A DNA stretch of 64,000 bases from a virus, in the IMG/VR virus record IMGVR_UViG_3300032562_000014, positions 1 to 64,000 of that record, one strand, 5' to 3'. This document shows positions 1 to 64,000 of this stretch, piece by piece. Position 1 is the first letter of the stretch. Each line of letters starts with the position of its first letter. The translations under genes were made by a program, and so were the position numbers. Below the pieces are notes generated by a model, which made no database searches, was not told the origin of the DNA, and saw only the letters and a list, made by a program, of their open reading frames with translations.

Positions 1-16
1 ATTCATAATTTTTATT

Positions 17-696
17 TTAACCCCATTGATCAGCCATCGCATGGGCTATACCAGGAAAGGTTTTACTGCGCTCGCGCGATCTGTCACCTAATTGCTTCCC
101 TTGTTTTGCCATCGCATACCATTTCGGCTGTCTTTTCATTTTACCAGTCTTAGAATCTATCCATTCAGCACTTTCTCCTTGATCCACATGCGTAACTACT
201 TTATTGAATAAATCAACCTTGTCGGCGTGAAATAATGGAGGCAAATTTTTTAACCATAAGCATGTTGTCTTTCTATGTTCATCTCCAAAATAATATGGCT
301 GAATAACTTGTGTAGGTTTAATTATTGAATTTATTGAACCCACAGGATTTTCAAGACATATCTTGTTTATATTCTGATTAAGTAGCTTGATAAAAAATTT
401 CTCGGCATTTCTCTTCTCTTCTCTTCTCTTCTCTTCTCTCCGACCAGAGCGCCAGACTTTATCGGTGGTTGATCTTTAAGCCAACGGTTTGCTGTTACTG
501 TAAGGTAAGTACATGGTGGGTGACCTATCATCAAATCCCAACCCATATCTATGACCTCAAATACATCACGGCAATAATGCCACTCAGGATGTCCGCCACT
601 ACATTCCTGTAAATCGCATGAAAATGCTTCGTGCCCTTTCTTCCGAAAAGCAATAGTGACCGCCTGGCTTTCTTCACATGCTACTAATACTCTCAT
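17..696 (-). pseudogene. Phage DNA cytosine methyltransferase, frameshifted in an (AAGAG)5 tract (ORFs 367..696 + 17..343)
   Basis: The N-part has VLVACEES...SCD and HPPC motifs. Another frame reads NAEKFFIKLL...ICLENPVG...QPYYFG...KTTCLWL...RSKTFPGIA. Deleting one 5-bp unit at 411..435 gives a single 224-aa ORF. Confidence 0.85.
411..440. repeat. Pentanucleotide simple sequence repeat (CTCTT)5 + CTCTC
   Basis: Directly visible at 411..440, inside the methyltransferase gene. Confidence 0.95.
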
Positions 697-750
697 CGTG
701 TGTTATTTTTTATCTTCTACTAAAGTCCTTACTACTCCTTCTATAGAAAC

Positions 751-2169
751 CTAAAATGGCAGGTCGTCTGCTTTTCTGTTTTCAAATCCGGCGTTTGGTT
801 TATCGTATCTTACCACTGGCGCAACATTCTGTGATTCAAAAGGGCTCGGCGCTTCTGAAAACTTCATTGTCGGACCATGGAACGCAAGTTTTATATCCAT
901 GGTAGCTCCATTTCTCCATTTACGGATTAGCAAATCCGCTTCATGTTCTGTAGAGTTTCCATCTTCATTTTCTTTTATTCCACTCACCCAGTCTCGGTGA
1001 AGGAACATTACTACGTCTGCATCCTGTTCAATACTACCGCTTTCTCGCAGGTGGTGGAGTTCTGGCTTTTTATTTCCTTTCTCCTCAGACTGCCGATTAA
1101 GCTGCGCGAGAATGATTACCGGTATTTTCATGTTCATGGCCAACAATTTTAGGCCCCGACATATTTTCGATACTTCCTGCTCCCGGTTGCGGTTGTTGAC
1201 ATTTTCCGGCTCAATAAGTTGCAGGTAGTCAATAATTAGCAGGTTAACACCATTTTTTATCCTCAAACGCTCTGCCTTGGCACGAATATCTGTAAGGCTC
1301 ACCTGAGCTGTATCAGAAAAGTATATTGGTAAGCCAGAAAGCATACCCATTGTATCGTAAACCCTATCTCGATCTGATTGCTCCTTATCCAGTAAATTAC
1401 GGTCTATACGGTAAAAGTCTATATTGCTTTCCGCTGCAACACTTCTCGCTAATATATCCTTATCCTCCATTTCAAGACTTATAATGCCTACAGTCTTCCC
1501 TTTAAAGGCAGCATGTGTGGCTATCCTACCCATAAAGGCCGACTTCCCCACAGAAGGACGAGCGCCGATAACAATTAAGTTAGTTTCTTTAAACCCGCCA
1601 TTCATATTATCAAGCGCACTTATTGATGTACTTACACCCATAATACCCTTTTCTTGCACTTCATCCATATGCTTACGAAGTTTCGTTGCAACTTTCGATA
1701 TATGAACCCAATCATCAGTAACCTTAACATCCATGATCTGCCGGAGTTGCTCTTCCATCTTCCCAGCCTCCTCAAAGGCATCACCGGTCAAATTACCTGA
1801 ATTTTTTAACTTAAACATGAGTCGATTTGCAGCCAACTCACGAAGGATCAGGCACCAGGTAACCAGATGAGCGGATGTAACCACACTGTTTTGAAGCATC
1901 ATCATCAGGTATTCAATTTTACTTTCCTCAATATGAGTAATGCCTTTGTCGAAAAAATGTCGCTGCACAACCAAGTAATCTATGCCGTAACCTTTTTCGT
2001 AAACCGCTTTGATCGCTTTGTAAACTTCCAGTGTCTTTGCCCCGTAAAAACACTCCTCTCTGAGTATGGAAATTACGAGCGAATACGAGGTCGGTTCCAT
2101 CAGGAAAACACCCAACACTTTTTCTTCTAATTCGATGTCGTAATCCACATTTGCTCTAAATATCGCCAT
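751..2169 (-). CDS. dnaB: Replicative DNA helicase DnaB
   Basis: GARPSVGKS Walker A, ISLEM, IIDYLQL, LAQLNR, LRESGSIEQDADVVMFLHR and K.RNG motifs. Confidence 0.95.
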   Translation of the reverse strand: MAIFRANVDYDIELEEKVLGVFLMEPTSYSLVISILREECFYGAKTLEVYKAIKAVYEKGYGIDYLVVQRHFFDKGITHIEESKIEYLMMMLQNSVVTSAHLVTWCLILRELAANRLMFKLKNSGNLTGDAFEEAGKMEEQLRQIMDVKVTDDWVHISKVATKLRKHMDEVQEKGIMGVSTSISALDNMNGGFKETNLIVIGARPSVGKSAFMGRIATHAAFKGKTVGIISLEMEDKDILARSVAAESNIDFYRIDRNLLDKEQSDRDRVYDTMGMLSGLPIYFSDTAQVSLTDIRAKAERLRIKNGVNLLIIDYLQLIEPENVNNRNREQEVSKICRGLKLLAMNMKIPVIILAQLNRQSEEKGNKKPELHHLRESGSIEQDADVVMFLHRDWVSGIKENEDGNSTEHEADLLIRKWRNGATMDIKLAFHGPTMKFSEAPSPFESQNVAPVVRYDKPNAGFENRKADDLPF

Positions 2170-2224
2170 GACGTTCTGTTTTTTTAGTTGATTTGCTTAA
2201 TTCCTGCGCCTATTCCTGCCATTT

Positions 2225-3340
2225 TTACCCCACCTGCGGTATCTTACCATTGCCAGCCTCTCTTTTTGCCAGTAATTCTTGTGCTGTTGGATACCCGGTT
2301 CCTGTTCCTTTTTTCTCTGGTTTTTTAGGATCATTCCCTTTGCTTTGGTAAAAATGCCTCCAACCTTTTGAAATTGAATTTTTAATAATTCCAATAGCTG
2401 CCGATTCTGAAAAATCTGAAAGTTTAACCAACTCCTCCAGTGACGCTTGCCGGGTAATCATCCCTTTGAATTTGAATTGATGTTGCTCAAATAAATATTT
2501 TTCCCAATTAATCCACACTGCATCAAATTCTGGAGTCCATTTCGGGATATATGTACTATTTTTTATAAAATTGGTAGTTTCTTGCTCGTTTGAGGTAGTT
2601 TCTTGCTCGTTTGAGGTAGTTTCTTGCTCGTTTGAGGTAGTTTCTTGCTCGTTTGAGGTAGTTTCTTGCTCGTTTGAGGTAGTTTCTTGCTCGTTTGAGG
2701 TAGTTTCTTGGGGAAGAAACCCGTTTTTATTTATATTATTAACACTATTTGTATTATTAGTATTACTCTTAGTATTACCCTTACTATTACTTAAACTATA
2801 TACTTTTTTATGTGTACTTTCTTGCTCGTTTGGCGTAGTTTCTTGCTCGTTTGGCGTAGTTTCTTGGGGAAGAAACCCCTGTTTCTTAGGAAGATTGCTT
2901 TTGCGAATGTGGATAACTTCGGAGTATAATTTTATATCATCTCTAATAATTGCCTTACTCCTATTAGAGTTTTTTTGAATAAAAAACCATCTTTCTTGTA
3001 TCCCGTGTGATGTTAAAACACCGCACTTATTAAATAATTCCATACTAAAGAAGCCTGATTGAAGTAAACAATCAACAATTTTCTTTAACACAATCATGGT
3101 TATGACACTTTCCATTTTAGCGGATTTTATCATAATTACTTTATCATTCCATTCAATAAAATAGCTTTCATTATAAATTTCTCTAAGCATTCTTATCGCG
3201 ATTGCCGGAACTGCAAATCGAAGCCACGGCTCTGTCCCCATAGGATCTATTAATTCCTGAGCAAGAATTATCTTATCGTCACCGTATATAGCAACATCAA
3301 CTTGGAAATAATCTAAATTCTCTTTTATTGGTCTGGCCAT
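2225..3340 (-). CDS. Replication initiator / replisome organiser (DUF4373-like N-terminus)
   Basis: MARPIKENLDYF start and LTS.GIQ.R motif; central QETTSNE repeats; directly upstream of dnaB, as in lambda O-P modules. Confidence 0.75.
   Translation of the reverse strand: MARPIKENLDYFQVDVAIYGDDKIILAQELIDPMGTEPWLRFAVPAIAIRMLREIYNESYFIEWNDKVIMIKSAKMESVITMIVLKKIVDCLLQSGFFSMELFNKCGVLTSHGIQERWFFIQKNSNRSKAIIRDDIKLYSEVIHIRKSNLPKKQGFLPQETTPNEQETTPNEQESTHKKVYSLSNSKGNTKSNTNNTNSVNNINKNGFLPQETTSNEQETTSNEQETTSNEQETTSNEQETTSNEQETTSNEQETTNFIKNSTYIPKWTPEFDAVWINWEKYLFEQHQFKFKGMITRQASLEELVKLSDFSESAAIGIIKNSISKGWRHFYQSKGNDPKKPEKKGTGTGYPTAQELLAKREAGNGKIPQVG
2573..2878. repeat. 21-bp tandem repeats (iteron-like), putative replication origin
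   Basis: GGTAGTTTCTTGCTCGTTTGA x6 (2573..2698), then an AT-rich spacer, then two variant copies (2818..2878). Both clusters end in GTTTCTT-GGGG-AAGAAAC. Confidence 0.85.
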
Positions 3341-3342
3341 TA

Positions 3343-3807
3343 TTATTTAATTTTAGTAAAACCATGATCAATTAATGTAAATCCTCGAGAGCCTTTAAAC
3401 CAAATTCCATCGTATCTATAATCATATGTATAAAGATTTATTTCAGGAAAAATATCGGGCAAATAACCTATGCCAGTAGATGCATCAATATAAGATCCAA
3501 TCAGGGCTATGCTTACATTAATGACGTAGTTAGGTCGATATATAGATAGCCAATGTCTAATTCCCGCCATATACCTGGCTGCTTGCCAAAAAGCCAAAGG
3601 GTCTATTTTATCCTTTTTAAGTTCATAAACCCTAATATCGTAATATTCATGAGATATTTTACTTACCGTGACAATATCAAAACGCCCATAATTACCTAAT
3701 GTTATTTGTTTTATACGATGTCCAGTAATAAACAAACCTCTTTTCATTAACTCAGACATTGGGGTAGTCATAATAAGATGCTCTAAATCCTTCTCCAGTA
3801 GTTCCAT
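3343..3807 (-). CDS. PD-(D/E)xK nuclease-family protein (NucS/DUF91-like)
   Basis: E.DLE...GRFDI...VYELKK...Q..RY motif arrangement. Confidence 0.65.
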   Translation of the reverse strand: MELLEKDLEHLIMTTPMSELMKRGLFITGHRIKQITLGNYGRFDIVTVSKISHEYYDIRVYELKKDKIDPLAFWQAARYMAGIRHWLSIYRPNYVINVSIALIGSYIDASTGIGYLPDIFPEINLYTYDYRYDGIWFKGSRGFTLIDHGFTKIK

Positions 3808-3954
3808 AAAAAATTAAAGCACCTTCCCTGCAGCCAGGCTTACCGAACAACCACCAGAGGTGAGAACTTCGCAAGCTGCAAGGGAAGATGCGTATTTAAA
3901 AAGTGAATAGTAAAATTCCATAAAAGATAGTTGTTAGTAAGCATTTCAAAAGTA
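3808..3954 (-). promoter_or_regulatory. Promoter box plus structured attenuator-like leader
   Basis: TACTTTTG at 3954..3947. A 16-bp stem (3819..3834 with 3875..3891) is followed by a U-rich tract just before the ATG at 3807. Confidence 0.55.
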
Positions 3955-4035
3955 ATAATCATTTTTGAATTGCCAATATTTTTGCTAAAATTTATTTATT
4001 AACACGTACTGGCACTTGTTTCAGCGCATTACAAC

Positions 4036-4554
4036 CTAAATTAACAACGCAATAGAAATAACGGCTGATTTTAACATAAATATATAAATTAATATAATTA
4101 ATTCGGTTAATTTTCCATTTCGTGGAATAGAAAGACCTAATTCTATCGCTTCTGCGCTGTTTTCTGTGACGTAATCGTGACAATTACGGCATATTGGCAG
4201 GAAAAATTCGGTCTGATTAAGTAATTTATTGGTTTTTCCCTTCTTGTGGTGTACTTCTGTAGCTTGTATTGTGCATCCCGGCAGGTTGGCTCCGCATTTT
4301 GGATGATCCAGCAGGTACTTTTTGCGCACAATGCTATAAATAGCCAGTTCTTTTCCTCTTTGTATGCTTACCTGGCTGATCTTTTTTTGTGGCTTCGGTG
4401 GATTTACTTTCTTTTTTATCGGTGTTGCTTTTTTGACCGGCGCGACTTTTGGTTTCGCCTGGGCCTTCTTTGCGCTGGCTGCACGAGCACACCAGTCACA
4501 ACCATCTTTATTGAATAGTTTACGATCAGGATGTTTAGGGCAGTAGCGGGGCAT
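4036..4554 (-). CDS. HNH-type zinc-binding endonuclease-like protein
   Basis: C-x5-C...EVHH...C..CH motif; likely start at MPRYCPK (4554). Confidence 0.6.
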   Translation of the reverse strand: MPRYCPKHPDRKLFNKDGCDWCARAASAKKAQAKPKVAPVKKATPIKKKVNPPKPQKKISQVSIQRGKELAIYSIVRKKYLLDHPKCGANLPGCTIQATEVHHKKGKTNKLLNQTEFFLPICRNCHDYVTENSAEAIELGLSIPRNGKLTELIILIYIFMLKSAVISIALLI

Positions 4555-4628
4555 TGTGTGCGTTTGAGGATGCAAAGTAAAAACTAATTCTCCAACAAAC
4601 AAAATATTTTTAAAAAATTTCTGAAATA

Positions 4629-4659
4629 TTTGTTTGGTAAATAAAAAGTGTTACCTTTG
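4629..4659 (+). promoter_or_regulatory. Bacteroidota primary-sigma promoter (TTTG-N19-TACCTTTG)
   Basis: Matches the -33 TTTG / -7 TANNTTTG consensus at the divergence point between the leftward replication genes and the rightward genes. Confidence 0.65.
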
Positions 4660-4677
4660 TGAAAAAATAAATAGCAA

Positions 4678-4878
4678 ATGGATCACGTAATTAATGTAAG
4701 TGCAGTAAGGGATAAAATGACCGACAGGCCAATAGGGCAGCGGCTTCACAACTTTTTCAATGGCGCGACAAAAATTCTTACCAGGGCGCAGATAGATGAA
4801 GTGGAGAAAGTTATCAAGGCGAGCCACGAAGAAGTGATGGGGCAAATAAGGGATGCAAAAAAAGTAGTAAAAAATTAA
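4678..4878 (+). CDS. Small hypothetical protein, possibly a Cro-like regulator
   Basis: First gene after the divergent promoter; 66 aa, helical and basic. Confidence 0.5.
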   Translation: MDHVINVSAVRDKMTDRPIGQRLHNFFNGATKILTRAQIDEVEKVIKASHEEVMGQIRDAKKVVKN

Positions 4879-4906
4879 TTCACCAACATAAAAACAATCA
4901 TCCCTC

Positions 4907-6343
4907 ATGGACAACAACACAACACCGGAGATACAAGAAATAGTATCCCGCCCCAATGATCTCAAGCTGGTAAAAGTAGAGATAGACTCCTACGCCGGTA
5001 TTGATGCAACAGACAAAGCACTGGTGATCGTCTTCCCGGAGAACGAAAAAATAACAGAGCTCAGTGGCGACCAAGGCGTAGGTAAGACTTCGCTGATGAA
5101 CGGCCTCAAAGCGCTGCTGGGAGAGCCGGAGCCAGAAAATTCAATCAACCAGACGACAAAGAACAAATCAATGTCACTGGAGTTTGAGAAGGATGGCGAA
5201 CTATACAAGACACGCCTTACGAAGAGTGCATTCACGCTTACCAACATCAAAGAGAAAGATGGTAAGAAGATGACCTCCACTATCAACAAGCCAAAAGAAA
5301 TGCTTAGTTCATTGATAGGCCCGGTGGGAGTAAGCCCTTCCTTTGTGAAAGAAAAAAAATCAGGCGAGTCGCAACTGGAGTGGATAAAGTCCCTCGCGAA
5401 AAGTAACCCTGAATTATCCGCGCAGGAAAATGCGATCAAAGCTGCACACGCGCTGGACTATGCAAAACGCACTGATGTCAACCGCGATGTGAAAAACCTG
5501 AAACAGTCTATCCTCAACACAGGTTACTACTCATTCAGTGATGATGGAGAAACAGTACACACTCCCGCCGTAAATGAAGCACTGGTGAAGATAGCAGACG
5601 CGCCGGAGAACGAAGAAGTAATACAGGAAGAGTTTAAGGCCGCGCAGTTACAGTTTGCTGAAAAGAACAAAGCAATCTCCCGCCGCGAGCAGTTGGACTT
5701 TGAAATGAAGACTGCAAGAAATGAAGTGGAGCGCCTGAATAATGAGATCGCCAGGTTACAAGCACAGGTGCTATCGCAGAATAAAAAAATAGCCGATACA
5801 GATGATGCGATCATGCTGGCCGATGCGTACATCAAAGAGCGCGAGAATGCACCGCAAAGAATGGAGTCCGCGCAGCAAGCCTTCCAAAACTTCAACTCAG
5901 TAACACTACTTCGCAAAGGAGTATTTGATGCTGCAGAACTGGTGAAAACCTACAAGACAAAAGAAGAAGAGCAGAAAGCCCTCAATGCAAAACTTGATCA
6001 GTACGAAGCAGAACTTCGCGAGCTGGCCCAGCAGTTTACACCGGACATTGAAGGACTGGAAATAGAACTGGGCAACTCCATTGATAACAAGCGCCAGATG
6101 GGTGTGTACTACAAAGGAACCAACATAGCCTTCCTTTCAGAAAGTGAACTGTGGGACCTTTGCTTACAGGTGTGGAAGGTGTCCGGCATATTAGTAGTGT
6201 TCATTGAAAACTCTACCTCTCTGGGCAGTGATGCCATGGAAAGGATAAACTGGTTTGCAAAGAATGGAGGGACAGTGTTTCTCTCTACAGTACAACGTGG
6301 GTATAAAGAATTGAAGGTCACTTTCCTAAAAGAAAAACAGTAG
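4907..6343 (+). CDS. SMC/SbcC-like coiled-coil P-loop ATPase
   Basis: N-terminal GDQGVGKTS Walker A, long coiled coil, degenerate LSESE/VVFIE C-terminal head. Confidence 0.7.
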   Translation: MDNNTTPEIQEIVSRPNDLKLVKVEIDSYAGIDATDKALVIVFPENEKITELSGDQGVGKTSLMNGLKALLGEPEPENSINQTTKNKSMSLEFEKDGELYKTRLTKSAFTLTNIKEKDGKKMTSTINKPKEMLSSLIGPVGVSPSFVKEKKSGESQLEWIKSLAKSNPELSAQENAIKAAHALDYAKRTDVNRDVKNLKQSILNTGYYSFSDDGETVHTPAVNEALVKIADAPENEEVIQEEFKAAQLQFAEKNKAISRREQLDFEMKTARNEVERLNNEIARLQAQVLSQNKKIADTDDAIMLADAYIKERENAPQRMESAQQAFQNFNSVTLLRKGVFDAAELVKTYKTKEEEQKALNAKLDQYEAELRELAQQFTPDIEGLEIELGNSIDNKRQMGVYYKGTNIAFLSESELWDLCLQVWKVSGILVVFIENSTSLGSDAMERINWFAKNGGTVFLSTVQRGYKELKVTFLKEKQ

Positions 6344-6344
6344 T

Positions 6345-6929
6345 ATGAGTGCGTTATCTATAGTGGGCAGCAGTAGGTTAAATGGAGATAGGCAGAAGGA
6401 AGATTTTTATCCTACGCCTGGCTATGTCGTAGACGAATTGCTAAAGCGCGAAACTTTTACTGGACTTACACGCGAACCAGCTTGTGGAGATGGTGCCATA
6501 TCAAAAGTATTGCTTAGTCATGGCATGGAGGTAATTTCTACAGATATTGTAGATAGGGGATTTTCAGGTACTGGCATTATTGATTTCCTTTCTGAAAATA
6601 CTTTGTTTGAAAAAGCTAATGGTATGGTTTGCAATAACATTATTACAAACCCTCCATATTCTCTTGCTTTAGAATTTGTGCTGAAATCAAAAAAGGTAGC
6701 GCAAAAAAAGATAGCCATGTTTCTGAAAACGGTTTTTCTTGAAAGCGAAGGTCGCCGGGAAATGTTTGCAGATACTAAGTTCCCATTGAAAACTATATAC
6801 CAATTCAGCAAACGCGTTTCTTTATACAAAGATGGAGTGAAAATGAAAAACAGCGGCATGATTGCTTACGCATGGTTTGTGTGGGACAAAGAACACAAAG
6901 GCGAACCAACAATTAAATGGATACCATAA
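6345..6929 (+). CDS. DNA amino-methyltransferase (N6-adenine type)
   Basis: DFYPTP, EPACGDG and IITNPPY motifs. Confidence 0.85.
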   Translation: MSALSIVGSSRLNGDRQKEDFYPTPGYVVDELLKRETFTGLTREPACGDGAISKVLLSHGMEVISTDIVDRGFSGTGIIDFLSENTLFEKANGMVCNNIITNPPYSLALEFVLKSKKVAQKKIAMFLKTVFLESEGRREMFADTKFPLKTIYQFSKRVSLYKDGVKMKNSGMIAYAWFVWDKEHKGEPTIKWIP

Positions 6930-6939
6930 AACAACAACT

Positions 6940-7227
6940 ATGCACACACTCTGCGCAATACTCTTCTGGTTACTCGGCTCCTTTGTGGCCGTTCGGTTTA
7001 TCTCCGTTGTCTATTTCATTGCCTTGTTTAAGGTAGTGGATGTAACATGGGCTGGGATACTGCATACGGTAATGCACGATTTGAAAATGCCCTTTGCGAA
7101 AAAAGAGGCCCGCGCGATTGTGTTGCTGTCACTGGGGCTATCCTGGCTGGGATTTCTGTTGGCTGTTATTGTATTGATCATCTTCAAAATGCTATCATGG
7201 CTAAACAGAAAAGGGCAACCGACATAG
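6940..7227 (+). CDS. Hypothetical membrane protein
   Basis: Two hydrophobic segments; ATG follows the A-rich leader ACAACAACT. Confidence 0.55.
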   Translation: MHTLCAILFWLLGSFVAVRFISVVYFIALFKVVDVTWAGILHTVMHDLKMPFAKKEARAIVLLSLGLSWLGFLLAVIVLIIFKMLSWLNRKGQPT

Positions 7228-7472
7228 ACACACGTACACTGCGCTACTCCCCGCCGGATAAGACTTTGAAAGAAGGTGGCGCAGTGTACAATGTAACCAA
7301 AGACTTCCAACTACCACTATCAGGTAAGTATGGAGCGATGACAACAGGCTTCTCCTTCCGCGAGAGAAATGATGGGCTGTTTCATCTGTACAAAGGAGAT
7401 GAGCAATCGTTTCTTGCAATAGGTATATCAATGATAGAAAAACACAAAAATTCATTAACACTCAACAAATGA
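7197..7472 (+). CDS. Hypothetical protein
   Basis: Likely start MAKQKR; packs between its neighbours. Confidence 0.5.
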   Translation: MAKQKRATDIDTRTLRYSPPDKTLKEGGAVYNVTKDFQLPLSGKYGAMTTGFSFRERNDGLFHLYKGDEQSFLAIGISMIEKHKNSLTLNK

Positions 7473-7479
7473 CAACAAC

Positions 7480-8007
7480 ATGGCTATAAAAATGACAAAG
7501 GGCGACACACTATCGCTCACAGTAACAAACATAGAATACAATCACCATTCCTACAACGGGAAGTCCGGTACGAAGTATGTACACCTTATTCACCTGAAAG
7601 ATAAAAACGGTAATGAGGATGCAAAAGAATACATCACAGAAACCCCGGAGATGCCACAGGATGTATTTTATGTCGGTATCCCTCAACTGATCAGGTGCAA
7701 GTACAACAACGCCAAAAGCGATGAAATAATCCCATGGGACGAAGAGGTGCAGAAGATGCAAACAGCGCGCGACATTGCCGCCGGCAAGCCACAAGCGCCG
7801 GGCATTAACCAGGATAGGCCGCACACTTCCGGGGTAAAAATATCGGGAGAGTCTATTACCTTCTGCTTTGCCTATGCAAAGGATCTGAAAGTAGCAGAAA
7901 TATCCCGGCAACCGGAAGGCTATCGCATAACAGATGAAGACATAGAGTGGATCATAAAGACAGCAAATAAGCTGGATGGTGCAATCATCGAAAAAATAAC
8001 CTTCTAA
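7480..8007 (+). CDS. Hypothetical protein (possible OB-fold/SSB-like N-terminus)
   Basis: Beta-rich N-half in a recombination/replication neighbourhood; the function is a guess. Confidence 0.55.
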   Translation: MAIKMTKGDTLSLTVTNIEYNHHSYNGKSGTKYVHLIHLKDKNGNEDAKEYITETPEMPQDVFYVGIPQLIRCKYNNAKSDEIIPWDEEVQKMQTARDIAAGKPQAPGINQDRPHTSGVKISGESITFCFAYAKDLKVAEISRQPEGYRITDEDIEWIIKTANKLDGAIIEKITF

Positions 8008-8017
8008 AAATATATAA

Positions 8018-8347
8018 ATGATTGGTGGAATTTTATTATTACTAACGCTTTTTGGAATTTTATTGTTAATAATATGGTTTCCGGATTCTGGTATAGCCAG
8101 AACAGGGTATAATCTATTTAAAGAAAAAGAAATTCCCGACATCGTCTACGATATAGACAATGAGAGTAAGGTAGTTAGAACGCAGGAAGGGTTTAGTGAT
8201 TTATTTCCGAAATGTACATTGTATAGAAAGATAAATGGCAAATGGTACAAACGCGCATGGACTTACGATTATTTACACCACAGCAAGGAATCTATTATTT
8301 TATATCTCCTATGGGATGAAAAAAATATATTCATTCCGAAAACATAA
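8018..8347 (+). CDS. Hypothetical protein with N-terminal membrane anchor
   Basis: Hydrophobic first 20 aa; AT-rich ORF. Confidence 0.55.
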   Translation: MIGGILLLLTLFGILLLIIWFPDSGIARTGYNLFKEKEIPDIVYDIDNESKVVRTQEGFSDLFPKCTLYRKINGKWYKRAWTYDYLHHSKESIILYLLWDEKNIFIPKT

Positions 8348-8349
8348 GC

Positions 8350-8425
8350 AAAGCCCAATAGCAGCAAGCATTTGAACGGTGCCATCGCCACTAAAGTTTA
8401 ATAGCAGCAAAAATTTTGGACAACA
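8350..8425 (+). repeat. Dispersed ~80-bp repeat, copy 1
   Basis: AAAGCCCAAT...TGAACGGTGCCATCG...AATAG.AGCAA...TGGACAACAA, shared with 59745..59822 and 52163..52239. Confidence 0.8.
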
Positions 8426-8435
8426 AAAATAACAC

Positions 8436-9281
8436 ATGGCCGCAAACAGAAAATATTTACTCCACTTTCCTGAACTATCCGAATATCTATACCGGTACTT
8501 CATGGTACTCCCTATGTCTGAAAAGATGGAGCTATCCTACGAAGAGCAAAAGCTGATAAAGGACGATAAGAGCATCCACCACTTCGTACTTAACGAACCG
8601 ATGGAGAAGCTACTATTCCTGTACGCAAAGACCGGTGGAGAGTTTACCCTTAACCTGGGCGCTCCGGCAGCAATAGAAGAGGCGATAGAGTCCACGCGCT
8701 ACCAGTATGACCATGACCAGAAAAGGCTGGACAGCATAGGCGTAATAACCCGCAGCAACGTATGCTCTGTAAGCTCGCGTGATGTGATGGCCACAGCTAT
8801 CATGTGCGCCCAAAACTGCACCACCGATGTGTACAAGATAAGCCTGTACACCGCCAAGATAGTATCAGAAAAGGAACGCCTGTACAAAAAGCCATACGAT
8901 GCAGTGATGGACGAAGCGCACGAAGGAGTAGCCATTGTCAACAAACTACTGCTGGAGCAACTAAACGCGCTGCCATGGGCCCAGGAAGTGCTGGGAATAG
9001 ACGATACTGACATCAGAATACTGGCAGCCCTATACAACAAAAAGAACGGCGCTATGGACCTGACACAACTATCAGAAATGGCCCGGTCGGAAACTAAAAG
9101 GAAGTACGTAGGCCGCTGGGTGGAGCAACTGGAGAAAAAGGGCTACGTGACCACCGACAGGCCCAAAGAGAAAAAAGTATTTGGCCGGAAGATAAGCTAC
9201 ATGATCAGCACAAAAGGCGTAGGTGTGTTGCTTCGGTATTTGTATTACGTATGGGAAGTTGCTTTTCACGAGAAATGCTAA
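8436..9281 (+). CDS. Protein with C-terminal winged-helix (MarR-like) domain
   Basis: DIRILAAL...LTQLSE...VEQLEKKGYV...YMISTKG pattern. Confidence 0.65.
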   Translation: MAANRKYLLHFPELSEYLYRYFMVLPMSEKMELSYEEQKLIKDDKSIHHFVLNEPMEKLLFLYAKTGGEFTLNLGAPAAIEEAIESTRYQYDHDQKRLDSIGVITRSNVCSVSSRDVMATAIMCAQNCTTDVYKISLYTAKIVSEKERLYKKPYDAVMDEAHEGVAIVNKLLLEQLNALPWAQEVLGIDDTDIRILAALYNKKNGAMDLTQLSEMARSETKRKYVGRWVEQLEKKGYVTTDRPKEKKVFGRKISYMISTKGVGVLLRYLYYVWEVAFHEKC

Positions 9282-9436
9282 AAATAGCAATCATGGATTA
9301 CAGAACAGAAGATGGGGAATTATTCCAGCAGATGAAGGAGCGAGGCTTCACAAAAAGGAGCGAGAGGAAGATAATTCTACTACTGATTACACCCTGGTAG
9401 TAAAATATCCGAAATTTCGATACATTTGTCCTTGTT

Positions 9437-10651
9437 ATGCCAACTCCAATACCCGGCGGAGAGATAACCGCCTTTGAGAATGTAGTAAATTCAGCTCCTT
9501 ACCCTGGCGGCCCTTTCGGTGTGTATGTGCTACAATCATACTTTACAAACTTTGAAGACATACCACGAGCAATAGGAGATCAACTGGATCTGTTTGGCCC
9601 TAACAATACCTACTTAGTAGAGGCGATGAACTCTTTTAATCCCAGCTACTCTACATTAGCTTCGGTAGGCATACTGTTTAAAAATCCGGGCACGAATGCC
9701 ACCAACCCGGTATTGATCATCAACTCTAACTATACCGGCACTATAACGATAAACAGCGCTATTGCAGGGCTTACCATACTCGGCAACAGCGCCATTTCAA
9801 AGATAGTAGTGGCTGCAGGTATTTCGTTGCCAAACTTATACATAGGCCCCGGCGCGAGTGTTGATGTGCTTGATAGTAGCGCTACGGGAGCCTTCGTGAA
9901 CAACATATACCTGGCATACGCAAAGAACACCGCATCATCACTTAATTCAGTAATGGTAGGTAGCGGCATAGGTAATGTACGGGTAGATGATGGCAGTTAC
10001 TATGGAGGTGTAAGCCCTAATGATCCTGACCTGACCTGCGCGGCGGCAGTAACAGGACTTGCGGCGGGTGACATCACACATAACTCAGTAGTGCTGGCAT
10101 GGACACCATACGTGAATGGAGGTTACATCTTTACCAATGTTCTGTACAAGAAAAATGAAAGTGCTGTGTGGCTTCCGGTAGATGATACTGTGGGTGACTA
10201 CGTATACACTGCGGGAGTATTTACGGGCTTCGTTTTTCGTAACCTGGATGCAGATACCTACTACAACTTCAAAGTGACCGTAACGTGCAACAACGGGGGC
10301 GTAGCGAACACTTATATCAACGCACAGACCGTGTGCTGTGGTTCAAATAACAACCTTGTGCCGGCAACAAACTGTAAGATCGTAGTGCTGATAAAGACAT
10401 CGCCAAACCCGGCCAACACGATAACGCTGTGCAATGGTGTGGTGATACCGGCAGAATACCCTGTAGGTACTACACTGACCATACCGTACCTGGCGAATAA
10501 AAACATCACGGCTGACCTGGTAATTGACAATGCCATCTATCAGCTATTCCCGTATAATTCAGTAACAGGAACATGGGATGCTTCAACAACGCCTGTGCTG
10601 GAATTTATAAATGGTAACGTAGTAACTATTAGAGCACAACTTCCTATATAA
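9437..10651 (+). CDS. Virion-associated protein with fibronectin type III domain
   Basis: ITHNSVVLAW...NLDADTYYNFKV FN3 signature; TACATTTG box at 9421..9428. Confidence 0.7.
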   Translation: MPTPIPGGEITAFENVVNSAPYPGGPFGVYVLQSYFTNFEDIPRAIGDQLDLFGPNNTYLVEAMNSFNPSYSTLASVGILFKNPGTNATNPVLIINSNYTGTITINSAIAGLTILGNSAISKIVVAAGISLPNLYIGPGASVDVLDSSATGAFVNNIYLAYAKNTASSLNSVMVGSGIGNVRVDDGSYYGGVSPNDPDLTCAAAVTGLAAGDITHNSVVLAWTPYVNGGYIFTNVLYKKNESAVWLPVDDTVGDYVYTAGVFTGFVFRNLDADTYYNFKVTVTCNNGGVANTYINAQTVCCGSNNNLVPATNCKIVVLIKTSPNPANTITLCNGVVIPAEYPVGTTLTIPYLANKNITADLVIDNAIYQLFPYNSVTGTWDASTTPVLEFINGNVVTIRAQLPI

Positions 10652-10662
10652 AAATTATAAAA

Positions 10663-10962
10663 ATGGAAAATCCAAAACTCGCAGCAGCTCTTGATGTTGT
10701 TGTAGACAATATTAAAAGCGACCAATTTTATTATGATTTGTGGAATAAAGGCATTTCTTTTATTTTTAGCGAAGAATTGAGAAATTCAATGCCAGACCAT
10801 AATCACGATTTTATTGCTGGAATTAGTACGCGAGATACTTCCGTAACGTACAACTACCCTGGCGTATCACAAGACAGTGCGCAATCAGCATGTTCAACCC
10901 TTAATGCTGCTTATCAGGCTTCTCTCGGGGCGGGATCAGCAGATTGCAGATTGGACTACTAA
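10663..10962 (+). CDS. Hypothetical protein
   Basis: 99-aa ORF with A-rich leader. Confidence 0.55.
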   Translation: MENPKLAAALDVVVDNIKSDQFYYDLWNKGISFIFSEELRNSMPDHNHDFIAGISTRDTSVTYNYPGVSQDSAQSACSTLNAAYQASLGAGSADCRLDY

Positions 10963-11008
10963 ATGGCCGGTGGCACGAAATTAAGGGCAGTAACATAAAC
11001 TACACGCT

Positions 11009-11197
11009 ATGTCACTTTTAACCGTAATACTCGTAATTGTCCTTGTCGGTGTCCTACTTTGGGCGATTAACCGCTTTATTCCCATGGATGCAACCATAAA
11101 GAATATTCTGTATTTTGTAGTCGTTCTTGCGCTGATCCTGTGGCTTCTGCAGTCTTTCGGATTGCTGGGTGCGCTGTCTTCTGCGAGAATAAGATAA
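11009..11197 (+). CDS. Small two-TM membrane protein (Thivi_2564-like)
   Basis: GVLLWAINRFIPMD..IK.IL pattern between two hydrophobic helices. Confidence 0.7.
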   Translation: MSLLTVILVIVLVGVLLWAINRFIPMDATIKNILYFVVVLALILWLLQSFGLLGALSSARIR

Positions 11198-11204
11198 ACT
11201 GCCT

Positions 11205-11399
11205 ATGACCTACGCGCAAGCACAGGAATATGTTTTGTGGCACAAGAACTTCGGTGTTGTGGCGCGCCTCATTGATATGGAGCCGATGGACTTCAAGCAA
11301 CGCATATGGCGTGGCCGGGCACATTTTAGTGAACTGGAGAAAGCTGCTATTGCTTATGCTGTTACATGGTTTGTGAAACCGTTTAAGGTTTATGAGTGA
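11205..11399 (+). CDS. Hypothetical protein
   Basis: 64-aa ORF ending flush against the convergent gene. Confidence 0.45.
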   Translation: MTYAQAQEYVLWHKNFGVVARLIDMEPMDFKQRIWRGRAHFSELEKAAIAYAVTWFVKPFKVYE

Positions 11400-12206
11400 C
11401 TATTTTACTCCGCAAAATCCATTGCACTCCATGAGTGGTTCTGCCATGCGTCCTTTCATCATGGATATGTCTTTCATGTGCGGGTATTTTGGGTGCGGCA
11501 GCAGGAATACTAAACCTCCACCTTTTGACTGATCTTTACATATAGTGACCGGCTCGCCTTTCATGTCGGTGTACTTGTGTTCCCGCATGGCCATGGCGTA
11601 AAACCTATCCGGAAAGTCCATTCTGAACTTTTGCCAATAACCTATGCCTCCTTTAACGCAGCCTGTTTTTAGGCAGTTGTTATTGCTGTAGCCCATTTTG
11701 TAGGATACAGGTGGCTCTATGCCGTGCTTTTGTAGGATTTTGATTGCTTCACCCTTCCTGAGTAATTCATTGATCACTGGGAATATGGGTTTGGTGCTCG
11801 GGTAGTTCTTCTTCATTTGCTTTGCCCGGTCAATTTCCTCTGCATCAAATCCAAAGCCTTGATGAGAGAAATTATTACGCACCTGAAAGTCTTCGCGCAC
11901 TATACGTTTTAATTCGGTAGAACAAATGGCTCCTGTTGCTACATTTAGGCTCAGATAATGCTCCCAAACATCTTCAATGCTATCCCATTTGTTGCTGGAG
12001 ATCGTTTCTATGGTTACGCCCCACCATTTTTCACAGTCGGCCTTGAATCTGTAGGTATCATCATCTTCATTCTTTGTGTCTATGAATACTACTCTCACGC
12101 ATTCCTTGCCAAACCATTTAAGGCACAGCCAGCAGGTTATTGCCGAATCGGCGCCGCCTGACCACCAGGCTATTACAGGATTATCTTTACTGATGTTTTC
12201 AAACAT
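11400..12206 (-). CDS. PAPS reductase-like (PP-loop) protein
   Basis: WWSGGADS PP-loop plus Cys motifs C.TELK, NNNC..GCVKGG, ECNGFC; likely start MFENISK at 12206. Confidence 0.8.
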   Translation of the reverse strand: MFENISKDNPVIAWWSGGADSAITCWLCLKWFGKECVRVVFIDTKNEDDDTYRFKADCEKWWGVTIETISSNKWDSIEDVWEHYLSLNVATGAICSTELKRIVREDFQVRNNFSHQGFGFDAEEIDRAKQMKKNYPSTKPIFPVINELLRKGEAIKILQKHGIEPPVSYKMGYSNNNCLKTGCVKGGIGYWQKFRMDFPDRFYAMAMREHKYTDMKGEPVTICKDQSKGGGLVFLLPHPKYPHMKDISMMKGRMAEPLMECNGFCGVK

Positions 12207-12213
12207 AGATAAT

Positions 12214-12323
12214 GATATAAAAAAACAACCCCTTGTAGAGCTTCGGCCTGGCAGCCTCCACTCCGCAAGGGGTAAAATATCGTTTATTAAGTCGTGGCAG
12301 CGACTGTTTGCATGCCAAAAGTA
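12214..12323 (-). promoter_or_regulatory. Promoter box plus structured leader of the PAPS-reductase-like gene
   Basis: TACTTTTG at 12323..12316, small hairpin 12290..12305, and a 13-bp stem (12228..12240 with 12261..12273) followed by a U-tract. Confidence 0.5.
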
Positions 12324-12398
12324 GTATATTTTTCTTGAAAAATAATTTGAAGTGCAAAAATATTCTATCTTTACGCACAATAATACCCAGCACACCTT

Positions 12399-15300
12399 AT
12401 GGCGGCGTTTAAATTCCGTAATGACCTTAGTAAAGGAATAAACTTAGACCTTGACGAAAGCAGGCTTCCGCCGGATACTGCTGTGTTCCTGAAAAACATC
12501 ACGCGGAATGTAAACACCAATGCTGCGGCAGCGGCGCTTGCTGGCTCTAACCAGGACGTATCCACACCAGTAGAAGGTTGCCAGGCGCTAACCATTAGCG
12601 GGATGCCCAGCGGGACCAATTACTGCATAGGGTACTATTCTTCGGAAAGCACTAATGAACTTTACTTCTTCGTCTACAACAGCGCTACCAACCACACTAT
12701 ATGGGTTATTAGCGGCGACACAGGCGTTATCCAAAAGGTATATCAGGGTGCGCTCCTTCAATTTCAGCTTAACCCAAAATATTTCATAGCACAGGGCCGC
12801 AGCACACTAGAGCTTCGCAGCCGGGTAGACCCTACAACAGGACTGCAAAGCAATTTCAAGTTTCTTATATTCACATTCAACTATACAAACCAGTTTTTAA
12901 TTGAAGTCAATTCATCAATCGCGACCAGTTCTTACTCTACATCGTTCTTTACTTCGAGTGCAGCATTTTATAACCCCCTGGAGCTTGTGCATCTTGGAGT
13001 GCCTACTCCGTTAGTAGCAATGGGTATAGACACACCCAACGCTTATACACCAACAACAGCAGATGCCCAGTTGCAGAACATGATCTCGCGCAATGGCTGG
13101 CAGTTCCGTATAAAGACAGTGGACTTCTATGGCCGCGAGTCGGAGCATGGCATTATCAGCGACACAGCAATAGTACTGATCGGTGGTGGCTGCATATCCC
13201 TGAGCAATGGACTTCCCCGGTGTTTCAACCTCAACTTTGATGCCGGTAACCCAATGGTGGACGTTATCCAGATAGAGTACAGGAAGTGGACCGGTGATGG
13301 CAGCGAGTCGGCGATACAAACAGACTGGCTTCTCTATGAGGCTATAAACAAATACGATAACAGCACAGGAGAGTGGTACACAAGGTCTATCAACCCATTG
13401 TTTACCACAGCAGGTAGCGGTATGACCTTCAATGCCGGTACCAACATGATCACCTATGCCTTCTGTGCGGATAAGAACAGCATACCGATAGATAGCGCTG
13501 AAACAAGCCGTACAGAGCCTGAATTGCCCCGTATATCCTCCAGTGTATTCTCCATTCAGGAAAGGATTGGCCTGGCTAATAACATACGGGACTTTGAGCC
13601 TATAGCACAGAGTACGATAGATAAAGTAACATTTGGAGTACAGCCCCCGGCAACAAGCACATGCGCTTCTCCTCCCACAAGGACTATTACTTTCTATGCG
13701 AATATTTATTCCCCGTACAACGACCAATCGCAAATGATAAGAACATCATTTGGGCAGGTTGTGTTTGGTGGTTCTGATAATGGCGGTGGATGTCCGGGCG
13801 GATCATCTAAAACAAGTAGTTTTAATGTAGGACAAGTATTTGGAGATCAAACCGCAGGGAATAGTGGGTTTATTGGCTATCTTGCTGGTACACCATACAA
13901 GTGCATATCTCAGCAGGGTAATTTTGATCTCGGTACCAATACATGGACCTATCAAGGATATGGAAGTGGAATTGCTTTCCCTGGGCAGATCATGCAAAGA
14001 TTTGTAATTACCGATGTACCAGCTGGGAAGTATGTAATAAGAATAGCAAGCCATCATGCAACTGTTAACGACGCTGACTATCAAAACACCTCCACGCAGG
14101 TAGCCGGAGTTGTCCCTATATTTGATCTTGCTATTGCAGGGAATAGGCGGATTAACATGGCGCAGTACCCATATAAAGAAATTGAAGTAGACTGCACAAG
14201 CCTTGATGTGAATTTACATAACTCCGGCGACCCAATGTTTCTTATTTTGGATATGGGTGACGGGAATTATAGCGGCGGCGTTGATGGTTATCTCTATGAA
14301 ACTCCCGGAGGTGCTCCAGTTGAAATGAATCCCATAGCATTTCATGGATATGCTTTTGGGAGCTATTTCACAGATCACAATGGGTATTATTTTGTTTCAT
14401 CAGCGAAACAAGGGGGTATGCCGGCAATTTCTATACTTACTGATTTTTGCGATGGCAATGGTGTTGTGTTAACGCAACGCATTATCCCCTCTCAATCAGG
14501 GATAATACACGGAGATGGGAGTAATACCCCTTCCGGTGCATGTGCGAATAACTTTGGCGCTTGGAAAAATCAGCTATATTTAGCGGGGGGAACTACGGGT
14601 CAAATTGGGCCATACACTTCTTATCCTGCTGCGGCTCGGAGAATAATTAAACAATATTTTGGTACATGCGCAAATCATAGCATAGGCGTTCCGGGAATAC
14701 CAACGGTAATGACTAAATCGCCATGCGCAGTAAGCGACAATTCGGGATATTCAACTATAATTGCACACAATAGATATAATTATTCTACGCTTCCTGTGTC
14801 TGGATTATTTCCTCTTAATTACGCACTCGTCCCTGATTTTTCAACATCTCCAAATAATCAGGATAAGCTGGTTTTTTCTCAAAAAGGAGGATGTCAATGG
14901 GTAGTTTGTGGTAGTTGCGTGACCTCAATGGCGGATGTGACAGTGACATATTTGGCTTGCGGAGCATCTTCTTCTGGGTGTACAGGGACTCCTGCGCCGA
15001 GAACTCTTTGCTTGTCGGCAATATACCTTAATGTTGCTGGGATAAATTTATACGGTGTACAGAGCGGTGGTAAATATCCTGTAGCTTTTTGGCTACATGA
15101 TGTGATTGGAAGACATACAGCCCCGCAGGTTCGGCAAGGCGATACGGCATTTGTAAACATACCAAACTTGAATGATGTAGGTCAGCAGATGTTTGGCCTA
15201 TCCAGTATTAATTTCACTATAGATTCATCATTCTCCGTAGATCCGATGTTCACTAAAATGACATTTTTGGTGGGAGGGAATGTATTGTTCACTGATTATT

Positions 15301-17318
15301 TTAGTTGGGCCGCAGATTGGGTACAGCCGGTGGACATTACAGGTAATACGAATAGCGTAAACCCGGTAGCTATCCGCATCTATTATGGCAGTCTGAATGA
15401 ATACAAAAAGGCAAATAATTTCAGCGTAAATTGTGACTGGCAGTTCATATCAGATCAGGGATTAAACACCGAAGGCGCGCCGATAGAGGGTGATGTTGCA
15501 CAATTTATTATGAATGGATTCGGTACAACCACAGTAGGCGGTACTGCATGGCTACCTTCTGTTATTTCAGCGCCGGTGACATATGATAGTAGCGGTGCAT
15601 TTTTTACAATACAATATTTACCGGAATTAGCGAGCCTTACTAATGAATGTTTGTTTCGCATCATACGGCCTTCACAAGATATGAGTGCGGAGTTTGTTTC
15701 TTTATTTGAGCAGTGCCTTACTATTGATCTTGTAGCTGGTGTGCCGCAAGTATTGTCTGGCATATTACCTTACGAGGATAGTTATTTACTTTCCCGACTA
15801 TTGCCGGTGCCAAGGTTAAAAGGGCAGGCGGGGCCAATATCTCCAAGCACCTACTCCGCAACACCTGTTCCAGCGCTTCAATACACCAGTACCAATTTAG
15901 ATACGGCACTTGTGGCGAGTGGTATTGCTACAAACAATGTGGACAACAATAATGGCGTAGTGATATTCGATACAGTAGATGATAGCGTATCGGTAGCCTT
16001 TTACTTTGAAAGCCCATCCCCATCAGACTTTTACGGTAGTCACCTCGCGAGCCGTGGCCGTGTAGGAGTAGCCAATCCTTACGAAAGACAACTACGTATA
16101 GGTACAGAGATAGCGCTATCGGACACATCCGATGACCGCAGCACACTAAACGGGCTCTCTTATTTTGAGAGCCAGAACGCGCAGACCTTCGACAGGAACA
16201 CATGGGGAGATATAACAGTAGTGCTCAATGAAACGAGCATGATCATGGCTATATGCACAGCAGACCATTTCGTGGCCCGGTACAACACCACACAACTTCG
16301 CGTGGATGGCAACGGCAACGTGCTGGCGCAAAACCCCAATGGTATCTTCACTCAGCCTGAAAGAAAGAACGGGCAGAACTTCGGCTGCATACAATCCAAC
16401 ATCAATACTGTAGTAAAATACGGAGGAACGGTAGTATGGCTGGATGCAAAAGGACATCTTGTATTCTCTAACTTTAGCGATACACTTCCCGTGGAACAAC
16501 AGGGCTACATGGGCTACCTGCTGAACAAGATAGCAAAAGTAAACCTGCTGAACATGAATCCCGGTACTAACGGATTATCCTACTTTCACGGCAGCATAGA
16601 TCCTAAGACCTTGGAGTACATGCTTACCATGTTCAACATACCAGCATCAGGTAGTCCTGCGTATCTCAATGCCAATAGCGTACCCACACTTACCAGCAAC
16701 GAAACACTGGTATTTGATGTAAGCACAGGGGGCATACTAAAATGCTTCCCGTCCTTCACGCCGGAGATGTACGCGCCATTCCCTGGCTACTACCTCCAGC
16801 GCAACTTCCTGTCATTCAAAAACGGTGTACCGTATATCCATCATAATACCTTCGCAAACACAGTAGCGCCCCCATCTTATGCTAACTTCTACGGTACACA
16901 GTGCGAATGTAGAATAACAGTTGTAGGTAATCCCGGCCCGGATAAGGTGAAGCGCTACTTCTATATTGAACTATATAGTAGACAGGCATTGTTCACAGGT
17001 ATAGCAGGTACGCCAATACAGCCGGTATTCTACGCAGATGTAATCACCACAGAAAAGAACCAGTTAAGCCGGATAAAACCGCTGCGCTGGGTGCAGAAAG
17101 ATGGTATATGGTGTTCCGAGTTTGTGAATGACCTAAATACGCCTCCCGACATTAACCTTGTTCCGCAGACGGGTGCAAACAAGCTACTGGACGGTAATCC
17201 TTTGCAGGGAAGATGGATAAAATGCTCACTTGTAACGCAAAGTTCATACGCGGGAACATATTTTGAAGTATCTTCGCTTGTAATATATGGCAACGGTGTT
17301 GAAAAAAGCATCGGATAA
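12399..17318 (+). CDS. Tail stabilisation / nozzle protein (crAss-like, P22 gp10-like), with large central insertion
   Basis: N-terminal GINLDLDESRLP and C-terminal NP...KRY...W..K.G.W...G..LQGRW motifs are typical of podoviral stabilisation proteins; 1639 aa. Confidence 0.7.
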   Translation: MAAFKFRNDLSKGINLDLDESRLPPDTAVFLKNITRNVNTNAAAAALAGSNQDVSTPVEGCQALTISGMPSGTNYCIGYYSSESTNELYFFVYNSATNHTIWVISGDTGVIQKVYQGALLQFQLNPKYFIAQGRSTLELRSRVDPTTGLQSNFKFLIFTFNYTNQFLIEVNSSIATSSYSTSFFTSSAAFYNPLELVHLGVPTPLVAMGIDTPNAYTPTTADAQLQNMISRNGWQFRIKTVDFYGRESEHGIISDTAIVLIGGGCISLSNGLPRCFNLNFDAGNPMVDVIQIEYRKWTGDGSESAIQTDWLLYEAINKYDNSTGEWYTRSINPLFTTAGSGMTFNAGTNMITYAFCADKNSIPIDSAETSRTEPELPRISSSVFSIQERIGLANNIRDFEPIAQSTIDKVTFGVQPPATSTCASPPTRTITFYANIYSPYNDQSQMIRTSFGQVVFGGSDNGGGCPGGSSKTSSFNVGQVFGDQTAGNSGFIGYLAGTPYKCISQQGNFDLGTNTWTYQGYGSGIAFPGQIMQRFVITDVPAGKYVIRIASHHATVNDADYQNTSTQVAGVVPIFDLAIAGNRRINMAQYPYKEIEVDCTSLDVNLHNSGDPMFLILDMGDGNYSGGVDGYLYETPGGAPVEMNPIAFHGYAFGSYFTDHNGYYFVSSAKQGGMPAISILTDFCDGNGVVLTQRIIPSQSGIIHGDGSNTPSGACANNFGAWKNQLYLAGGTTGQIGPYTSYPAAARRIIKQYFGTCANHSIGVPGIPTVMTKSPCAVSDNSGYSTIIAHNRYNYSTLPVSGLFPLNYALVPDFSTSPNNQDKLVFSQKGGCQWVVCGSCVTSMADVTVTYLACGASSSGCTGTPAPRTLCLSAIYLNVAGINLYGVQSGGKYPVAFWLHDVIGRHTAPQVRQGDTAFVNIPNLNDVGQQMFGLSSINFTIDSSFSVDPMFTKMTFLVGGNVLFTDYFSWAADWVQPVDITGNTNSVNPVAIRIYYGSLNEYKKANNFSVNCDWQFISDQGLNTEGAPIEGDVAQFIMNGFGTTTVGGTAWLPSVISAPVTYDSSGAFFTIQYLPELASLTNECLFRIIRPSQDMSAEFVSLFEQCLTIDLVAGVPQVLSGILPYEDSYLLSRLLPVPRLKGQAGPISPSTYSATPVPALQYTSTNLDTALVASGIATNNVDNNNGVVIFDTVDDSVSVAFYFESPSPSDFYGSHLASRGRVGVANPYERQLRIGTEIALSDTSDDRSTLNGLSYFESQNAQTFDRNTWGDITVVLNETSMIMAICTADHFVARYNTTQLRVDGNGNVLAQNPNGIFTQPERKNGQNFGCIQSNINTVVKYGGTVVWLDAKGHLVFSNFSDTLPVEQQGYMGYLLNKIAKVNLLNMNPGTNGLSYFHGSIDPKTLEYMLTMFNIPASGSPAYLNANSVPTLTSNETLVFDVSTGGILKCFPSFTPEMYAPFPGYYLQRNFLSFKNGVPYIHHNTFANTVAPPSYANFYGTQCECRITVVGNPGPDKVKRYFYIELYSRQALFTGIAGTPIQPVFYADVITTEKNQLSRIKPLRWVQKDGIWCSEFVNDLNTPPDINLVPQTGANKLLDGNPLQGRWIKCSLVTQSSYAGTYFEVSSLVIYGNGVEKSIG

Positions 17319-17330
17319 TCACACACAACT

Positions 17331-17636
17331 ATGTACACTAAAGACGAACTATCTCTCTTCACAGAAGAGCAACTACGAGAAAAGTTGCAACTTGCCTCAC
17401 AGGAAGTAGATGTGCTGCGCAAAGAAGTGGATGAACTTATTCCAAAGGTATTCACCTCGCATCCGGCACTCACGCCAGCACAAAATGCAGATGTAAACCT
17501 GCTAATGAATAGCAAGTTTATCTTCAATGAAGAGCATCGTGATGCGTTTATAGGAACCTATGTGGAAGGCCGAAAAAGCCGCGACAAAGAAGTAGCTGAT
17601 CTTATGAGCAAACTTAAATCTGGTGGACATGTTTAA
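17331..17636 (+). CDS. Hypothetical coiled-coil protein
   Basis: 101-aa ORF with CACACAACT leader. Confidence 0.6.
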   Translation: MYTKDELSLFTEEQLREKLQLASQEVDVLRKEVDELIPKVFTSHPALTPAQNADVNLLMNSKFIFNEEHRDAFIGTYVEGRKSRDKEVADLMSKLKSGGHV

Positions 17637-18342
17637 ATGGCCTTGGGTTAAAACACCGAGAATAGTAATACCGGCATTGACGCGAGAAGCTGCGCCTGTT
17701 AAGGTTGAATTACCTTTTATCGCAGCAGAGGCGGTGAAGCCAGATGTAGATGCACCGCACGATGATCAAATGACTAAAATGTGGCCAATAAATCACGAAT
17801 TGGATGAAATGATTAATTCGTTGAAACCTATAAAATTTATTACTGACCCAGATTTTAATATAGATGAAGTTAGGGGACAAAAACACACATTTATATTGGG
17901 CTCTCCAATACCTTTATCACAACTAACAGCCACGCAACCACAGCTAAACAAAAACAGCATAACTATGTCACAAACATTCCTACAAAGGATAGAAACAGGA
18001 GTACAGAACTTCCTGAACAACGTAGAAAAGAAACTGCCAACGGTACTCGAAGAAGGTGCCGAATTTGGCTTGAAGTACACAGCGCTATTCCAGTCATGGA
18101 TAGACAGCGGCGCAGTAACAGACATCACTACCCTGGTGCCAGCCACAGAGCCATTAAAGGTAGAGATAGACGCTATTCTTGCGCAACTGAAAACAGCCTT
18201 CACGGCAATAGACAGCGCCTTCGCAAAAGGTACGTTGTTCATTGCAGCAGGTAAGATCGGCCAGCTACAAACAGGCGTTGATGTGCCATTGAGCCACGTA
18301 TTGCTTGCCGTACAGGCGAAGTACGACACAAAGACTGCGTAA
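17623..18342 (+). CDS. Hypothetical protein (possible alternative start at 17965)
   Basis: 239-aa ORF; internal MSQTFLQ has an A-rich leader. Confidence 0.6.
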   Translation: MDMFKWPWVKTPRIVIPALTREAAPVKVELPFIAAEAVKPDVDAPHDDQMTKMWPINHELDEMINSLKPIKFITDPDFNIDEVRGQKHTFILGSPIPLSQLTATQPQLNKNSITMSQTFLQRIETGVQNFLNNVEKKLPTVLEEGAEFGLKYTALFQSWIDSGAVTDITTLVPATEPLKVEIDAILAQLKTAFTAIDSAFAKGTLFIAAGKIGQLQTGVDVPLSHVLLAVQAKYDTKTA

Positions 18343-18469
18343 TGGCCGGTGCCGCATAAGAAAGTAGCCATGCGCACGGATCGAAGACAGCCTTTAAAGG
18401 TAGGCTCTAAACCGTAATGTTAGCACAGTAGCAGTCTGGGGGTAATCTAAAACTGCAAAAAAATCAAAA

Positions 18470-18940
18470 ATGGATAACACACTTACTTTCTCCCAGAACT
18501 GCGCCAATCTGGTAATGGATTCAGAAGGCTTTGTGCCTCACCCATATGTTGACCCGGCATCAGGTGGCGAGCCGATAACTATAGCATTTGGCAGCACTCA
18601 TTATTGTGATGGTACCAAAGTAACCATGTCGGACAGCCTGGTATCGCAAGAAGATGGCGAGGCTATGTTGCTATGCACACTGAATACCCATGTTTTGCCT
18701 TCTATCCAACAGGTAGTAACATCGGACATCAATCAAAACCAACTGGATGCGCTGGGAGATTTTGTGTATAACCTGGGCATCGGTAATTTCAAAAGCAGCA
18801 CACTTTTGAAAAAGGTTAACACTGATTCATCAGACGCAACTATTGCAGATGAATTTGCGAAGTGGAACAAAGCTGGCGGAAAGGTAATGAATGGCCTTAC
18901 CATCAGGCGGCAAAAAGAGTCTGATTTGTACTTTTCGTAA
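18470..18940 (+). CDS. Endolysin, GH24 lysozyme
   Basis: SEG...PY.D......TI.FG.T, NQ.DAL.DF.YNLG...F..STLLKK.N and GL..RR..E..L motifs. Confidence 0.92.
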   Translation: MDNTLTFSQNCANLVMDSEGFVPHPYVDPASGGEPITIAFGSTHYCDGTKVTMSDSLVSQEDGEAMLLCTLNTHVLPSIQQVVTSDINQNQLDALGDFVYNLGIGNFKSSTLLKKVNTDSSDATIADEFAKWNKAGGKVMNGLTIRRQKESDLYFS

Positions 18941-18976
18941 GTTTATATATCTTTACAAAAATATACCCCCACTACA

Positions 18977-21900
18977 ATGCGTTTTTTGAGAAGGCTTTTT
19001 CTGTTCATTTTTGCCTTGATTCTGATAGGCATTTGCTCCCGGTCTTTCGGACAGCAGGTATTTCCAATAGGTAATCCAACAGCCATAAACAGGGCACTCG
19101 GAGAGTATGCTGCGGATAGCGCACTGAAAGCGCCAAAGGTAAAAAAAGTGTTTCCTAACTTTGATAGTACGGGGAATATTGCTGTAGTAGGAGGTATTTT
19201 GTATTACCATGACGGCAACCACTGGGCGGCAGTAGATACAGGTGCAGGAACTGGTGTAACTTTAGTGCAACTTAATGACAGCCTCGCGAACTACCTGAAA
19301 TTGAAGGATAGCACTACTAAGTGGGTCACGATAACACAACTCAATGACAGTTTTGGCACACACCATAGCGCCGACAGCACGGTGTTCTCCACTATTTACC
19401 GCAACGACACAGGAAACAAGGCAATACGCGCCATTGTCATTGATCTCATTCAAAGCTACGGTATAGCCATTACAGGAGCGGCAGGGCAGACTGTAGGCTC
19501 TTCCCCTGGCTGGGTAATATCAACAGATACTACGAAGATACCTCCCTTTACTGATACGTTGCCCGGCAACAGGAAGCTGGTTACGCCTACTTATCTTGCG
19601 GCACAGGGATATGGCACCGGTACGGTAACATCAGTAACAGCCAACCCATTATCTCCTCTGTTTACGACATCAGTAGCTACGGCAACAACTACTCCGGCAA
19701 TATCCTTCACGCTTAATACTCAATCTGCAAACCTTGTATTTGCTGGGCCATCTTCCGGTGGTGCTGCGGCCCCGACATTTCGATCATTGGTGTCACCTGA
19801 TATTCCTTCACTCACTGGTGGGCAAGTAGGCATATCGGGTTTATCTGCGACAGGCACTCCTTCGTCTACTACATTTCTTCGTGGGGATAATACATGGTCT
19901 GCTGCCGGTACAGGCACGGTGACCTCTGTGGGCTTATCCACGCCATCCATATTTTCAGTTACGCCCACTCCGATAACTACGGCTGGTACATTTTCTGTTA
20001 CGGCGGTACCTGAAACGGCTAATACCTTTTGGGGTGCGCCAAATGGCAGTACTGGTCAGCCAACATTTCGCACATTGGTATCTGCCGATCTTCCCGGAGG
20101 TACGGGTACGGTAACATCAATAGCCACAACAAGCCCTTTGACCGGCGGGACAATTACTACTACAGGAACTTTGGGAATCACCCAGGCCAGCACAATAAAC
20201 AGTGGGTATCTTTCTTCTGTAGACTGGAATACTTTCAATGGGAAACTTTCATCGGCAGTTACCAGCGTGGGGTTGTCTACTCCTTCTATATTCTCTGTTT
20301 CGCCAACATCTATTACTTCAACTGGTGTGTTTACGGTTACTGCTGTGTCGGAAACGGCGAACACCGTATGGGCGGCTCCTAATGGTAGTTCAGGCCAGCC
20401 AACATTCAGGGCATTAGTTGCGGCGGATCTTCCGGCAGGAACCGGTACTGTTACATCAGTATCAAATAGTGATGGAACCTTAACCGTTACCCCTACAACA
20501 GGTGCTGTAGTTGCTTCAATAAACCTTACCAATGCTAATACATGGGGAGGTTTACAAACATTTCATGGTATAAAGTTAACTGACGGAAGTAATATAGATT
20601 GTGGCTCTACAACAGGCACTATTATAGCTACCGACCCTACACATAAACTTGGGTTTTATAACACCACTCCGGTGGTGCAGCAAACGGGGGATATTAGAAC
20701 GGGATTAAGTAATCTTGGTTTAATAACATTGGGTACTTTGAGTGCATCCAGCATTACAGGCACGTTAGGCACAGGTAACGGCGGTACAGGAGCGACTACG
20801 CAAACGAGTGTAAATACTATTTCTATAACTTACGGGGCAAATAATACAATTACAGCAGCCCCATCAGGCTCCGCAGGTGGCGACCTCACAGGAACATACC
20901 CAAATCCTACACTTGCAGCGGCGGGAACGGCGGGAACTTACGGGAGTGCCACACAAACACCTGTTTTTACTACAGATAGTAAAGGAAGGGTAACAGCGGT
21001 AACTAATACGACCATTACGCCTGCTTATGCGAATGTGACGGGAACGCCTGTTATTTCACTTACGGTAAATGGCGTTACGGGCAATAACAATACAGCAATA
21101 ACGGTGAACCCTATACCTACAGGAGTATCAGCGGGGACTTGTACTTATTGCACTATTACACACAATATATATGGCGAGGCTACGGCTTATAGTAACGGCA
21201 CAAACCCTGTTACCTCCATAGTGGCAGGCACGAATGTAACCACATCAGGCACTACGGTAGTAACCGTAAATGTACCATCTATACCTTATTCAAGTGTAAC
21301 AGGTACTCCTGTAATAAGTGCAACTGTTAATGGTGTGACTGTGAATAACAATACAGCAGTAACAGTAAATGCTACACCGTCTGGCAATGCAGGCGGCAGC
21401 TTAACTGGAACGTACCCTAATCCAACTATTGCGGCAAGCGGGGTGACAGCTGCGGCTTATGGAGGAGCAAATTCAATACCAATAGTTACAGTAGGAACAG
21501 ACGGAAGAGTAACTTCAGTAACTACTGTAAACCCATATTCTACAGGAGGAACTGTAACAAGTGTAGGTTTGACAACTCCTTCTATATTTTCTGTGACGCC
21601 TACTCCTATAACCACTTCTGGGACGTTTAGTGTAACCGCTGTGCCTGAATCAGCAAACACTTTTTGGGCTGCGCCAAACGGCAGCAGTGGTCAGCCAACA
21701 TTTAGAACAATAGGAACAGCAGATGTACCAACGCTGAATCAGTCAACAACTGGATCAGCTGGAAGTCTTTCTCCTGGTGCAAATATAAATGGGGTGTCTT
21801 TTACAGGCTCATCAAATATAACAGTTACAGCCGCAGCAAATACGCTAACAACAGCAACATTAAACCCTACAGTTGTTACATCTTCGTTAACTTCAGTAGG

Positions 21901-24900
21901 AACAATAACAAGCGGTATTTGGAATGGTACAACAATTGCTCAATCAAGCGGAGGAACAGGGGCGACAACTCAAACTTCTGTTAATACAACTCCAATAACA
22001 TATGGGGCGAATAATACAATAACAGCTGTGCCTTCTGGTAATGCTGGTGGAGACTTGACTGGGACATACCCTAATCCCACATTAGCAGCAACAGGAACAT
22101 CTGGAACATATGGAGGGAGCAACGCTATACCAATCGTTACGACGGATTCAAAGGGAAGAATAACTTCAATCACAACAGTCAACCCAGTTTCTGCGCCAGT
22201 TTCTTCAGTTTCAAATTCAGATGGAACATTGACTATATCACCCACAACAGGATCAGTAGTTGGATCGTTGAATTTAGCTAACGCAGACACATGGACAGCA
22301 TTACAGACTTTCAACAAAGGCATTGTTTTTCCTTCTTTAAATGTAACACCAGCAACTCCAACAACAGGAAATACCGTATTTACAAATAGTGTAAATGTTT
22401 TGACCTCGTTAAACAACAACGGCTTTCAAACAGGATTAGACTTTACGGGCAATACAGCCAATAGAATATATACAGGAGCAAATCATAATTTCACATTTGA
22501 TAATTTAAGCACAAGCACAACTACAACAAATGGCTATTTTAAAGGTTCTGGCGGTTTAGGAACATTTGTAACTTCAATACCAAATGGCGATTTAGCAAAC
22601 AGTTCAATAACAATAAACGGAACATCAACTTCTTTGGGCGGAAGCGTTTTGACAGGAACGGTCAATGCGGTTTCAATCGCATCAGCAAACGGCTTTGGAG
22701 GCACTTCTTCAGGTGGTGCAACACCTGCTTTAACGATAACAACTTCTATTAATGGATTGATGGAAGGAAATGGAACAGCAGCAGTCATAGCAACAAGCAC
22801 AAACGTTTTGTCTGCTTTAGGAACACAACCGAATCATACATTCTTAGGCAACAATACAGGTTCAGCAGCTTCAGTGGGATTTTACCAGCCAGCTTATACA
22901 GACATATCTGGAACACCAACAATTCAAACAACAATAAATGGGACAATTGTAGCAAATGCAACACCCGTTACAGTTAACCCAATACCAGCAGGAACAGCAG
23001 GAACGTATGGCTCTGCCACACAAACCCCTGTATTCACCACTAATAGTTACGGGGAAGTTACTGGCGTTACTAATACTACGATCACCCCTGCTTACGCCAA
23101 CGTGACAGGAACGCCGGTTATTCAGACTACCATCAATGGTACCGTAGTCGCTAATGGTGTACCTGTTACGGTGAATCCTGTACCCACTGCTGTTACTCCT
23201 GGAACTTATACGAATACAAACCTTACAGTAAATGCGGCGGGCCAGATCACAGCAGCAAGTAACGGAGCCGCAGGCGGGGTTACATCAGTGATCGCCGGTA
23301 CGAACGTGAGCGTGACCGGAACGAGCACGCCGACCGTAAGTGTTACCAACTATCCTTATAGCGGGTTGTCTGGCGCTCCGGTGATCCAGGTTACTATTAA
23401 TGGCACTACGGTAGCTAATGGCACCGTAGTAACAGTTAACCCCAATCCCACAGCCGTAACTGCAGGCAGTTATACATATTCCAACATAACTGTTGGTGCA
23501 GACGGCAGGCTTACGGCTGCAAGTAATGGTACAGCTCCAACGACTTATACAGCAGGTACAGGATTGAGCGGCACAACATCCTTCAGCATCACGCCTGTGA
23601 CAACTTCTGGTACTTACACAAACGCTACAGTAACAGTAAACGCGCTGGGACAAATTATCGGGGCGGCCAGCGGGTCAGCTCCGATAACTTATACAGGCGG
23701 CCAGAATATCTCTATTACTTCCGGCACCGTAAACCTATCAGGCACAATACCTGTTTCTAACGGTGGGACCGGGGTGACCACCACAACGAGTGTTAACGGT
23801 ACTCCAATATCCTACGGAGTTGGGAATACGCTGCCTATTGGAGTTACTTCTATTGTGGCCGGGACGAATGTAACGACCACAGGTACAACAACTGTAACTG
23901 TAAATGTACCGTCTATACCATATGGCAGCGTAACCGGTACACCTGTAATATCTGCTACCGTGAATGGTGTTACTGTAAATAACAATACGGGTGTAACCAT
24001 TACAGCGGCTCCTACAGGCTCCGCAGGTGGTGATCTTGCAGGCACATATCCTAACCCAACTGTAGCTACTGCCGCTATTACAGGAACTAAGATAGCGAGT
24101 GCGACCGTCACCAATGGTAACCTTGTGAACAATACTGTATCAGTCAACGGAACGCCCGTTGCCTTAGGCGCGGGGATTACTATAACTGCAGCGCCGAGTG
24201 GGAGTGCGGGAGGCGACCTCACAGGAACATATCCTAACCCTACATTAGCAGCAACAGCGGTAACAGCGGCAAGCTACGGCAGCAGTACGGCTATTCCGTC
24301 ATTCACGGTAGATGCTAAGGGTAGATTGACAGCAGCCAGTACTAATGCGGTCATTGCACCTGCGGGTACTTTATCGGGTACTACACTTAACAGCGGCGTG
24401 GTGTCAAGTTCTTTGACAAGTGTAGGAACTATAACAGCGGGTACGTGGAATGGAACGGCTATTGCTAATGCTTATCTCGCCAATAGCACCGTAAGTGTAA
24501 ACGGCACACCTGTAGCACTCGGAGCGGGAATAACAGTTACAGCGGCTCCGAGCGGCGCAGCAGGCGGCGACCTTACCGGTACATACCCTAACCCGACCAT
24601 CGGCGCAGGTAAAGTAACCAATACCGACCTTGCAGGTAGCATAGCTGCCAGCAAATTGATAGGTACAGACATTGCAACTGTAGGTACAATAACCACAGGT
24701 ACATGGAACGGAACGGCTATTGCTAATGCGAACCTTGCTAATAGTAGCTTGACGGTTAACGGCAGCAGCGTTTCTTTGGGTGGGAGCGTAACGGTGAGCG
24801 CAGCCCCGAATGGTAGTGCGGGTGGTAGCCTTACAGGTACTTATCCTAACCCGACCATAGCGAGTAGCGTTTCTTTGCCCGGCAGCCCGACCACTACAAC

Positions 24901-25255
24901 GCAGGCTATAGACGACAACAGCACCAATATTGCCACGACTGCTTATGTGCAACTTTACATACCCGCAGATACAAGCATATCGGCATCCTACACACTTACA
25001 TCAAGGGACAGATACAGGACATTGCACAGCACCGCATCGAGCGGAATTACTTTGACTATACCAACCTCATTAGGTACGAAATTCACATGCACAGTTATTG
25101 AAGAGGCGGCGGGTAATGTAACCTTTTCAGCAAGTTCTACAACACTAACATTTATACCCACATCAACGACTAAGACAAAGCAAAGCGGCTCTATTGCCAC
25201 GGTGCGGAGTTGGGCTACAGCAAACAGTTTCACAGTTCAAGGGGATTTACAATAA
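18977..25255 (+). CDS. Giant Thr/Gly-rich fibre/adhesin-like protein with N-terminal signal peptide
   Basis: Seven (A/T/V)P.G.AGG.L.GTYPNPT repeats, GTVTSV repeats and T.D.KGR.T motifs typical of phage fibres; the N-terminus MRFLRRLFLFIFALILIGICSRSFG-Q looks like a Sec signal. Confidence 0.8.
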   Translation: MRFLRRLFLFIFALILIGICSRSFGQQVFPIGNPTAINRALGEYAADSALKAPKVKKVFPNFDSTGNIAVVGGILYYHDGNHWAAVDTGAGTGVTLVQLNDSLANYLKLKDSTTKWVTITQLNDSFGTHHSADSTVFSTIYRNDTGNKAIRAIVIDLIQSYGIAITGAAGQTVGSSPGWVISTDTTKIPPFTDTLPGNRKLVTPTYLAAQGYGTGTVTSVTANPLSPLFTTSVATATTTPAISFTLNTQSANLVFAGPSSGGAAAPTFRSLVSPDIPSLTGGQVGISGLSATGTPSSTTFLRGDNTWSAAGTGTVTSVGLSTPSIFSVTPTPITTAGTFSVTAVPETANTFWGAPNGSTGQPTFRTLVSADLPGGTGTVTSIATTSPLTGGTITTTGTLGITQASTINSGYLSSVDWNTFNGKLSSAVTSVGLSTPSIFSVSPTSITSTGVFTVTAVSETANTVWAAPNGSSGQPTFRALVAADLPAGTGTVTSVSNSDGTLTVTPTTGAVVASINLTNANTWGGLQTFHGIKLTDGSNIDCGSTTGTIIATDPTHKLGFYNTTPVVQQTGDIRTGLSNLGLITLGTLSASSITGTLGTGNGGTGATTQTSVNTISITYGANNTITAAPSGSAGGDLTGTYPNPTLAAAGTAGTYGSATQTPVFTTDSKGRVTAVTNTTITPAYANVTGTPVISLTVNGVTGNNNTAITVNPIPTGVSAGTCTYCTITHNIYGEATAYSNGTNPVTSIVAGTNVTTSGTTVVTVNVPSIPYSSVTGTPVISATVNGVTVNNNTAVTVNATPSGNAGGSLTGTYPNPTIAASGVTAAAYGGANSIPIVTVGTDGRVTSVTTVNPYSTGGTVTSVGLTTPSIFSVTPTPITTSGTFSVTAVPESANTFWAAPNGSSGQPTFRTIGTADVPTLNQSTTGSAGSLSPGANINGVSFTGSSNITVTAAANTLTTATLNPTVVTSSLTSVGTITSGIWNGTTIAQSSGGTGATTQTSVNTTPITYGANNTITAVPSGNAGGDLTGTYPNPTLAATGTSGTYGGSNAIPIVTTDSKGRITSITTVNPVSAPVSSVSNSDGTLTISPTTGSVVGSLNLANADTWTALQTFNKGIVFPSLNVTPATPTTGNTVFTNSVNVLTSLNNNGFQTGLDFTGNTANRIYTGANHNFTFDNLSTSTTTTNGYFKGSGGLGTFVTSIPNGDLANSSITINGTSTSLGGSVLTGTVNAVSIASANGFGGTSSGGATPALTITTSINGLMEGNGTAAVIATSTNVLSALGTQPNHTFLGNNTGSAASVGFYQPAYTDISGTPTIQTTINGTIVANATPVTVNPIPAGTAGTYGSATQTPVFTTNSYGEVTGVTNTTITPAYANVTGTPVIQTTINGTVVANGVPVTVNPVPTAVTPGTYTNTNLTVNAAGQITAASNGAAGGVTSVIAGTNVSVTGTSTPTVSVTNYPYSGLSGAPVIQVTINGTTVANGTVVTVNPNPTAVTAGSYTYSNITVGADGRLTAASNGTAPTTYTAGTGLSGTTSFSITPVTTSGTYTNATVTVNALGQIIGAASGSAPITYTGGQNISITSGTVNLSGTIPVSNGGTGVTTTTSVNGTPISYGVGNTLPIGVTSIVAGTNVTTTGTTTVTVNVPSIPYGSVTGTPVISATVNGVTVNNNTGVTITAAPTGSAGGDLAGTYPNPTVATAAITGTKIASATVTNGNLVNNTVSVNGTPVALGAGITITAAPSGSAGGDLTGTYPNPTLAATAVTAASYGSSTAIPSFTVDAKGRLTAASTNAVIAPAGTLSGTTLNSGVVSSSLTSVGTITAGTWNGTAIANAYLANSTVSVNGTPVALGAGITVTAAPSGAAGGDLTGTYPNPTIGAGKVTNTDLAGSIAASKLIGTDIATVGTITTGTWNGTAIANANLANSSLTVNGSSVSLGGSVTVSAAPNGSAGGSLTGTYPNPTIASSVSLPGSPTTTTQAIDDNSTNIATTAYVQLYIPADTSISASYTLTSRDRYRTLHSTASSGITLTIPTSLGTKFTCTVIEEAAGNVTFSASSTTLTFIPTSTTKTKQSGSIATVRSWATANSFTVQGDLQ

Positions 25256-25896
25256 TGAAAAGGTTATTATTTATACTATGCTTTATACCTGTTATGTGCA
25301 ATGCGCAGTTGGGCGGATTGAGTGGTGGCGTGACATTGCCATCTGTTGTGTCTGTTGCTACCACGACCTACGACCCATCCAACAAAGGCAGTAATATCAC
25401 TTTGTCATCTGGTAACCTTACTTACTCGATAAGCCCTGCTACTTCATCGTTTGTAAGGGGTACAGTGGGCTACGCAGTAGGTGGTACAGGGATACACCAA
25501 GTGGAGATAACGCAAATAACGGGAGGCGGTAATGGTGAACCATGCGGCATTGTGAATAGTGCCGTAACTAATTACAACCAAGAACCGGCAGCTGGTTTAG
25601 GAGCAGGAATGAACTATGTATATTATAATGGAGGGAATATTTATAGCAACAACAGTGCTGTTCAAACAGTAGCTTCTTATGTGGCATTGGATAAGGTTGG
25701 TTATACATTCAATGCGGTGAGTGGTGCATTACGATTTTATAAGAATGGCGTGCAGGTGGGAACACCAATAACGGTATCCAGTTCGGGTACGTGGTATCCT
25801 ATGAGTGGTGGATATAGTGGTGGCACATGTTCGGGCAGTGTAGTGTTTATATATGCTTCTATGACTTATCCTATATCCGGGGCAACAAACTGGTAA
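25255..25896 (+). CDS. Secreted SPRY/concanavalin-A-like domain protein
   Basis: Signal MKRLLFILCFIPVMCNA-Q; NITLSSGNLT...D.VG...G.L.FYKNGV...WYP pattern; translationally coupled (TAATG). Confidence 0.75.
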   Translation: MKRLLFILCFIPVMCNAQLGGLSGGVTLPSVVSVATTTYDPSNKGSNITLSSGNLTYSISPATSSFVRGTVGYAVGGTGIHQVEITQITGGGNGEPCGIVNSAVTNYNQEPAAGLGAGMNYVYYNGGNIYSNNSAVQTVASYVALDKVGYTFNAVSGALRFYKNGVQVGTPITVSSSGTWYPMSGGYSGGTCSGSVVFIYASMTYPISGATNW

Positions 25897-25898
25897 TT

Positions 25899-26264
25899 AT
25901 GAAAAGAATATTATTTATAGCTTCTTTTTTGGCAAGTGCAATATGCAATGCACAGATACACTATGACAGCACATGGAATATGCAATATGTAAATGTTGTA
26001 CCGTATGTATGTGATAATAAAGGACATACCGCAAACAGGATTTACGTAAACGTCATCAATGGTCAAATAACGGCGGAGTATCATGGCCCTGTTTATCTTG
26101 ATAGTACAGGAAATATATCTGAGAGCGGCAGATTGTGGCAGCAGCCCTGGGGTTATTTTGAATACATGTTCGGGAAGGATTACACAGATAGAGATACAAC
26201 AATGCCGCACATTTTCTTATGGCTTGCAGACCCATCGAAACTTAATTTAACGATAACCGAATAA
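25899..26264 (+). CDS. Secreted hypothetical protein
   Basis: Signal MKRILFIASFLASAICNA-Q. Confidence 0.7.
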   Translation: MKRILFIASFLASAICNAQIHYDSTWNMQYVNVVPYVCDNKGHTANRIYVNVINGQITAEYHGPVYLDSTGNISESGRLWQQPWGYFEYMFGKDYTDRDTTMPHIFLWLADPSKLNLTITE

Positions 26265-26426
26265 CAAAACGGGAAATGAGTACCGAAAATATACAGCAGA
26301 TAGTAGATATAGCTATGAAGCCAAACGGGCAGACAGCAAACAAGCACATACTTGTCGTTGTGATCGTGTGCATGATACCTACTATCTTATTCGGCATAGA
26401 TAACGGCATTGCCTATAGTGCCATAA

Positions 26427-26454
26427 AAAAGCCACCCATATACAGGTGGCTTTT
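26427..26454. terminator. Bidirectional intrinsic terminator
   Basis: AAAAGCCACC-loop-GGTGGCTTTT between the convergent fibre and groEL units. Confidence 0.7.
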
Positions 26455-26475
26455 CTCATTCAGTGTATTCCGTAA

Positions 26476-28065
26476 TTAGCTTTCTGATACCACACATTCT
26501 GTGTTCAATAAAAGCTGCGCTATAGAGGCTGCATTCTCCAGCGCTATCCTGGTTACCTTTACCGGGTCTATAACGCCTGTTTCAAAGAAGTGTTCATACT
26601 CCCTTGTTTTGGAATTGTAGCCATAGTCGCCACCGGTCTTTTTTACTTCATCAATGATAGCGTCTATGTCTTTTACCCCTGCATTTTGTAGTATAAGGCG
26701 AGCCGGTTCGCTTATGGCTTCTTCAACGATAAGTACACCTGTTGCTTCATCTTTATTGGCTACCTCTATCAGTTGGATAGCCTGTATAGCATTCAGGTAA
26801 GCTACACCACCACCGGGCAGCACACCTTCGTCTATGGCCGCGAGTACAGCACACAGGGCATCTTCAATACGATCTCTTTTTTCTTTCACTTCCGGTTCGG
26901 TAACGCCACCTACATAGATAACGCCTATGCCGGATGTGAGTTTTGCAAGCCGGCCAGCCAGTGCCTTCTTTTCGTAGGGTTGCTTGCTTTCGGCCACCAG
27001 TCCTTCGATCATCTTTGCGCGGGCTGCAATGTCAAATTCTTTTCCGCGAGCGCCGGTGATCAGTGTAGATTCCCGGTCAATAACCACCTTATCTGCATAT
27101 CCGAGATAGGATGAAGGTGCATTGACTAAATTGTGGCCCTTGTCGCGGCTGATTAGTGTGCCGTTGGTAATGATGGCAATATCTTCCATGATGTCCTTCG
27201 TGATCAGGCCGTCTTTAGGCATCTTTATCACGCATATAGGGCGCTTCATCTGGGCCACAGTAGCGTTGATGTTTTGCAGGGCTTCTCCGTCCATCTCTTC
27301 GCAGATAATAAGGATAGCCTTTTTGTCATTGAGCGAATACTTGATCAGCGGCTCTACTTCATTCCACTGGCTTATCTTGTTGTCGCACATCAGTATGTTC
27401 ACGTTCTCCAGCACTACTACATCGCTGGTATCGGACTGGCGCATGTACGGGGATATGTAGCCACGATCTATCTTCACGCCTTCTACCTTTTTTACGTAGG
27501 TTTCCCCGGTGAGTGAATCTTCAATGCTCACAAGGCCATGCTCTCCTACCTGGCACACGATGTCGCTCACCAGTTTACCTATTTCGGTATTGTTATTGGC
27601 TGATATGGAAGCGATGTTGATCAACTGCTCCGGGTCGCGGCCTATTATTTTGGCAGCCTTACCCAGTTGTTCTACTACGCATTTAGTGCCCTTTTTTATA
27701 CCTTCTGTGAGATCGGCTGCACTGGCACCTTCATTCAGTTCTTTGATGCCTTTATTGATTAACTGCTGCACAAGGACTATAGACGTTGTGGTGCCATCAC
27801 CTGCGGCCTCTGCGGTATTGGTGGCCACCTCTTTCACAAGCTGTGCGCCCATGTTCTCCAAAGTATCCGGCAACTGGCGTATGCTGCGCGCTACGGTCAC
27901 TCCGTCCTTTGTGAGATACGGCACAGGTCTGTTCGGGTTAAGGCTCTGTATCATCACGGTATTGCCGGATGGCCCCAGTGTGGACTTCACGGCATCTGCC
28001 AGGATGTTGATGCCATTGCTAAGTTTGGTTCTCGCTTCTTTGTCAAAATCTACTCTTGTACTCAT
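26476..28065 (-). CDS. groEL: Phage-encoded chaperonin GroEL (Cpn60)
   Basis: TLGP.G, TKDGVTVA, AGDGTTT, DRIEDAL, GVLPGGG and GVIDP.KVTR.ALENAAS motifs; no GGM tail. Confidence 0.95.
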   Translation of the reverse strand: MSTRVDFDKEARTKLSNGINILADAVKSTLGPSGNTVMIQSLNPNRPVPYLTKDGVTVARSIRQLPDTLENMGAQLVKEVATNTAEAAGDGTTTSIVLVQQLINKGIKELNEGASAADLTEGIKKGTKCVVEQLGKAAKIIGRDPEQLINIASISANNNTEIGKLVSDIVCQVGEHGLVSIEDSLTGETYVKKVEGVKIDRGYISPYMRQSDTSDVVVLENVNILMCDNKISQWNEVEPLIKYSLNDKKAILIICEEMDGEALQNINATVAQMKRPICVIKMPKDGLITKDIMEDIAIITNGTLISRDKGHNLVNAPSSYLGYADKVVIDRESTLITGARGKEFDIAARAKMIEGLVAESKQPYEKKALAGRLAKLTSGIGVIYVGGVTEPEVKEKRDRIEDALCAVLAAIDEGVLPGGGVAYLNAIQAIQLIEVANKDEATGVLIVEEAISEPARLILQNAGVKDIDAIIDEVKKTGGDYGYNSKTREYEHFFETGVIDPVKVTRIALENAASIAQLLLNTECVVSES

Positions 28066-28097
28066 AATTATGTATGGTTGGTTGATGAAAAAATGGG

Positions 28098-29768
28098 TTA
28101 CGCAATAGTGGTTTCTGCGGGTATGGTGGCATACAGGTCGCCCCGGCGCATAAACAGGTATTCTTCACCTTCTATCTTTATAGAGGTGCCGGCCAGTTTC
28201 TTGTACAGTACGGTATCTCCTTCATTGATGTCGGTGACAAGTTCTCCTTTGGAGATAATGGTTCCCTTCTGTGGCTTTTCTTCGCCCTGTATTTTGATGA
28301 ACATATCATCTGCCTGTTCCGGTATTGGTTTTACAAAAACAAGGTTGCCCAGTGGTTTTACTTGGTTCATTTCGTTTATTTTAGCTGTGATAAAATCTGA
28401 GTGAGCGATAAGGTATTTCTTACCGAAAAGGTTGATGGGGTATAGTTCTTTGTAGGACGCGAGGCATATATTCGGTAACTGCTTTGGGAACTCTATCTTG
28501 CAGCGCATCAGGTGGTTGCGGTTTAGCCCGGCACTCTCGGCAATGGCATCTGCTTTCAGGCGCTCCATCTTATTTTCAAAGTCCTGTACTTTGAGTGCAA
28601 ATTCAGGGTCGCTTTTGTCTATGCGCTCCACATCGGCGCGGTAGCCTTCGTACTTAGCCTGAAACTTCTGCACCCGGTCCTTCTTTTTGTGATCAAGTGT
28701 TATGGTGAATGAGCTCAGGTCGCGGCATTTGGATAAGTCGCTGTCAAGGCCGGGAGATAGCAATTCATCATTCTGTCGGTTGCTATGCTCAAAGATGTCA
28801 AATTCAAAATTGAGGAACACGCTTTTATTGAACGGGATTATTTTCATATCCGGTATCTTCCCGTACAATTTACGGTTCTCTATTTTGCCGAATATCTCGC
28901 GGGCATTAGGGTCAAGGCAGTTGATGATGCGGTGTTCTTCTATGTAGTTATCAAAGCTACCCTCAAACCTGCGGAGTATGCGGTATGGCTGTGACTCTAT
29001 GGAGTGGTGAAGGATGGCCATGTCGCCCACATTCAGCAATGGATACATCTTCTGCGCCTCACTACCAATATCCACCACCTCGCCATACTGCAGGTTGCGC
29101 AACATGTGAATATATAAAGGTGACTGCACAAAACCGCTGTCTGTAGTTTCGCGCTTGATCTTCTGTGCGGCCAGGTCTATAGATACAATGATACGATGTG
29201 GTGATACTAAGCCATTGACTGTAAATACGTCCTTCTCGTAGAGTATGTGGTACGTCTTATCTCCTTCGCGAAATGAAGGGTATATGGCCACCTTTACTTC
29301 TTTGCGAAATTCAATGATGGCGCCCGATTTGAAATAAGACCCTGCCGGGGCCTTGTATATGATTGCTTTGCGCGGAGTGCCTTCGGTATCATCAGCGATT
29401 ACCAACCCATCTTTGGTTACATGGCTCTGGGTGACAATTTCTACAAACAGGCGGTTGTATGGTTCTCCATTGACGCGCCATACTTCATCTTCAAACACTA
29501 CCGGATGCTCCACGCCGTATATCTCTATAGACCTGTATGATCCTGTATCTTGCTGGGTGCGCTTGTATAAGATGTTGTCCCCTTTTTTAAAAGAAGACCC
29601 TTCACAAGTGTATAAAACCACACCACGCGCGCATAGGTTGTTGATGTCGTCCGGCGCTATAAGCCCATCACCCAGGTCTTCGGCGGATGTGTTTGGCTCA
29701 ACGATCAGTGTCTTGTAAATAGTCCCTGTGCTATGCACATAGGGGAGTGGCTGGTAGGTGGCGCTCAT
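28098..29768 (-). CDS. Multi-domain GroES-like co-chaperonin (about five tandem Cpn10 repeats)
   Basis: The C-terminal 90 aa is canonical GroES (VKPLGNLVFV...GDTVLYKK.AGT.IKIEGEEYL). Four upstream segments repeat the P..R(I/L).V...G...G.V...GD...Y...(E/D)(V/I) pattern. Confidence 0.75.
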   Translation of the reverse strand: MSATYQPLPYVHSTGTIYKTLIVEPNTSAEDLGDGLIAPDDINNLCARGVVLYTCEGSSFKKGDNILYKRTQQDTGSYRSIEIYGVEHPVVFEDEVWRVNGEPYNRLFVEIVTQSHVTKDGLVIADDTEGTPRKAIIYKAPAGSYFKSGAIIEFRKEVKVAIYPSFREGDKTYHILYEKDVFTVNGLVSPHRIIVSIDLAAQKIKRETTDSGFVQSPLYIHMLRNLQYGEVVDIGSEAQKMYPLLNVGDMAILHHSIESQPYRILRRFEGSFDNYIEEHRIINCLDPNAREIFGKIENRKLYGKIPDMKIIPFNKSVFLNFEFDIFEHSNRQNDELLSPGLDSDLSKCRDLSSFTITLDHKKKDRVQKFQAKYEGYRADVERIDKSDPEFALKVQDFENKMERLKADAIAESAGLNRNHLMRCKIEFPKQLPNICLASYKELYPINLFGKKYLIAHSDFITAKINEMNQVKPLGNLVFVKPIPEQADDMFIKIQGEEKPQKGTIISKGELVTDINEGDTVLYKKLAGTSIKIEGEEYLFMRRGDLYATIPAETTIA

Positions 29769-29786
29769 TAAAATATGGTTGTGCGA

Positions 29787-29821
29787 AAAAAGAAAATTAC
29801 CTGTGTACAGGTATAAAAGTA
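29787..29821. promoter_or_regulatory. 35-bp operator-like box, copy 1
   Basis: AAAAAGAAAATTACCTGTGTACAGGTATAAAAGTA, containing the inverted repeat TACCTGT-N2-ACAGGTA; identical to 34611..34645. Confidence 0.75.
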
Positions 29822-29892
29822 CGTCTTCTTATGACATTAGCAAACTTATCAGGTTATTTTTGAACTTGAATAGGAAAAATAATCTACTTTAT

Positions 29893-30378
29893 ATGGATAT
29901 TGTAACCGTTGTTGCCCTTTATGATGAGAACTTGAACTACCATCCGGGAGGGCAAACCTACGCCATACCTGTAGATTCACTGATACAGGGGACAAAGACA
30001 CTTCCTACAGCCCAGTATATAGCAGGTACAGTAGGCATACAGGCCACGGCAGATATGTTGAAAGTAAAGACAGCCAATTATGGTGTTATCTATCTGAACA
30101 TGACGCTGGCCCAATACAATGCTGCAATACAGGCCGCATCACTCACTCCGCCAATAGAGCAAGTGCTTACGCTGACAGTGCCGACAAATACCCCGGCGGG
30201 AACCACAGTTACCAATTCGGCCCTGTTTAACGCTGTGCTGATCAATGTAAGTAAGAATGGCGCGAACCTTGACCTGCGTACCATATCCATGGTAAATTCA
30301 GGCACAAATGGAGTAGTGACATTGCCATCTGCGCTTGTAAATACTGACGTTATTGCATTCACCTTTTATACTAAATAA
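29893..30378 (+). CDS. Hypothetical virion-associated protein
   Basis: Likely start MDIVTVV; beta-rich C-terminal domain (V.KNG.......I.......GVVTL...L...D.I.F.FY). Confidence 0.65.
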   Translation: MDIVTVVALYDENLNYHPGGQTYAIPVDSLIQGTKTLPTAQYIAGTVGIQATADMLKVKTANYGVIYLNMTLAQYNAAIQAASLTPPIEQVLTLTVPTNTPAGTTVTNSALFNAVLINVSKNGANLDLRTISMVNSGTNGVVTLPSALVNTDVIAFTFYTK

Positions 30379-30381
30379 AAA

Positions 30382-30711
30382 ATGAATACAGGACTTCGCG
30401 ACTTTGTAAAATCATGGGGACCAACTATAACCTTAGTTATATTCTGTTTTGGCTTCTTTTTTGAGCTATCCGCAAAACTGGCTGAATGGGGTAATAGCTA
30501 TATTGTTGAACTGCATACCACTAAAAATATGGCAGATCAAACTGCTAAAGATTTAGCTAATTATAAAGAAGATGCCAGGGTGAGGCGTGACAAACGTGAC
30601 GAGTGGGACAAGGCGCAAGACAAAGAAATAGGCAAACTGCAATACGATGTTACCAGGCTAATGACGATCAATAGGATCACGTATACACCACCAATAAAAA
30701 AAGAAGAATGA
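30382..30711 (+). CDS. Membrane-anchored coiled-coil protein (lysis-cassette-like)
   Basis: One N-terminal TM followed by a coiled coil. Confidence 0.6.
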   Translation: MNTGLRDFVKSWGPTITLVIFCFGFFFELSAKLAEWGNSYIVELHTTKNMADQTAKDLANYKEDARVRRDKRDEWDKAQDKEIGKLQYDVTRLMTINRITYTPPIKKEE

Positions 30712-30926
30712 AAAACTGGCGGACATTTTTAGTAGGGTTGGCAGGTGCGATATTTTTCAGCATATTGCCCATATTGCAGAGAGGGACCTTCAATATACAT
30801 AAGGACTGGCCAAATCTTGTTGGAGCTGCCGGGAGTGCGTTATTTGGTTTTGTGAGCAAGGACGCAGCCGTTACCGGGCTCCCTAACGATAAAAATGCGA
30901 CAGATCAATCAAAAACAGGACAATAG
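30708..30926 (+). CDS. Holin-like small membrane protein
   Basis: MKNWRT..G start, two TMs, ...G..SKD..VTG tail. Confidence 0.6.
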   Translation: MKNWRTFLVGLAGAIFFSILPILQRGTFNIHKDWPNLVGAAGSALFGFVSKDAAVTGLPNDKNATDQSKTGQ

Positions 30927-30968
30927 TTGCGATTTGCAATTATTTTTATACTTTTAAAAGAAATTATT

Positions 30969-31616
30969 ATGAAAAATAACCGCATTTTTTGCCTCGTATA
31001 TAAAGATGATGCAGCCCTTTACCTTCCTGCCGGCGCGAACAAGCAGATCAGTTGCTCGCACCTCAACCTCGACATATGGGGTGTAAACATGCAAGGAGAA
31101 GAAGTCCCTGTGCCGTTCACCACTATACCACCACTATCAGCTTCGCCCGGCAATTCGGAGCAAAGTGCAAATGCGCTGGTTTGGGTAGGTGGCGTATGGG
31201 TGAACTCAAAATACTTCGGCGATCCTAATTTCAAAGTGTGCGTGAAAGTAAAAGACTACACCACAAGGAATACGCTGTACGTAGACGCGGCCAGCTACAA
31301 CGCCAACATTGCATTATGTAACTTTGTGCCGGAGCCACAGTCCTGTACGGTAGTGACCAACCTGGTAAACACTGCGAAGACAGCCACTACTGCTAACTTC
31401 TCATTTGTACTTCCGGCTGGCGCTGTAGGGGTTGAATACATCAACAACACTACATTTACTGCACCTACAGGCGATGGTACTTACCAGGATGGCGGTACAA
31501 CGACAATAGCGATCACCGGGCTTACTACGGCCACAACATATTACCTCCATGTGAGGACAATATGCGGCCTGGGCAGTTCAAGCGCATGGACAGTAGTTAC
31601 CTACACCACATCATAG
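30969..31616 (+). CDS. Virion-associated protein with C-terminal FN3 domain
   Basis: ITGLTTATTYYLHVRTICG...SSAW FN3 signature. Confidence 0.7.
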   Translation: MKNNRIFCLVYKDDAALYLPAGANKQISCSHLNLDIWGVNMQGEEVPVPFTTIPPLSASPGNSEQSANALVWVGGVWVNSKYFGDPNFKVCVKVKDYTTRNTLYVDAASYNANIALCNFVPEPQSCTVVTNLVNTAKTATTANFSFVLPAGAVGVEYINNTTFTAPTGDGTYQDGGTTTIAITGLTTATTYYLHVRTICGLGSSSAWTVVTYTTS

Positions 31617-31639
31617 TAGGCGCACACATTAATAATCGG

Positions 31640-31671
31640 AAGGGCGGTAGTACACAACTGCCGCCCTTTTT
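31640..31671 (+). terminator. Intrinsic terminator directly upstream of the portal gene
   Basis: AGGGCGGTAG-loop-CTGCCGCCCT followed by TTTT. Confidence 0.65.
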
Positions 31672-31686
31672 AAATAACACACATAC

Positions 31687-34326
31687 ATGTTACAGATCAG
31701 AGAATGGTTCGATGTAGAACGGAAAGACAAAGATGGCGAATGGGCTAATAAGATCATTCGGTTCATCCGTATGCAGATGCAGCCATTGGTGGATATAAAA
31801 AGCGCAACACGAGGCATGGCGTACATGCTGGGCAAGCAGGATATGTCCCCTATCAGAAATCTGTTTCAAAACTCAGCAGAATTAAACCTCAATAACAGGC
31901 CGTTATACAACCAATACAACAACCGGCTGCTACGTGCGGAAAATGACAGCGATGTAAGCCTCTTACACGAGATGGCCAATGTTGACTTTATGTCACTACC
32001 CATCATGGAGAAGTTGAAAAACGTCTTCATTGCAGAGATGAAAAAAATGGGTGTTATCGCGGTGGTGAAATCTACAGACCCTACCAGCGGCGTAGCCAAA
32101 AAGAACGATGAAGCATTTATAGTGAATAAGGACCGCATGGAGAAATTCATCAGCGGCATGTTCACCCAGATGGGACAGCCTCCATTCAAGATGCAGCAGG
32201 CTAAAGACCGCATTGGTAAAAAGATGGACAGTGGCAACACGCAGGACTTTGATAAGATGTCGCTGGACCGTAATGACCCTGCGGATGTAGCCACCTTTAT
32301 GAAGTATTTTCACAAGCTCGACTGGGAGATAGAAATGCAGAAGCTGGTGGATGCAATATTAAAGTTCAATCAGTTAGAGTCTTTCATATCCAACATGACG
32401 GTAGACATCATTGCCAAAAAAGCAGTGGCCTACCAAAGCTATGTGAGCAAGGTCAATGGGGCGGTAATGGCACAGTACCTCACGCCGGAAACAGTATACA
32501 TATTCGGAGGCGGCAGAAGGGAGGACTACAATGATGCCAGCGCCAAGGCATACCAGCAGAGCGTGACGATAAAAGAATTGCTGGACAGGTTCGGCGATTC
32601 ATTCGACATAGAGAAGTACATGGATAAGCTGATCATAGCGGTGTTTACAGCCTCATCAGGCGCTATAGACATCACGGCGATACATCCAAGTGGCAGGTAC
32701 TATTGCCAGGGTCGCGACACAGGTACAAACGGGCAGAACATCAACTACACCTACAACCAGTTCCTCAACTTCAAAGTGACCATAGGTTACATGGAGTGGA
32801 TCAGCCAGAACATGACCGAGTATGGTGAGGAGATAAACAGGGTAAACCTGAAAGACCTGAACAACTCCGCCAAGGTAAAGCAATTTGAGGGCACATTCTA
32901 CGAAGACAACCAGCCGCCGAACGGCAAAAGGTACCAGACCAAGGCGCGCTATGAAACAGGCACTTATTGTTCTTACTACCTTGTATTGACAATGGTAGAC
33001 CATCTTATGTTCGACTTTGGAGAAGTGACCTACAAAGACATAGAAGGCTACCAGGACTTCAATACCAACTTCACCATCATCACTCAAAAAGTGATTGGCG
33101 AGCCAATAGCTATTACCTGCGCTCCGTTCATAGACCTCATCAATGAATTGTGGTACAAGTTCAAGTATGAAGTGCGCCGGTCAAAGCCTCGCGGGACCGA
33201 CTACAACTACGATAGTTTGCTGGCTATGGCCATGGATATATTCCCGGACAACACGCTGAATAAATCCGAGAAGATAGCTAAGATGGTAGCATGGCTTGAT
33301 GGCAGCGCTAACAGCATGTACACCTTCCCTGTGATCGAAGGAAAGGTAGTGCCGATGACCAGCAACCAAGTTAACATTGACAGGCCCAATGGTTTGTCAC
33401 CTAACTCAAAAATATATTGGGAGAGTCTTATAGAGATATGGGCAAAGATGCTGGACACGGTGGGTATTGCGCCGCTACGTGAAGGCGATCCCGGCAATCC
33501 ACGCGACTCCATGAACAACCAGTTCAAGGCGCTGGAGTATAGCCTTGCATCTACGTACTACATACCCGATATGATCACCGCTGTATGCGAAGACATAGCC
33601 ACACGGTCCTTGTTCTTTGTGCAGGACATCATACAGTTCAAAGACATAGACACGCTGGCATACAGGTTCCTTGTCAATCTTGTAGGAGAAGAAACACTAC
33701 AGGCCATAGAAGGCATGGGTAAAGTAGGTATGCACCGGTACAGCGTTTATGTAGAGGCGATGAACCAATCATCATTACTACAGAAAATAGACACCAGCAT
33801 ACAGCTTGCTGTGCAGAACGGTAAAGTAAGTGTGGCCCAGCAGCTCATGCTCGAAGACATCAAAAGCCCACGGCAGAAAGGCATTGTACTGGCCTACTTT
33901 GAGGAGAAGGCAAACAAGGATGCGCAACAGGCTGCACAGCAGCAGCAGCAGGCGCAGCAGCAGCACGAAATGCAGATGAAGCAGATGGACATGCAGATAG
34001 AGAAAATGAAGGGCGACCAGATGCTGCAGGGCAAGACCATAGATGCTAACGCAACCATGCAAGCACACCTCATTAACCAGAAGGGTGGCATAGATAAGAC
34101 GAAGATGAAATTGAGTGGTGACGTTGACCAGATATATCATCAAGCTAATGCTGATCTATTAACAGAGCAGCAGAGTCTGAATAACACCGGTAAGACTACG
34201 CCACCACCACCCGCGCCACCTGTACAACCACAGCAGCAAGCGCCACTACCCGTACAGCGCGCACCAAGCGCATTACAGTTGGAGCATAATGCGGCAGAAC
34301 CAATGCCTACTACGGCTAATGTTTAA
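31687..34326 (+). CDS. Portal protein (crAss-like)
   Basis: 879 aa; GI...REG motif and Gln-rich C-terminal barrel helix; lies upstream of the scaffold and capsid genes. Confidence 0.75.
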   Translation: MLQIREWFDVERKDKDGEWANKIIRFIRMQMQPLVDIKSATRGMAYMLGKQDMSPIRNLFQNSAELNLNNRPLYNQYNNRLLRAENDSDVSLLHEMANVDFMSLPIMEKLKNVFIAEMKKMGVIAVVKSTDPTSGVAKKNDEAFIVNKDRMEKFISGMFTQMGQPPFKMQQAKDRIGKKMDSGNTQDFDKMSLDRNDPADVATFMKYFHKLDWEIEMQKLVDAILKFNQLESFISNMTVDIIAKKAVAYQSYVSKVNGAVMAQYLTPETVYIFGGGRREDYNDASAKAYQQSVTIKELLDRFGDSFDIEKYMDKLIIAVFTASSGAIDITAIHPSGRYYCQGRDTGTNGQNINYTYNQFLNFKVTIGYMEWISQNMTEYGEEINRVNLKDLNNSAKVKQFEGTFYEDNQPPNGKRYQTKARYETGTYCSYYLVLTMVDHLMFDFGEVTYKDIEGYQDFNTNFTIITQKVIGEPIAITCAPFIDLINELWYKFKYEVRRSKPRGTDYNYDSLLAMAMDIFPDNTLNKSEKIAKMVAWLDGSANSMYTFPVIEGKVVPMTSNQVNIDRPNGLSPNSKIYWESLIEIWAKMLDTVGIAPLREGDPGNPRDSMNNQFKALEYSLASTYYIPDMITAVCEDIATRSLFFVQDIIQFKDIDTLAYRFLVNLVGEETLQAIEGMGKVGMHRYSVYVEAMNQSSLLQKIDTSIQLAVQNGKVSVAQQLMLEDIKSPRQKGIVLAYFEEKANKDAQQAAQQQQQAQQQHEMQMKQMDMQIEKMKGDQMLQGKTIDANATMQAHLINQKGGIDKTKMKLSGDVDQIYHQANADLLTEQQSLNNTGKTTPPPPAPPVQPQQQAPLPVQRAPSALQLEHNAAEPMPTTANV

Positions 34327-34555
34327 GTATTGGATCTATAATGGTTCGTGAAATAAAAGTAGAAACCTTGATGCCGGCGCGTGAAGACTCGCATAGTATC
34401 AGGCTTTCTACTTCTTTTGGTAGGTGGATGTTGAACTCCTTAATGATCAAAGGCTCCTTATCCATTTTCTTACCAGCGCAGGGTATCTCTGTAGGCTTGC
34501 CAAACTTCTTCATTATTTCGGCATAGACAAAGTGAGGCAATTTCTTGTTGCCCAT
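34316..34555 (-). CDS. Small protein with ribbon-helix-helix-like C-terminus
   Basis: FNIHLPKEVESLILCESSRAGIKVSTFISRTI resembles RHH; counter-oriented gene between portal and scaffold. Confidence 0.5.
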   Translation of the reverse strand: MGNKKLPHFVYAEIMKKFGKPTEIPCAGKKMDKEPLIIKEFNIHLPKEVESLILCESSRAGIKVSTFISRTIIDPILKH

Positions 34556-34610
34556 GACATTCTTTAATTGCTCGTATTCTTTGTGTGTTCTGAAAATTCG
34601 TATTCTCACG

Positions 34611-34645
34611 AAAAAGAAAATTACCTGTGTACAGGTATAAAAGTA
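34611..34645. promoter_or_regulatory. 35-bp operator-like box, copy 2
   Basis: Identical to 29787..29821. Confidence 0.75.
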
Positions 34646-34724
34646 GTACACGTTATTCTTATTTCCAAATCCCCTATATACTTTTGATACAGAATATCCT
34701 CACACAACAAAACAAAACTATTTT

Positions 34725-35837
34725 ATGGCAGAAAATGTAATCACGCCGGAGCAGTCAAAATTGAATACCGAGAAGGCATTCGGGTTAAACACCGCGCCTA
34801 AACTCACAATGCCTGCACCAGCCGACACTACACCACCTGCACCAGCCGCCGCACCAACCGCTACACCACCTGCCCCGGCAGATGTTACGCCACCGGCAGA
34901 AGCGCCCAAAAATAGCTATGAGGATATATCTGACGAAGAACTTGAAAAGTTACTCGCAAAGAGGACCGGTGGTAAAGTAAAATCACTGGCCGACCTGCAG
35001 GAACCGGCACCGAAGCCTACTGCTGCCGAACTGGAAGAACTGGAGAAGAAAGAAAAGCAGGAAGCTATAGAATGGGCCCTCGGCAACGAGAGGATTTCCC
35101 GCGAAGAGTATGAAACAGCGATTGCCGAGAAGGCTAAATCAAACAGGGACATCGCCCTTTCATTGTTGACACAGGAATTGAGAGAAAGCGACCCGAAGAT
35201 CACAGCGGAAGAAGTAGAGGAGATATTCAGGGACATTTACCATGAAGACAAAGACGAAGACTCTTCTATCCGCAAGACCAGCCAGAAGCAAATAGACAAG
35301 ATCGCCGCAGACTACCGCAAGGAAAAGTTCGGCAAGGTGGACAGCATAGATGGTGACTTTAAATCCTATAAGGAAGATACGAACCGTCACAAGTCCTACA
35401 CAAAACAAGCAAAAGCAGCCCTTGAAGCATTGCCAAAGGACTATACCATAAAAGTACCCATCACCAGCGAAGATGGCAAAACGGCAGAACTGGAATTGTC
35501 GTACAAATACGATGAAGCCGACCTGAAAGCCGCAGAGAAGTTCGCTGTAGATTACCAAGCATACAGGGCCATAGGCGCAGACAAAGCAGATGTGAAAGAT
35601 AAGGCAATAGCCAACCTGTATACGGATCACCTGACACGCATAACTGCTGAAAAAAGGACAGCATACCTTCTGCAGGAAAGTGTAAAGCAAGCGATACACC
35701 AGACGAAGGCAGCGTTCAAAAACATACCGGCTACCCAGACGCAGTTTGGCGCTCCGGCAGCAACAGGGGCCACGAAAGCGCCACCAAGCCATGCAGCAGC
35801 AATGGCGGCATTCGACAGGGCCGCAAGAGGAAATTAA
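34725..35837 (+). CDS. Capsid scaffolding-like protein
   Basis: Acidic, helical, Pro/Ala-rich N-terminus; directly before the capsid gene; TACTTTTG box at 34679..34686. Confidence 0.65.
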   Translation: MAENVITPEQSKLNTEKAFGLNTAPKLTMPAPADTTPPAPAAAPTATPPAPADVTPPAEAPKNSYEDISDEELEKLLAKRTGGKVKSLADLQEPAPKPTAAELEELEKKEKQEAIEWALGNERISREEYETAIAEKAKSNRDIALSLLTQELRESDPKITAEEVEEIFRDIYHEDKDEDSSIRKTSQKQIDKIAADYRKEKFGKVDSIDGDFKSYKEDTNRHKSYTKQAKAALEALPKDYTIKVPITSEDGKTAELELSYKYDEADLKAAEKFAVDYQAYRAIGADKADVKDKAIANLYTDHLTRITAEKRTAYLLQESVKQAIHQTKAAFKNIPATQTQFGAPAATGATKAPPSHAAAMAAFDRAARGN

Positions 35838-35883
35838 GATAAATACACTTTAAGTAAAATATAACCACCTAAAAAGAAAAAAA

Positions 35884-37455
35884 ATGGCAATAGCGTACAA
35901 CAGGACCCCGCAGTATCCTCAGCGTATTCAGACATCTGTGCAGAGCGCCACATCGCAGCTTCCTGCCTTCATTCAAATGTATCGCCCGCTGCGCGACTTT
36001 ATTGACAACGGCGGCCTGGCATCCCTCGGCTATGCCGAAGAGGATATAGCGCGCTGGAACTCAGACTTCCGACCAGGTGTGATCAATATCGGTGGCCGTC
36101 CTATAGAGATAGACTTCTTCAAAGACCTGATGGGTGGCGAAGAGAAAGAAGTAGACGCTTCTGACTACTACATAGAGTATAACTCTTATGTAGACCTGAA
36201 CATATACGCTGAAAATGCCGTGACCGGTACTTACCAGACCGTAACAGGTTGCTCTTTCGGCAGCACTGTGAATGGTTCATATACCGGTAATGCCGCGACC
36301 TTCAATATCGCAGCATCACAGTATGCCAACAACGGCCTCAACTCAAACATCAACGTAGGTGACGAGATACTCATCTACCAGGATAACAAATGGGTGCAGG
36401 TGATCAAGAAGGACACAACCGTTCCTTATGCCCACGCTATCACCGTGGCCCCTAAAGACCCGGCCTACATCATCAACATCCCTGCAAAACTGAAGATGTT
36501 CCCTGTACACGCCCAGCACACATCCGGCTACAGCGACAGGACAACGATCAGCCTGCATACAGAATGGGAAACTCCCGGCTATGTAAAGCGCATACAGCCC
36601 GCTTCGTATCGTATAGACTACGAAACGCCGCGTAACCTGGACCGCGCATGGCAGGATCTCGTGACCTTCCCTATCATATTCGATATGGCGACAGGCGCGC
36701 TGATAGACAGCTTTGACCTGAAAGCATCACAGGCAGCCCGCGAAGCAATGGTGATAGGTGTGAACCTCGCCTTCTTCACAGGTGAAAAACTGAAAAACAC
36801 CGGCCTTACCGGAGCTAACTTCACCCAGCAGTACAACGGGTTTGATGGCTTCCTGACTACCTTATTCTATGGTGGTGGCAACATATGGGAGTATGACAAC
36901 AGCTATGGCTTCGACCTGGATGCTGACTACAACCAGATCACCCTGCAGAACGATGCGCTGAAACTGGCCACCGAATACCTGATGCTCGTTTCCAAAGCAT
37001 TCAAACGCCAGATGGAAAACAGGGCGCAGGATATGTTCAAGGGCAACTCCGGCCAGTGTACTTTTGAAACCTTCACAAGGGGAGAAGCAGACCGCGATAC
37101 CAATACCTTTGTAACACGCCAGGGCATCAAGTCCTACGCATGGGGCGGTGATACCCTCCATATAAAAGAAGTAGGCGCATGGTCTGATACCCGCAGCGTA
37201 GGTAACGGCTACTACAAAAACATGGGCATCCTACTCCCCGGCACAGGTATGACAGACAGCAACGGTAACTCCGTAGCGCCTGTAGAATACTACCGTCCGA
37301 AGGGCCGCACCATATCTTCCATGTGGACAGAAACATTCCGCGATGAAATGCAGCTCTCCGGCGCTGACAAGTTCACCGGCACTATCGAAAACACCATCAT
37401 GGCCGCAGTGAACTGCGTAGAAAACATGTATGCAATCATGCCTAAATACTTCTAA
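35884..37455 (+). CDS. Major capsid protein (crAss-like)
   Basis: 523 aa, portal-scaffold-capsid position, strongly biased codon usage, followed by a strong terminator. Confidence 0.75.
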   Translation: MAIAYNRTPQYPQRIQTSVQSATSQLPAFIQMYRPLRDFIDNGGLASLGYAEEDIARWNSDFRPGVINIGGRPIEIDFFKDLMGGEEKEVDASDYYIEYNSYVDLNIYAENAVTGTYQTVTGCSFGSTVNGSYTGNAATFNIAASQYANNGLNSNINVGDEILIYQDNKWVQVIKKDTTVPYAHAITVAPKDPAYIINIPAKLKMFPVHAQHTSGYSDRTTISLHTEWETPGYVKRIQPASYRIDYETPRNLDRAWQDLVTFPIIFDMATGALIDSFDLKASQAAREAMVIGVNLAFFTGEKLKNTGLTGANFTQQYNGFDGFLTTLFYGGGNIWEYDNSYGFDLDADYNQITLQNDALKLATEYLMLVSKAFKRQMENRAQDMFKGNSGQCTFETFTRGEADRDTNTFVTRQGIKSYAWGGDTLHIKEVGAWSDTRSVGNGYYKNMGILLPGTGMTDSNGNSVAPVEYYRPKGRTISSMWTETFRDEMQLSGADKFTGTIENTIMAAVNCVENMYAIMPKYF

Positions 37456-37473
37456 TCGAAGTATTTAGGTTTT
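37441..37473 (+). terminator. Intrinsic terminator after the capsid gene
   Basis: CCTAAATACTTC-TAATC-GAAGTATTTAGG-TTTT, a perfect 12-bp stem. Confidence 0.8.
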
Positions 37474-37515
37474 GCTTTTATCTAATAAAATATCTCACAC
37501 AACAAATCAAACAAT

Positions 37516-38535
37516 ATGTTAGCAATTGACAAAAATATTGAAAAGTGCAAGTCCATGCTCTATGAGATTTCTAATCGCACAGACAGCGACTGGGTACTGC
37601 AAGGCACAGAAAGGGACAAAAACCCTGTGAAGATGAATACGGCCAAGACCCACGCTTTACCGCTCAGGTCCCGCGTATTCCTCGGAAAAGGAAAGGGTTA
37701 TGCGGAAACGCAGTTTGTTTCCGGTGCGCCTACAATATTTGTTAATGACGTATACATTGATAAACAAGGTGGGATACATTCTATCGGAGAAGAGAAGCAG
37801 GATGGCTGGGATTTGCATAAAGGGCTGAAAAGCCTGGGTTACGACCTGAATGTAGAATACAAAAGGGCGCTGTCATTGCAGATTTCATTTGAATCCGGTG
37901 TGCTGGACCTGAATAAATACGGACAGGACCCTACGCTTCACAGCTTCGTTGCTCATCACGAGAACAACAACAAAGCGCCCAATGCGGATGAGGCCCCATC
38001 AGGCAACAAGAGCAAAATGTTCAACTTCGACCCGATACAGAAGAGCGTGAAATCAGAAGTGAAACTGACGGCATCGCTTGATGTGACCTACGAAGCGCTG
38101 ACACTGGTGTACAACCTGCGCAAGCAACTGGCATCCGGCAGCTATGACTACAACACCGCTAAGATAGATGCGCTGATCAACCTGTTTGGCCTGAACAACG
38201 GCGCGCAGGACCTGGAAACAACACCGCAGAAAGTAGAAGTGCTGGTTGCGATGGCCCAGGGTAACCCAAAACAGTTTTTGGACACCATCAAGGAAACATA
38301 CGATCAGTACAAGATGATCGTACTGACTGCCCAGGAATTGAAGGTGATCAACTTCGTAAAGAAAGAAGTTACCTTCCACAAGGACAAGACATCGCGCATT
38401 ATGTTCAATACAGAGGCGACAAAGCTGGAAGATCAGATAGAGGAGTTCTCTACCTTCCTGCTGGACCCGAAGAATGAAAAAGATTACGCGGCCTTAACCA
38501 TAGCGGTTGAAGAAGCGAAGAAGAAATCACTTTAA
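37516..38535 (+). CDS. Hypothetical protein following the capsid gene
   Basis: 339-aa ORF with a good leader. Confidence 0.7.
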   Translation: MLAIDKNIEKCKSMLYEISNRTDSDWVLQGTERDKNPVKMNTAKTHALPLRSRVFLGKGKGYAETQFVSGAPTIFVNDVYIDKQGGIHSIGEEKQDGWDLHKGLKSLGYDLNVEYKRALSLQISFESGVLDLNKYGQDPTLHSFVAHHENNNKAPNADEAPSGNKSKMFNFDPIQKSVKSEVKLTASLDVTYEALTLVYNLRKQLASGSYDYNTAKIDALINLFGLNNGAQDLETTPQKVEVLVAMAQGNPKQFLDTIKETYDQYKMIVLTAQELKVINFVKKEVTFHKDKTSRIMFNTEATKLEDQIEEFSTFLLDPKNEKDYAALTIAVEEAKKKSL

Positions 38536-38558
38536 AACACCTTTAAAAAATATAACCA

Positions 38559-39794
38559 ATGGCAGTTACTTTTGTACAGAGTACCCAGGTGCTCGATGAA
38601 AATGGTCAGAACCTCCTTACCTATAACTATACTACAGGTGTAGCTACTGGTGTAACAAGGGACATCAACACCATAAATTGTGAGATCATTGGTGCGCAAT
38701 GGCGACTGCCGGTGGTGACTCAGCAAGGACTTCCTTTGCGCGTCAACTGGGCCGTAGCTGTAGATGCTGTCCGCCCACAGCCCGATGCACAGAAAGTGCT
38801 GGTGGTAAAAGAAGTAGGCCCCGGCGCGCTGAACACCTACAAGATAGCCATTGCCGATACGGATTATGTTGGTACTACCAATGTGTTCGGTACGCTGGCA
38901 GACGGCCTCGGCGGTACGCTCGCTACAATGCCGGTGGTAACCATATCATTCCCTATCGTGCAGAACGCGCCTACCTCTAATACAGGTGGTACCAATACAT
39001 TCCTGTTCCCATTCCCTGCAAACCCTAATGGTTTACTGTATTCTATACCGTTCCCATGGTTCAATGGCGTTGCGCCAACCCCGGCATATGCCCCTACAGG
39101 CATTACTACCCCGGCAGGGTTTGTAACATGGGCCAACACCAACTGGGGCACTTATGGCACATGGACATCTTCCGGTAATATCGTGACATTGTCCAGCCCT
39201 TCATCCGCAGGTACACCTGTCACAAAGGCAGGGTTCTACGTGAATGTTACTCCGGCTGCATGGTGTATTGATGCTACTACGCTGTATGCGCCAGGCCAGA
39301 TTGCAACTACATCACTTAACGCAGGTGGTACAGGGTATGTAGTGAATGATACCTTCACGATCACAGGCGGTACCCAACTGGCTACAGGCCACGTAACAGC
39401 AGTGAGCGGCGGTGTAGTAACTACTTACACTATAGATACGCAGGGCGTAGGATATGCCGTAGCGACAGGTGCGGCCACAGTGGCGACCTCCGGCTCGGGT
39501 ACAGGCTTGAAGATCAACATCCTCACGCTCCAGACAGCAGCTCCGGCAACAGTCAATGGCATAGGCTTCGGCACAGGAACACCGGCGACATTCGGCGCGT
39601 TCACGCTGAATGACTCTACACCAGCATTGCAGCAGCTGATCACAGCGATGACTCCGTTCTTTGAGAACGGCGCGACATTCGCAATAGGCGGCGCAGATGG
39701 CGACAAGATTACCATCAACACCGTACAGGCAACACCGAAGATATACAATGGGGCATCTGTGATACTCACAGCTACTTCCGGCGCATGTTCTTAA
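38559..39794 (+). CDS. Structural (decoration / auxiliary capsid-like) protein
   Basis: Thr/Gly-rich; GGTGY..ND..TI.GG...V....GVVT......G.GY...GSGTG module; followed by a terminator. Confidence 0.6.
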   Translation: MAVTFVQSTQVLDENGQNLLTYNYTTGVATGVTRDINTINCEIIGAQWRLPVVTQQGLPLRVNWAVAVDAVRPQPDAQKVLVVKEVGPGALNTYKIAIADTDYVGTTNVFGTLADGLGGTLATMPVVTISFPIVQNAPTSNTGGTNTFLFPFPANPNGLLYSIPFPWFNGVAPTPAYAPTGITTPAGFVTWANTNWGTYGTWTSSGNIVTLSSPSSAGTPVTKAGFYVNVTPAAWCIDATTLYAPGQIATTSLNAGGTGYVVNDTFTITGGTQLATGHVTAVSGGVVTTYTIDTQGVGYAVATGAATVATSGSGTGLKINILTLQTAAPATVNGIGFGTGTPATFGAFTLNDSTPALQQLITAMTPFFENGATFAIGGADGDKITINTVQATPKIYNGASVILTATSGACS

Positions 39795-39821
39795 TAAATT
39801 GACATCTTATTAAAAATACCC

Positions 39822-39849
39822 GAAGGCTGGTCATGTGGCCAGCCTTCTT
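39822..39849 (+). terminator. Hairpin / probable terminator
   Basis: GAAGGCTGGTCA-TG-TGGCCAGCCTTC-TT. Confidence 0.55.
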
Positions 39850-39861
39850 AATATTCAAAAC

Positions 39862-42687
39862 ATGGGCCTTCCAATATCTTCACCTGATATTACCAACTTA
39901 GACTTCCTCATCACCTATGACTTGTCCGGCGCTACGCCTGCTATCACGCTGACTAACAACAGCACGGTGGTGCATCCGTTATTGCTGTCATGGTGGTATG
40001 TGATTACTACGCCAAGTGGTATGATCATTCACCAGGGTAGCTCAACAACACCCGATGTGAATAATGTTGCGTGGACTACGTTGTCTATTACCCCAAACTC
40101 ATGGCCTACACCTTTTGGTAGCGGCATATGTGCCCAGGTGGAGTTTTCCTGCGCTGCGCCCTATGTATGTACGCTGTATGTAAAAGACAGCACAAATACT
40201 ACCTATCAACTGGCAAAACAGGTGGTGATATGCCGCCCGGCTGGTAATACAGTCAATGGATGCGGTAACTTTGGTGTGGCTAACCTCAGCGTGGCAGTAC
40301 AATGCTCCAATGCGCGCCTCTTGTGCAGCGACTCTACCAACTATTCTTACGGCGGTAATATCCAGCCAACAGGCACACCAGTAAACACATGGACGCTGGT
40401 ATATCCGCAGTCACCTGCCGGCGGCCTACAGCCCGCAAACGGTACAGCAAGTAACTCGGCCTACGTTTGGTTCCCATTGGCTTATAGCGCCACAGGATTT
40501 AACCTGTACCTGAACAACTATGCTACCTACAACATGGGTAACGGGCAAACTATCATCCTACAGTACAAAGCACAGTCTACTTTCAATGTATACTGTAATG
40601 TGGATGTATGCCAGTTATTGTGTGAAATGGCGAAATTTCAGGCTATGGCAACTGCTAAATGTGGCGACTTGATAGATCCCGATCTGAACAACAAAATGAC
40701 GATGTTGAATTGGATGATCTCGCAGGTAGCGCTGGGTATCATGCAGCCATCATGCAATATAGATGTACCGGGCCTGATACAGCAGATAGAAACCATGTTC
40801 GGATTTGAAAGCTGTGCGTGTGGCAGCTCTCTGGGTATCAACCAGACATCAGCAGCATCCGGCAATAGCGGCCTCACTACGACATCCAATGTGATCAACA
40901 TAGCTACTGGCCTTGCGCCGGCCACATGCCCCAATTCTTTCTTCCCGGCACAGATATACGATCCAACGGGCCTTATCATCATAGGCGTGGCCTCCAGCGC
41001 GGACGACATGGTATCTATACTCAATGCTAATGCGGCATGGCAGGCATATGGTACAGCCTTGAATACAGGTAACTGTACGGTAGAATGGATAACAACAGTC
41101 CTCGGCGAGACAGTACCGGTGATCAAAGTGGCCATCAACGGCACCACAACCACTTGTACTAATGGCACACAAAGCTACCTCGCGAAGATGGTAGACCTTT
41201 GCGCATCGAGCACTACAATAACGGCATCCAGCTATCCGCTCAACCTATACGTTGATTTCGGCCTCGGCGCGGGACCGGTATTTGCAGGTAATGTGGCTAC
41301 CCAGGCTGCGGCAGTTATCGCGCTCAATGCAGTAGCTAGCAAGCCGGTCAGTGTGACCTTCTCGGCGGGCGGTACGGTAGCGACATTCAATGTAGCCAAT
41401 AGCAACTGTACAGCATACTCGGCAACCATAAATATCACTTGCGATGCCGGTTCGGCAAACTTCCTGTTATATGGCGGCTCAAGTGTTTTATCCATAAATT
41501 CAGATGCGCCTATATTTGCGGGCGAGTCGGGTTATGGATTACGCACGGACTTGAAAATAGGTGCAATACCCGGCGAGTCGGCGGCGACAGCATTGTGGCA
41601 CACTATACTAATCGGCACTACGCTGATTAACGCAGAAGGTAACACCGGCAAGGTAAACTTCTGGGATGTATCCACGCCTTTGCAGCCCAAACTGATAAGG
41701 ACCATACAGCTTACGGCTCCATCCGGTGCTTCGGGTAACTTCACCGGCAGCCCATTGAGTGCATCTTTGTCCACAGGCGCTACCGGGAATGTAGGTACTT
41801 CATGGTATTCTTTATACTTCCCATCGGAGTATAGTAATATGACACTATCTGCAGTCTATATATTTGAAGCCATCACCGGATCAGCCTGGCAGTTGAATAT
41901 GTTTGACTACAGCAGCACCAATGGCATAACAGCATCATTCTATGATCAGCGCCTGAAAGGTAAATGCCCCCGCATCATGCAGAAAGGGACGATATACTTT
42001 ACCCAGGATGGCGATTTGGAAACATCTTCCGGTATATCATCCGGCATTGCAGTGGGTAGTACGATTGCGTTATCACTCGGCACTTTCTCCAGCGGCGGCA
42101 TATCTACTATCGCCTCGGTGATTTCTGGCGGTACTGAGTATGTATGGACGGCATCTTTTGATGGAGTGAATACCATATGGTTTGGCGGCAATCTGGGTAC
42201 AATAGTGCAATTCTCTATATCCAGCAATTCTGTAACGAATACCTATCCTTTTGGTATGGGGTCAAACGGTAGCACTCATCGTACGCTAAGAAGGCGCGGC
42301 AATTCCATATTCTACCTGGGCAACCTGATAGTGACTAACCTGGGCAACTTCCTGATAGGCGTAGACATCCCTGCCATATCCATAAACGTAGCATCGCTGG
42401 CAACAACGCCTGTGGTAATACCGTTCCAGGGTTCGCCTACAGGTACGTATACGCTGGGCTTCTCGGGAATGCCTACGGCGCTGGGTAACTGCCTTTTGCT
42501 CATACCGTCAATAGGCGGCACAACAGAAACGACTGGCGGCCTTCCTGCGGCGATAGGTGTATACAACCTTTCCGGTACGCTATTGCAGCATATACCAATC
42601 ACGGCAGATGGTATACATACCCCAAGTGTGTATAACGTAGTGGCTATACCTAACATTTCAACATATACCCCAACCACCTTAGTATAA
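39862..42687 (+). CDS. Large Cys-rich structural protein with probable C-terminal beta-propeller
   Basis: Likely start MGLPISS; many Cys; VNFWDVSTP..PKL blade-like motif. Confidence 0.65.
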   Translation: MGLPISSPDITNLDFLITYDLSGATPAITLTNNSTVVHPLLLSWWYVITTPSGMIIHQGSSTTPDVNNVAWTTLSITPNSWPTPFGSGICAQVEFSCAAPYVCTLYVKDSTNTTYQLAKQVVICRPAGNTVNGCGNFGVANLSVAVQCSNARLLCSDSTNYSYGGNIQPTGTPVNTWTLVYPQSPAGGLQPANGTASNSAYVWFPLAYSATGFNLYLNNYATYNMGNGQTIILQYKAQSTFNVYCNVDVCQLLCEMAKFQAMATAKCGDLIDPDLNNKMTMLNWMISQVALGIMQPSCNIDVPGLIQQIETMFGFESCACGSSLGINQTSAASGNSGLTTTSNVINIATGLAPATCPNSFFPAQIYDPTGLIIIGVASSADDMVSILNANAAWQAYGTALNTGNCTVEWITTVLGETVPVIKVAINGTTTTCTNGTQSYLAKMVDLCASSTTITASSYPLNLYVDFGLGAGPVFAGNVATQAAAVIALNAVASKPVSVTFSAGGTVATFNVANSNCTAYSATINITCDAGSANFLLYGGSSVLSINSDAPIFAGESGYGLRTDLKIGAIPGESAATALWHTILIGTTLINAEGNTGKVNFWDVSTPLQPKLIRTIQLTAPSGASGNFTGSPLSASLSTGATGNVGTSWYSLYFPSEYSNMTLSAVYIFEAITGSAWQLNMFDYSSTNGITASFYDQRLKGKCPRIMQKGTIYFTQDGDLETSSGISSGIAVGSTIALSLGTFSSGGISTIASVISGGTEYVWTASFDGVNTIWFGGNLGTIVQFSISSNSVTNTYPFGMGSNGSTHRTLRRRGNSIFYLGNLIVTNLGNFLIGVDIPAISINVASLATTPVVIPFQGSPTGTYTLGFSGMPTALGNCLLLIPSIGGTTETTGGLPAAIGVYNLSGTLLQHIPITADGIHTPSVYNVVAIPNISTYTPTTLV

Positions 42688-43466
42688 TGACAACCCTCGA
42701 TCTCTTCGATGTATGGCAGAGTTTGCTCACACTGGCGAATGTATCCCAGAATGGGCAAATTCCGCCCACGACCTTCGCCAACTGGATGAATGCGATCAAT
42801 GTAGAGTTGTTCCGGGATAAGTTCTCCGACTATGAATTGATGCAGCAGTGTTCCGATGAGGTGAAGCTGCCATTTTTGGTAACAGCGTCTATCGTTGTGA
42901 CATCTGCGGGTGGCGCTTCTTATGGTGTGGCTCCGTACCCTGCTAACTACGAGTATTTCAGCAGCGCAAAGGTATTGCGCCAGCGGGATGAAAAGGCGGC
43001 CAAGAACAACGAGCCGCTGCCCGATATTGACGGGGATGGACAGTGCCACAAGTATACCGATCCTGACTACGCGGCGCTGGCCATAAAGTATGCCGGCGAC
43101 CACCTGATCACGAAGACCGTTAACCTGGTAGACAACCAGCGCTGGGAAGACTGCCTCGACCATGATACAAAGGGCCCGACATACGACAATCCGAAGATGA
43201 CGCAGTTCTCGGGTGGATTCAAGATAGCCCCGGCAGGTGTGCAGTTACTTCTTATAGATTATCTGAAAACACCACAGCCATGCGTATTTGCCTATACTAT
43301 CAGCAGTGATGATATACTCATTTACAATGCCGGCGGCAGCACTCAGTTACAGTGGAGCAACATAATGAAGGAAGAGTTTTTGTCGCGCCTGTTGAAGAAA
43401 TACGCGATACTCATAGGGGATGAGAATATGTTCCAGATGGGCGAAAATGAAAGAAAAACCGCATAA
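42687..43466 (+). CDS. Tail ring / head-tail adaptor protein
   Basis: QNGQIPP..F..W.N....ELF N-terminus and DYLK.P motif resemble crAss-like ring proteins. Confidence 0.6.
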   Translation: MTTLDLFDVWQSLLTLANVSQNGQIPPTTFANWMNAINVELFRDKFSDYELMQQCSDEVKLPFLVTASIVVTSAGGASYGVAPYPANYEYFSSAKVLRQRDEKAAKNNEPLPDIDGDGQCHKYTDPDYAALAIKYAGDHLITKTVNLVDNQRWEDCLDHDTKGPTYDNPKMTQFSGGFKIAPAGVQLLLIDYLKTPQPCVFAYTISSDDILIYNAGGSTQLQWSNIMKEEFLSRLLKKYAILIGDENMFQMGENERKTA

Positions 43467-43478
43467 AAAATACTATAG

Positions 43479-44171
43479 ATGGCCGTATCGCTGAAAACAC
43501 TCGCCGCAAGGGCAAAGGATCTTTACTTCCAGGACTACGCGCCAAGGGATGCGTTCTTTGATGTAGGGGACTTTATGTTCCATGCTGCCGCCTATTACAG
43601 TGATGTCCTGAACAAGATGTATCAGATCATGCGCAAGGATGGTATTGCGGAGATGGGTTTTTCAAATACCCCCATATCCGCTGCATGGCTCATGGAAGAG
43701 GTTTTGCCGGTAACACCATGCGCTACGTCCAACTTTTTCTTTGCGCAGCCATCGTCCAATATTTTCTCCTTTGACTTTGATGCGGCTGCCAATGCTATAA
43801 ATGGCGTAAGCACCACTGGTAAGTGCTGTGGTGGCAAAAAATTTGATGTCATAAAAATTCAAAATAATGAAATAAGATTTTTATCTTTATCCCCGGTAAC
43901 AAGCAATGTATACTATTGGCTGGCCCCAAATAACAGGATTGAATTTTCGGACAATGTGACAGAGGTGCGGGTATGGTATATCCCGGAGGTATTGGGCAAT
44001 AATGATAACAGCCTGCTGAGTGATAATATAGCGGCAGATGTGATCAAAAATACCTTACAGTTGATGTTCGGTGCGAAACAAGGTAATGTTATACAGGAGG
44101 CCAACGATGGCAACAAGAATTTGGTACTGCCACAGCAGGTCAATCCTAACCTCGGTAAACAAGGGAACTAA
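43479..44171 (+). CDS. Tail ring protein
   Basis: Size and position in the tail cluster. Confidence 0.5.
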   Translation: MAVSLKTLAARAKDLYFQDYAPRDAFFDVGDFMFHAAAYYSDVLNKMYQIMRKDGIAEMGFSNTPISAAWLMEEVLPVTPCATSNFFFAQPSSNIFSFDFDAAANAINGVSTTGKCCGGKKFDVIKIQNNEIRFLSLSPVTSNVYYWLAPNNRIEFSDNVTEVRVWYIPEVLGNNDNSLLSDNIAADVIKNTLQLMFGAKQGNVIQEANDGNKNLVLPQQVNPNLGKQGN

Positions 44172-44428
44172 TGGACACACAACTCATTACCTACAAAGAA
44201 GCAATACTCCATGCGTTAGGAGATAAAAAATTACGCAGGGCTGCATGGAATGAATGCCGCTATATCAGGAAATTCTGCGAGGCAGATGCCGATATGCTGA
44301 GTCTTCAAAATGCAAGTGATGATTTTATAGTAGAGGACTGCAAAGAAAGGGTGTGTGATTGCAGCGTAGGCCCTTACCGGCCAACGAGTGAAGACAAGGA
44401 AGCGAATGACTGGATAATAATAGCATAA
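44171..44428 (+). CDS. DUF2829 / Tad2-like protein
   Basis: Y.EA......KK.RR.AW N-terminus and Y.PT.ED..ANDW C-terminus. Confidence 0.6.
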   Translation: MDTQLITYKEAILHALGDKKLRRAAWNECRYIRKFCEADADMLSLQNASDDFIVEDCKERVCDCSVGPYRPTSEDKEANDWIIIA

Positions 44429-45504
44429 TGAGCGATCAGAATTTAAGGCAATTTGGTGAAGCTGTGATACCGCTGGGAAAGGCGGTGCGGAGCTTTTCTT
44501 TGGAACAAGGCAACCTAAAGGAAGTCATGTTCCTTAAAAACCTGCAACATGCTATATGGGTATATAAAGACATATTCCGCACTACCATGTGGGCAATAAA
44601 GACAGTCGCCGTAGAATGCCTTGATCATCACACACTACGCCTCCCCCGTGACTGCGAACGGCTGGTGAATATATCAGTAGTGGACCATCGCGGCAAGCAA
44701 CACCCGCTGACCTGCGACCCTGACCTCAATACGGCAAAGTTCAACTGCAACCATAAGTGTTCCTGCAAAAAATGCAACGGTCAAAATACGCTGTGCGCCA
44801 TGCTTGATGATGTGACCACTACCTACACACCTGTAGTGATACAAGGCGTTACCTACCAGCAGACAACATCTATACGCGCCGATAGCGCCGGCAACATACA
44901 GCAGTGGACAAACACACCTGTATTGCAAGCAGGGACAACATCCGTACAGTACATACAGGAAACAACGACCATCTGCAATGTAGAGGTAGATGATAAAGGC
45001 TGTATCATGGCTACGGCCCCTAATATGGAGGCGCTCATGGGTTATTTCGGACTGGGCCTGTATGACCCTGGATGCGAAAGCTACGGCTGGCTGGACAACT
45101 CGGCATATCGTGAATTGATACCTGCTAATTACAACTTCTGGGGTTATTATAACCGCAACGCTGCCGACCCGGACATCATACATATCTTCCGCAACGACTA
45201 CAAGCCACATCATCATCAGGAAGGTGGTTTTTGGGAGAAAGAAGAACGTATAGGCACAGTGCTGGTAACCTATCAAACCAACGGAGAAACGCCGGGAGAG
45301 GAAGTGCTGGTACCGGAATATGCGTATGACTGCCTTATATCAGGTATCATATACAGGCAACACAAACTTAACCCTCGCGATGGCGACAGGGGCAATGAAT
45401 TTTACCGGATGTACCGGGCTGAAAAGATGGCCATGATGCGCCACCAAAACCCGGTGAGGATGGACGACTTAGAAAAATTACAAACACGCCTGAGAAGGTG
45501 GTAA
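44428..45504 (+). CDS. Tail ring protein with Cys-rich insertion
   Basis: LP.D...LV.I motif, CSCKKC insert, ..Y..NG......VPEYA motif. Confidence 0.55.
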   Translation: MSDQNLRQFGEAVIPLGKAVRSFSLEQGNLKEVMFLKNLQHAIWVYKDIFRTTMWAIKTVAVECLDHHTLRLPRDCERLVNISVVDHRGKQHPLTCDPDLNTAKFNCNHKCSCKKCNGQNTLCAMLDDVTTTYTPVVIQGVTYQQTTSIRADSAGNIQQWTNTPVLQAGTTSVQYIQETTTICNVEVDDKGCIMATAPNMEALMGYFGLGLYDPGCESYGWLDNSAYRELIPANYNFWGYYNRNAADPDIIHIFRNDYKPHHHQEGGFWEKEERIGTVLVTYQTNGETPGEEVLVPEYAYDCLISGIIYRQHKLNPRDGDRGNEFYRMYRAEKMAMMRHQNPVRMDDLEKLQTRLRRW

Positions 45505-45516
45505 AACATACAGACC

Positions 45517-45780
45517 ATGTACGAAATGTATTCAGTAAGATCAGCAGCAAGGGGCAGTTTGGAAGGCAAGCTGGAATCTGACCATACGGAGAAGGTGAAC
45601 AACTTCATTAAGTTTGGCCGTGCACTCACCAATGACGGCATAGGTAAACTTGCTCAACCCGCAGAGCCATTAGACCGTAGCGGCTGGAAGATACACCAAA
45701 GCACCACATCAACAGTGCAGGATATGTTGGTATCACTCACCACCTGGTTATTCTGCCATTCAGAAGATACAAGCGCATGA
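45517..45780 (+). CDS. Hypothetical protein
   Basis: 87-aa ORF coupled to the next gene (ATGA). Confidence 0.5.
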   Translation: MYEMYSVRSAARGSLEGKLESDHTEKVNNFIKFGRALTNDGIGKLAQPAEPLDRSGWKIHQSTTSTVQDMLVSLTTWLFCHSEDTSA

Positions 45781-46295
45781 TAGAACTAAAGCTCATACCG
45801 GTAACCATAGAGGAACTGCGCCCGCTGATCCACTTCTCCCTACAGGGGGATACGGACGTTATTGACAAATACCAGCGCTTCAACTATCCATTTGAAGAGT
45901 GCGTGGACTATGTGTACAATGAGATAGCTCGGTTCATCAACGACCCTGTATTCGCCGGTGACATGCAGCCATACCGTATCATGCTACAGAGTGGCGATGA
46001 AATGGACGATATAGGCTACTGCGTTACCGTAACCAACGGAGAAGCGCCCAACGAACTATACTCCTATGCTATTAACATAGCCTTCCGCAAGAAGGTATTT
46101 CTCGTGGAGTGGCTGCGTAAAGTAGAAGAAATCATCGGCGCGGCCTACTTCACTGCACTGTGGAATAAAAACAGCAGGGCTATACAATTCTTCAACCGTA
46201 ACGGGTTTGAGGAAGTGCCCACAAAAGATGGTACATTTGTCTTGCTGATAAAAAATAAAGATCTGTTACTCAAAAGAAATATCCCATGCCAGTAG
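45777..46295 (+). CDS. GNAT-family acetyltransferase-like protein
   Basis: AIN.AFRKK and N.RAI.FF.RNGF motifs; located before the ejection proteins, as in many podoviruses. Confidence 0.7.
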   Translation: MIELKLIPVTIEELRPLIHFSLQGDTDVIDKYQRFNYPFEECVDYVYNEIARFINDPVFAGDMQPYRIMLQSGDEMDDIGYCVTVTNGEAPNELYSYAINIAFRKKVFLVEWLRKVEEIIGAAYFTALWNKNSRAIQFFNRNGFEEVPTKDGTFVLLIKNKDLLLKRNIPCQ

Positions 46296-47017
46296 ATGCA
46301 GTATTCGCCGCGGTTGCCATAGCAACAGCAGTATATGGCGCAGTAAAAGAGAACAAAGCGGACAAAGCGGCAGCAGCGAACGTGCGCCCTACCTATACTA
46401 CTCCACAGACAGAGTATGACAACCAGCGCATAGCAGAATCGCAGGCAGGGCAAGGTATGAGCGCCGCATCCAAACAGGACTACCTGAATAATGCCGGGCA
46501 GGGACTTGCAGCCACCAATGATGCGATACTGCGTGGCGGAGGCGATGCGAACAGCCTTGCAGCCACCTACGATAAATACAACCAAGGTATTTCCAACCTA
46601 TCCATATATGATGATCAGGCGCGACAAGGACACCTTAATAACCTGATAGCGCAGAACCAGAGAATGTCGGCAGGTACAGACAAAAACTGGCAACTAAATC
46701 AGTATGCGCCGTGGGCAGACCGCGCTAAGTTATATGCAACGCAACAGCAGGAGGGGCAACAACTTATCGGACAGGGCATAGGGATGCTGGGGAAAGCGGC
46801 AACCGGTGCGGCAGGTGGTATCGGTGGCGGCGGGGATGATACATCTTCGGGTAGCGCAGCTCCGCAGGCTGGAGTAGCCCCATCTTCTAACATGGGATCT
46901 TACTACGGCACACCAGACTACCAGCCACAAGCGCCATACTATTCTCCTAATACGCCATCATCAGGTGATGGTAGTGGCACTTATGGGTGGAATGGGTATA
47001 TGCCGTATCAACAATAA
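46286..47017 (+). CDS. Small ejection (internal virion) protein
   Basis: Hydrophobic Ala/Gly N-terminus, Gln/Ala helices, low-complexity tail. Confidence 0.6.
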   Translation: MPVDAVFAAVAIATAVYGAVKENKADKAAAANVRPTYTTPQTEYDNQRIAESQAGQGMSAASKQDYLNNAGQGLAATNDAILRGGGDANSLAATYDKYNQGISNLSIYDDQARQGHLNNLIAQNQRMSAGTDKNWQLNQYAPWADRAKLYATQQQEGQQLIGQGIGMLGKAATGAAGGIGGGGDDTSSGSAAPQAGVAPSSNMGSYYGTPDYQPQAPYYSPNTPSSGDGSGTYGWNGYMPYQQ

Positions 47018-47045
47018 TCTGTAAGTTTGCTTCATAATACCAGTC

Positions 47046-48917
47046 ATGCAAGATACCCCAATCACCTCAGCATCGGACATACTCAGTTACCACGGAGATG
47101 CAGGACTTGCATCAGGTAGCGGCGCAGGTACATTACCTGTAATGCCGGATTATCAGCCTATGCTGTCAACTGTAGATAAGCTACAGGACGAGCAAGTTCA
47201 GAAAAGGAGAGAGGCGCGCTTACAGGCACAGAAAGACCTGCAGGACAGGGCGCAATTCATATCTCAGCTTACCAATAATGGTGGCAGTATCTTCAACATG
47301 AAGGGCAAGGATGGTTCCAATCAAAGCTATTCCATGCTCCCCGATGATCAGGAGGCACTTAACCAAAGCACACTCAGCAGGATACAGGCCGTAAATGCCA
47401 ACCCGGCAGGATACGCATTTGACCCGGCGATAGCTAAAATGACCATGGATCATAACAGGCTCATGGCCAATGCGCAGATGAGGGCCAGCTACGAAACACA
47501 GGCAAGGACAGCGGCGGCCAATACCATGGACCCGGAAGAGAAGGCAGGCTACCTGCAGAGCATAGACGACAATATCAACAAATACAAAGTAGGAGATTTT
47601 CACCAGATACAGCCCTATGTGCCGCCAATAAAGTACAGCGATGCTGACAGGTTGGACCTTGATGCGGTAAAAGACCCGAAGAACCTGGAAACAAAGCTCG
47701 ATGATGGCCACTTTGAAACGAAGATACCAAATGAAGGAGTAGTGGGCAATACCCTCAATCTTGTTCCCGGAGATAAAGCCTATCTCCCCAACATGGATAT
47801 GGCTGCTAAATTCCTGCGAAGCCCGCTTGCCCACAGTCAACCAGACCTGCTAAGGATGAAACAAGCGCAGGACACTTATAACGCCCTCAATCAATACCAG
47901 CCGGGCGACCCTAAGTATCGCGATGTAGTTGTCGTAGATCCAAATACGGGACAGGCCACGCTGAACATTACTGGCGATCCAAAAGTGGATGGCTTGAAGG
48001 TGGCAGATATGCTGAACATCGAAAAGTATGCACAGCCAAGGAAGGTAGCCAAGAAGTTTGAGGAAATTGAAAAACTGAAACAGGATGCCATAAAAAATCA
48101 GCGCGATCAGAATAAAGATGCAGAAGATAAAAGGGAGTTTGATATAAGTGAAGCGGATAAAAGAAATCCACCACCAAAGCCCCCTACTAAAGAAGAGTTG
48201 GTGGAAAACATGGATAAAAAAGCTGCTCAAAATGCTTATGACAAAGTGAAGAGTATCTTTAGCAGAGGTGTGAAAGAAGGGGTAAATTCGGATATACCTG
48301 ATGAAGTAAATGCAGGTGTAAGGTTCCCTGCATGGTGGAAGAATAATGGGTTAGATCCCAAAGAATACAACATACTACCTTACGATAATAAAGGCGCTGA
48401 AACACTTATAGGTAAAGAGGCTGATATTGAAGGGACAAAGGACGCAAATGGAAATACCTCTAAAACGCCAACTGGACAATCTGTAGTGCCATACAAGACG
48501 TACATGGTGCAAAATAAAAAAACAAAGCAAAAAGAACTTGTTTATGTCGATGCGCCTGTAGCGGATAAGAATAATGGGGAAAAAGATGAATTGGGTAGTG
48601 TAATTGCGCGCGTTAATGAAAAAGATGCCGTTGTTAATGAATTAAAGCACAATGCAGCCTATAAGCCTGAAATATATAACAGACAATCTACGTGGGCTGA
48701 ACTTTATGGCAATAACGGAGGTAAGTACCCGGATGCGGCGCCAGTGGCAAGTACACCCGCACCAACCACAACTGTAGCCCCTGAGAAAGCACCATCAATA
48801 CCTGCTGGATATACTGAGAAAACGAGCAAATCAGGTACTGTATATTACAGAACTCCGCAAGGTCAAAATATGGTATGGTCACATGGAGAATGGGTAGAAA
48901 TACCCGGTAAAAAATAA
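47046..48917 (+). CDS. Ejection (internal virion) protein
   Basis: 623 aa, helical; second gene of the ejection cluster; TAAGTTTG box at 47022..47029. Confidence 0.6.
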   Translation: MQDTPITSASDILSYHGDAGLASGSGAGTLPVMPDYQPMLSTVDKLQDEQVQKRREARLQAQKDLQDRAQFISQLTNNGGSIFNMKGKDGSNQSYSMLPDDQEALNQSTLSRIQAVNANPAGYAFDPAIAKMTMDHNRLMANAQMRASYETQARTAAANTMDPEEKAGYLQSIDDNINKYKVGDFHQIQPYVPPIKYSDADRLDLDAVKDPKNLETKLDDGHFETKIPNEGVVGNTLNLVPGDKAYLPNMDMAAKFLRSPLAHSQPDLLRMKQAQDTYNALNQYQPGDPKYRDVVVVDPNTGQATLNITGDPKVDGLKVADMLNIEKYAQPRKVAKKFEEIEKLKQDAIKNQRDQNKDAEDKREFDISEADKRNPPPKPPTKEELVENMDKKAAQNAYDKVKSIFSRGVKEGVNSDIPDEVNAGVRFPAWWKNNGLDPKEYNILPYDNKGAETLIGKEADIEGTKDANGNTSKTPTGQSVVPYKTYMVQNKKTKQKELVYVDAPVADKNNGEKDELGSVIARVNEKDAVVNELKHNAAYKPEIYNRQSTWAELYGNNGGKYPDAAPVASTPAPTTTVAPEKAPSIPAGYTEKTSKSGTVYYRTPQGQNMVWSHGEWVEIPGKK

Positions 48918-49031
48918 TAACTTTATGCACAAACAGCAACAATACATTCCGCAGGAATTAATTGATGATCTTTGGGATGACAATAATAAAGAACCTACAT
49001 TCATAAAAAGGATACTTAAAAAAGTAAAGGA

Positions 49032-52000
49032 ATGCCTGATAAGAAAAAGGAAATATCCCTCCAAGACATAGCGGCAGATATTAATGATAGCGATACCACA
49101 TCTGCTTCTGATGTGGAGAGCGCTTTAGGCAAGTATGTATCTGGTAATGCTAAATCATACGCAGTATCGCAATTAATACATGAAACAGGGAACCCGGAAT
49201 TAGACAGTGAGGTTTCAAGAAATAACAATAACTACAGCGGGATTACATGGAATAAAAACTTCCCAGATGAATGGAAGGGTACTCCAAGGCCGGATTCGGA
49301 AGGCGGTAATTACGTTAAATTCCCTACAGTAGACGACTGGGCAAGAGAGCACGCGAAATTATTAAAAAAAGATAAAGGCGCTGGTGCTCCAGCCGATGCG
49401 ACCTCAATAGAAGATTACGCTCATAGGTTGAAGGTTAATGGGTATTACAAGGACCCAGAGTCGGTATATGCTAAAAGCCTGAAAAGAATACAGGCACAAA
49501 GAGGAGAAAAAAACATAGCTGATGTAGCGGCGGACATCAATGATGATAGCGCTCCCGATGCCACACAACCAGCGCCGGCGGCTCCCGTTGCGCAGCAGAC
49601 CCCTCAACAAATAACCAATAGCGTATTTGGGACTCAGCTTGACGGCTCACCAATAGCAGGTGCAACACAAGTACCAGTCGCACCTACCGTTCCTGCACAG
49701 CCTGCCGCGCCGGCCAATAGCTGGGAAAACACAACAGGGCTAATATCAGATACTCCCGCGCCAGCAGGTGTATCTCAAGGAGTAAACGGTAATGCTAATA
49801 ACAGCAATCCAGCACCTGTTGCACCTCAATTATCACAGCAGGAAATACTCAATAAGACATTAGGTACGCAACTAAACGGTGTGCCAATAGCTACTGCGCC
49901 AGTAGAGAAAACTGCGCCAGAAAAGACGCAGGATGCGGTAGATTTCTTAGCCAAGGATGCCCTCCAATCAGGTGCAGTGCAACCCACAACAGATGCAGCC
50001 CACCCGGACAACGAATTAAACCAGTTAACCAATCCGCATGGCGACCCTGCTTACATAGCTAACTACAAGAATAACAGAATGAAGGCTATTAATACGGAAT
50101 ATCAGCAGCAGCTTTATGAACTACAGACAGACCCTGCAAGAAGTACAGATTTCAAGGAAAAGCAGGCTTTGGATGCGCAATTTGCCCAGAAGAAAAAAGA
50201 TTTGGAAGAAAATGCCGGGCATATAATAGGGCTGCAATTATTCAACCAGGAGTACGGCCAAAATAAGCCCATGGGGGCTACTGCCAATACAGCTACCGAT
50301 GCCATCCGTGGACGATATGAAAAAGATGCTAAGGGTATAGATAATCAGATAGCTGCAACCTATAAATCAGAGGCCCCTAACGGATCAGAGGCGGTTGAAT
50401 TGAGGAAGCAGTTGAATACTCAAAAGTTGGCCCTTACCACGCAGTATGATGCGGATATATCAAGAACAAAAGCTGGTGTAAAATATAATCCTATACAGTT
50501 GGGCGCAAAATACGCCGCTGCCATGGGTGATGAAACAGCAAAGGAAGACTTGAATAAATTGGAGCATGGACAGCCTATTGCTCCATCCAATCAGTATAAA
50601 TACAACCTGAGAGGTAACAGGATAATACAGGACGGTACCGACAATGCAGTTAACGAAAAAGCAAAGGAAGAAGGTGAGGCACATGCAGACCGTAGCGGCG
50701 ATCAGTTGTTTGAAAATAACAAGCCCTTCATTGTAAAAAATGCAGCAGATGTTGTGGCCAACGCAAAAGAGCAAGACCGCAACCCTATATCGAGTTTTCT
50801 TAGTTTCGTTACTCCGTCAAAAGTGATGCCCAACATCACGCGAGAGGAAATAGATAAGTATGGCCAGCAGGAAGGCATACCCGAAAATGCGCTGAATGAA
50901 CTTCGGCAAAACCCAAATTTAATCCCTAAGCCGGCCAGCGGGTTAGAATACCTCGCAAAGGGCGCATTGAATACCGCTGCCCCGATATTCCAGCGCTTAG
51001 TGTATCCGGCAATACAGGGTGTTGTAGGCGGCGAAGACCCTAACCAGCGCTTCCATTCAGGATGGGAGAATGAAAGTGGCCTCGGCGCCGCTATAGTAGG
51101 CAATACGCCAAGTTCGCAGAACTCATGGAGTAATATCCGTGGCGTAGGCAATCAGATGATGGAAACCATCGGTAACCTGGGGGTATTCGGCGGAGAAGTC
51201 GGCGGATTGGCAAAAGGCGGCGAGGCTTTAGGATTAGGTGAAAAGGCTTCTGAGAAACTTGCCAACTTCGGTGTTATGGCCTTCGATGGGTACAATGATG
51301 CGTACAATAAATCACTCGACATATTTGGCGACAAGCCAGAGGATGAAGGCAAGCGAAAACTGTATTCCACCGTTAACGGACTGATCACCGGCGCATTATT
51401 TTCTATCAGCCCTAAAGCGCAGATTGTAAAAAATGCGCTGGGCATGGAAAGCAAGAGTGCGGAAAGCCTGATAAAAGAAATACAGGCAAACAATGGCATG
51501 GAATTTCTGCAGACAAAGACCGGTAAAGAAGCGCTTGCATCAACGGTGCAGGAATTTGGTAAAGAGTACGGTGCGCAAATAAGTTTAGCCACCGCACAGA
51601 AAATATCAGAGGGCATAGTAGATGGTATTGCCGCGCCAGAAAGAAAGCAAAACATGCCGGGGGATGTGATGGATGCGGCTGGCGGTACGGCTATATCTAT
51701 GCTCCTGCCGTCTATTCTCGGTTCTTTGGGTCATACAACCCACGAGGCATCCTTAAATGCGGGGGCTATGTTTGAAATGGGTACTCATCCAGATCAATAT
51801 ATCTCTACTATAAGCAAGCAGTTACAAGATGGCAAGATAAGCCCGCAACAGGCCCAGGCTTCACATGATGCAATCCTTACCATGAAAAATGTGGTAAGCA
51901 ATACGCCTACAGAAAATAGCATAGGTGAGCAGCTTACACCCAACCAGGTTAAAGATTATTCTTACAGCCTGTTTCAGGAAAACATGCTCCAGAAGAAAAT

Positions 52001-55000
52001 CAAATCATTGGAAGATGGTGCAAAGATGGCAGGATTAGAAGTTGACCAGGCGCAACTTGCCCCGCTTAAAAAGAGAATATCGGAAGTGCAGAAAACGCGC
52101 GTAGATATTCTGTCTAAACCTGTGCCGAAGCCTGTAATTGTTCCGGACAAAGCCACAGAAGAAAAGCCCAATAGCGAACCGAACCCTGAACGGAGCGTCG
52201 CCAACCAAGCTGACCAGAGCGATGCGGCTGGCAACCAAGAAAAAAATAATGCCGAAAATGTAAATATTTCAGAAGAACCCATACCTTTATCTCCTGATAA
52301 TGCTATAGATAATAGTTTAACCCCAAAAACAACCAAAAATGAAAAAGACAGCAATGGGCCCGAAATCGGCCATGGGCAAGAAAGCGCTTCCATCGGGCGG
52401 AATGAAGGCGAAGGCCAAAGTGAAGACAATGCCAACAGTGAAGGGCGGAATGAAGCCGGGCGGCAAGATCGGGAACTAACCGAAACACCACCTACAGGAC
52501 AGGACGAGAGCGCTCAGGAACAGCCCGTTGTAAAACAGTCTGAAAGCGCCTCCTCCGGTTCTGAAACACCAGCAAAAAAGCCCCGGCAGAAGAAAGTATA
52601 TAAAGGGGATGCCGATACAATACCCGTAGTAGTAAATCCCGGTGTCGGTACGCAGGATCTCGGCCAAGCCAAAGGCAAGCCCGAAGAACACACCGCAGAA
52701 GCCATAAAGGAAGCTACCATAGAGCATCCCGATAAACCGGCAGATGTACTCGTTGCAGACCACCCGGAAGGAGAAAGTTTCAACGAAGCGAAAGACCGTT
52801 TCCATTCAGCAGTAGAAAGTATAGCCAAAGATGCGCCCGACAATTCAGTTGTGGTGACACACTCATGGGGCTTAAAACTGCTGGAAGCTGCACATAAAGT
52901 AGGGTGGGATCATCCAAACATAGCCGAAGAACACCAGAACGGTAGCACCGAGCCTGGCGACCTTGTTCCTTACAAAACAGAGGACGGGAAAATTATATGG
53001 TTTGCACGTCACGGAGAAACGGCAGACAACGAAAAAGACCTGCAGCGCACCAATGATACCAAGCTAACCGATAAGGGCCGCGAACAGGCTGCAAACATCG
53101 CAGCAGAGTTAAAAAAAAATGGCGTTACCCCTTCTCAAATAATTAGCAGTGACCTGCCGCGCGCAAAAGAAACAGCGGATATTATCTCCAAAGAATTTCC
53201 GAAAGAAAAACCTACCGAAGATGCCACTAAAATCAACGAGCAGCCACAGCAAGAAAGCGATAAACAAAGTGGTGAGCCAGAACATGCACGAATTGAGCCA
53301 AAAAGGGAGCAAGCCCCGCAGCCAGAAGCAAAAAATAGCGATAGCAATCAGCGCAGCCAAGCGCCGCAAGTAAAACCAAAACGTAAGGGTAGAAAAGGAT
53401 GGAGTCTTTCTGCGCAACTTAAAAGGCGCAGCGATGTATTATCTAATGAACCAAGGACTATAGAAGAGCACATCCTTCATACCATGCTTGCCATGGACGA
53501 TAAACATCCAGAAGATAAGTGGCGCTTCAAAGACGTTGAAAGGGACTTACCTAAAAATGCAAGAAACAGGGATGGAGCCAGTGCAGAAACAAAACGCATA
53601 GCCAAGCAATTTACCAGTGTTGATTCTAACATGGGTATTGATGAGTGGGCAGATGCCTTACATCGCGAAATAGAAGATGGTCACCATCCATTCGGGCTGA
53701 ATGGAATGGACAGTAAGGATATTGGGGATATGGTTAAAAGCCTTGTATCTCAATTCCCATCAAAAACCAATCTGTTGGAACATCTTGAAAACCTACATAA
53801 AGATGTAGAACCGGAAGACTTGTCTGACGAAGAGAAAGAATATAATGCCTCACATCAATTAGCCGAAGCAACACCGGAAAGAATAGAGGCATTAGGTAAG
53901 TCAAAATCAGAACTGGAGGAGCATTTGCATAATGAAATAGCCGATAAAAAAATAAGCGAATCGGATATATCTGCAATGGATAATTACCTATCTCACCTCC
54001 CTGTAGATGAATCTGGCATAACTAATCTTTCAAGCGTAGACCCTTTTTCAGATGAATACCAGAATATGATGAAAAACCTATCTCACGATGGGCAAGTATT
54101 TGTAAATAGGCTATTATTTGAAAGCGTTGCCGAGGATAAGGATGTTCCCAAAATAATAAAAGAAAAAGCACAACAAAATATAGAAAAAAATGAAAAACAA
54201 TCAGAACAACAACCTGTCGCATCTGCCGAAGGACATTCAGGAGATGAGCCCGAAAAGCCGGGTGAAAACGATGTTACACGCGCTGGTGACAGCGCGTATG
54301 GTGAACGGCCAGGTGTCGGAGAACGAGAAGAAGCAGCGCCAAAAGTTGCAGAACCAATCAAGCGAACCCCTGAGTTAGCCCTTAAAAGACATCAAGCACA
54401 CGAAAAGGCTGTAGGTGAACTTAATGATCTGCGTGATGAAAGATCAGAGATAGAGCAGCATTTATCAACAGAAGAAGCGAAGTCGCGCCCCAATATGGAT
54501 AAGCGAGCTGAACTGGAGCGGCAGCTTGATGCCAAAGACAAAGAGATTGCCGATAAGGTAAAAGAAGTAGACCGCAGAAAGCGTGAATTGGATATACAAC
54601 TTTCACATGAAAAAGGGGCTAAGAAAATTACCGATTTTATAGAAAAACAGCGCAAGGCAAATAAAGGTATGATGCTATCCTCTCCCGTACCCGGGGAAGT
54701 ATTTTACTCTATAATGGGTCATTTTGCCAAACTGTACAAAGAACTGGGCAATGTGAGGATAGCTGCGCTGCGTGCTGTAGAATGGGCAAAGGACCACTTC
54801 AAAAACGAAGAAGGCATAGAGAAATTGAACGCCAGGCATATTGAAGATGCCAGTAAGCATATTGCTACCCCGCTGGAGCATGAACCACTGATAAGAGATA
54901 AAGACGATTTAGAGTCTATAAGGGCTACTGTGCGCGAGATACAGGAAGGGGATGTTACAAAAGAAGAAGCTCATCAGGAAATAGATGAATCCCCGATAAG

Positions 55001-55982
55001 TGATAAAGCAAAAGCCAACCTTCATAATTACATAGACTGGCATACCGGAGGCGATACCGAAACGCAGGAGGAAGAACGCAGGGAAAGTAACAACAACACC
55101 CTCAATGATAAGAACTGGATAGACGAACACCAGTTAAGTCACTCTGGTGGTATCACCGAGTATATTTCTCATAAAACAGAGAAGGACATATACGGCGATG
55201 AAGCAGTAAAGTCAGCGCAAAAAGAATACGAGGCTACTAAGATATTTGAGGACCTGTCGCGCACCGGCCATGACTTGTTCAACCAGGCGCAAAAGAAATA
55301 TGCACCCAATGGTGAGCCGTTATCAGAGTGGGGAGGTAAATTCCTTGCAGACCTGAATAATGCAGACCTGCGCGGTAAAGATGCAGGAGCAAAGAAAGTG
55401 GTTGGCCTGGCTACGATGGCTGGTGAATTGCAGGGGGAAAGTAAAAGGCTGGAAATGGAGATGGCCGCAGAAAAAGATGTTGCTAAGAGAAACGACCTGT
55501 CTAACCAGAAGGCAAAGACCGATGAATTGCTGGGTAAAGTACAGAAATCACAAACGGACCTACTGCATGAAGCATCGCTTACGCTTAATGCCCGTAGAAT
55601 ATCCCGCATATTCAGGAACACACACCTGTACGAACTATATGAGAAAGCAATCCTGTCGGACAAGCAGCGCAAGGCAAAGGATAACATCAATGAAGCGCTG
55701 GACACAGGTAAAGTAGCCGACAAGGATATAGCGCCCGGCATAGCCCCTGCTGCAAAGCCCGAGAAGGAAGCACTGAAAGAAGAGGCGAAGGCATCAGAGG
55801 CGCGTAAAGCAAAAGAAAGTGATCAGCCTAAGAAAAAAGGCATCATCAAGCGCATAAAAGAGGCTGCAACCAAAGGTAAGAAAGCCAGTAAGGAAGAGAT
55901 AAGAAAAAACATCTTATCCAAAGAAGAAAAGGCTGCGCTGTTGAATGATATTCTCAAAGAGCAAAAGAAGACAAAATGCTAA
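49032..55982 (+). CDS. Giant ejection/polyvalent protein with N-terminal GH73-like muramidase and internal permuted histidine phosphatase
   Basis: SQLIHETG..NNNYSGI..YVKF..L...GYY.DP..Y at ~49150..49490; RHGET/SSDLPRA/VVVTH motifs at ~52620..53196. Confidence 0.8.
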   Translation: MPDKKKEISLQDIAADINDSDTTSASDVESALGKYVSGNAKSYAVSQLIHETGNPELDSEVSRNNNNYSGITWNKNFPDEWKGTPRPDSEGGNYVKFPTVDDWAREHAKLLKKDKGAGAPADATSIEDYAHRLKVNGYYKDPESVYAKSLKRIQAQRGEKNIADVAADINDDSAPDATQPAPAAPVAQQTPQQITNSVFGTQLDGSPIAGATQVPVAPTVPAQPAAPANSWENTTGLISDTPAPAGVSQGVNGNANNSNPAPVAPQLSQQEILNKTLGTQLNGVPIATAPVEKTAPEKTQDAVDFLAKDALQSGAVQPTTDAAHPDNELNQLTNPHGDPAYIANYKNNRMKAINTEYQQQLYELQTDPARSTDFKEKQALDAQFAQKKKDLEENAGHIIGLQLFNQEYGQNKPMGATANTATDAIRGRYEKDAKGIDNQIAATYKSEAPNGSEAVELRKQLNTQKLALTTQYDADISRTKAGVKYNPIQLGAKYAAAMGDETAKEDLNKLEHGQPIAPSNQYKYNLRGNRIIQDGTDNAVNEKAKEEGEAHADRSGDQLFENNKPFIVKNAADVVANAKEQDRNPISSFLSFVTPSKVMPNITREEIDKYGQQEGIPENALNELRQNPNLIPKPASGLEYLAKGALNTAAPIFQRLVYPAIQGVVGGEDPNQRFHSGWENESGLGAAIVGNTPSSQNSWSNIRGVGNQMMETIGNLGVFGGEVGGLAKGGEALGLGEKASEKLANFGVMAFDGYNDAYNKSLDIFGDKPEDEGKRKLYSTVNGLITGALFSISPKAQIVKNALGMESKSAESLIKEIQANNGMEFLQTKTGKEALASTVQEFGKEYGAQISLATAQKISEGIVDGIAAPERKQNMPGDVMDAAGGTAISMLLPSILGSLGHTTHEASLNAGAMFEMGTHPDQYISTISKQLQDGKISPQQAQASHDAILTMKNVVSNTPTENSIGEQLTPNQVKDYSYSLFQENMLQKKIKSLEDGAKMAGLEVDQAQLAPLKKRISEVQKTRVDILSKPVPKPVIVPDKATEEKPNSEPNPERSVANQADQSDAAGNQEKNNAENVNISEEPIPLSPDNAIDNSLTPKTTKNEKDSNGPEIGHGQESASIGRNEGEGQSEDNANSEGRNEAGRQDRELTETPPTGQDESAQEQPVVKQSESASSGSETPAKKPRQKKVYKGDADTIPVVVNPGVGTQDLGQAKGKPEEHTAEAIKEATIEHPDKPADVLVADHPEGESFNEAKDRFHSAVESIAKDAPDNSVVVTHSWGLKLLEAAHKVGWDHPNIAEEHQNGSTEPGDLVPYKTEDGKIIWFARHGETADNEKDLQRTNDTKLTDKGREQAANIAAELKKNGVTPSQIISSDLPRAKETADIISKEFPKEKPTEDATKINEQPQQESDKQSGEPEHARIEPKREQAPQPEAKNSDSNQRSQAPQVKPKRKGRKGWSLSAQLKRRSDVLSNEPRTIEEHILHTMLAMDDKHPEDKWRFKDVERDLPKNARNRDGASAETKRIAKQFTSVDSNMGIDEWADALHREIEDGHHPFGLNGMDSKDIGDMVKSLVSQFPSKTNLLEHLENLHKDVEPEDLSDEEKEYNASHQLAEATPERIEALGKSKSELEEHLHNEIADKKISESDISAMDNYLSHLPVDESGITNLSSVDPFSDEYQNMMKNLSHDGQVFVNRLLFESVAEDKDVPKIIKEKAQQNIEKNEKQSEQQPVASAEGHSGDEPEKPGENDVTRAGDSAYGERPGVGEREEAAPKVAEPIKRTPELALKRHQAHEKAVGELNDLRDERSEIEQHLSTEEAKSRPNMDKRAELERQLDAKDKEIADKVKEVDRRKRELDIQLSHEKGAKKITDFIEKQRKANKGMMLSSPVPGEVFYSIMGHFAKLYKELGNVRIAALRAVEWAKDHFKNEEGIEKLNARHIEDASKHIATPLEHEPLIRDKDDLESIRATVREIQEGDVTKEEAHQEIDESPISDKAKANLHNYIDWHTGGDTETQEEERRESNNNTLNDKNWIDEHQLSHSGGITEYISHKTEKDIYGDEAVKSAQKEYEATKIFEDLSRTGHDLFNQAQKKYAPNGEPLSEWGGKFLADLNNADLRGKDAGAKKVVGLATMAGELQGESKRLEMEMAAEKDVAKRNDLSNQKAKTDELLGKVQKSQTDLLHEASLTLNARRISRIFRNTHLYELYEKAILSDKQRKAKDNINEALDTGKVADKDIAPGIAPAAKPEKEALKEEAKASEARKAKESDQPKKKGIIKRIKEAATKGKKASKEEIRKNILSKEEKAALLNDILKEQKKTKC
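52163..52239 (+). repeat. Dispersed repeat, copy read in frame within the giant protein
   Basis: AAAGCCCAATAGCGAACCGAACCCTGAACGGAGCGTCGCCAAC..., encoding KPNSEPNPERSVANQADQSDAAGNQ. Confidence 0.65.
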
Positions 55983-58900
55983 AGATAGACTGTTTATTCC
56001 TGAATACTTCGCTTGTAGAAAAGCTGAAAAAGTATGTTCGCTCCGAAGGCTACGAACGCCTGGCTGACAACAAAGGCATGTCCTTTCAGTCTATGTATGA
56101 CCATGTAAAAAACGAACTGGGCGTAGAGATAGATAAAGAGAGCTTCGGGTATATTTATGAGAATGAACTGCAGCACTCCAAGGATGAGCGATTTACGCAC
56201 AGCGATGATATTTCGGAGAGCGTAGGCGCGCCAATGACGCAAACACTCCGAAACCTCATGGTGCATTCAGATAAGACCGGTGAGCAAAAAATAGGTGATC
56301 TATCCCCTGGCAACGCAGTGGCAAAAAGCATCACCGATACCTTCTCCAATAAAATAATAAAAGACGAGCGCACAAAGAGCAACCTGAAAAAAATGGAGGG
56401 CTTCGTAAAGGAGGCTATGGACCGAGTGGCCGGAGAACTGCCAGAAGATGTGAATAAAAAAGAGGATAAACGCACCATGGAGCAAGTAGTTGCGGATGCG
56501 ATAGATAAAGAGTCGCTGGGACACAAAGATGCACTCACCGGAGCTACTATAGGAATAGACAAAGTATTTGACCATGTGCAAAAAGTGATTAGCGAACATG
56601 CCAAAGCAATAGGCGATCCTGAATTACAGCAACAGTATGAGAAATACACAGAGGATATGCGCAAGAACGCATACACCATAGCATTGTCGTCCGGTGAAGC
56701 AAAGAAAGTAGTGGAAGGCTCACTCCGCGATGCCGGCTTTATGAAAACAGATGCCGAAGGCCGGGAATTAGTGGACTGGGACAAGCTGAAAGGAAGCATC
56801 AACAGCCCGCGCCAGTTGTATGACAATACGGTGAAGGCGCTTACTAAATCAGGCATAGACCAAAACACCGCAGAGCGTGTGGCATTGGCAGTAAACAGGG
56901 AGCATACGGAACTGGTTAAAAAGGTGGCTTTAAAGGCAGATGCGGAGCAAGCGAAACTACTGTCCTCATGGGATGCTAATAAAAACAAGAAAATATCTGC
57001 AAAAGCCGAAATAGATGATCAGGTTCAAAAGTGGGATAACTATAAAGGATTTGAAGGCAAAGCAGATGCGCCACTGATAGTAAGTAAAAGCACTGCTAAA
57101 GAAGCGCTGAAACATGTGCTTACAAGAGTGGGGTTAATAGATAAAAATGGCAACCTGAGCCTTGATAAAATATCGAAGCAGATAACCAAACCTGCCGACA
57201 TAAAATACATCGCGCAGGAATATTTCAAAGCCCAAAAGAACGAAGACGGTACACCCAAATACGATACAGAAACCGCCGGCCACATAGCCAATGCAATAGA
57301 CGGCATGTACCAGGAACTATTCTCTAAAGTGCGCGAGCATGTGGAAGGCAAGCAAAAGGCAGTAGAAGCCACATGGGAGCCTAAAACAGGCGAAGCAAAG
57401 CAGCAGACCACTGCAGATGAATTGATAGACAACAGGCTAAAAGAAAGCAGCCAGTACCGCAAGATCACAGGCAAAGCAAATGCGCCACTGAAATTCAAAT
57501 TACAGGAAGCGCAGAAGATAGCCGGAGAAGCCATTGCTGCCAGCAAGGAATATGGTAAAAATGGCAAAATAGACTGGCAAGCAATGGCAGAAAACAGGCC
57601 CAGCGGGATAAAGATGGAGGCGATGTTGCGCAATCATCTGTTGGAGAAGTATGGGTATAGCAAAAGCGATGCGGCAGAAGTAGCGGCATCCATAACGAGG
57701 GATTACATAGAAAAGCTGCACGAAGATATAGACAGACATGCCAGCGGCATATTAGATGCAAGACAGGCTGCATTAGGCCGTGAAGCGCCGGAAAGAAAAA
57801 CAGCAATAGAAAGGCTGGCCCAGGCGCATACACTGGGTATATTTGATGAATCAAGGGAGGCGCTACTCCATCATATGCTGGGGATAGACAAGATAGATGC
57901 AGATGACCTGCAATCGCTTAAAAGCCTATCAGATACAATTGGTAATTTGCGAAATGAAGTTGCCGGCCCAAACTACTTGAATAGTTTTGCATATCAAAGT
58001 GCTAATCGCGTAGTAGCTCACCTGCTGGACAAAAATAAGGAAGATCACAGCCGGGCTATAAAGATAGCTAATGCAGTCAATCATGCCTTTGGCTTGATGA
58101 ATATGAGCCTTATAGCCAACCCGTATAATCTGATAGAAAATAACTGGTCGGGGGCTCAGGCATTATTGGGCGCTCAGGGAGAACTTGTGAAGCAAATGGG
58201 TGCTAAAAATGCAGCTATGTTCAATGATCACAAACTATGGGCTAATGTATGGAAGGATGTAGGTATTGGCGGCACGGAATATGGAGATGGTGCCGGTGAA
58301 AAGTGGGCGCACATCGGAGGTTATGTAGATAAGCTGAATACCCTTGATTTTAAAAATAATCCCGGCAGGGCTATACTTACTTCTGTTATTACTCCATTCA
58401 GGACCCTGCTAAACGGATCGGATGCGGCTAACAAAGCGGTCCTCCATCAAAAGGGATTTGTATTAATGCTACACAAAGCCCTTACCTCGCAAGGAATGGA
58501 TAACGATGCTGCCGCGCATTTTATTCACGAAGCATTGTACGGAGAGAATTTTGATAAAGCAAGAGAAAGAGCAAGGGGATTGATAGAAAAGTACGGTGAC
58601 CAGTTGGGTATTGGTGCAACCCGTCAGGCAAGAAAGAGGGCGGAAATAAGGTGGGCTAACGACCTTGTAAAAGCAAACCTTAATCTCAGCGGGGAAACGA
58701 GTATGCTGGGCGGTGATATGCCTATAAAGGACGAAGAAATCATTGAAGCTGCATTATCAAGTAGTTTTCATGCGGCATCATTGTCTTTAGGCCACGAAGC
58801 AAATAATATGGCTTCTCGCGGATTGAAGGCCGGGAAAAAGGCTGCAGCACAGCATGAAAAAGAACTTATAGAAAAGGGGGAATATCAAAAAGCGGCATTA

Positions 58901-59737
58901 GCCAGATTTGGTAATAACCTTTATTACAATGGAGTTAAGAGAATGATCAGTGGTTCCCTCAACTGGGCCATGCTTCGCGCGGAAAGTGCCGGCATAGGAT
59001 TAGGATTGTCCCCTACAGTATTGGGGGACAGAAAGACAAGCCTCGACTTTACCAGTAAGGATAAGCTGGAAGAAAGTATGCGCCAAAGGATCGTTGCATC
59101 GCGAAAGATAACCAGGGCGATAACGGGAGCAACTATGTCTGCATTAACGATAGCCGGGCTGGCTACATATGGCGCGCTCAAAAAGAAAGACGAAGATGCA
59201 GATGCGCCGGAGATGACAGACACAGAAAAGGGCATGAAGTCTGTAAAAGATACATGGGCCGCAGATAAGATAATGGGTAAAGCCGGCCCCGATCTTGCGT
59301 ATCTATACTATTTGTCTAAAATGAATGAAGGGCAAGGAGGTGCAGCCGCAGCATACGGGTCTATAAAATACGTCAACAACCTACTTAACAATAACCCCAC
59401 CTACACAACAGCAGGTGATATGTATGGTATTGAAGAGGCGCTACGCCAAGGGCATATGAATGAAAAAAGCCAAAATAAAGCCGCCGGTAAATTCGGACAG
59501 CTTATTGGACAATTTTTGAATGTACCCCTGTACGTACCCTTTCATCAGATATACGATATGATAGATGGCAATCCGCATAAAAGAGAGTTTACCAAACCAG
59601 AATCGGTGATACAGGGCGCTTTAATGGGTGGCTTCATACAGGATGGAATAAATTGGCTGCCAGACGACATCATAGAAAATCATCAGATGCAAAACTGGAA
59701 ATACAAGCCTGCGTACAATCCAAATGCAGGGCAATAA
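55976..59737 (+). CDS. Large ejection (internal virion) protein
   Basis: 1253 aa, helical, three internal repeats, hydrophobic patches near the C-terminus. Confidence 0.7.
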   Translation: MLKIDCLFLNTSLVEKLKKYVRSEGYERLADNKGMSFQSMYDHVKNELGVEIDKESFGYIYENELQHSKDERFTHSDDISESVGAPMTQTLRNLMVHSDKTGEQKIGDLSPGNAVAKSITDTFSNKIIKDERTKSNLKKMEGFVKEAMDRVAGELPEDVNKKEDKRTMEQVVADAIDKESLGHKDALTGATIGIDKVFDHVQKVISEHAKAIGDPELQQQYEKYTEDMRKNAYTIALSSGEAKKVVEGSLRDAGFMKTDAEGRELVDWDKLKGSINSPRQLYDNTVKALTKSGIDQNTAERVALAVNREHTELVKKVALKADAEQAKLLSSWDANKNKKISAKAEIDDQVQKWDNYKGFEGKADAPLIVSKSTAKEALKHVLTRVGLIDKNGNLSLDKISKQITKPADIKYIAQEYFKAQKNEDGTPKYDTETAGHIANAIDGMYQELFSKVREHVEGKQKAVEATWEPKTGEAKQQTTADELIDNRLKESSQYRKITGKANAPLKFKLQEAQKIAGEAIAASKEYGKNGKIDWQAMAENRPSGIKMEAMLRNHLLEKYGYSKSDAAEVAASITRDYIEKLHEDIDRHASGILDARQAALGREAPERKTAIERLAQAHTLGIFDESREALLHHMLGIDKIDADDLQSLKSLSDTIGNLRNEVAGPNYLNSFAYQSANRVVAHLLDKNKEDHSRAIKIANAVNHAFGLMNMSLIANPYNLIENNWSGAQALLGAQGELVKQMGAKNAAMFNDHKLWANVWKDVGIGGTEYGDGAGEKWAHIGGYVDKLNTLDFKNNPGRAILTSVITPFRTLLNGSDAANKAVLHQKGFVLMLHKALTSQGMDNDAAAHFIHEALYGENFDKARERARGLIEKYGDQLGIGATRQARKRAEIRWANDLVKANLNLSGETSMLGGDMPIKDEEIIEAALSSSFHAASLSLGHEANNMASRGLKAGKKAAAQHEKELIEKGEYQKAALARFGNNLYYNGVKRMISGSLNWAMLRAESAGIGLGLSPTVLGDRKTSLDFTSKDKLEESMRQRIVASRKITRAITGATMSALTIAGLATYGALKKKDEDADAPEMTDTEKGMKSVKDTWAADKIMGKAGPDLAYLYYLSKMNEGQGGAAAAYGSIKYVNNLLNNNPTYTTAGDMYGIEEALRQGHMNEKSQNKAAGKFGQLIGQFLNVPLYVPFHQIYDMIDGNPHKREFTKPESVIQGALMGGFIQDGINWLPDDIIENHQMQNWKYKPAYNPNAGQ

Positions 59738-59744
59738 CACGGGA

Positions 59745-59822
59745 AAAGCCCAATCGATCGTTGAACCCTGAACGGTGCCATCGACACCTCAGCTCAATAG
59801 TAGCAACCAGTCTGGACAACAA
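59745..59822 (+). repeat. Dispersed ~80-bp repeat, copy 2
   Basis: AAAGCCCAATCGATCGTTGAACCCTGAACGGTGCCATCGACACC...TGGACAACAA. Confidence 0.8.
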
Positions 59823-59823
59823 C

Positions 59824-59855
59824 TAAAAAAAGGAAGGCCTCCGAGAACGGAGGCC
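59824..59855 (-). terminator. Intrinsic terminator-like hairpin with U-tract on the minus strand
   Basis: GGCCTCCG-AGAA-CGGAGGCC preceded on the plus strand by A7. Confidence 0.55.
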
Positions 59856-59969
59856 ACAAGTAAGGCTACGACAACAAATCGTGGCCATCCCTCATTAATC
59901 ACACAACAACGTGGTGTAAAAATGACAACGGGACAAAAGTAGTGTTTCTAAAAAATATTTCAACAAATA

Positions 59970-60000
59970 TTTGGTGGTGTGAAATAGTTGTGTAATTTTG
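59970..60000 (+). promoter_or_regulatory. Bacteroidota promoter (TTTG-N19-TAATTTTG)
   Basis: Consensus -33/-7 match 22 nt upstream of the ATG at 60023; a divergent TACTTTTG lies at 59941..59934. Confidence 0.6.
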
Positions 60001-60022
60001 TGGAAACAAGTGGAATAATACA

Positions 60023-60202
60023 ATGGGCCGACCACGAGAAGAAGATTCTGAATTATTTGATGTACGTATTAAAGTTATGGGAGAAGACGCTCTTACCATA
60101 AGGAAGTACGTAGAGGATAAGAAGAAGAAGGATCGCCGCAAAACGATTATCAATACTGTAGAGGCAATACTGCTGGAAGCAGCCGAACAGCACAAAAAAT
60201 AA
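60023..60202 (+). CDS. Small RHH-like DNA-binding protein (59 aa, not in the supplied ORF track)
   Basis: MGRPREEDSELFDVRIKVMGEDALTIRKYVEDKKKKDRRKTIINTVEAILLEAAEQHKK: GRP, a beta strand and two helices. Confidence 0.6.
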   Translation: MGRPREEDSELFDVRIKVMGEDALTIRKYVEDKKKKDRRKTIINTVEAILLEAAEQHKK

Positions 60203-60218
60203 TAGAAAACAGGAAAGC

Positions 60219-60881
60219 ATGACCACATCCCTACTTAACGACTGCCTCCTGCTCCGCGCCGGGACCGAAGAGAAACTACGGGAATACCTTCATTCGGTAA
60301 ACCTGCTGGTGTTTGACCCGTTGTTTGATAGGCTACACAGAACTGATGCTGGGTTAACTGTACCGCAAATCGTACTGTACATACTATGCGCCTACAGTGA
60401 GGACAGTCCTATGATAATACTCCGGCAGGATGTGTTGACAGAGCAGAACAACATCTGTGAGTTCCTGCAAATACCAGAGATATTCAGGCCAGACCTTATC
60501 AACCTGAAAGACTCGCAGATAAAGAGAGTAGCAGTGGATTACGTCAACCAATTCGCCAGCCCGGTGTTTCGCTCCATGATGTTCACGAGAATACAGATAC
60601 GTGACTTTGAAATTGCAATGACCGTAAGGGATTTCAGTGTACTAAAGCCCGGTGACGACAAAGAATATTACTATGATAGCAAAGAGCATGGTAAAATCAC
60701 ATCTGAACACATGAGGCTTTGCAAGCAATTAGCTGACATGGAAAAACAGGTGAAGCAGGACATGAAGAGAATAGAAGGGATGAATGAATTGCTGGACTTT
60801 ATGGATGAGGCGAAGGGAACAAAGAAAGGGAAGGCGGCAAAGAAGCGCGCCACAGGGCACATCGAAAATCAAATAGAATAA
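60219..60881 (+). CDS. Hypothetical protein (possible terminase small subunit)
   Basis: Helical with a coiled-coil C-terminus, upstream of the terminase; the function is positional inference. Confidence 0.55.
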   Translation: MTTSLLNDCLLLRAGTEEKLREYLHSVNLLVFDPLFDRLHRTDAGLTVPQIVLYILCAYSEDSPMIILRQDVLTEQNNICEFLQIPEIFRPDLINLKDSQIKRVAVDYVNQFASPVFRSMMFTRIQIRDFEIAMTVRDFSVLKPGDDKEYYYDSKEHGKITSEHMRLCKQLADMEKQVKQDMKRIEGMNELLDFMDEAKGTKKGKAAKKRATGHIENQIE

Positions 60882-60913
60882 TTATTTTTTCACACAATAA
60901 AACGACAACAATC

Positions 60914-61720
60914 ATGGATCTTAAAAAAGAATTGCAGCAAATCAAGACAAATAATATTAAGCATCATAATGATGTAGTATCAGAAGTAAAGCTATTATTG
61001 GCTGGGGATGCCAGTGAAGATTTAGCTATAATGCGGCACCTTGCCAGTAACAGCAAGATAGTTAGAGCCGAAGAGGCGCTGGGGCGTAAAATAGAATTGG
61101 AGAAATTGGAGAATGACTACGGGGAAGTATATACAATAGATCAAATAGAAAAACTGTGCATCAAGTATAAACTTAGATTTCTCCCTTCAAGACTATTCAA
61201 GGGGGATTTGCCAGTCACTACCATTCATAAGATAAAGCAGTTTGCTAAAGAAACTACTACATCTATTGATCCTCATTCTCTTAATACAAAATTCTTTATC
61301 ATTGCCCCTGCGGAGTCTTTTGAATTAAATTATGTTTCCGAAAGGGCGGAGCGTGAACGTATCATGAGAGAGAAAGACCCAGTTCTTTTTTATCAGATAG
61401 ATAGCGAGCATTACCGGATGATACACAAATGGGGAAATGACTTCACTATATTCAGAAGGGTAATAGGTTTTATCTGGGAGAATAAAGCACAACATAATTA
61501 CACAATAAAAATATCTTATGTTGCAATCATGAGTGTTATTATCTATTTGCTTGCCTCTACAATCCCTGATGGAGATCATCTTATTGCGTTTACAATCCAC
61601 TTTGCTGGGAGCCTATTGGGAGTCATTTCAATTTTGGTACTTCTTATTGCATATGAGAGAGAGGACAAAGAATGGTGGTCAAAAAATAACTGGAATAACA
61701 CAAGTAAAATGGTGCGATAA
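60914..61720 (+). CDS. Hypothetical protein with two C-terminal TM helices
   Basis: 268-aa ORF; KDPVLF...HKWGNDF motif followed by hydrophobic segments. Confidence 0.7.
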   Translation: MDLKKELQQIKTNNIKHHNDVVSEVKLLLAGDASEDLAIMRHLASNSKIVRAEEALGRKIELEKLENDYGEVYTIDQIEKLCIKYKLRFLPSRLFKGDLPVTTIHKIKQFAKETTTSIDPHSLNTKFFIIAPAESFELNYVSERAERERIMREKDPVLFYQIDSEHYRMIHKWGNDFTIFRRVIGFIWENKAQHNYTIKISYVAIMSVIIYLLASTIPDGDHLIAFTIHFAGSLLGVISILVLLIAYEREDKEWWSKNNWNNTSKMVR

Positions 61721-62127
61721 TGGCTACACTATCAAAAAAATCATGGCACTCATGGCTATTCAGGAGCACCTATGGTGTTCCATTGCCTCAAAATTTGTGT
61801 ACTTACTTTTGGGGCGTTGTATTAGCAGTGATTCTTGCGGTACCATTTGCGATAACGCATATAGTGCATATCTTCACAAAGAAAAGACACTTCACGCATC
61901 TGTGGTTCTCGATCATTCCATATTGGGTATTCAACTTATCAATGAACTGGCGCTATGTATTTGTGTTGTTGGGTATTGTTGTTTTATCGGGATTAGGTTT
62001 TGCGCTATCTTTATTGATGCCTTCACTAAAATCGGAGAATGACAATTTATTCATAGAGCGGTTCAAGGCGTTTAAGGGTAAGTATTGCCCTAAGATAAAT
62101 TGGAGAGAAGAGCCCAATAGCAGCTAA
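61720..62127 (+). CDS. Hypothetical membrane protein
   Basis: SWH.WL...NLC.YFW...K.K.CP.I.W pattern with hydrophobic segments. Confidence 0.65.
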   Translation: MATLSKKSWHSWLFRSTYGVPLPQNLCTYFWGVVLAVILAVPFAITHIVHIFTKKRHFTHLWFSIIPYWVFNLSMNWRYVFVLLGIVVLSGLGFALSLLMPSLKSENDNLFIERFKAFKGKYCPKINWREEPNSS

Positions 62128-62186
62128 AAGGGGAGGTCGGCGAAGAATCTGAAAACAGGTCACGTAGAGGGTGTAATTGAATAACT

Positions 62187-62672
62187 ATGGAATATAGGGA
62201 ATATCCAGATCAGCAGTTCGCATATATTCTACATCATACCGAAGGCGGCAACGATCCTATGTCTGGAGAAGCGCCGCGAAAAATAGGCGAGATAGTTGGC
62301 GCATCGGACGATGAGGAAGAAATGGTTGCACTTGGTAAGAAGTTGTACCCAAGGCCGACTACATGGGAATGGGATGGTTGGACTATAAATGTGAATACCA
62401 GCACTGATATTGGCAAGGCTAAGTATGCAGCATGGGCAGAAGATAGCAGGAAACGATTTGCATATATTGAAGCACACTCAGAAGAGTATGATTTTATTAA
62501 CTATGGGGAGAATAAAATTTACTTTAAAAAGAACGGATTGCTCGATGATTTAATAAACACTTCTGGGAATGATAAGTCAATGTACGGGACTATGTCCTTT
62601 TTAATTCCGAGTAGCGGTTTGATTGGGCCTGTAGCCCCAATAGAAATTTATACACCAAAGAATAAAGAATGA
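62187..62672 (+). CDS. Hypothetical protein
   Basis: 161-aa ORF coupled to the terminase start (ATGA). Confidence 0.6.
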   Translation: MEYREYPDQQFAYILHHTEGGNDPMSGEAPRKIGEIVGASDDEEEMVALGKKLYPRPTTWEWDGWTINVNTSTDIGKAKYAAWAEDSRKRFAYIEAHSEEYDFINYGENKIYFKKNGLLDDLINTSGNDKSMYGTMSFLIPSSGLIGPVAPIEIYTPKNKE

Positions 62673-64000
62673 CCTACAACGAAGGGGATATAATAGAGAT
62701 ACCAATCGGGGAGCACATCTTTCGCACCCCACCCGTTCCGCCAAAGCGGGACATCCTCTTCCATGACAAAAAGAAAGCCGACCAATACTGGACGCGCCAG
62801 ACAGACCTGCCAAAAATATTTTACGACTGGCACAATGAAACACATTCCTTCGGAGTAGGCGTAGAACTGGATGCAAAGAAGACAGAGTATCACCCGGACA
62901 GCCCTTCACTGCTTATATCCCTGAGTAAAGAAGACACAGCGCTACTATTCGGCAAGGCAGAAGATGGGAAGGAAGGCTACCAGGTAAGAGAATACAGGCG
63001 AAGGAAAGAAGGAGTATGGTTCTACAACAACGGAGAGCCTACCTACCTTACGGGAGATCACTATGCCGCCTTACAGTGGCTACCCATGCTTGCTTGTGAC
63101 AATGAAGTAGAGCCCGGTAGTGTATATGGGCAATATCTTGAATTTCAGCGCGACTTCTGCTATTTCTTTTTATTGGCAGAAACCACAAAATTTGGCTATG
63201 GTGGGTTAATAGTAAAGCCAAAGAAGACCGGTCTTACGCAGTTGATGTGCTGTATCTGCCTGAACCGAGCAATGATCATGCGCCTGAAGACAATACGCAT
63301 GATGTCCATAACGGAGGCTATCTGCAAAGAAACCAATTTCAAGCTGATAGCCTATGCCATGGAAGGTGTGCCAGCCATCTTAATGCCCACGAAGACAAAG
63401 CAAAATGAGTCAGAGGTTATCTTTGGGCCACCGGCATCATCAAAGCGCAGCGTGAGGAAAACAAAGGAGCAAAACCTTGATTACTTGCACAACTGGCTAT
63501 GCACCGTACCGACCACACGTACTGCCTTTGACTCTATAACCAACTACATAGCATTCATAGATGAGTTTCCAAAGATAAAAGACAGCACCTACCCGAAAGA
63601 ACTGTTTGAAGCCACACTGGTAGCGGTACGTGAAGGCTCCAAAAGGAAAGGCACAGTGTTTGGACTCTCTTACGTACCGGAAATATCCAACAGGTCCTTC
63701 CGCGAGGCAAAGGAGTTATTCATCAATAGCAAGCTAAAGACGGTCAAAAAGAACGAAGAGGGAGAATATGTTGGCCACACCAAAAGCGAGCTCATTTGCT
63801 ATACCCTGTTAGTGCAGCAGGGCATATTCGGATGCTGTGACAAGTACGGCAAGCCGATAGAAGCTAAAGTATGGGGCTTCATCAACAACGAGAAAGAAAA
63901 GGCGAAGGACGACCCGGACAAGCTGCAAGCCATAAAGCGCCAGTACCCATCATCGGAGAACGACCCATGGCAACATGCGATCAGTGACGACTCCCTGTAC
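62669..64000 (+). CDS. terL: Terminase large subunit, partial (runs off window)
   Basis: Own translation: EYRRRKEGVWFYNNGEPTYLTGDHY..LQW, Walker-A-like VKPKKTGLT and Walker B IAFIDEFPK; no stop seen before 64000. Confidence 0.8.
   Translation, partial: MTYNEGDIIEIPIGEHIFRTPPVPPKRDILFHDKKKADQYWTRQTDLPKIFYDWHNETHSFGVGVELDAKKTEYHPDSPSLLISLSKEDTALLFGKAEDGKEGYQVREYRRRKEGVWFYNNGEPTYLTGDHYAALQWLPMLACDNEVEPGSVYGQYLEFQRDFCYFFLLAETTKFGYGGLIVKPKKTGLTQLMCCICLNRAMIMRLKTIRMMSITEAICKETNFKLIAYAMEGVPAILMPTKTKQNESEVIFGPPASSKRSVRKTKEQNLDYLHNWLCTVPTTRTAFDSITNYIAFIDEFPKIKDSTYPKELFEATLVAVREGSKRKGTVFGLSYVPEISNRSFREAKELFINSKLKTVKKNEEGEYVGHTKSELICYTLLVQQGIFGCCDKYGKPIEAKVWGFINNEKEKAKDDPDKLQAIKRQYPSSENDPWQHAISDDSLY

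Follow-up and report, generated by a model that had tools for sequence, protein, structure and literature searches.

The 64,000-nucleotide stretch of DNA analysed here (hereafter the window) derives from an uncultured freshwater phage and carries its own groEL gene behind a gene for a chain of GroES-like units, both on the minus strand. The chain gene occupies positions 28098..29768, including the stop codon, and encodes 556 aa, while groEL begins 32 nt downstream of it, occupies 26476..28065 and encodes 529 aa; ORF calling and translation gave the same coordinates for both ORFs as an earlier, sequence-only reading of this DNA. In this virus record the chain gene lies beside genes for a DnaB-like helicase and a large terminase, and it was found directly upstream of groEL in all seven related loci (7/7). 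The 529-aa product is a complete GroEL, matching Pfam Cpn60_TCP1 with 193 bits over positions 1-488 of the 490-position profile and phrog_5725 with an E-value of 1.6e-135. The GDGTTT nucleotide-binding motif is present in this protein and in six relatives. The window GroEL does not end in the Gly-Gly-Met tail that is a feature of the E. coli GroEL C-terminus. Its best solved relative (E 4.6e-133) is a reconstructed Fibrobacteres-Chlorobi-Bacteroidetes ancestor, and bacterial GroELs match it at 1e-110 to 1e-133, whereas the match to Phage EL gp146 (6tmt) reaches only 4.6e-32.

Upstream of the operon, 19 nt from the start codon of the chain gene, is a 35-nt minus-strand element (29787..29821) that contains a T-run and the palindrome TACCTGTACACAGGTA and resembles a terminator. 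A second identical copy is found at 34611-34645, so that the window has two copies where 0.03 would be expected. Contig graphs fork at the element at 29787..29821. The neighbourhood of the operon, with its head genes, is kept in relatives. Pfam and PHROG scans of the adjoining structural ORFs returned no match, and this includes the 523-aa ORF of the conserved neighbourhood that the earlier reading had taken for a 57-kDa capsid protein. As host, a freshwater Bacteroidota bacterium is probable, as suggested by the best solved relative of the GroEL and by the starts in the window, of which two of 31 are preceded by a Shine-Dalgarno-like 4-mer and which show an A peak at -14..-10. Searches for related loci found none in viral contigs with query A1, nor in genome contigs with queries A2 or P0039, and the lack of relatives in the latter means that there is no host link from cellular genomes.

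The chain gene belongs to a family with 37 other full-length members of 541-592 aa, which share 31-42% identity with it and keep the reading frame intact throughout. A tblastn search of 50,697 phage records matched only the last unit of the chain, with none of ten records covering 80% or more of it. A single search returned two-, three-, four-, and five-unit forms. A standalone two-unit family (30 rows, 253-288 aa) aligns to aa 187-467 of the chain with an E-value of 9.8e-46, helical insert included (see below). The two-unit profile also matched 14 distant viral-contig loci, which align with part of the query at 25-40% identity. As split versions of the locus exist among the relatives, it could be argued that the long ORF is a mis-assembly or a sequencing error joining separate genes, and the sequence-only reading had named such an artefact as one outcome that would overturn it. 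We consider the probability of this to be negligible. One contig each from runs X12, X13, and X16 spans the whole ORF and an X20 contig covers 26476-29429, and the contigs of these four other runs (two of 2016 and two of 2020) all agree with the window, with 0 differences across the ORF and the junction between the fourth and fifth units. An identical protein is encoded on 13 contigs. Together with the intact frame of the relatives, these contigs refute an artefactual fusion.

Five units make up the chain, all encoded on the minus strand: unit 1 (U1; aa 14-101, 29466..29729), U2 (aa 102-186, 29211..29465), U3 (aa 187-302, 28863..29210), U4 (aa 303-466, 28371..28862), and U5 (aa 467-556, 28098..28370), with boundaries within a few residues of those drawn in the earlier reading. 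The whole chain matches the Pfam Cpn10 profile (PF00166, gathering score 21.1 bits) with 63.3 bits and U5 alone does so with 45.2 bits; this 90-aa unit is a canonical GroES, as had been supposed. U2 alone comes close to the cut-off (19.2 bits, profile positions 7-89 of 93), and the sequences of U1, U3, and U4 taken alone gave no Pfam match. Self-BLAST of the chain revealed no internal repeat, the units being too diverged for pairwise search. In profile comparisons using sub-alignments of the 38-member family, hhalign aligned U1 with U2 (E 1.5e-24), U1 with U5 (1.9e-14), and U2 with U5 (3e-18). U3 aligned with U5 at only 1.3e-6 over 26 columns, and for U4 no alignment with another unit of this family reached significance.

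For U3 and U4, the relatives provided further evidence. In a Cpn10 scan of 43 related proteins of several architectures, 32 of them two-unit, eight standalone two-unit relatives scored above the cut-off on the half equivalent to U3, and three (P0077, P0082, and P0101) did so on the part of the U4-equivalent half that follows the coil. When a 70-row U3-U4 profile was compared by hhalign with 23 single GroES proteins, U3 gave an E-value of 2.2e-5 and the post-coil part of U4 gave 6.9e-4 at a probability of 27%, over GroES positions 33-92. Searching PDB sequences with the profile of the two-unit family produced no significant match (designed coiled coils at E 0.03-0.07, GroES at E 0.49), and PHROGs holds no family for U3-U4. 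In the ESM Atlas, the nearest clusters of U3 and U4 (scores 0.90 and 0.85-0.87) are viral with Cpn10 on 30-33% of their members, which we treat as leads only. Taken alone, the sequence evidence for U4 is weak.

Structure models extend this picture. The full-length chain was modelled with a pLDDT of 80.4 and a pTM of 0.74, and all five units in this model share a pattern in which a single strand is followed by a loop or insert and this in turn by five strands. The model's low-confidence stretches are the loops of U1 (aa 28-43), U2 (aa 115-127), and U5 (aa 487-494), with pLDDT below 50 in the first two, and the mobile loops of U1 (aa 26-45) and U2 (aa 112-132) appear disordered. U3 is a divergent version of the GroES fold, and the model places two short helices in its loop region (aa 199-227). 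A Foldseek search with the U3-U4 model returned nothing at E <= 0.001, and its top match was plastid Cpn20 at 2.4e-3. Cpn20 chains align across two consecutive units, over positions 1..279 of the U3-U4 model and 222..550 of the full chain, and the fold match of U4 is the second Cpn20 unit. These models provide good support for U3 and U4 packing against each other in the same way as the paired units of plastid Cpn20 do when a chain is taken out of an assembled lid. With the Cpn10 scans, hhalign, full-length model, and fold match all bearing out the earlier proposal of five GroES-like units upstream of groEL, we regard it as well supported that every one of them has the GroES beta-barrel fold, and the alternative outcome, in which this fold would be confined to the C-terminal domain, was not what we found.

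The units differ in the loop by which GroES docks onto GroEL. The mobile loop of GroES features a Gly and, after it, three hydrophobic residues (PMC5649160, in excerpt), and across the family alignment the three hydrophobic residues are kept in 31/38 rows in U1, 33/38 in U2, 22/38 in U3, and 32/38 in U5, with the Gly kept in 35/38 rows in U1 and 27/38 in U2. In the window chain itself the exceptions are the triplet of U3, which reads F-V-Q, and the Gly of U5, which is replaced by Asp. At the level of sequence it is thus well supported that U1, U2, U3, and U5 retain the loop through which GroES docks onto GroEL, and the chain holds four motif-bearing loops. U4 has no loop motif. At its loop position is an insert (aa 326-419, 28512..28793, minus strand) that in the model contains an antiparallel helical hairpin with helices at aa 351-382 and 388-415, so that the coil previously noted at the mobile-loop site of an aberrant fourth unit is also seen in the model, which gives good support for a helical hairpin of about 65 residues in place of the docking loop.

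U5 begins with an in-frame ATG (28368..28370, minus strand; Met467) that is a candidate internal start codon. This ATG and the A-rich stretch ahead of it, which had been pointed out before, are present in the sequence. A Met occurs within 12 aa before U5 in 38/38 rows of the family alignment, which are kin to each other and do not count as 38 independent events; the other junctions have one in 1-9 of the 38 rows, and about 24% would be expected. The distance from Met to U5 takes eight values across the 38 rows, and the linker is otherwise variable. Family-wide, the codons ahead of the pre-U5 Met are A-rich (Mann-Whitney p 3e-11), and at five loci the A content upstream of the internal ATG is mildly raised (0.38-0.54 vs 0.29-0.38). 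The start context of the ATG at 28370 is the best of the nine ATGs that lie in frame within the gene and ranks 12th of the 341 such internal ATGs in the window, 11 of which score higher. Its score of 1.77 lies below the true-start median of 5.46 and above eight of the 31 true starts. Among distant fused U3-U5 proteins, the Met is absent at two of 11 readable junctions.

Some relatives separate U5 altogether. In L006, units 1-4 (473 aa) end in a stop and are followed by a separate 93-aa GroES gene and then groEL, and seven more database proteins end just after U4, although for these the split is known from protein lengths alone. On a quick tree with two long branches, the split state involves at least four changes. 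Because a Met precedes U5 in 38/38 rows and split relatives have a free 93-aa GroES, we think it likely that an internal start also frees U5 as a GroES in the window phage, as the sequence-only reading had suggested, and the rank of 12/341 for its context points the same way.

Based on these results, we believe with moderate confidence that the chain is a single-chain, five-unit co-chaperonin lid for the phage GroEL, supplemented by free U5 from Met467 to fill a seven-place lid. According to this model, the five head-to-tail GroES domains would form a lid for the phage's own GroEL and occupy five adjacent places of the seven-fold lid, and the Met467 start would yield a free 90-aa U5 that fills the other two. 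Such a lid would be lopsided, bearing six docking loops but a single hairpin. Gene order suggests that transcription of the operon diverges from that of the head-gene block and that the operon may serve the folding of phage structural proteins. T4 gp31 is a phage co-chaperonin for the capsid protein gp23, and by analogy the phage lid may have a capsid-folding role. A complex prediction for the chain with two U5 copies, run without controls, gave ipSAE values of 0.22 and 0.23, where the mark is 0.32, and speaks neither for nor against this lid.

It is also conceivable that no free U5 is made and that the chain alone caps GroEL as an incomplete five-sevenths lid, leaving two GroEL subunits free or an opening at the side, with the Met as a leftover of an ancestral start or serving some other role. 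The four motif-bearing loops of the chain equal the minimum quoted in the part of PMC4242682 consulted, engineered six- or eight-unit GroES chains are reported to function with GroEL despite the mismatch in number (PMC5780408, in excerpt), and the context of the ATG at 28370 is moderate. However, an unselected leftover Met should often be lost among proteins of 31-42% identity, yet every row keeps it at a varying distance, and the split relatives show that this lineage uses a free GroES of the U5 type. We therefore find an incomplete lid unlikely.

Another source for the two remaining places would be the host, whose GroES could fill them, or the chain might act on host GroEL, in either case forming a mixed phage-host chaperonin. 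T4 gp31 works with host GroEL (PMC5780408, same excerpt), and the flanks fetched for the 14 distant viral two-unit loci contained GroEL or GroES in 0/14 cases. We nevertheless judge a mixed chaperonin to be quite improbable, as the chain is paired with its own groEL in 7/7 loci and the lineage keeps its own GroES unit, whether fused or as a separate gene. Furthermore, the GroELs of the window and the six other loci (7/7) all depart from the usual sequence in one stretch, which we take to be the GroES-binding helix.

The conservation of the chain raises a different idea. U3 is the most conserved unit, with 53% pairwise identity compared to 34% for the canonical U5, and its invariant residues, including the polar H255 and E258, are common to the standalone two-unit family, which seems more than a plain lid subunit needs. 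Units 1-4 could then be an adaptor built of GroES domains, in which, for example, the hairpin holds a phage head protein or another host ring such as ClpP is bound, as it is by the plastid lid of entry 7ekq; the plastid co-chaperonin complex has been described to bind and inhibit ClpP (bioRxiv 10.1101/2021.07.26.453741, in part). Against such a role stand the docking-loop motifs retained in four units, the strict linkage to groEL, and the lid-like packing of adjacent units, and as none of our analyses pointed to a partner other than GroEL, we hold it to be very unlikely.

Returning to the supplemented five-unit lid, a bolder version of it can be offered tentatively, namely that one gene with two products builds a deliberately asymmetric lid, in which a rigid hairpin of about 45-50 A in place of the seventh loop would extend along the phage GroEL ring or into it and hold a specific head protein or fix the rotational register. 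If true, such a lid would depart from the seven-fold symmetry regarded as basic to GroES action. In this phage family, nature provides five diverged units in one chain, encoded in a compact operon of two genes, with fused and split versions and a candidate built-in source of "filler" units. This opens tests of how many docking loops a lid needs, whether it needs symmetry, and what becomes of units freed from docking, such as the hairpin-bearing U4 and the conserved U3. Translation initiation within a gene is also likely here, in a phage whose host does not use Shine-Dalgarno sites, and it illustrates that database labels such as "chaperonin GroES" can conceal multi-unit architectures.

GroES is the textbook symmetric seven-subunit lid, and to our knowledge the two-unit plastid Cpn20 is the sole natural exception described. 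Like the phage chain, plastid Cpn20, Cpn21, and Cpn23 consist of GroES units joined head to tail and packed as lid neighbours. The Chlamydomonas lid (PDB 7ekq) combines two Cpn20, one Cpn23, and one Cpn11 to reach seven units, and such plastid lids, with Cpn10 or Cpn11 singles, are a precedent for mixing multi- and single-unit pieces, although the fit of two-unit Cpn20 on a seven-fold ring is still debated (PMC5780408, in excerpt). The phage chain differs from Cpn20 in having five units rather than two, in belonging to a phage rather than a plastid or apicoplast, in an identity of only 12-19%, and in one unit where a helical hairpin has taken the place of the mobile loop. In the phage, an internal start in the chain gene would supply the single unit, which in the plastid has a separate gene. 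The phage chain is a working analogue of plastid Cpn20 that lies outside that family.

Compared with bacterial GroES/Cpn10 (PF00166; 3nx6, 1wnr, 1aon), the chain has four extra units fused ahead, three of them too divergent for the Pfam model when taken singly. T4 gp31 (1g31, 2cgt), which has 12-13% identity to the chain, consists of one unit and assembles into a homo-heptamer on host GroEL, whereas the chain has a phage GroEL of its own. Engineered GroES concatamers can also act as a lid, both as a fused heptamer (Nojima 2008) and with 6-8 units (Guo 2015), according to the portions of PMC5780408 and PMC4242682 consulted, but these are laboratory-made from identical units, while the phage chain is natural and its five units have diverged. 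Other phages have two-unit GroES proteins, as opposed to the five units here. The 200-position co-chaperonin profile phrog_13932 matches aa 454-547 of the chain (E 4e-4), while the 200-aa "Chaperonin cpn10" of Cellulophaga phage phi18:3 was matched by structure, with an E-value of 1.2e-5 over 157 columns. Because no natural chain of more than two GroES units was found described in the literature searched (without subscription journals or supplements), we regard the five-unit chain as a novel form of tandem co-chaperonin of the Cpn20 type, with a lid design undescribed in that literature. Phage-borne GroEL homologues are encoded by Pseudomonas phage EL (gp146), OBP, and AR9 (PMC7185714 and PMC9598537, in excerpt), and these have been reported to be co-chaperonin-independent (PMC5649160, in excerpt). 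In contrast to these lidless phage GroELs, the chaperonin of the window lineage always comes with a gene for an elaborate lid.

The source virus record comprises 72,644 bases, with a completeness estimated by CheckV at 64%, and encodes a DnaB-like helicase and a replication initiator as well as a large terminase; the structural genes mostly lack a phage family match. On its minus strand, a 556-aa ORF (28098-29768), which is the GroES-like chain, is followed 32 nt downstream by a 529-aa ORF (26476-28065) that is a complete GroEL, matching Pfam Cpn60_TCP1 with 193 bits over profile positions 1-488 of 490 and phrog_5725 at 1.6e-135. This GroEL contains the GDGTTT motif; among solved structures, it comes closest (4.6e-133) to an ancestral chaperonin reconstructed for Fibrobacteres-Chlorobi-Bacteroidetes. 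In all seven related loci inspected for gene order, groEL is the next gene after the chain gene. All seven chain-linked GroELs (that of the window and those of the six loci L004-L009) lack the Gly-Gly-Met tail and have an unusual sequence in the apical region that follows GEAL, taken here to be helix I, the binder of GroES and substrate.

The suspicion that the long ORF might be an artefactual fusion can be set aside. Searching 5.8 billion protein clusters with the chain returned 45 matches: besides the chain's own cluster, there were 37 relatives of full length (541-592 aa, at 31-42% identity) and seven shorter ones (456-467 aa). The resulting 38-row family alignment is collinear across the full chain length. 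The stretch also recurs in 24 DNA runs labelled as freshwater or lake-water metagenomes, which contain 77-99% of its sampled words. In three of the sequencing runs (X12, X13, and X16), the whole ORF lies on one contig with 0 differences, and a contig of a fourth (X20) spans 26476-29429, again with 0 differences; the contigs of all four cross the junction of units 4 and 5 without a difference. The exact chain protein was found on 13 contigs. One relative (L005, 7995-9896) has a 633-aa chain with an extra C-terminal tail of ~75 residues beyond unit 5.

The sequence-only reading had divided the chain into five GroES-like units, the last of them canonical, and both points are borne out (units at aa 14-101, 102-186, 187-302, 303-466, and 467-556). 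On the chain's own sequence, Pfam Cpn10 is strong only at aa 470-549, within unit 5, and near threshold at aa 105-181 (19.2 bits, cut-off 21.1); self-BLAST of the chain found no internal repeat. When the family alignment was split at the proposed boundaries and the unit profiles were compared, unit 1 matched unit 2 (E 1.5e-24) and unit 5 (1.9e-14), unit 2 matched unit 5 (3e-18), and unit 3 matched unit 5 at only 1.3e-6 over 26 columns, while unit 4 had no significant match to the other units within this alignment. Evidence for units 3 and 4 comes from relatives, including a family of separate two-unit proteins that aligns with chain aa 187-467 (E 9.8e-46). Among 43 relatives scanned, 32 of them two-unit proteins, eight passed the Cpn10 cut-off on the half equivalent to unit 3, and three passed it on the post-coil stretch of the half equivalent to unit 4, at Cpn10 positions 27-93. 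Moreover, a pooled 70-row profile of units 3-4 compared with 23 single GroES proteins gave two collinear matches, one for unit 3 (E 2.2e-5) and one for the post-coil part of unit 4 to GroES 33-92 (E 6.9e-4). Because of this latter alignment, the insert in unit 4 (aa 326-419) falls at the exact position of the mobile loop, as had been proposed for its coil.

Predicted structures agree with this division. The AlphaFold2 model of the full chain, based on the family alignment (pLDDT 80.4, pTM 0.74), builds each unit from a single strand at the N-terminus and five further strands, with a loop or insert in between. Low-confidence segments at aa 28-43, 115-127, and 487-494 are the mobile loops of units 1, 2, and 5, and a fourth, at aa 329-340, marks the beginning of the unit 4 insert, whose helices are modelled at 351-382 and 388-415; the loop region of unit 3 is modelled as two short helices. 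The top Foldseek match of the full-chain model was Cpn20 (7ekq_R, 1.5e-6), together with many GroES chains. Folded alone (33 rows), units 3-4 reached pLDDT 88.0 and pTM 0.80, and Cpn20 was again the best match, at only E 2.4e-3; since a 162-residue alignment is too long for one 95-residue unit, both units have the GroES fold, and they pack like the two units of one plastid-type Cpn20 chain.

When 1.84 billion representatives were searched exhaustively by profile, units 3-4 proved to be a separate module, occurring alone in more than 30 representatives (253-288 aa, matching profile positions about 190-460). Further forms consist of units 2-4 (367-407 aa), units 3-5 (362-387 aa), or units 1-4; no protein longer than 595 aa was found among the best 150 matches. 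Others (467-528 aa) carry about 120 additional, unrelated residues at the N-terminus, and the multi-GroES proteins P0062-P0184 span a wide range of architectures in metagenomes. Databases already contain phage GroES proteins of two units: phrog_13932 matches the chain at E 4e-4, and a 200-aa "Chaperonin cpn10" of Cellulophaga phage phi18:3 matches it structurally (E 1.2e-5). The best viral structural match to the whole chain, with E 1.1e-10 across 402 alignment columns, is the 304-aa protein of BFVD entry A0A516L046, possibly a GroES of three units. Family members, where named by their source, are called "chaperonin GroES" or "co-chaperonin GroES (HSP10)". No natural chain with three or more GroES units turned up in the full-text literature searched, and the words "tandem" and "fused" are absent from a survey of viral chaperonins (PMC5649160).

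Conservation along the chain peaks not in the canonical unit 5 but in the divergent unit 3 (28863-29210, aa 187-302), where the mean pairwise identity is 53% versus 34% and ≥90% is reached by 26 of 114 columns; the unit 4 hairpin is the least conserved (27%). Residues M222, Q227, G235, H255, and E258 of unit 3 are invariant, as are their equivalents in the standalone two-unit family, and together with its high conservation this suggests a specific function for unit 3 beyond that of a lid subunit. The docking-loop motif, a Gly followed by three hydrophobic residues, is absent from unit 4, leaving four loops that carry it. Across the 38 rows, the Gly is present in 35 for unit 1, 27 for unit 2, 37 for unit 3, and 12 for unit 5, and all three hydrophobic residues in 31, 33, 22, and 32, respectively.

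Several lines of evidence bear on whether unit 5 is also made separately, from the ATG at 28370 (Met467). Seven short relatives terminate directly after unit 4, and in L006 the DNA reveals a 473-aa gene for units 1-4 with a stop, a 93-aa GroES gene 41 nt further on, and then groEL. In a quick maximum-likelihood tree of units 1-4 (57 rows), ten "split" rows, DNA-confirmed only for L006, need five state changes, of which well-supported branches force four; two of the rows sit on long branches. In all 38 fused rows, a Met precedes the first strand of unit 5 by at most 12 residues, at eight different distances, as compared to 1-9 of 38 at other unit junctions and about 24% predicted from composition. 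Distant fused proteins of units 3-5 (13, two without a usable match) have a Met near the junction in nine of 11 readable cases, one ambiguous. Asn, Lys, and Thr, all with A-rich codons, abound among the six residues preceding the junction Met, so that the A-rich stretch noted before this ATG extends to the family (0.434 vs 0.316 before other Mets; as the rows are related, the p of 3e-11 is not an exact probability). Only two of 31 gene starts in the window have Shine-Dalgarno sites, and A peaks at -14..-10. By a weight matrix built from these starts, ATG 28370 ranks 12th of 341 in-frame internal ATGs and best among the nine within the chain gene, outscoring eight of the 31 true starts. Given the junction Met, the start context, and the split relatives, an internal start producing a free, 90-aa unit 5 would be the best reading of the sequences.

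A TAAGTTTG motif lies at 29841-29848, 73 nt upstream of the operon. This motif and the A-rich, Shine-Dalgarno-free starts match Bacteroidota promoter and translation signals, so that a Bacteroidota host would fit. Two identical copies of a 35-nt element, in the same orientation, lie 19 nt upstream of the chain gene (29787-29821) and between the genes of an 879-aa and a 370-aa protein (34611-34645). On the minus strand it reads as the palindrome TACCTGTACACAGGTA and then a T-run, and may serve either as a terminator-like hairpin or as the binding site of a regulator; in four runs, the contig graphs fork at the copy next to the chain gene. Four very large ORFs (12399-17318, 18977-25255, 49032-55982, and 55976-59737; 1639, 2092, 2316, and 1253 aa) are almost without family matches, the 2092-aa product being repetitive, Thr/Gly/Ser-rich, and fibre-like, and the 1639-aa protein sharing 48-56% identity with its counterparts in relatives. 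The ORF at 11400-12395 has a match (1.8e-45) to phrog_424, a phosphoadenosine phosphosulfate reductase-like family. The relatives' operons are flanked by homologs of the 879-aa, 370-aa, and a 523-aa protein on one side and of the 1639-aa protein on the other. As no family match was found for these four flanking proteins, the analogy with T4 gp31 makes a role of the operon in head assembly no more than a plausible guess.

As for the lid itself, the chain would occupy five neighboring places and free unit 5 the remaining two, a stoichiometry that we infer and a five-plus-two arrangement that is probably the working mode. Engineered GroES chains of six to eight units function with GroEL, according to PMC5780408. 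A precedent for a lid mixed from multi-unit and single-unit chains is PDB 7ekq, in which two Cpn20, one Cpn23, and one Cpn11 make up seven units.
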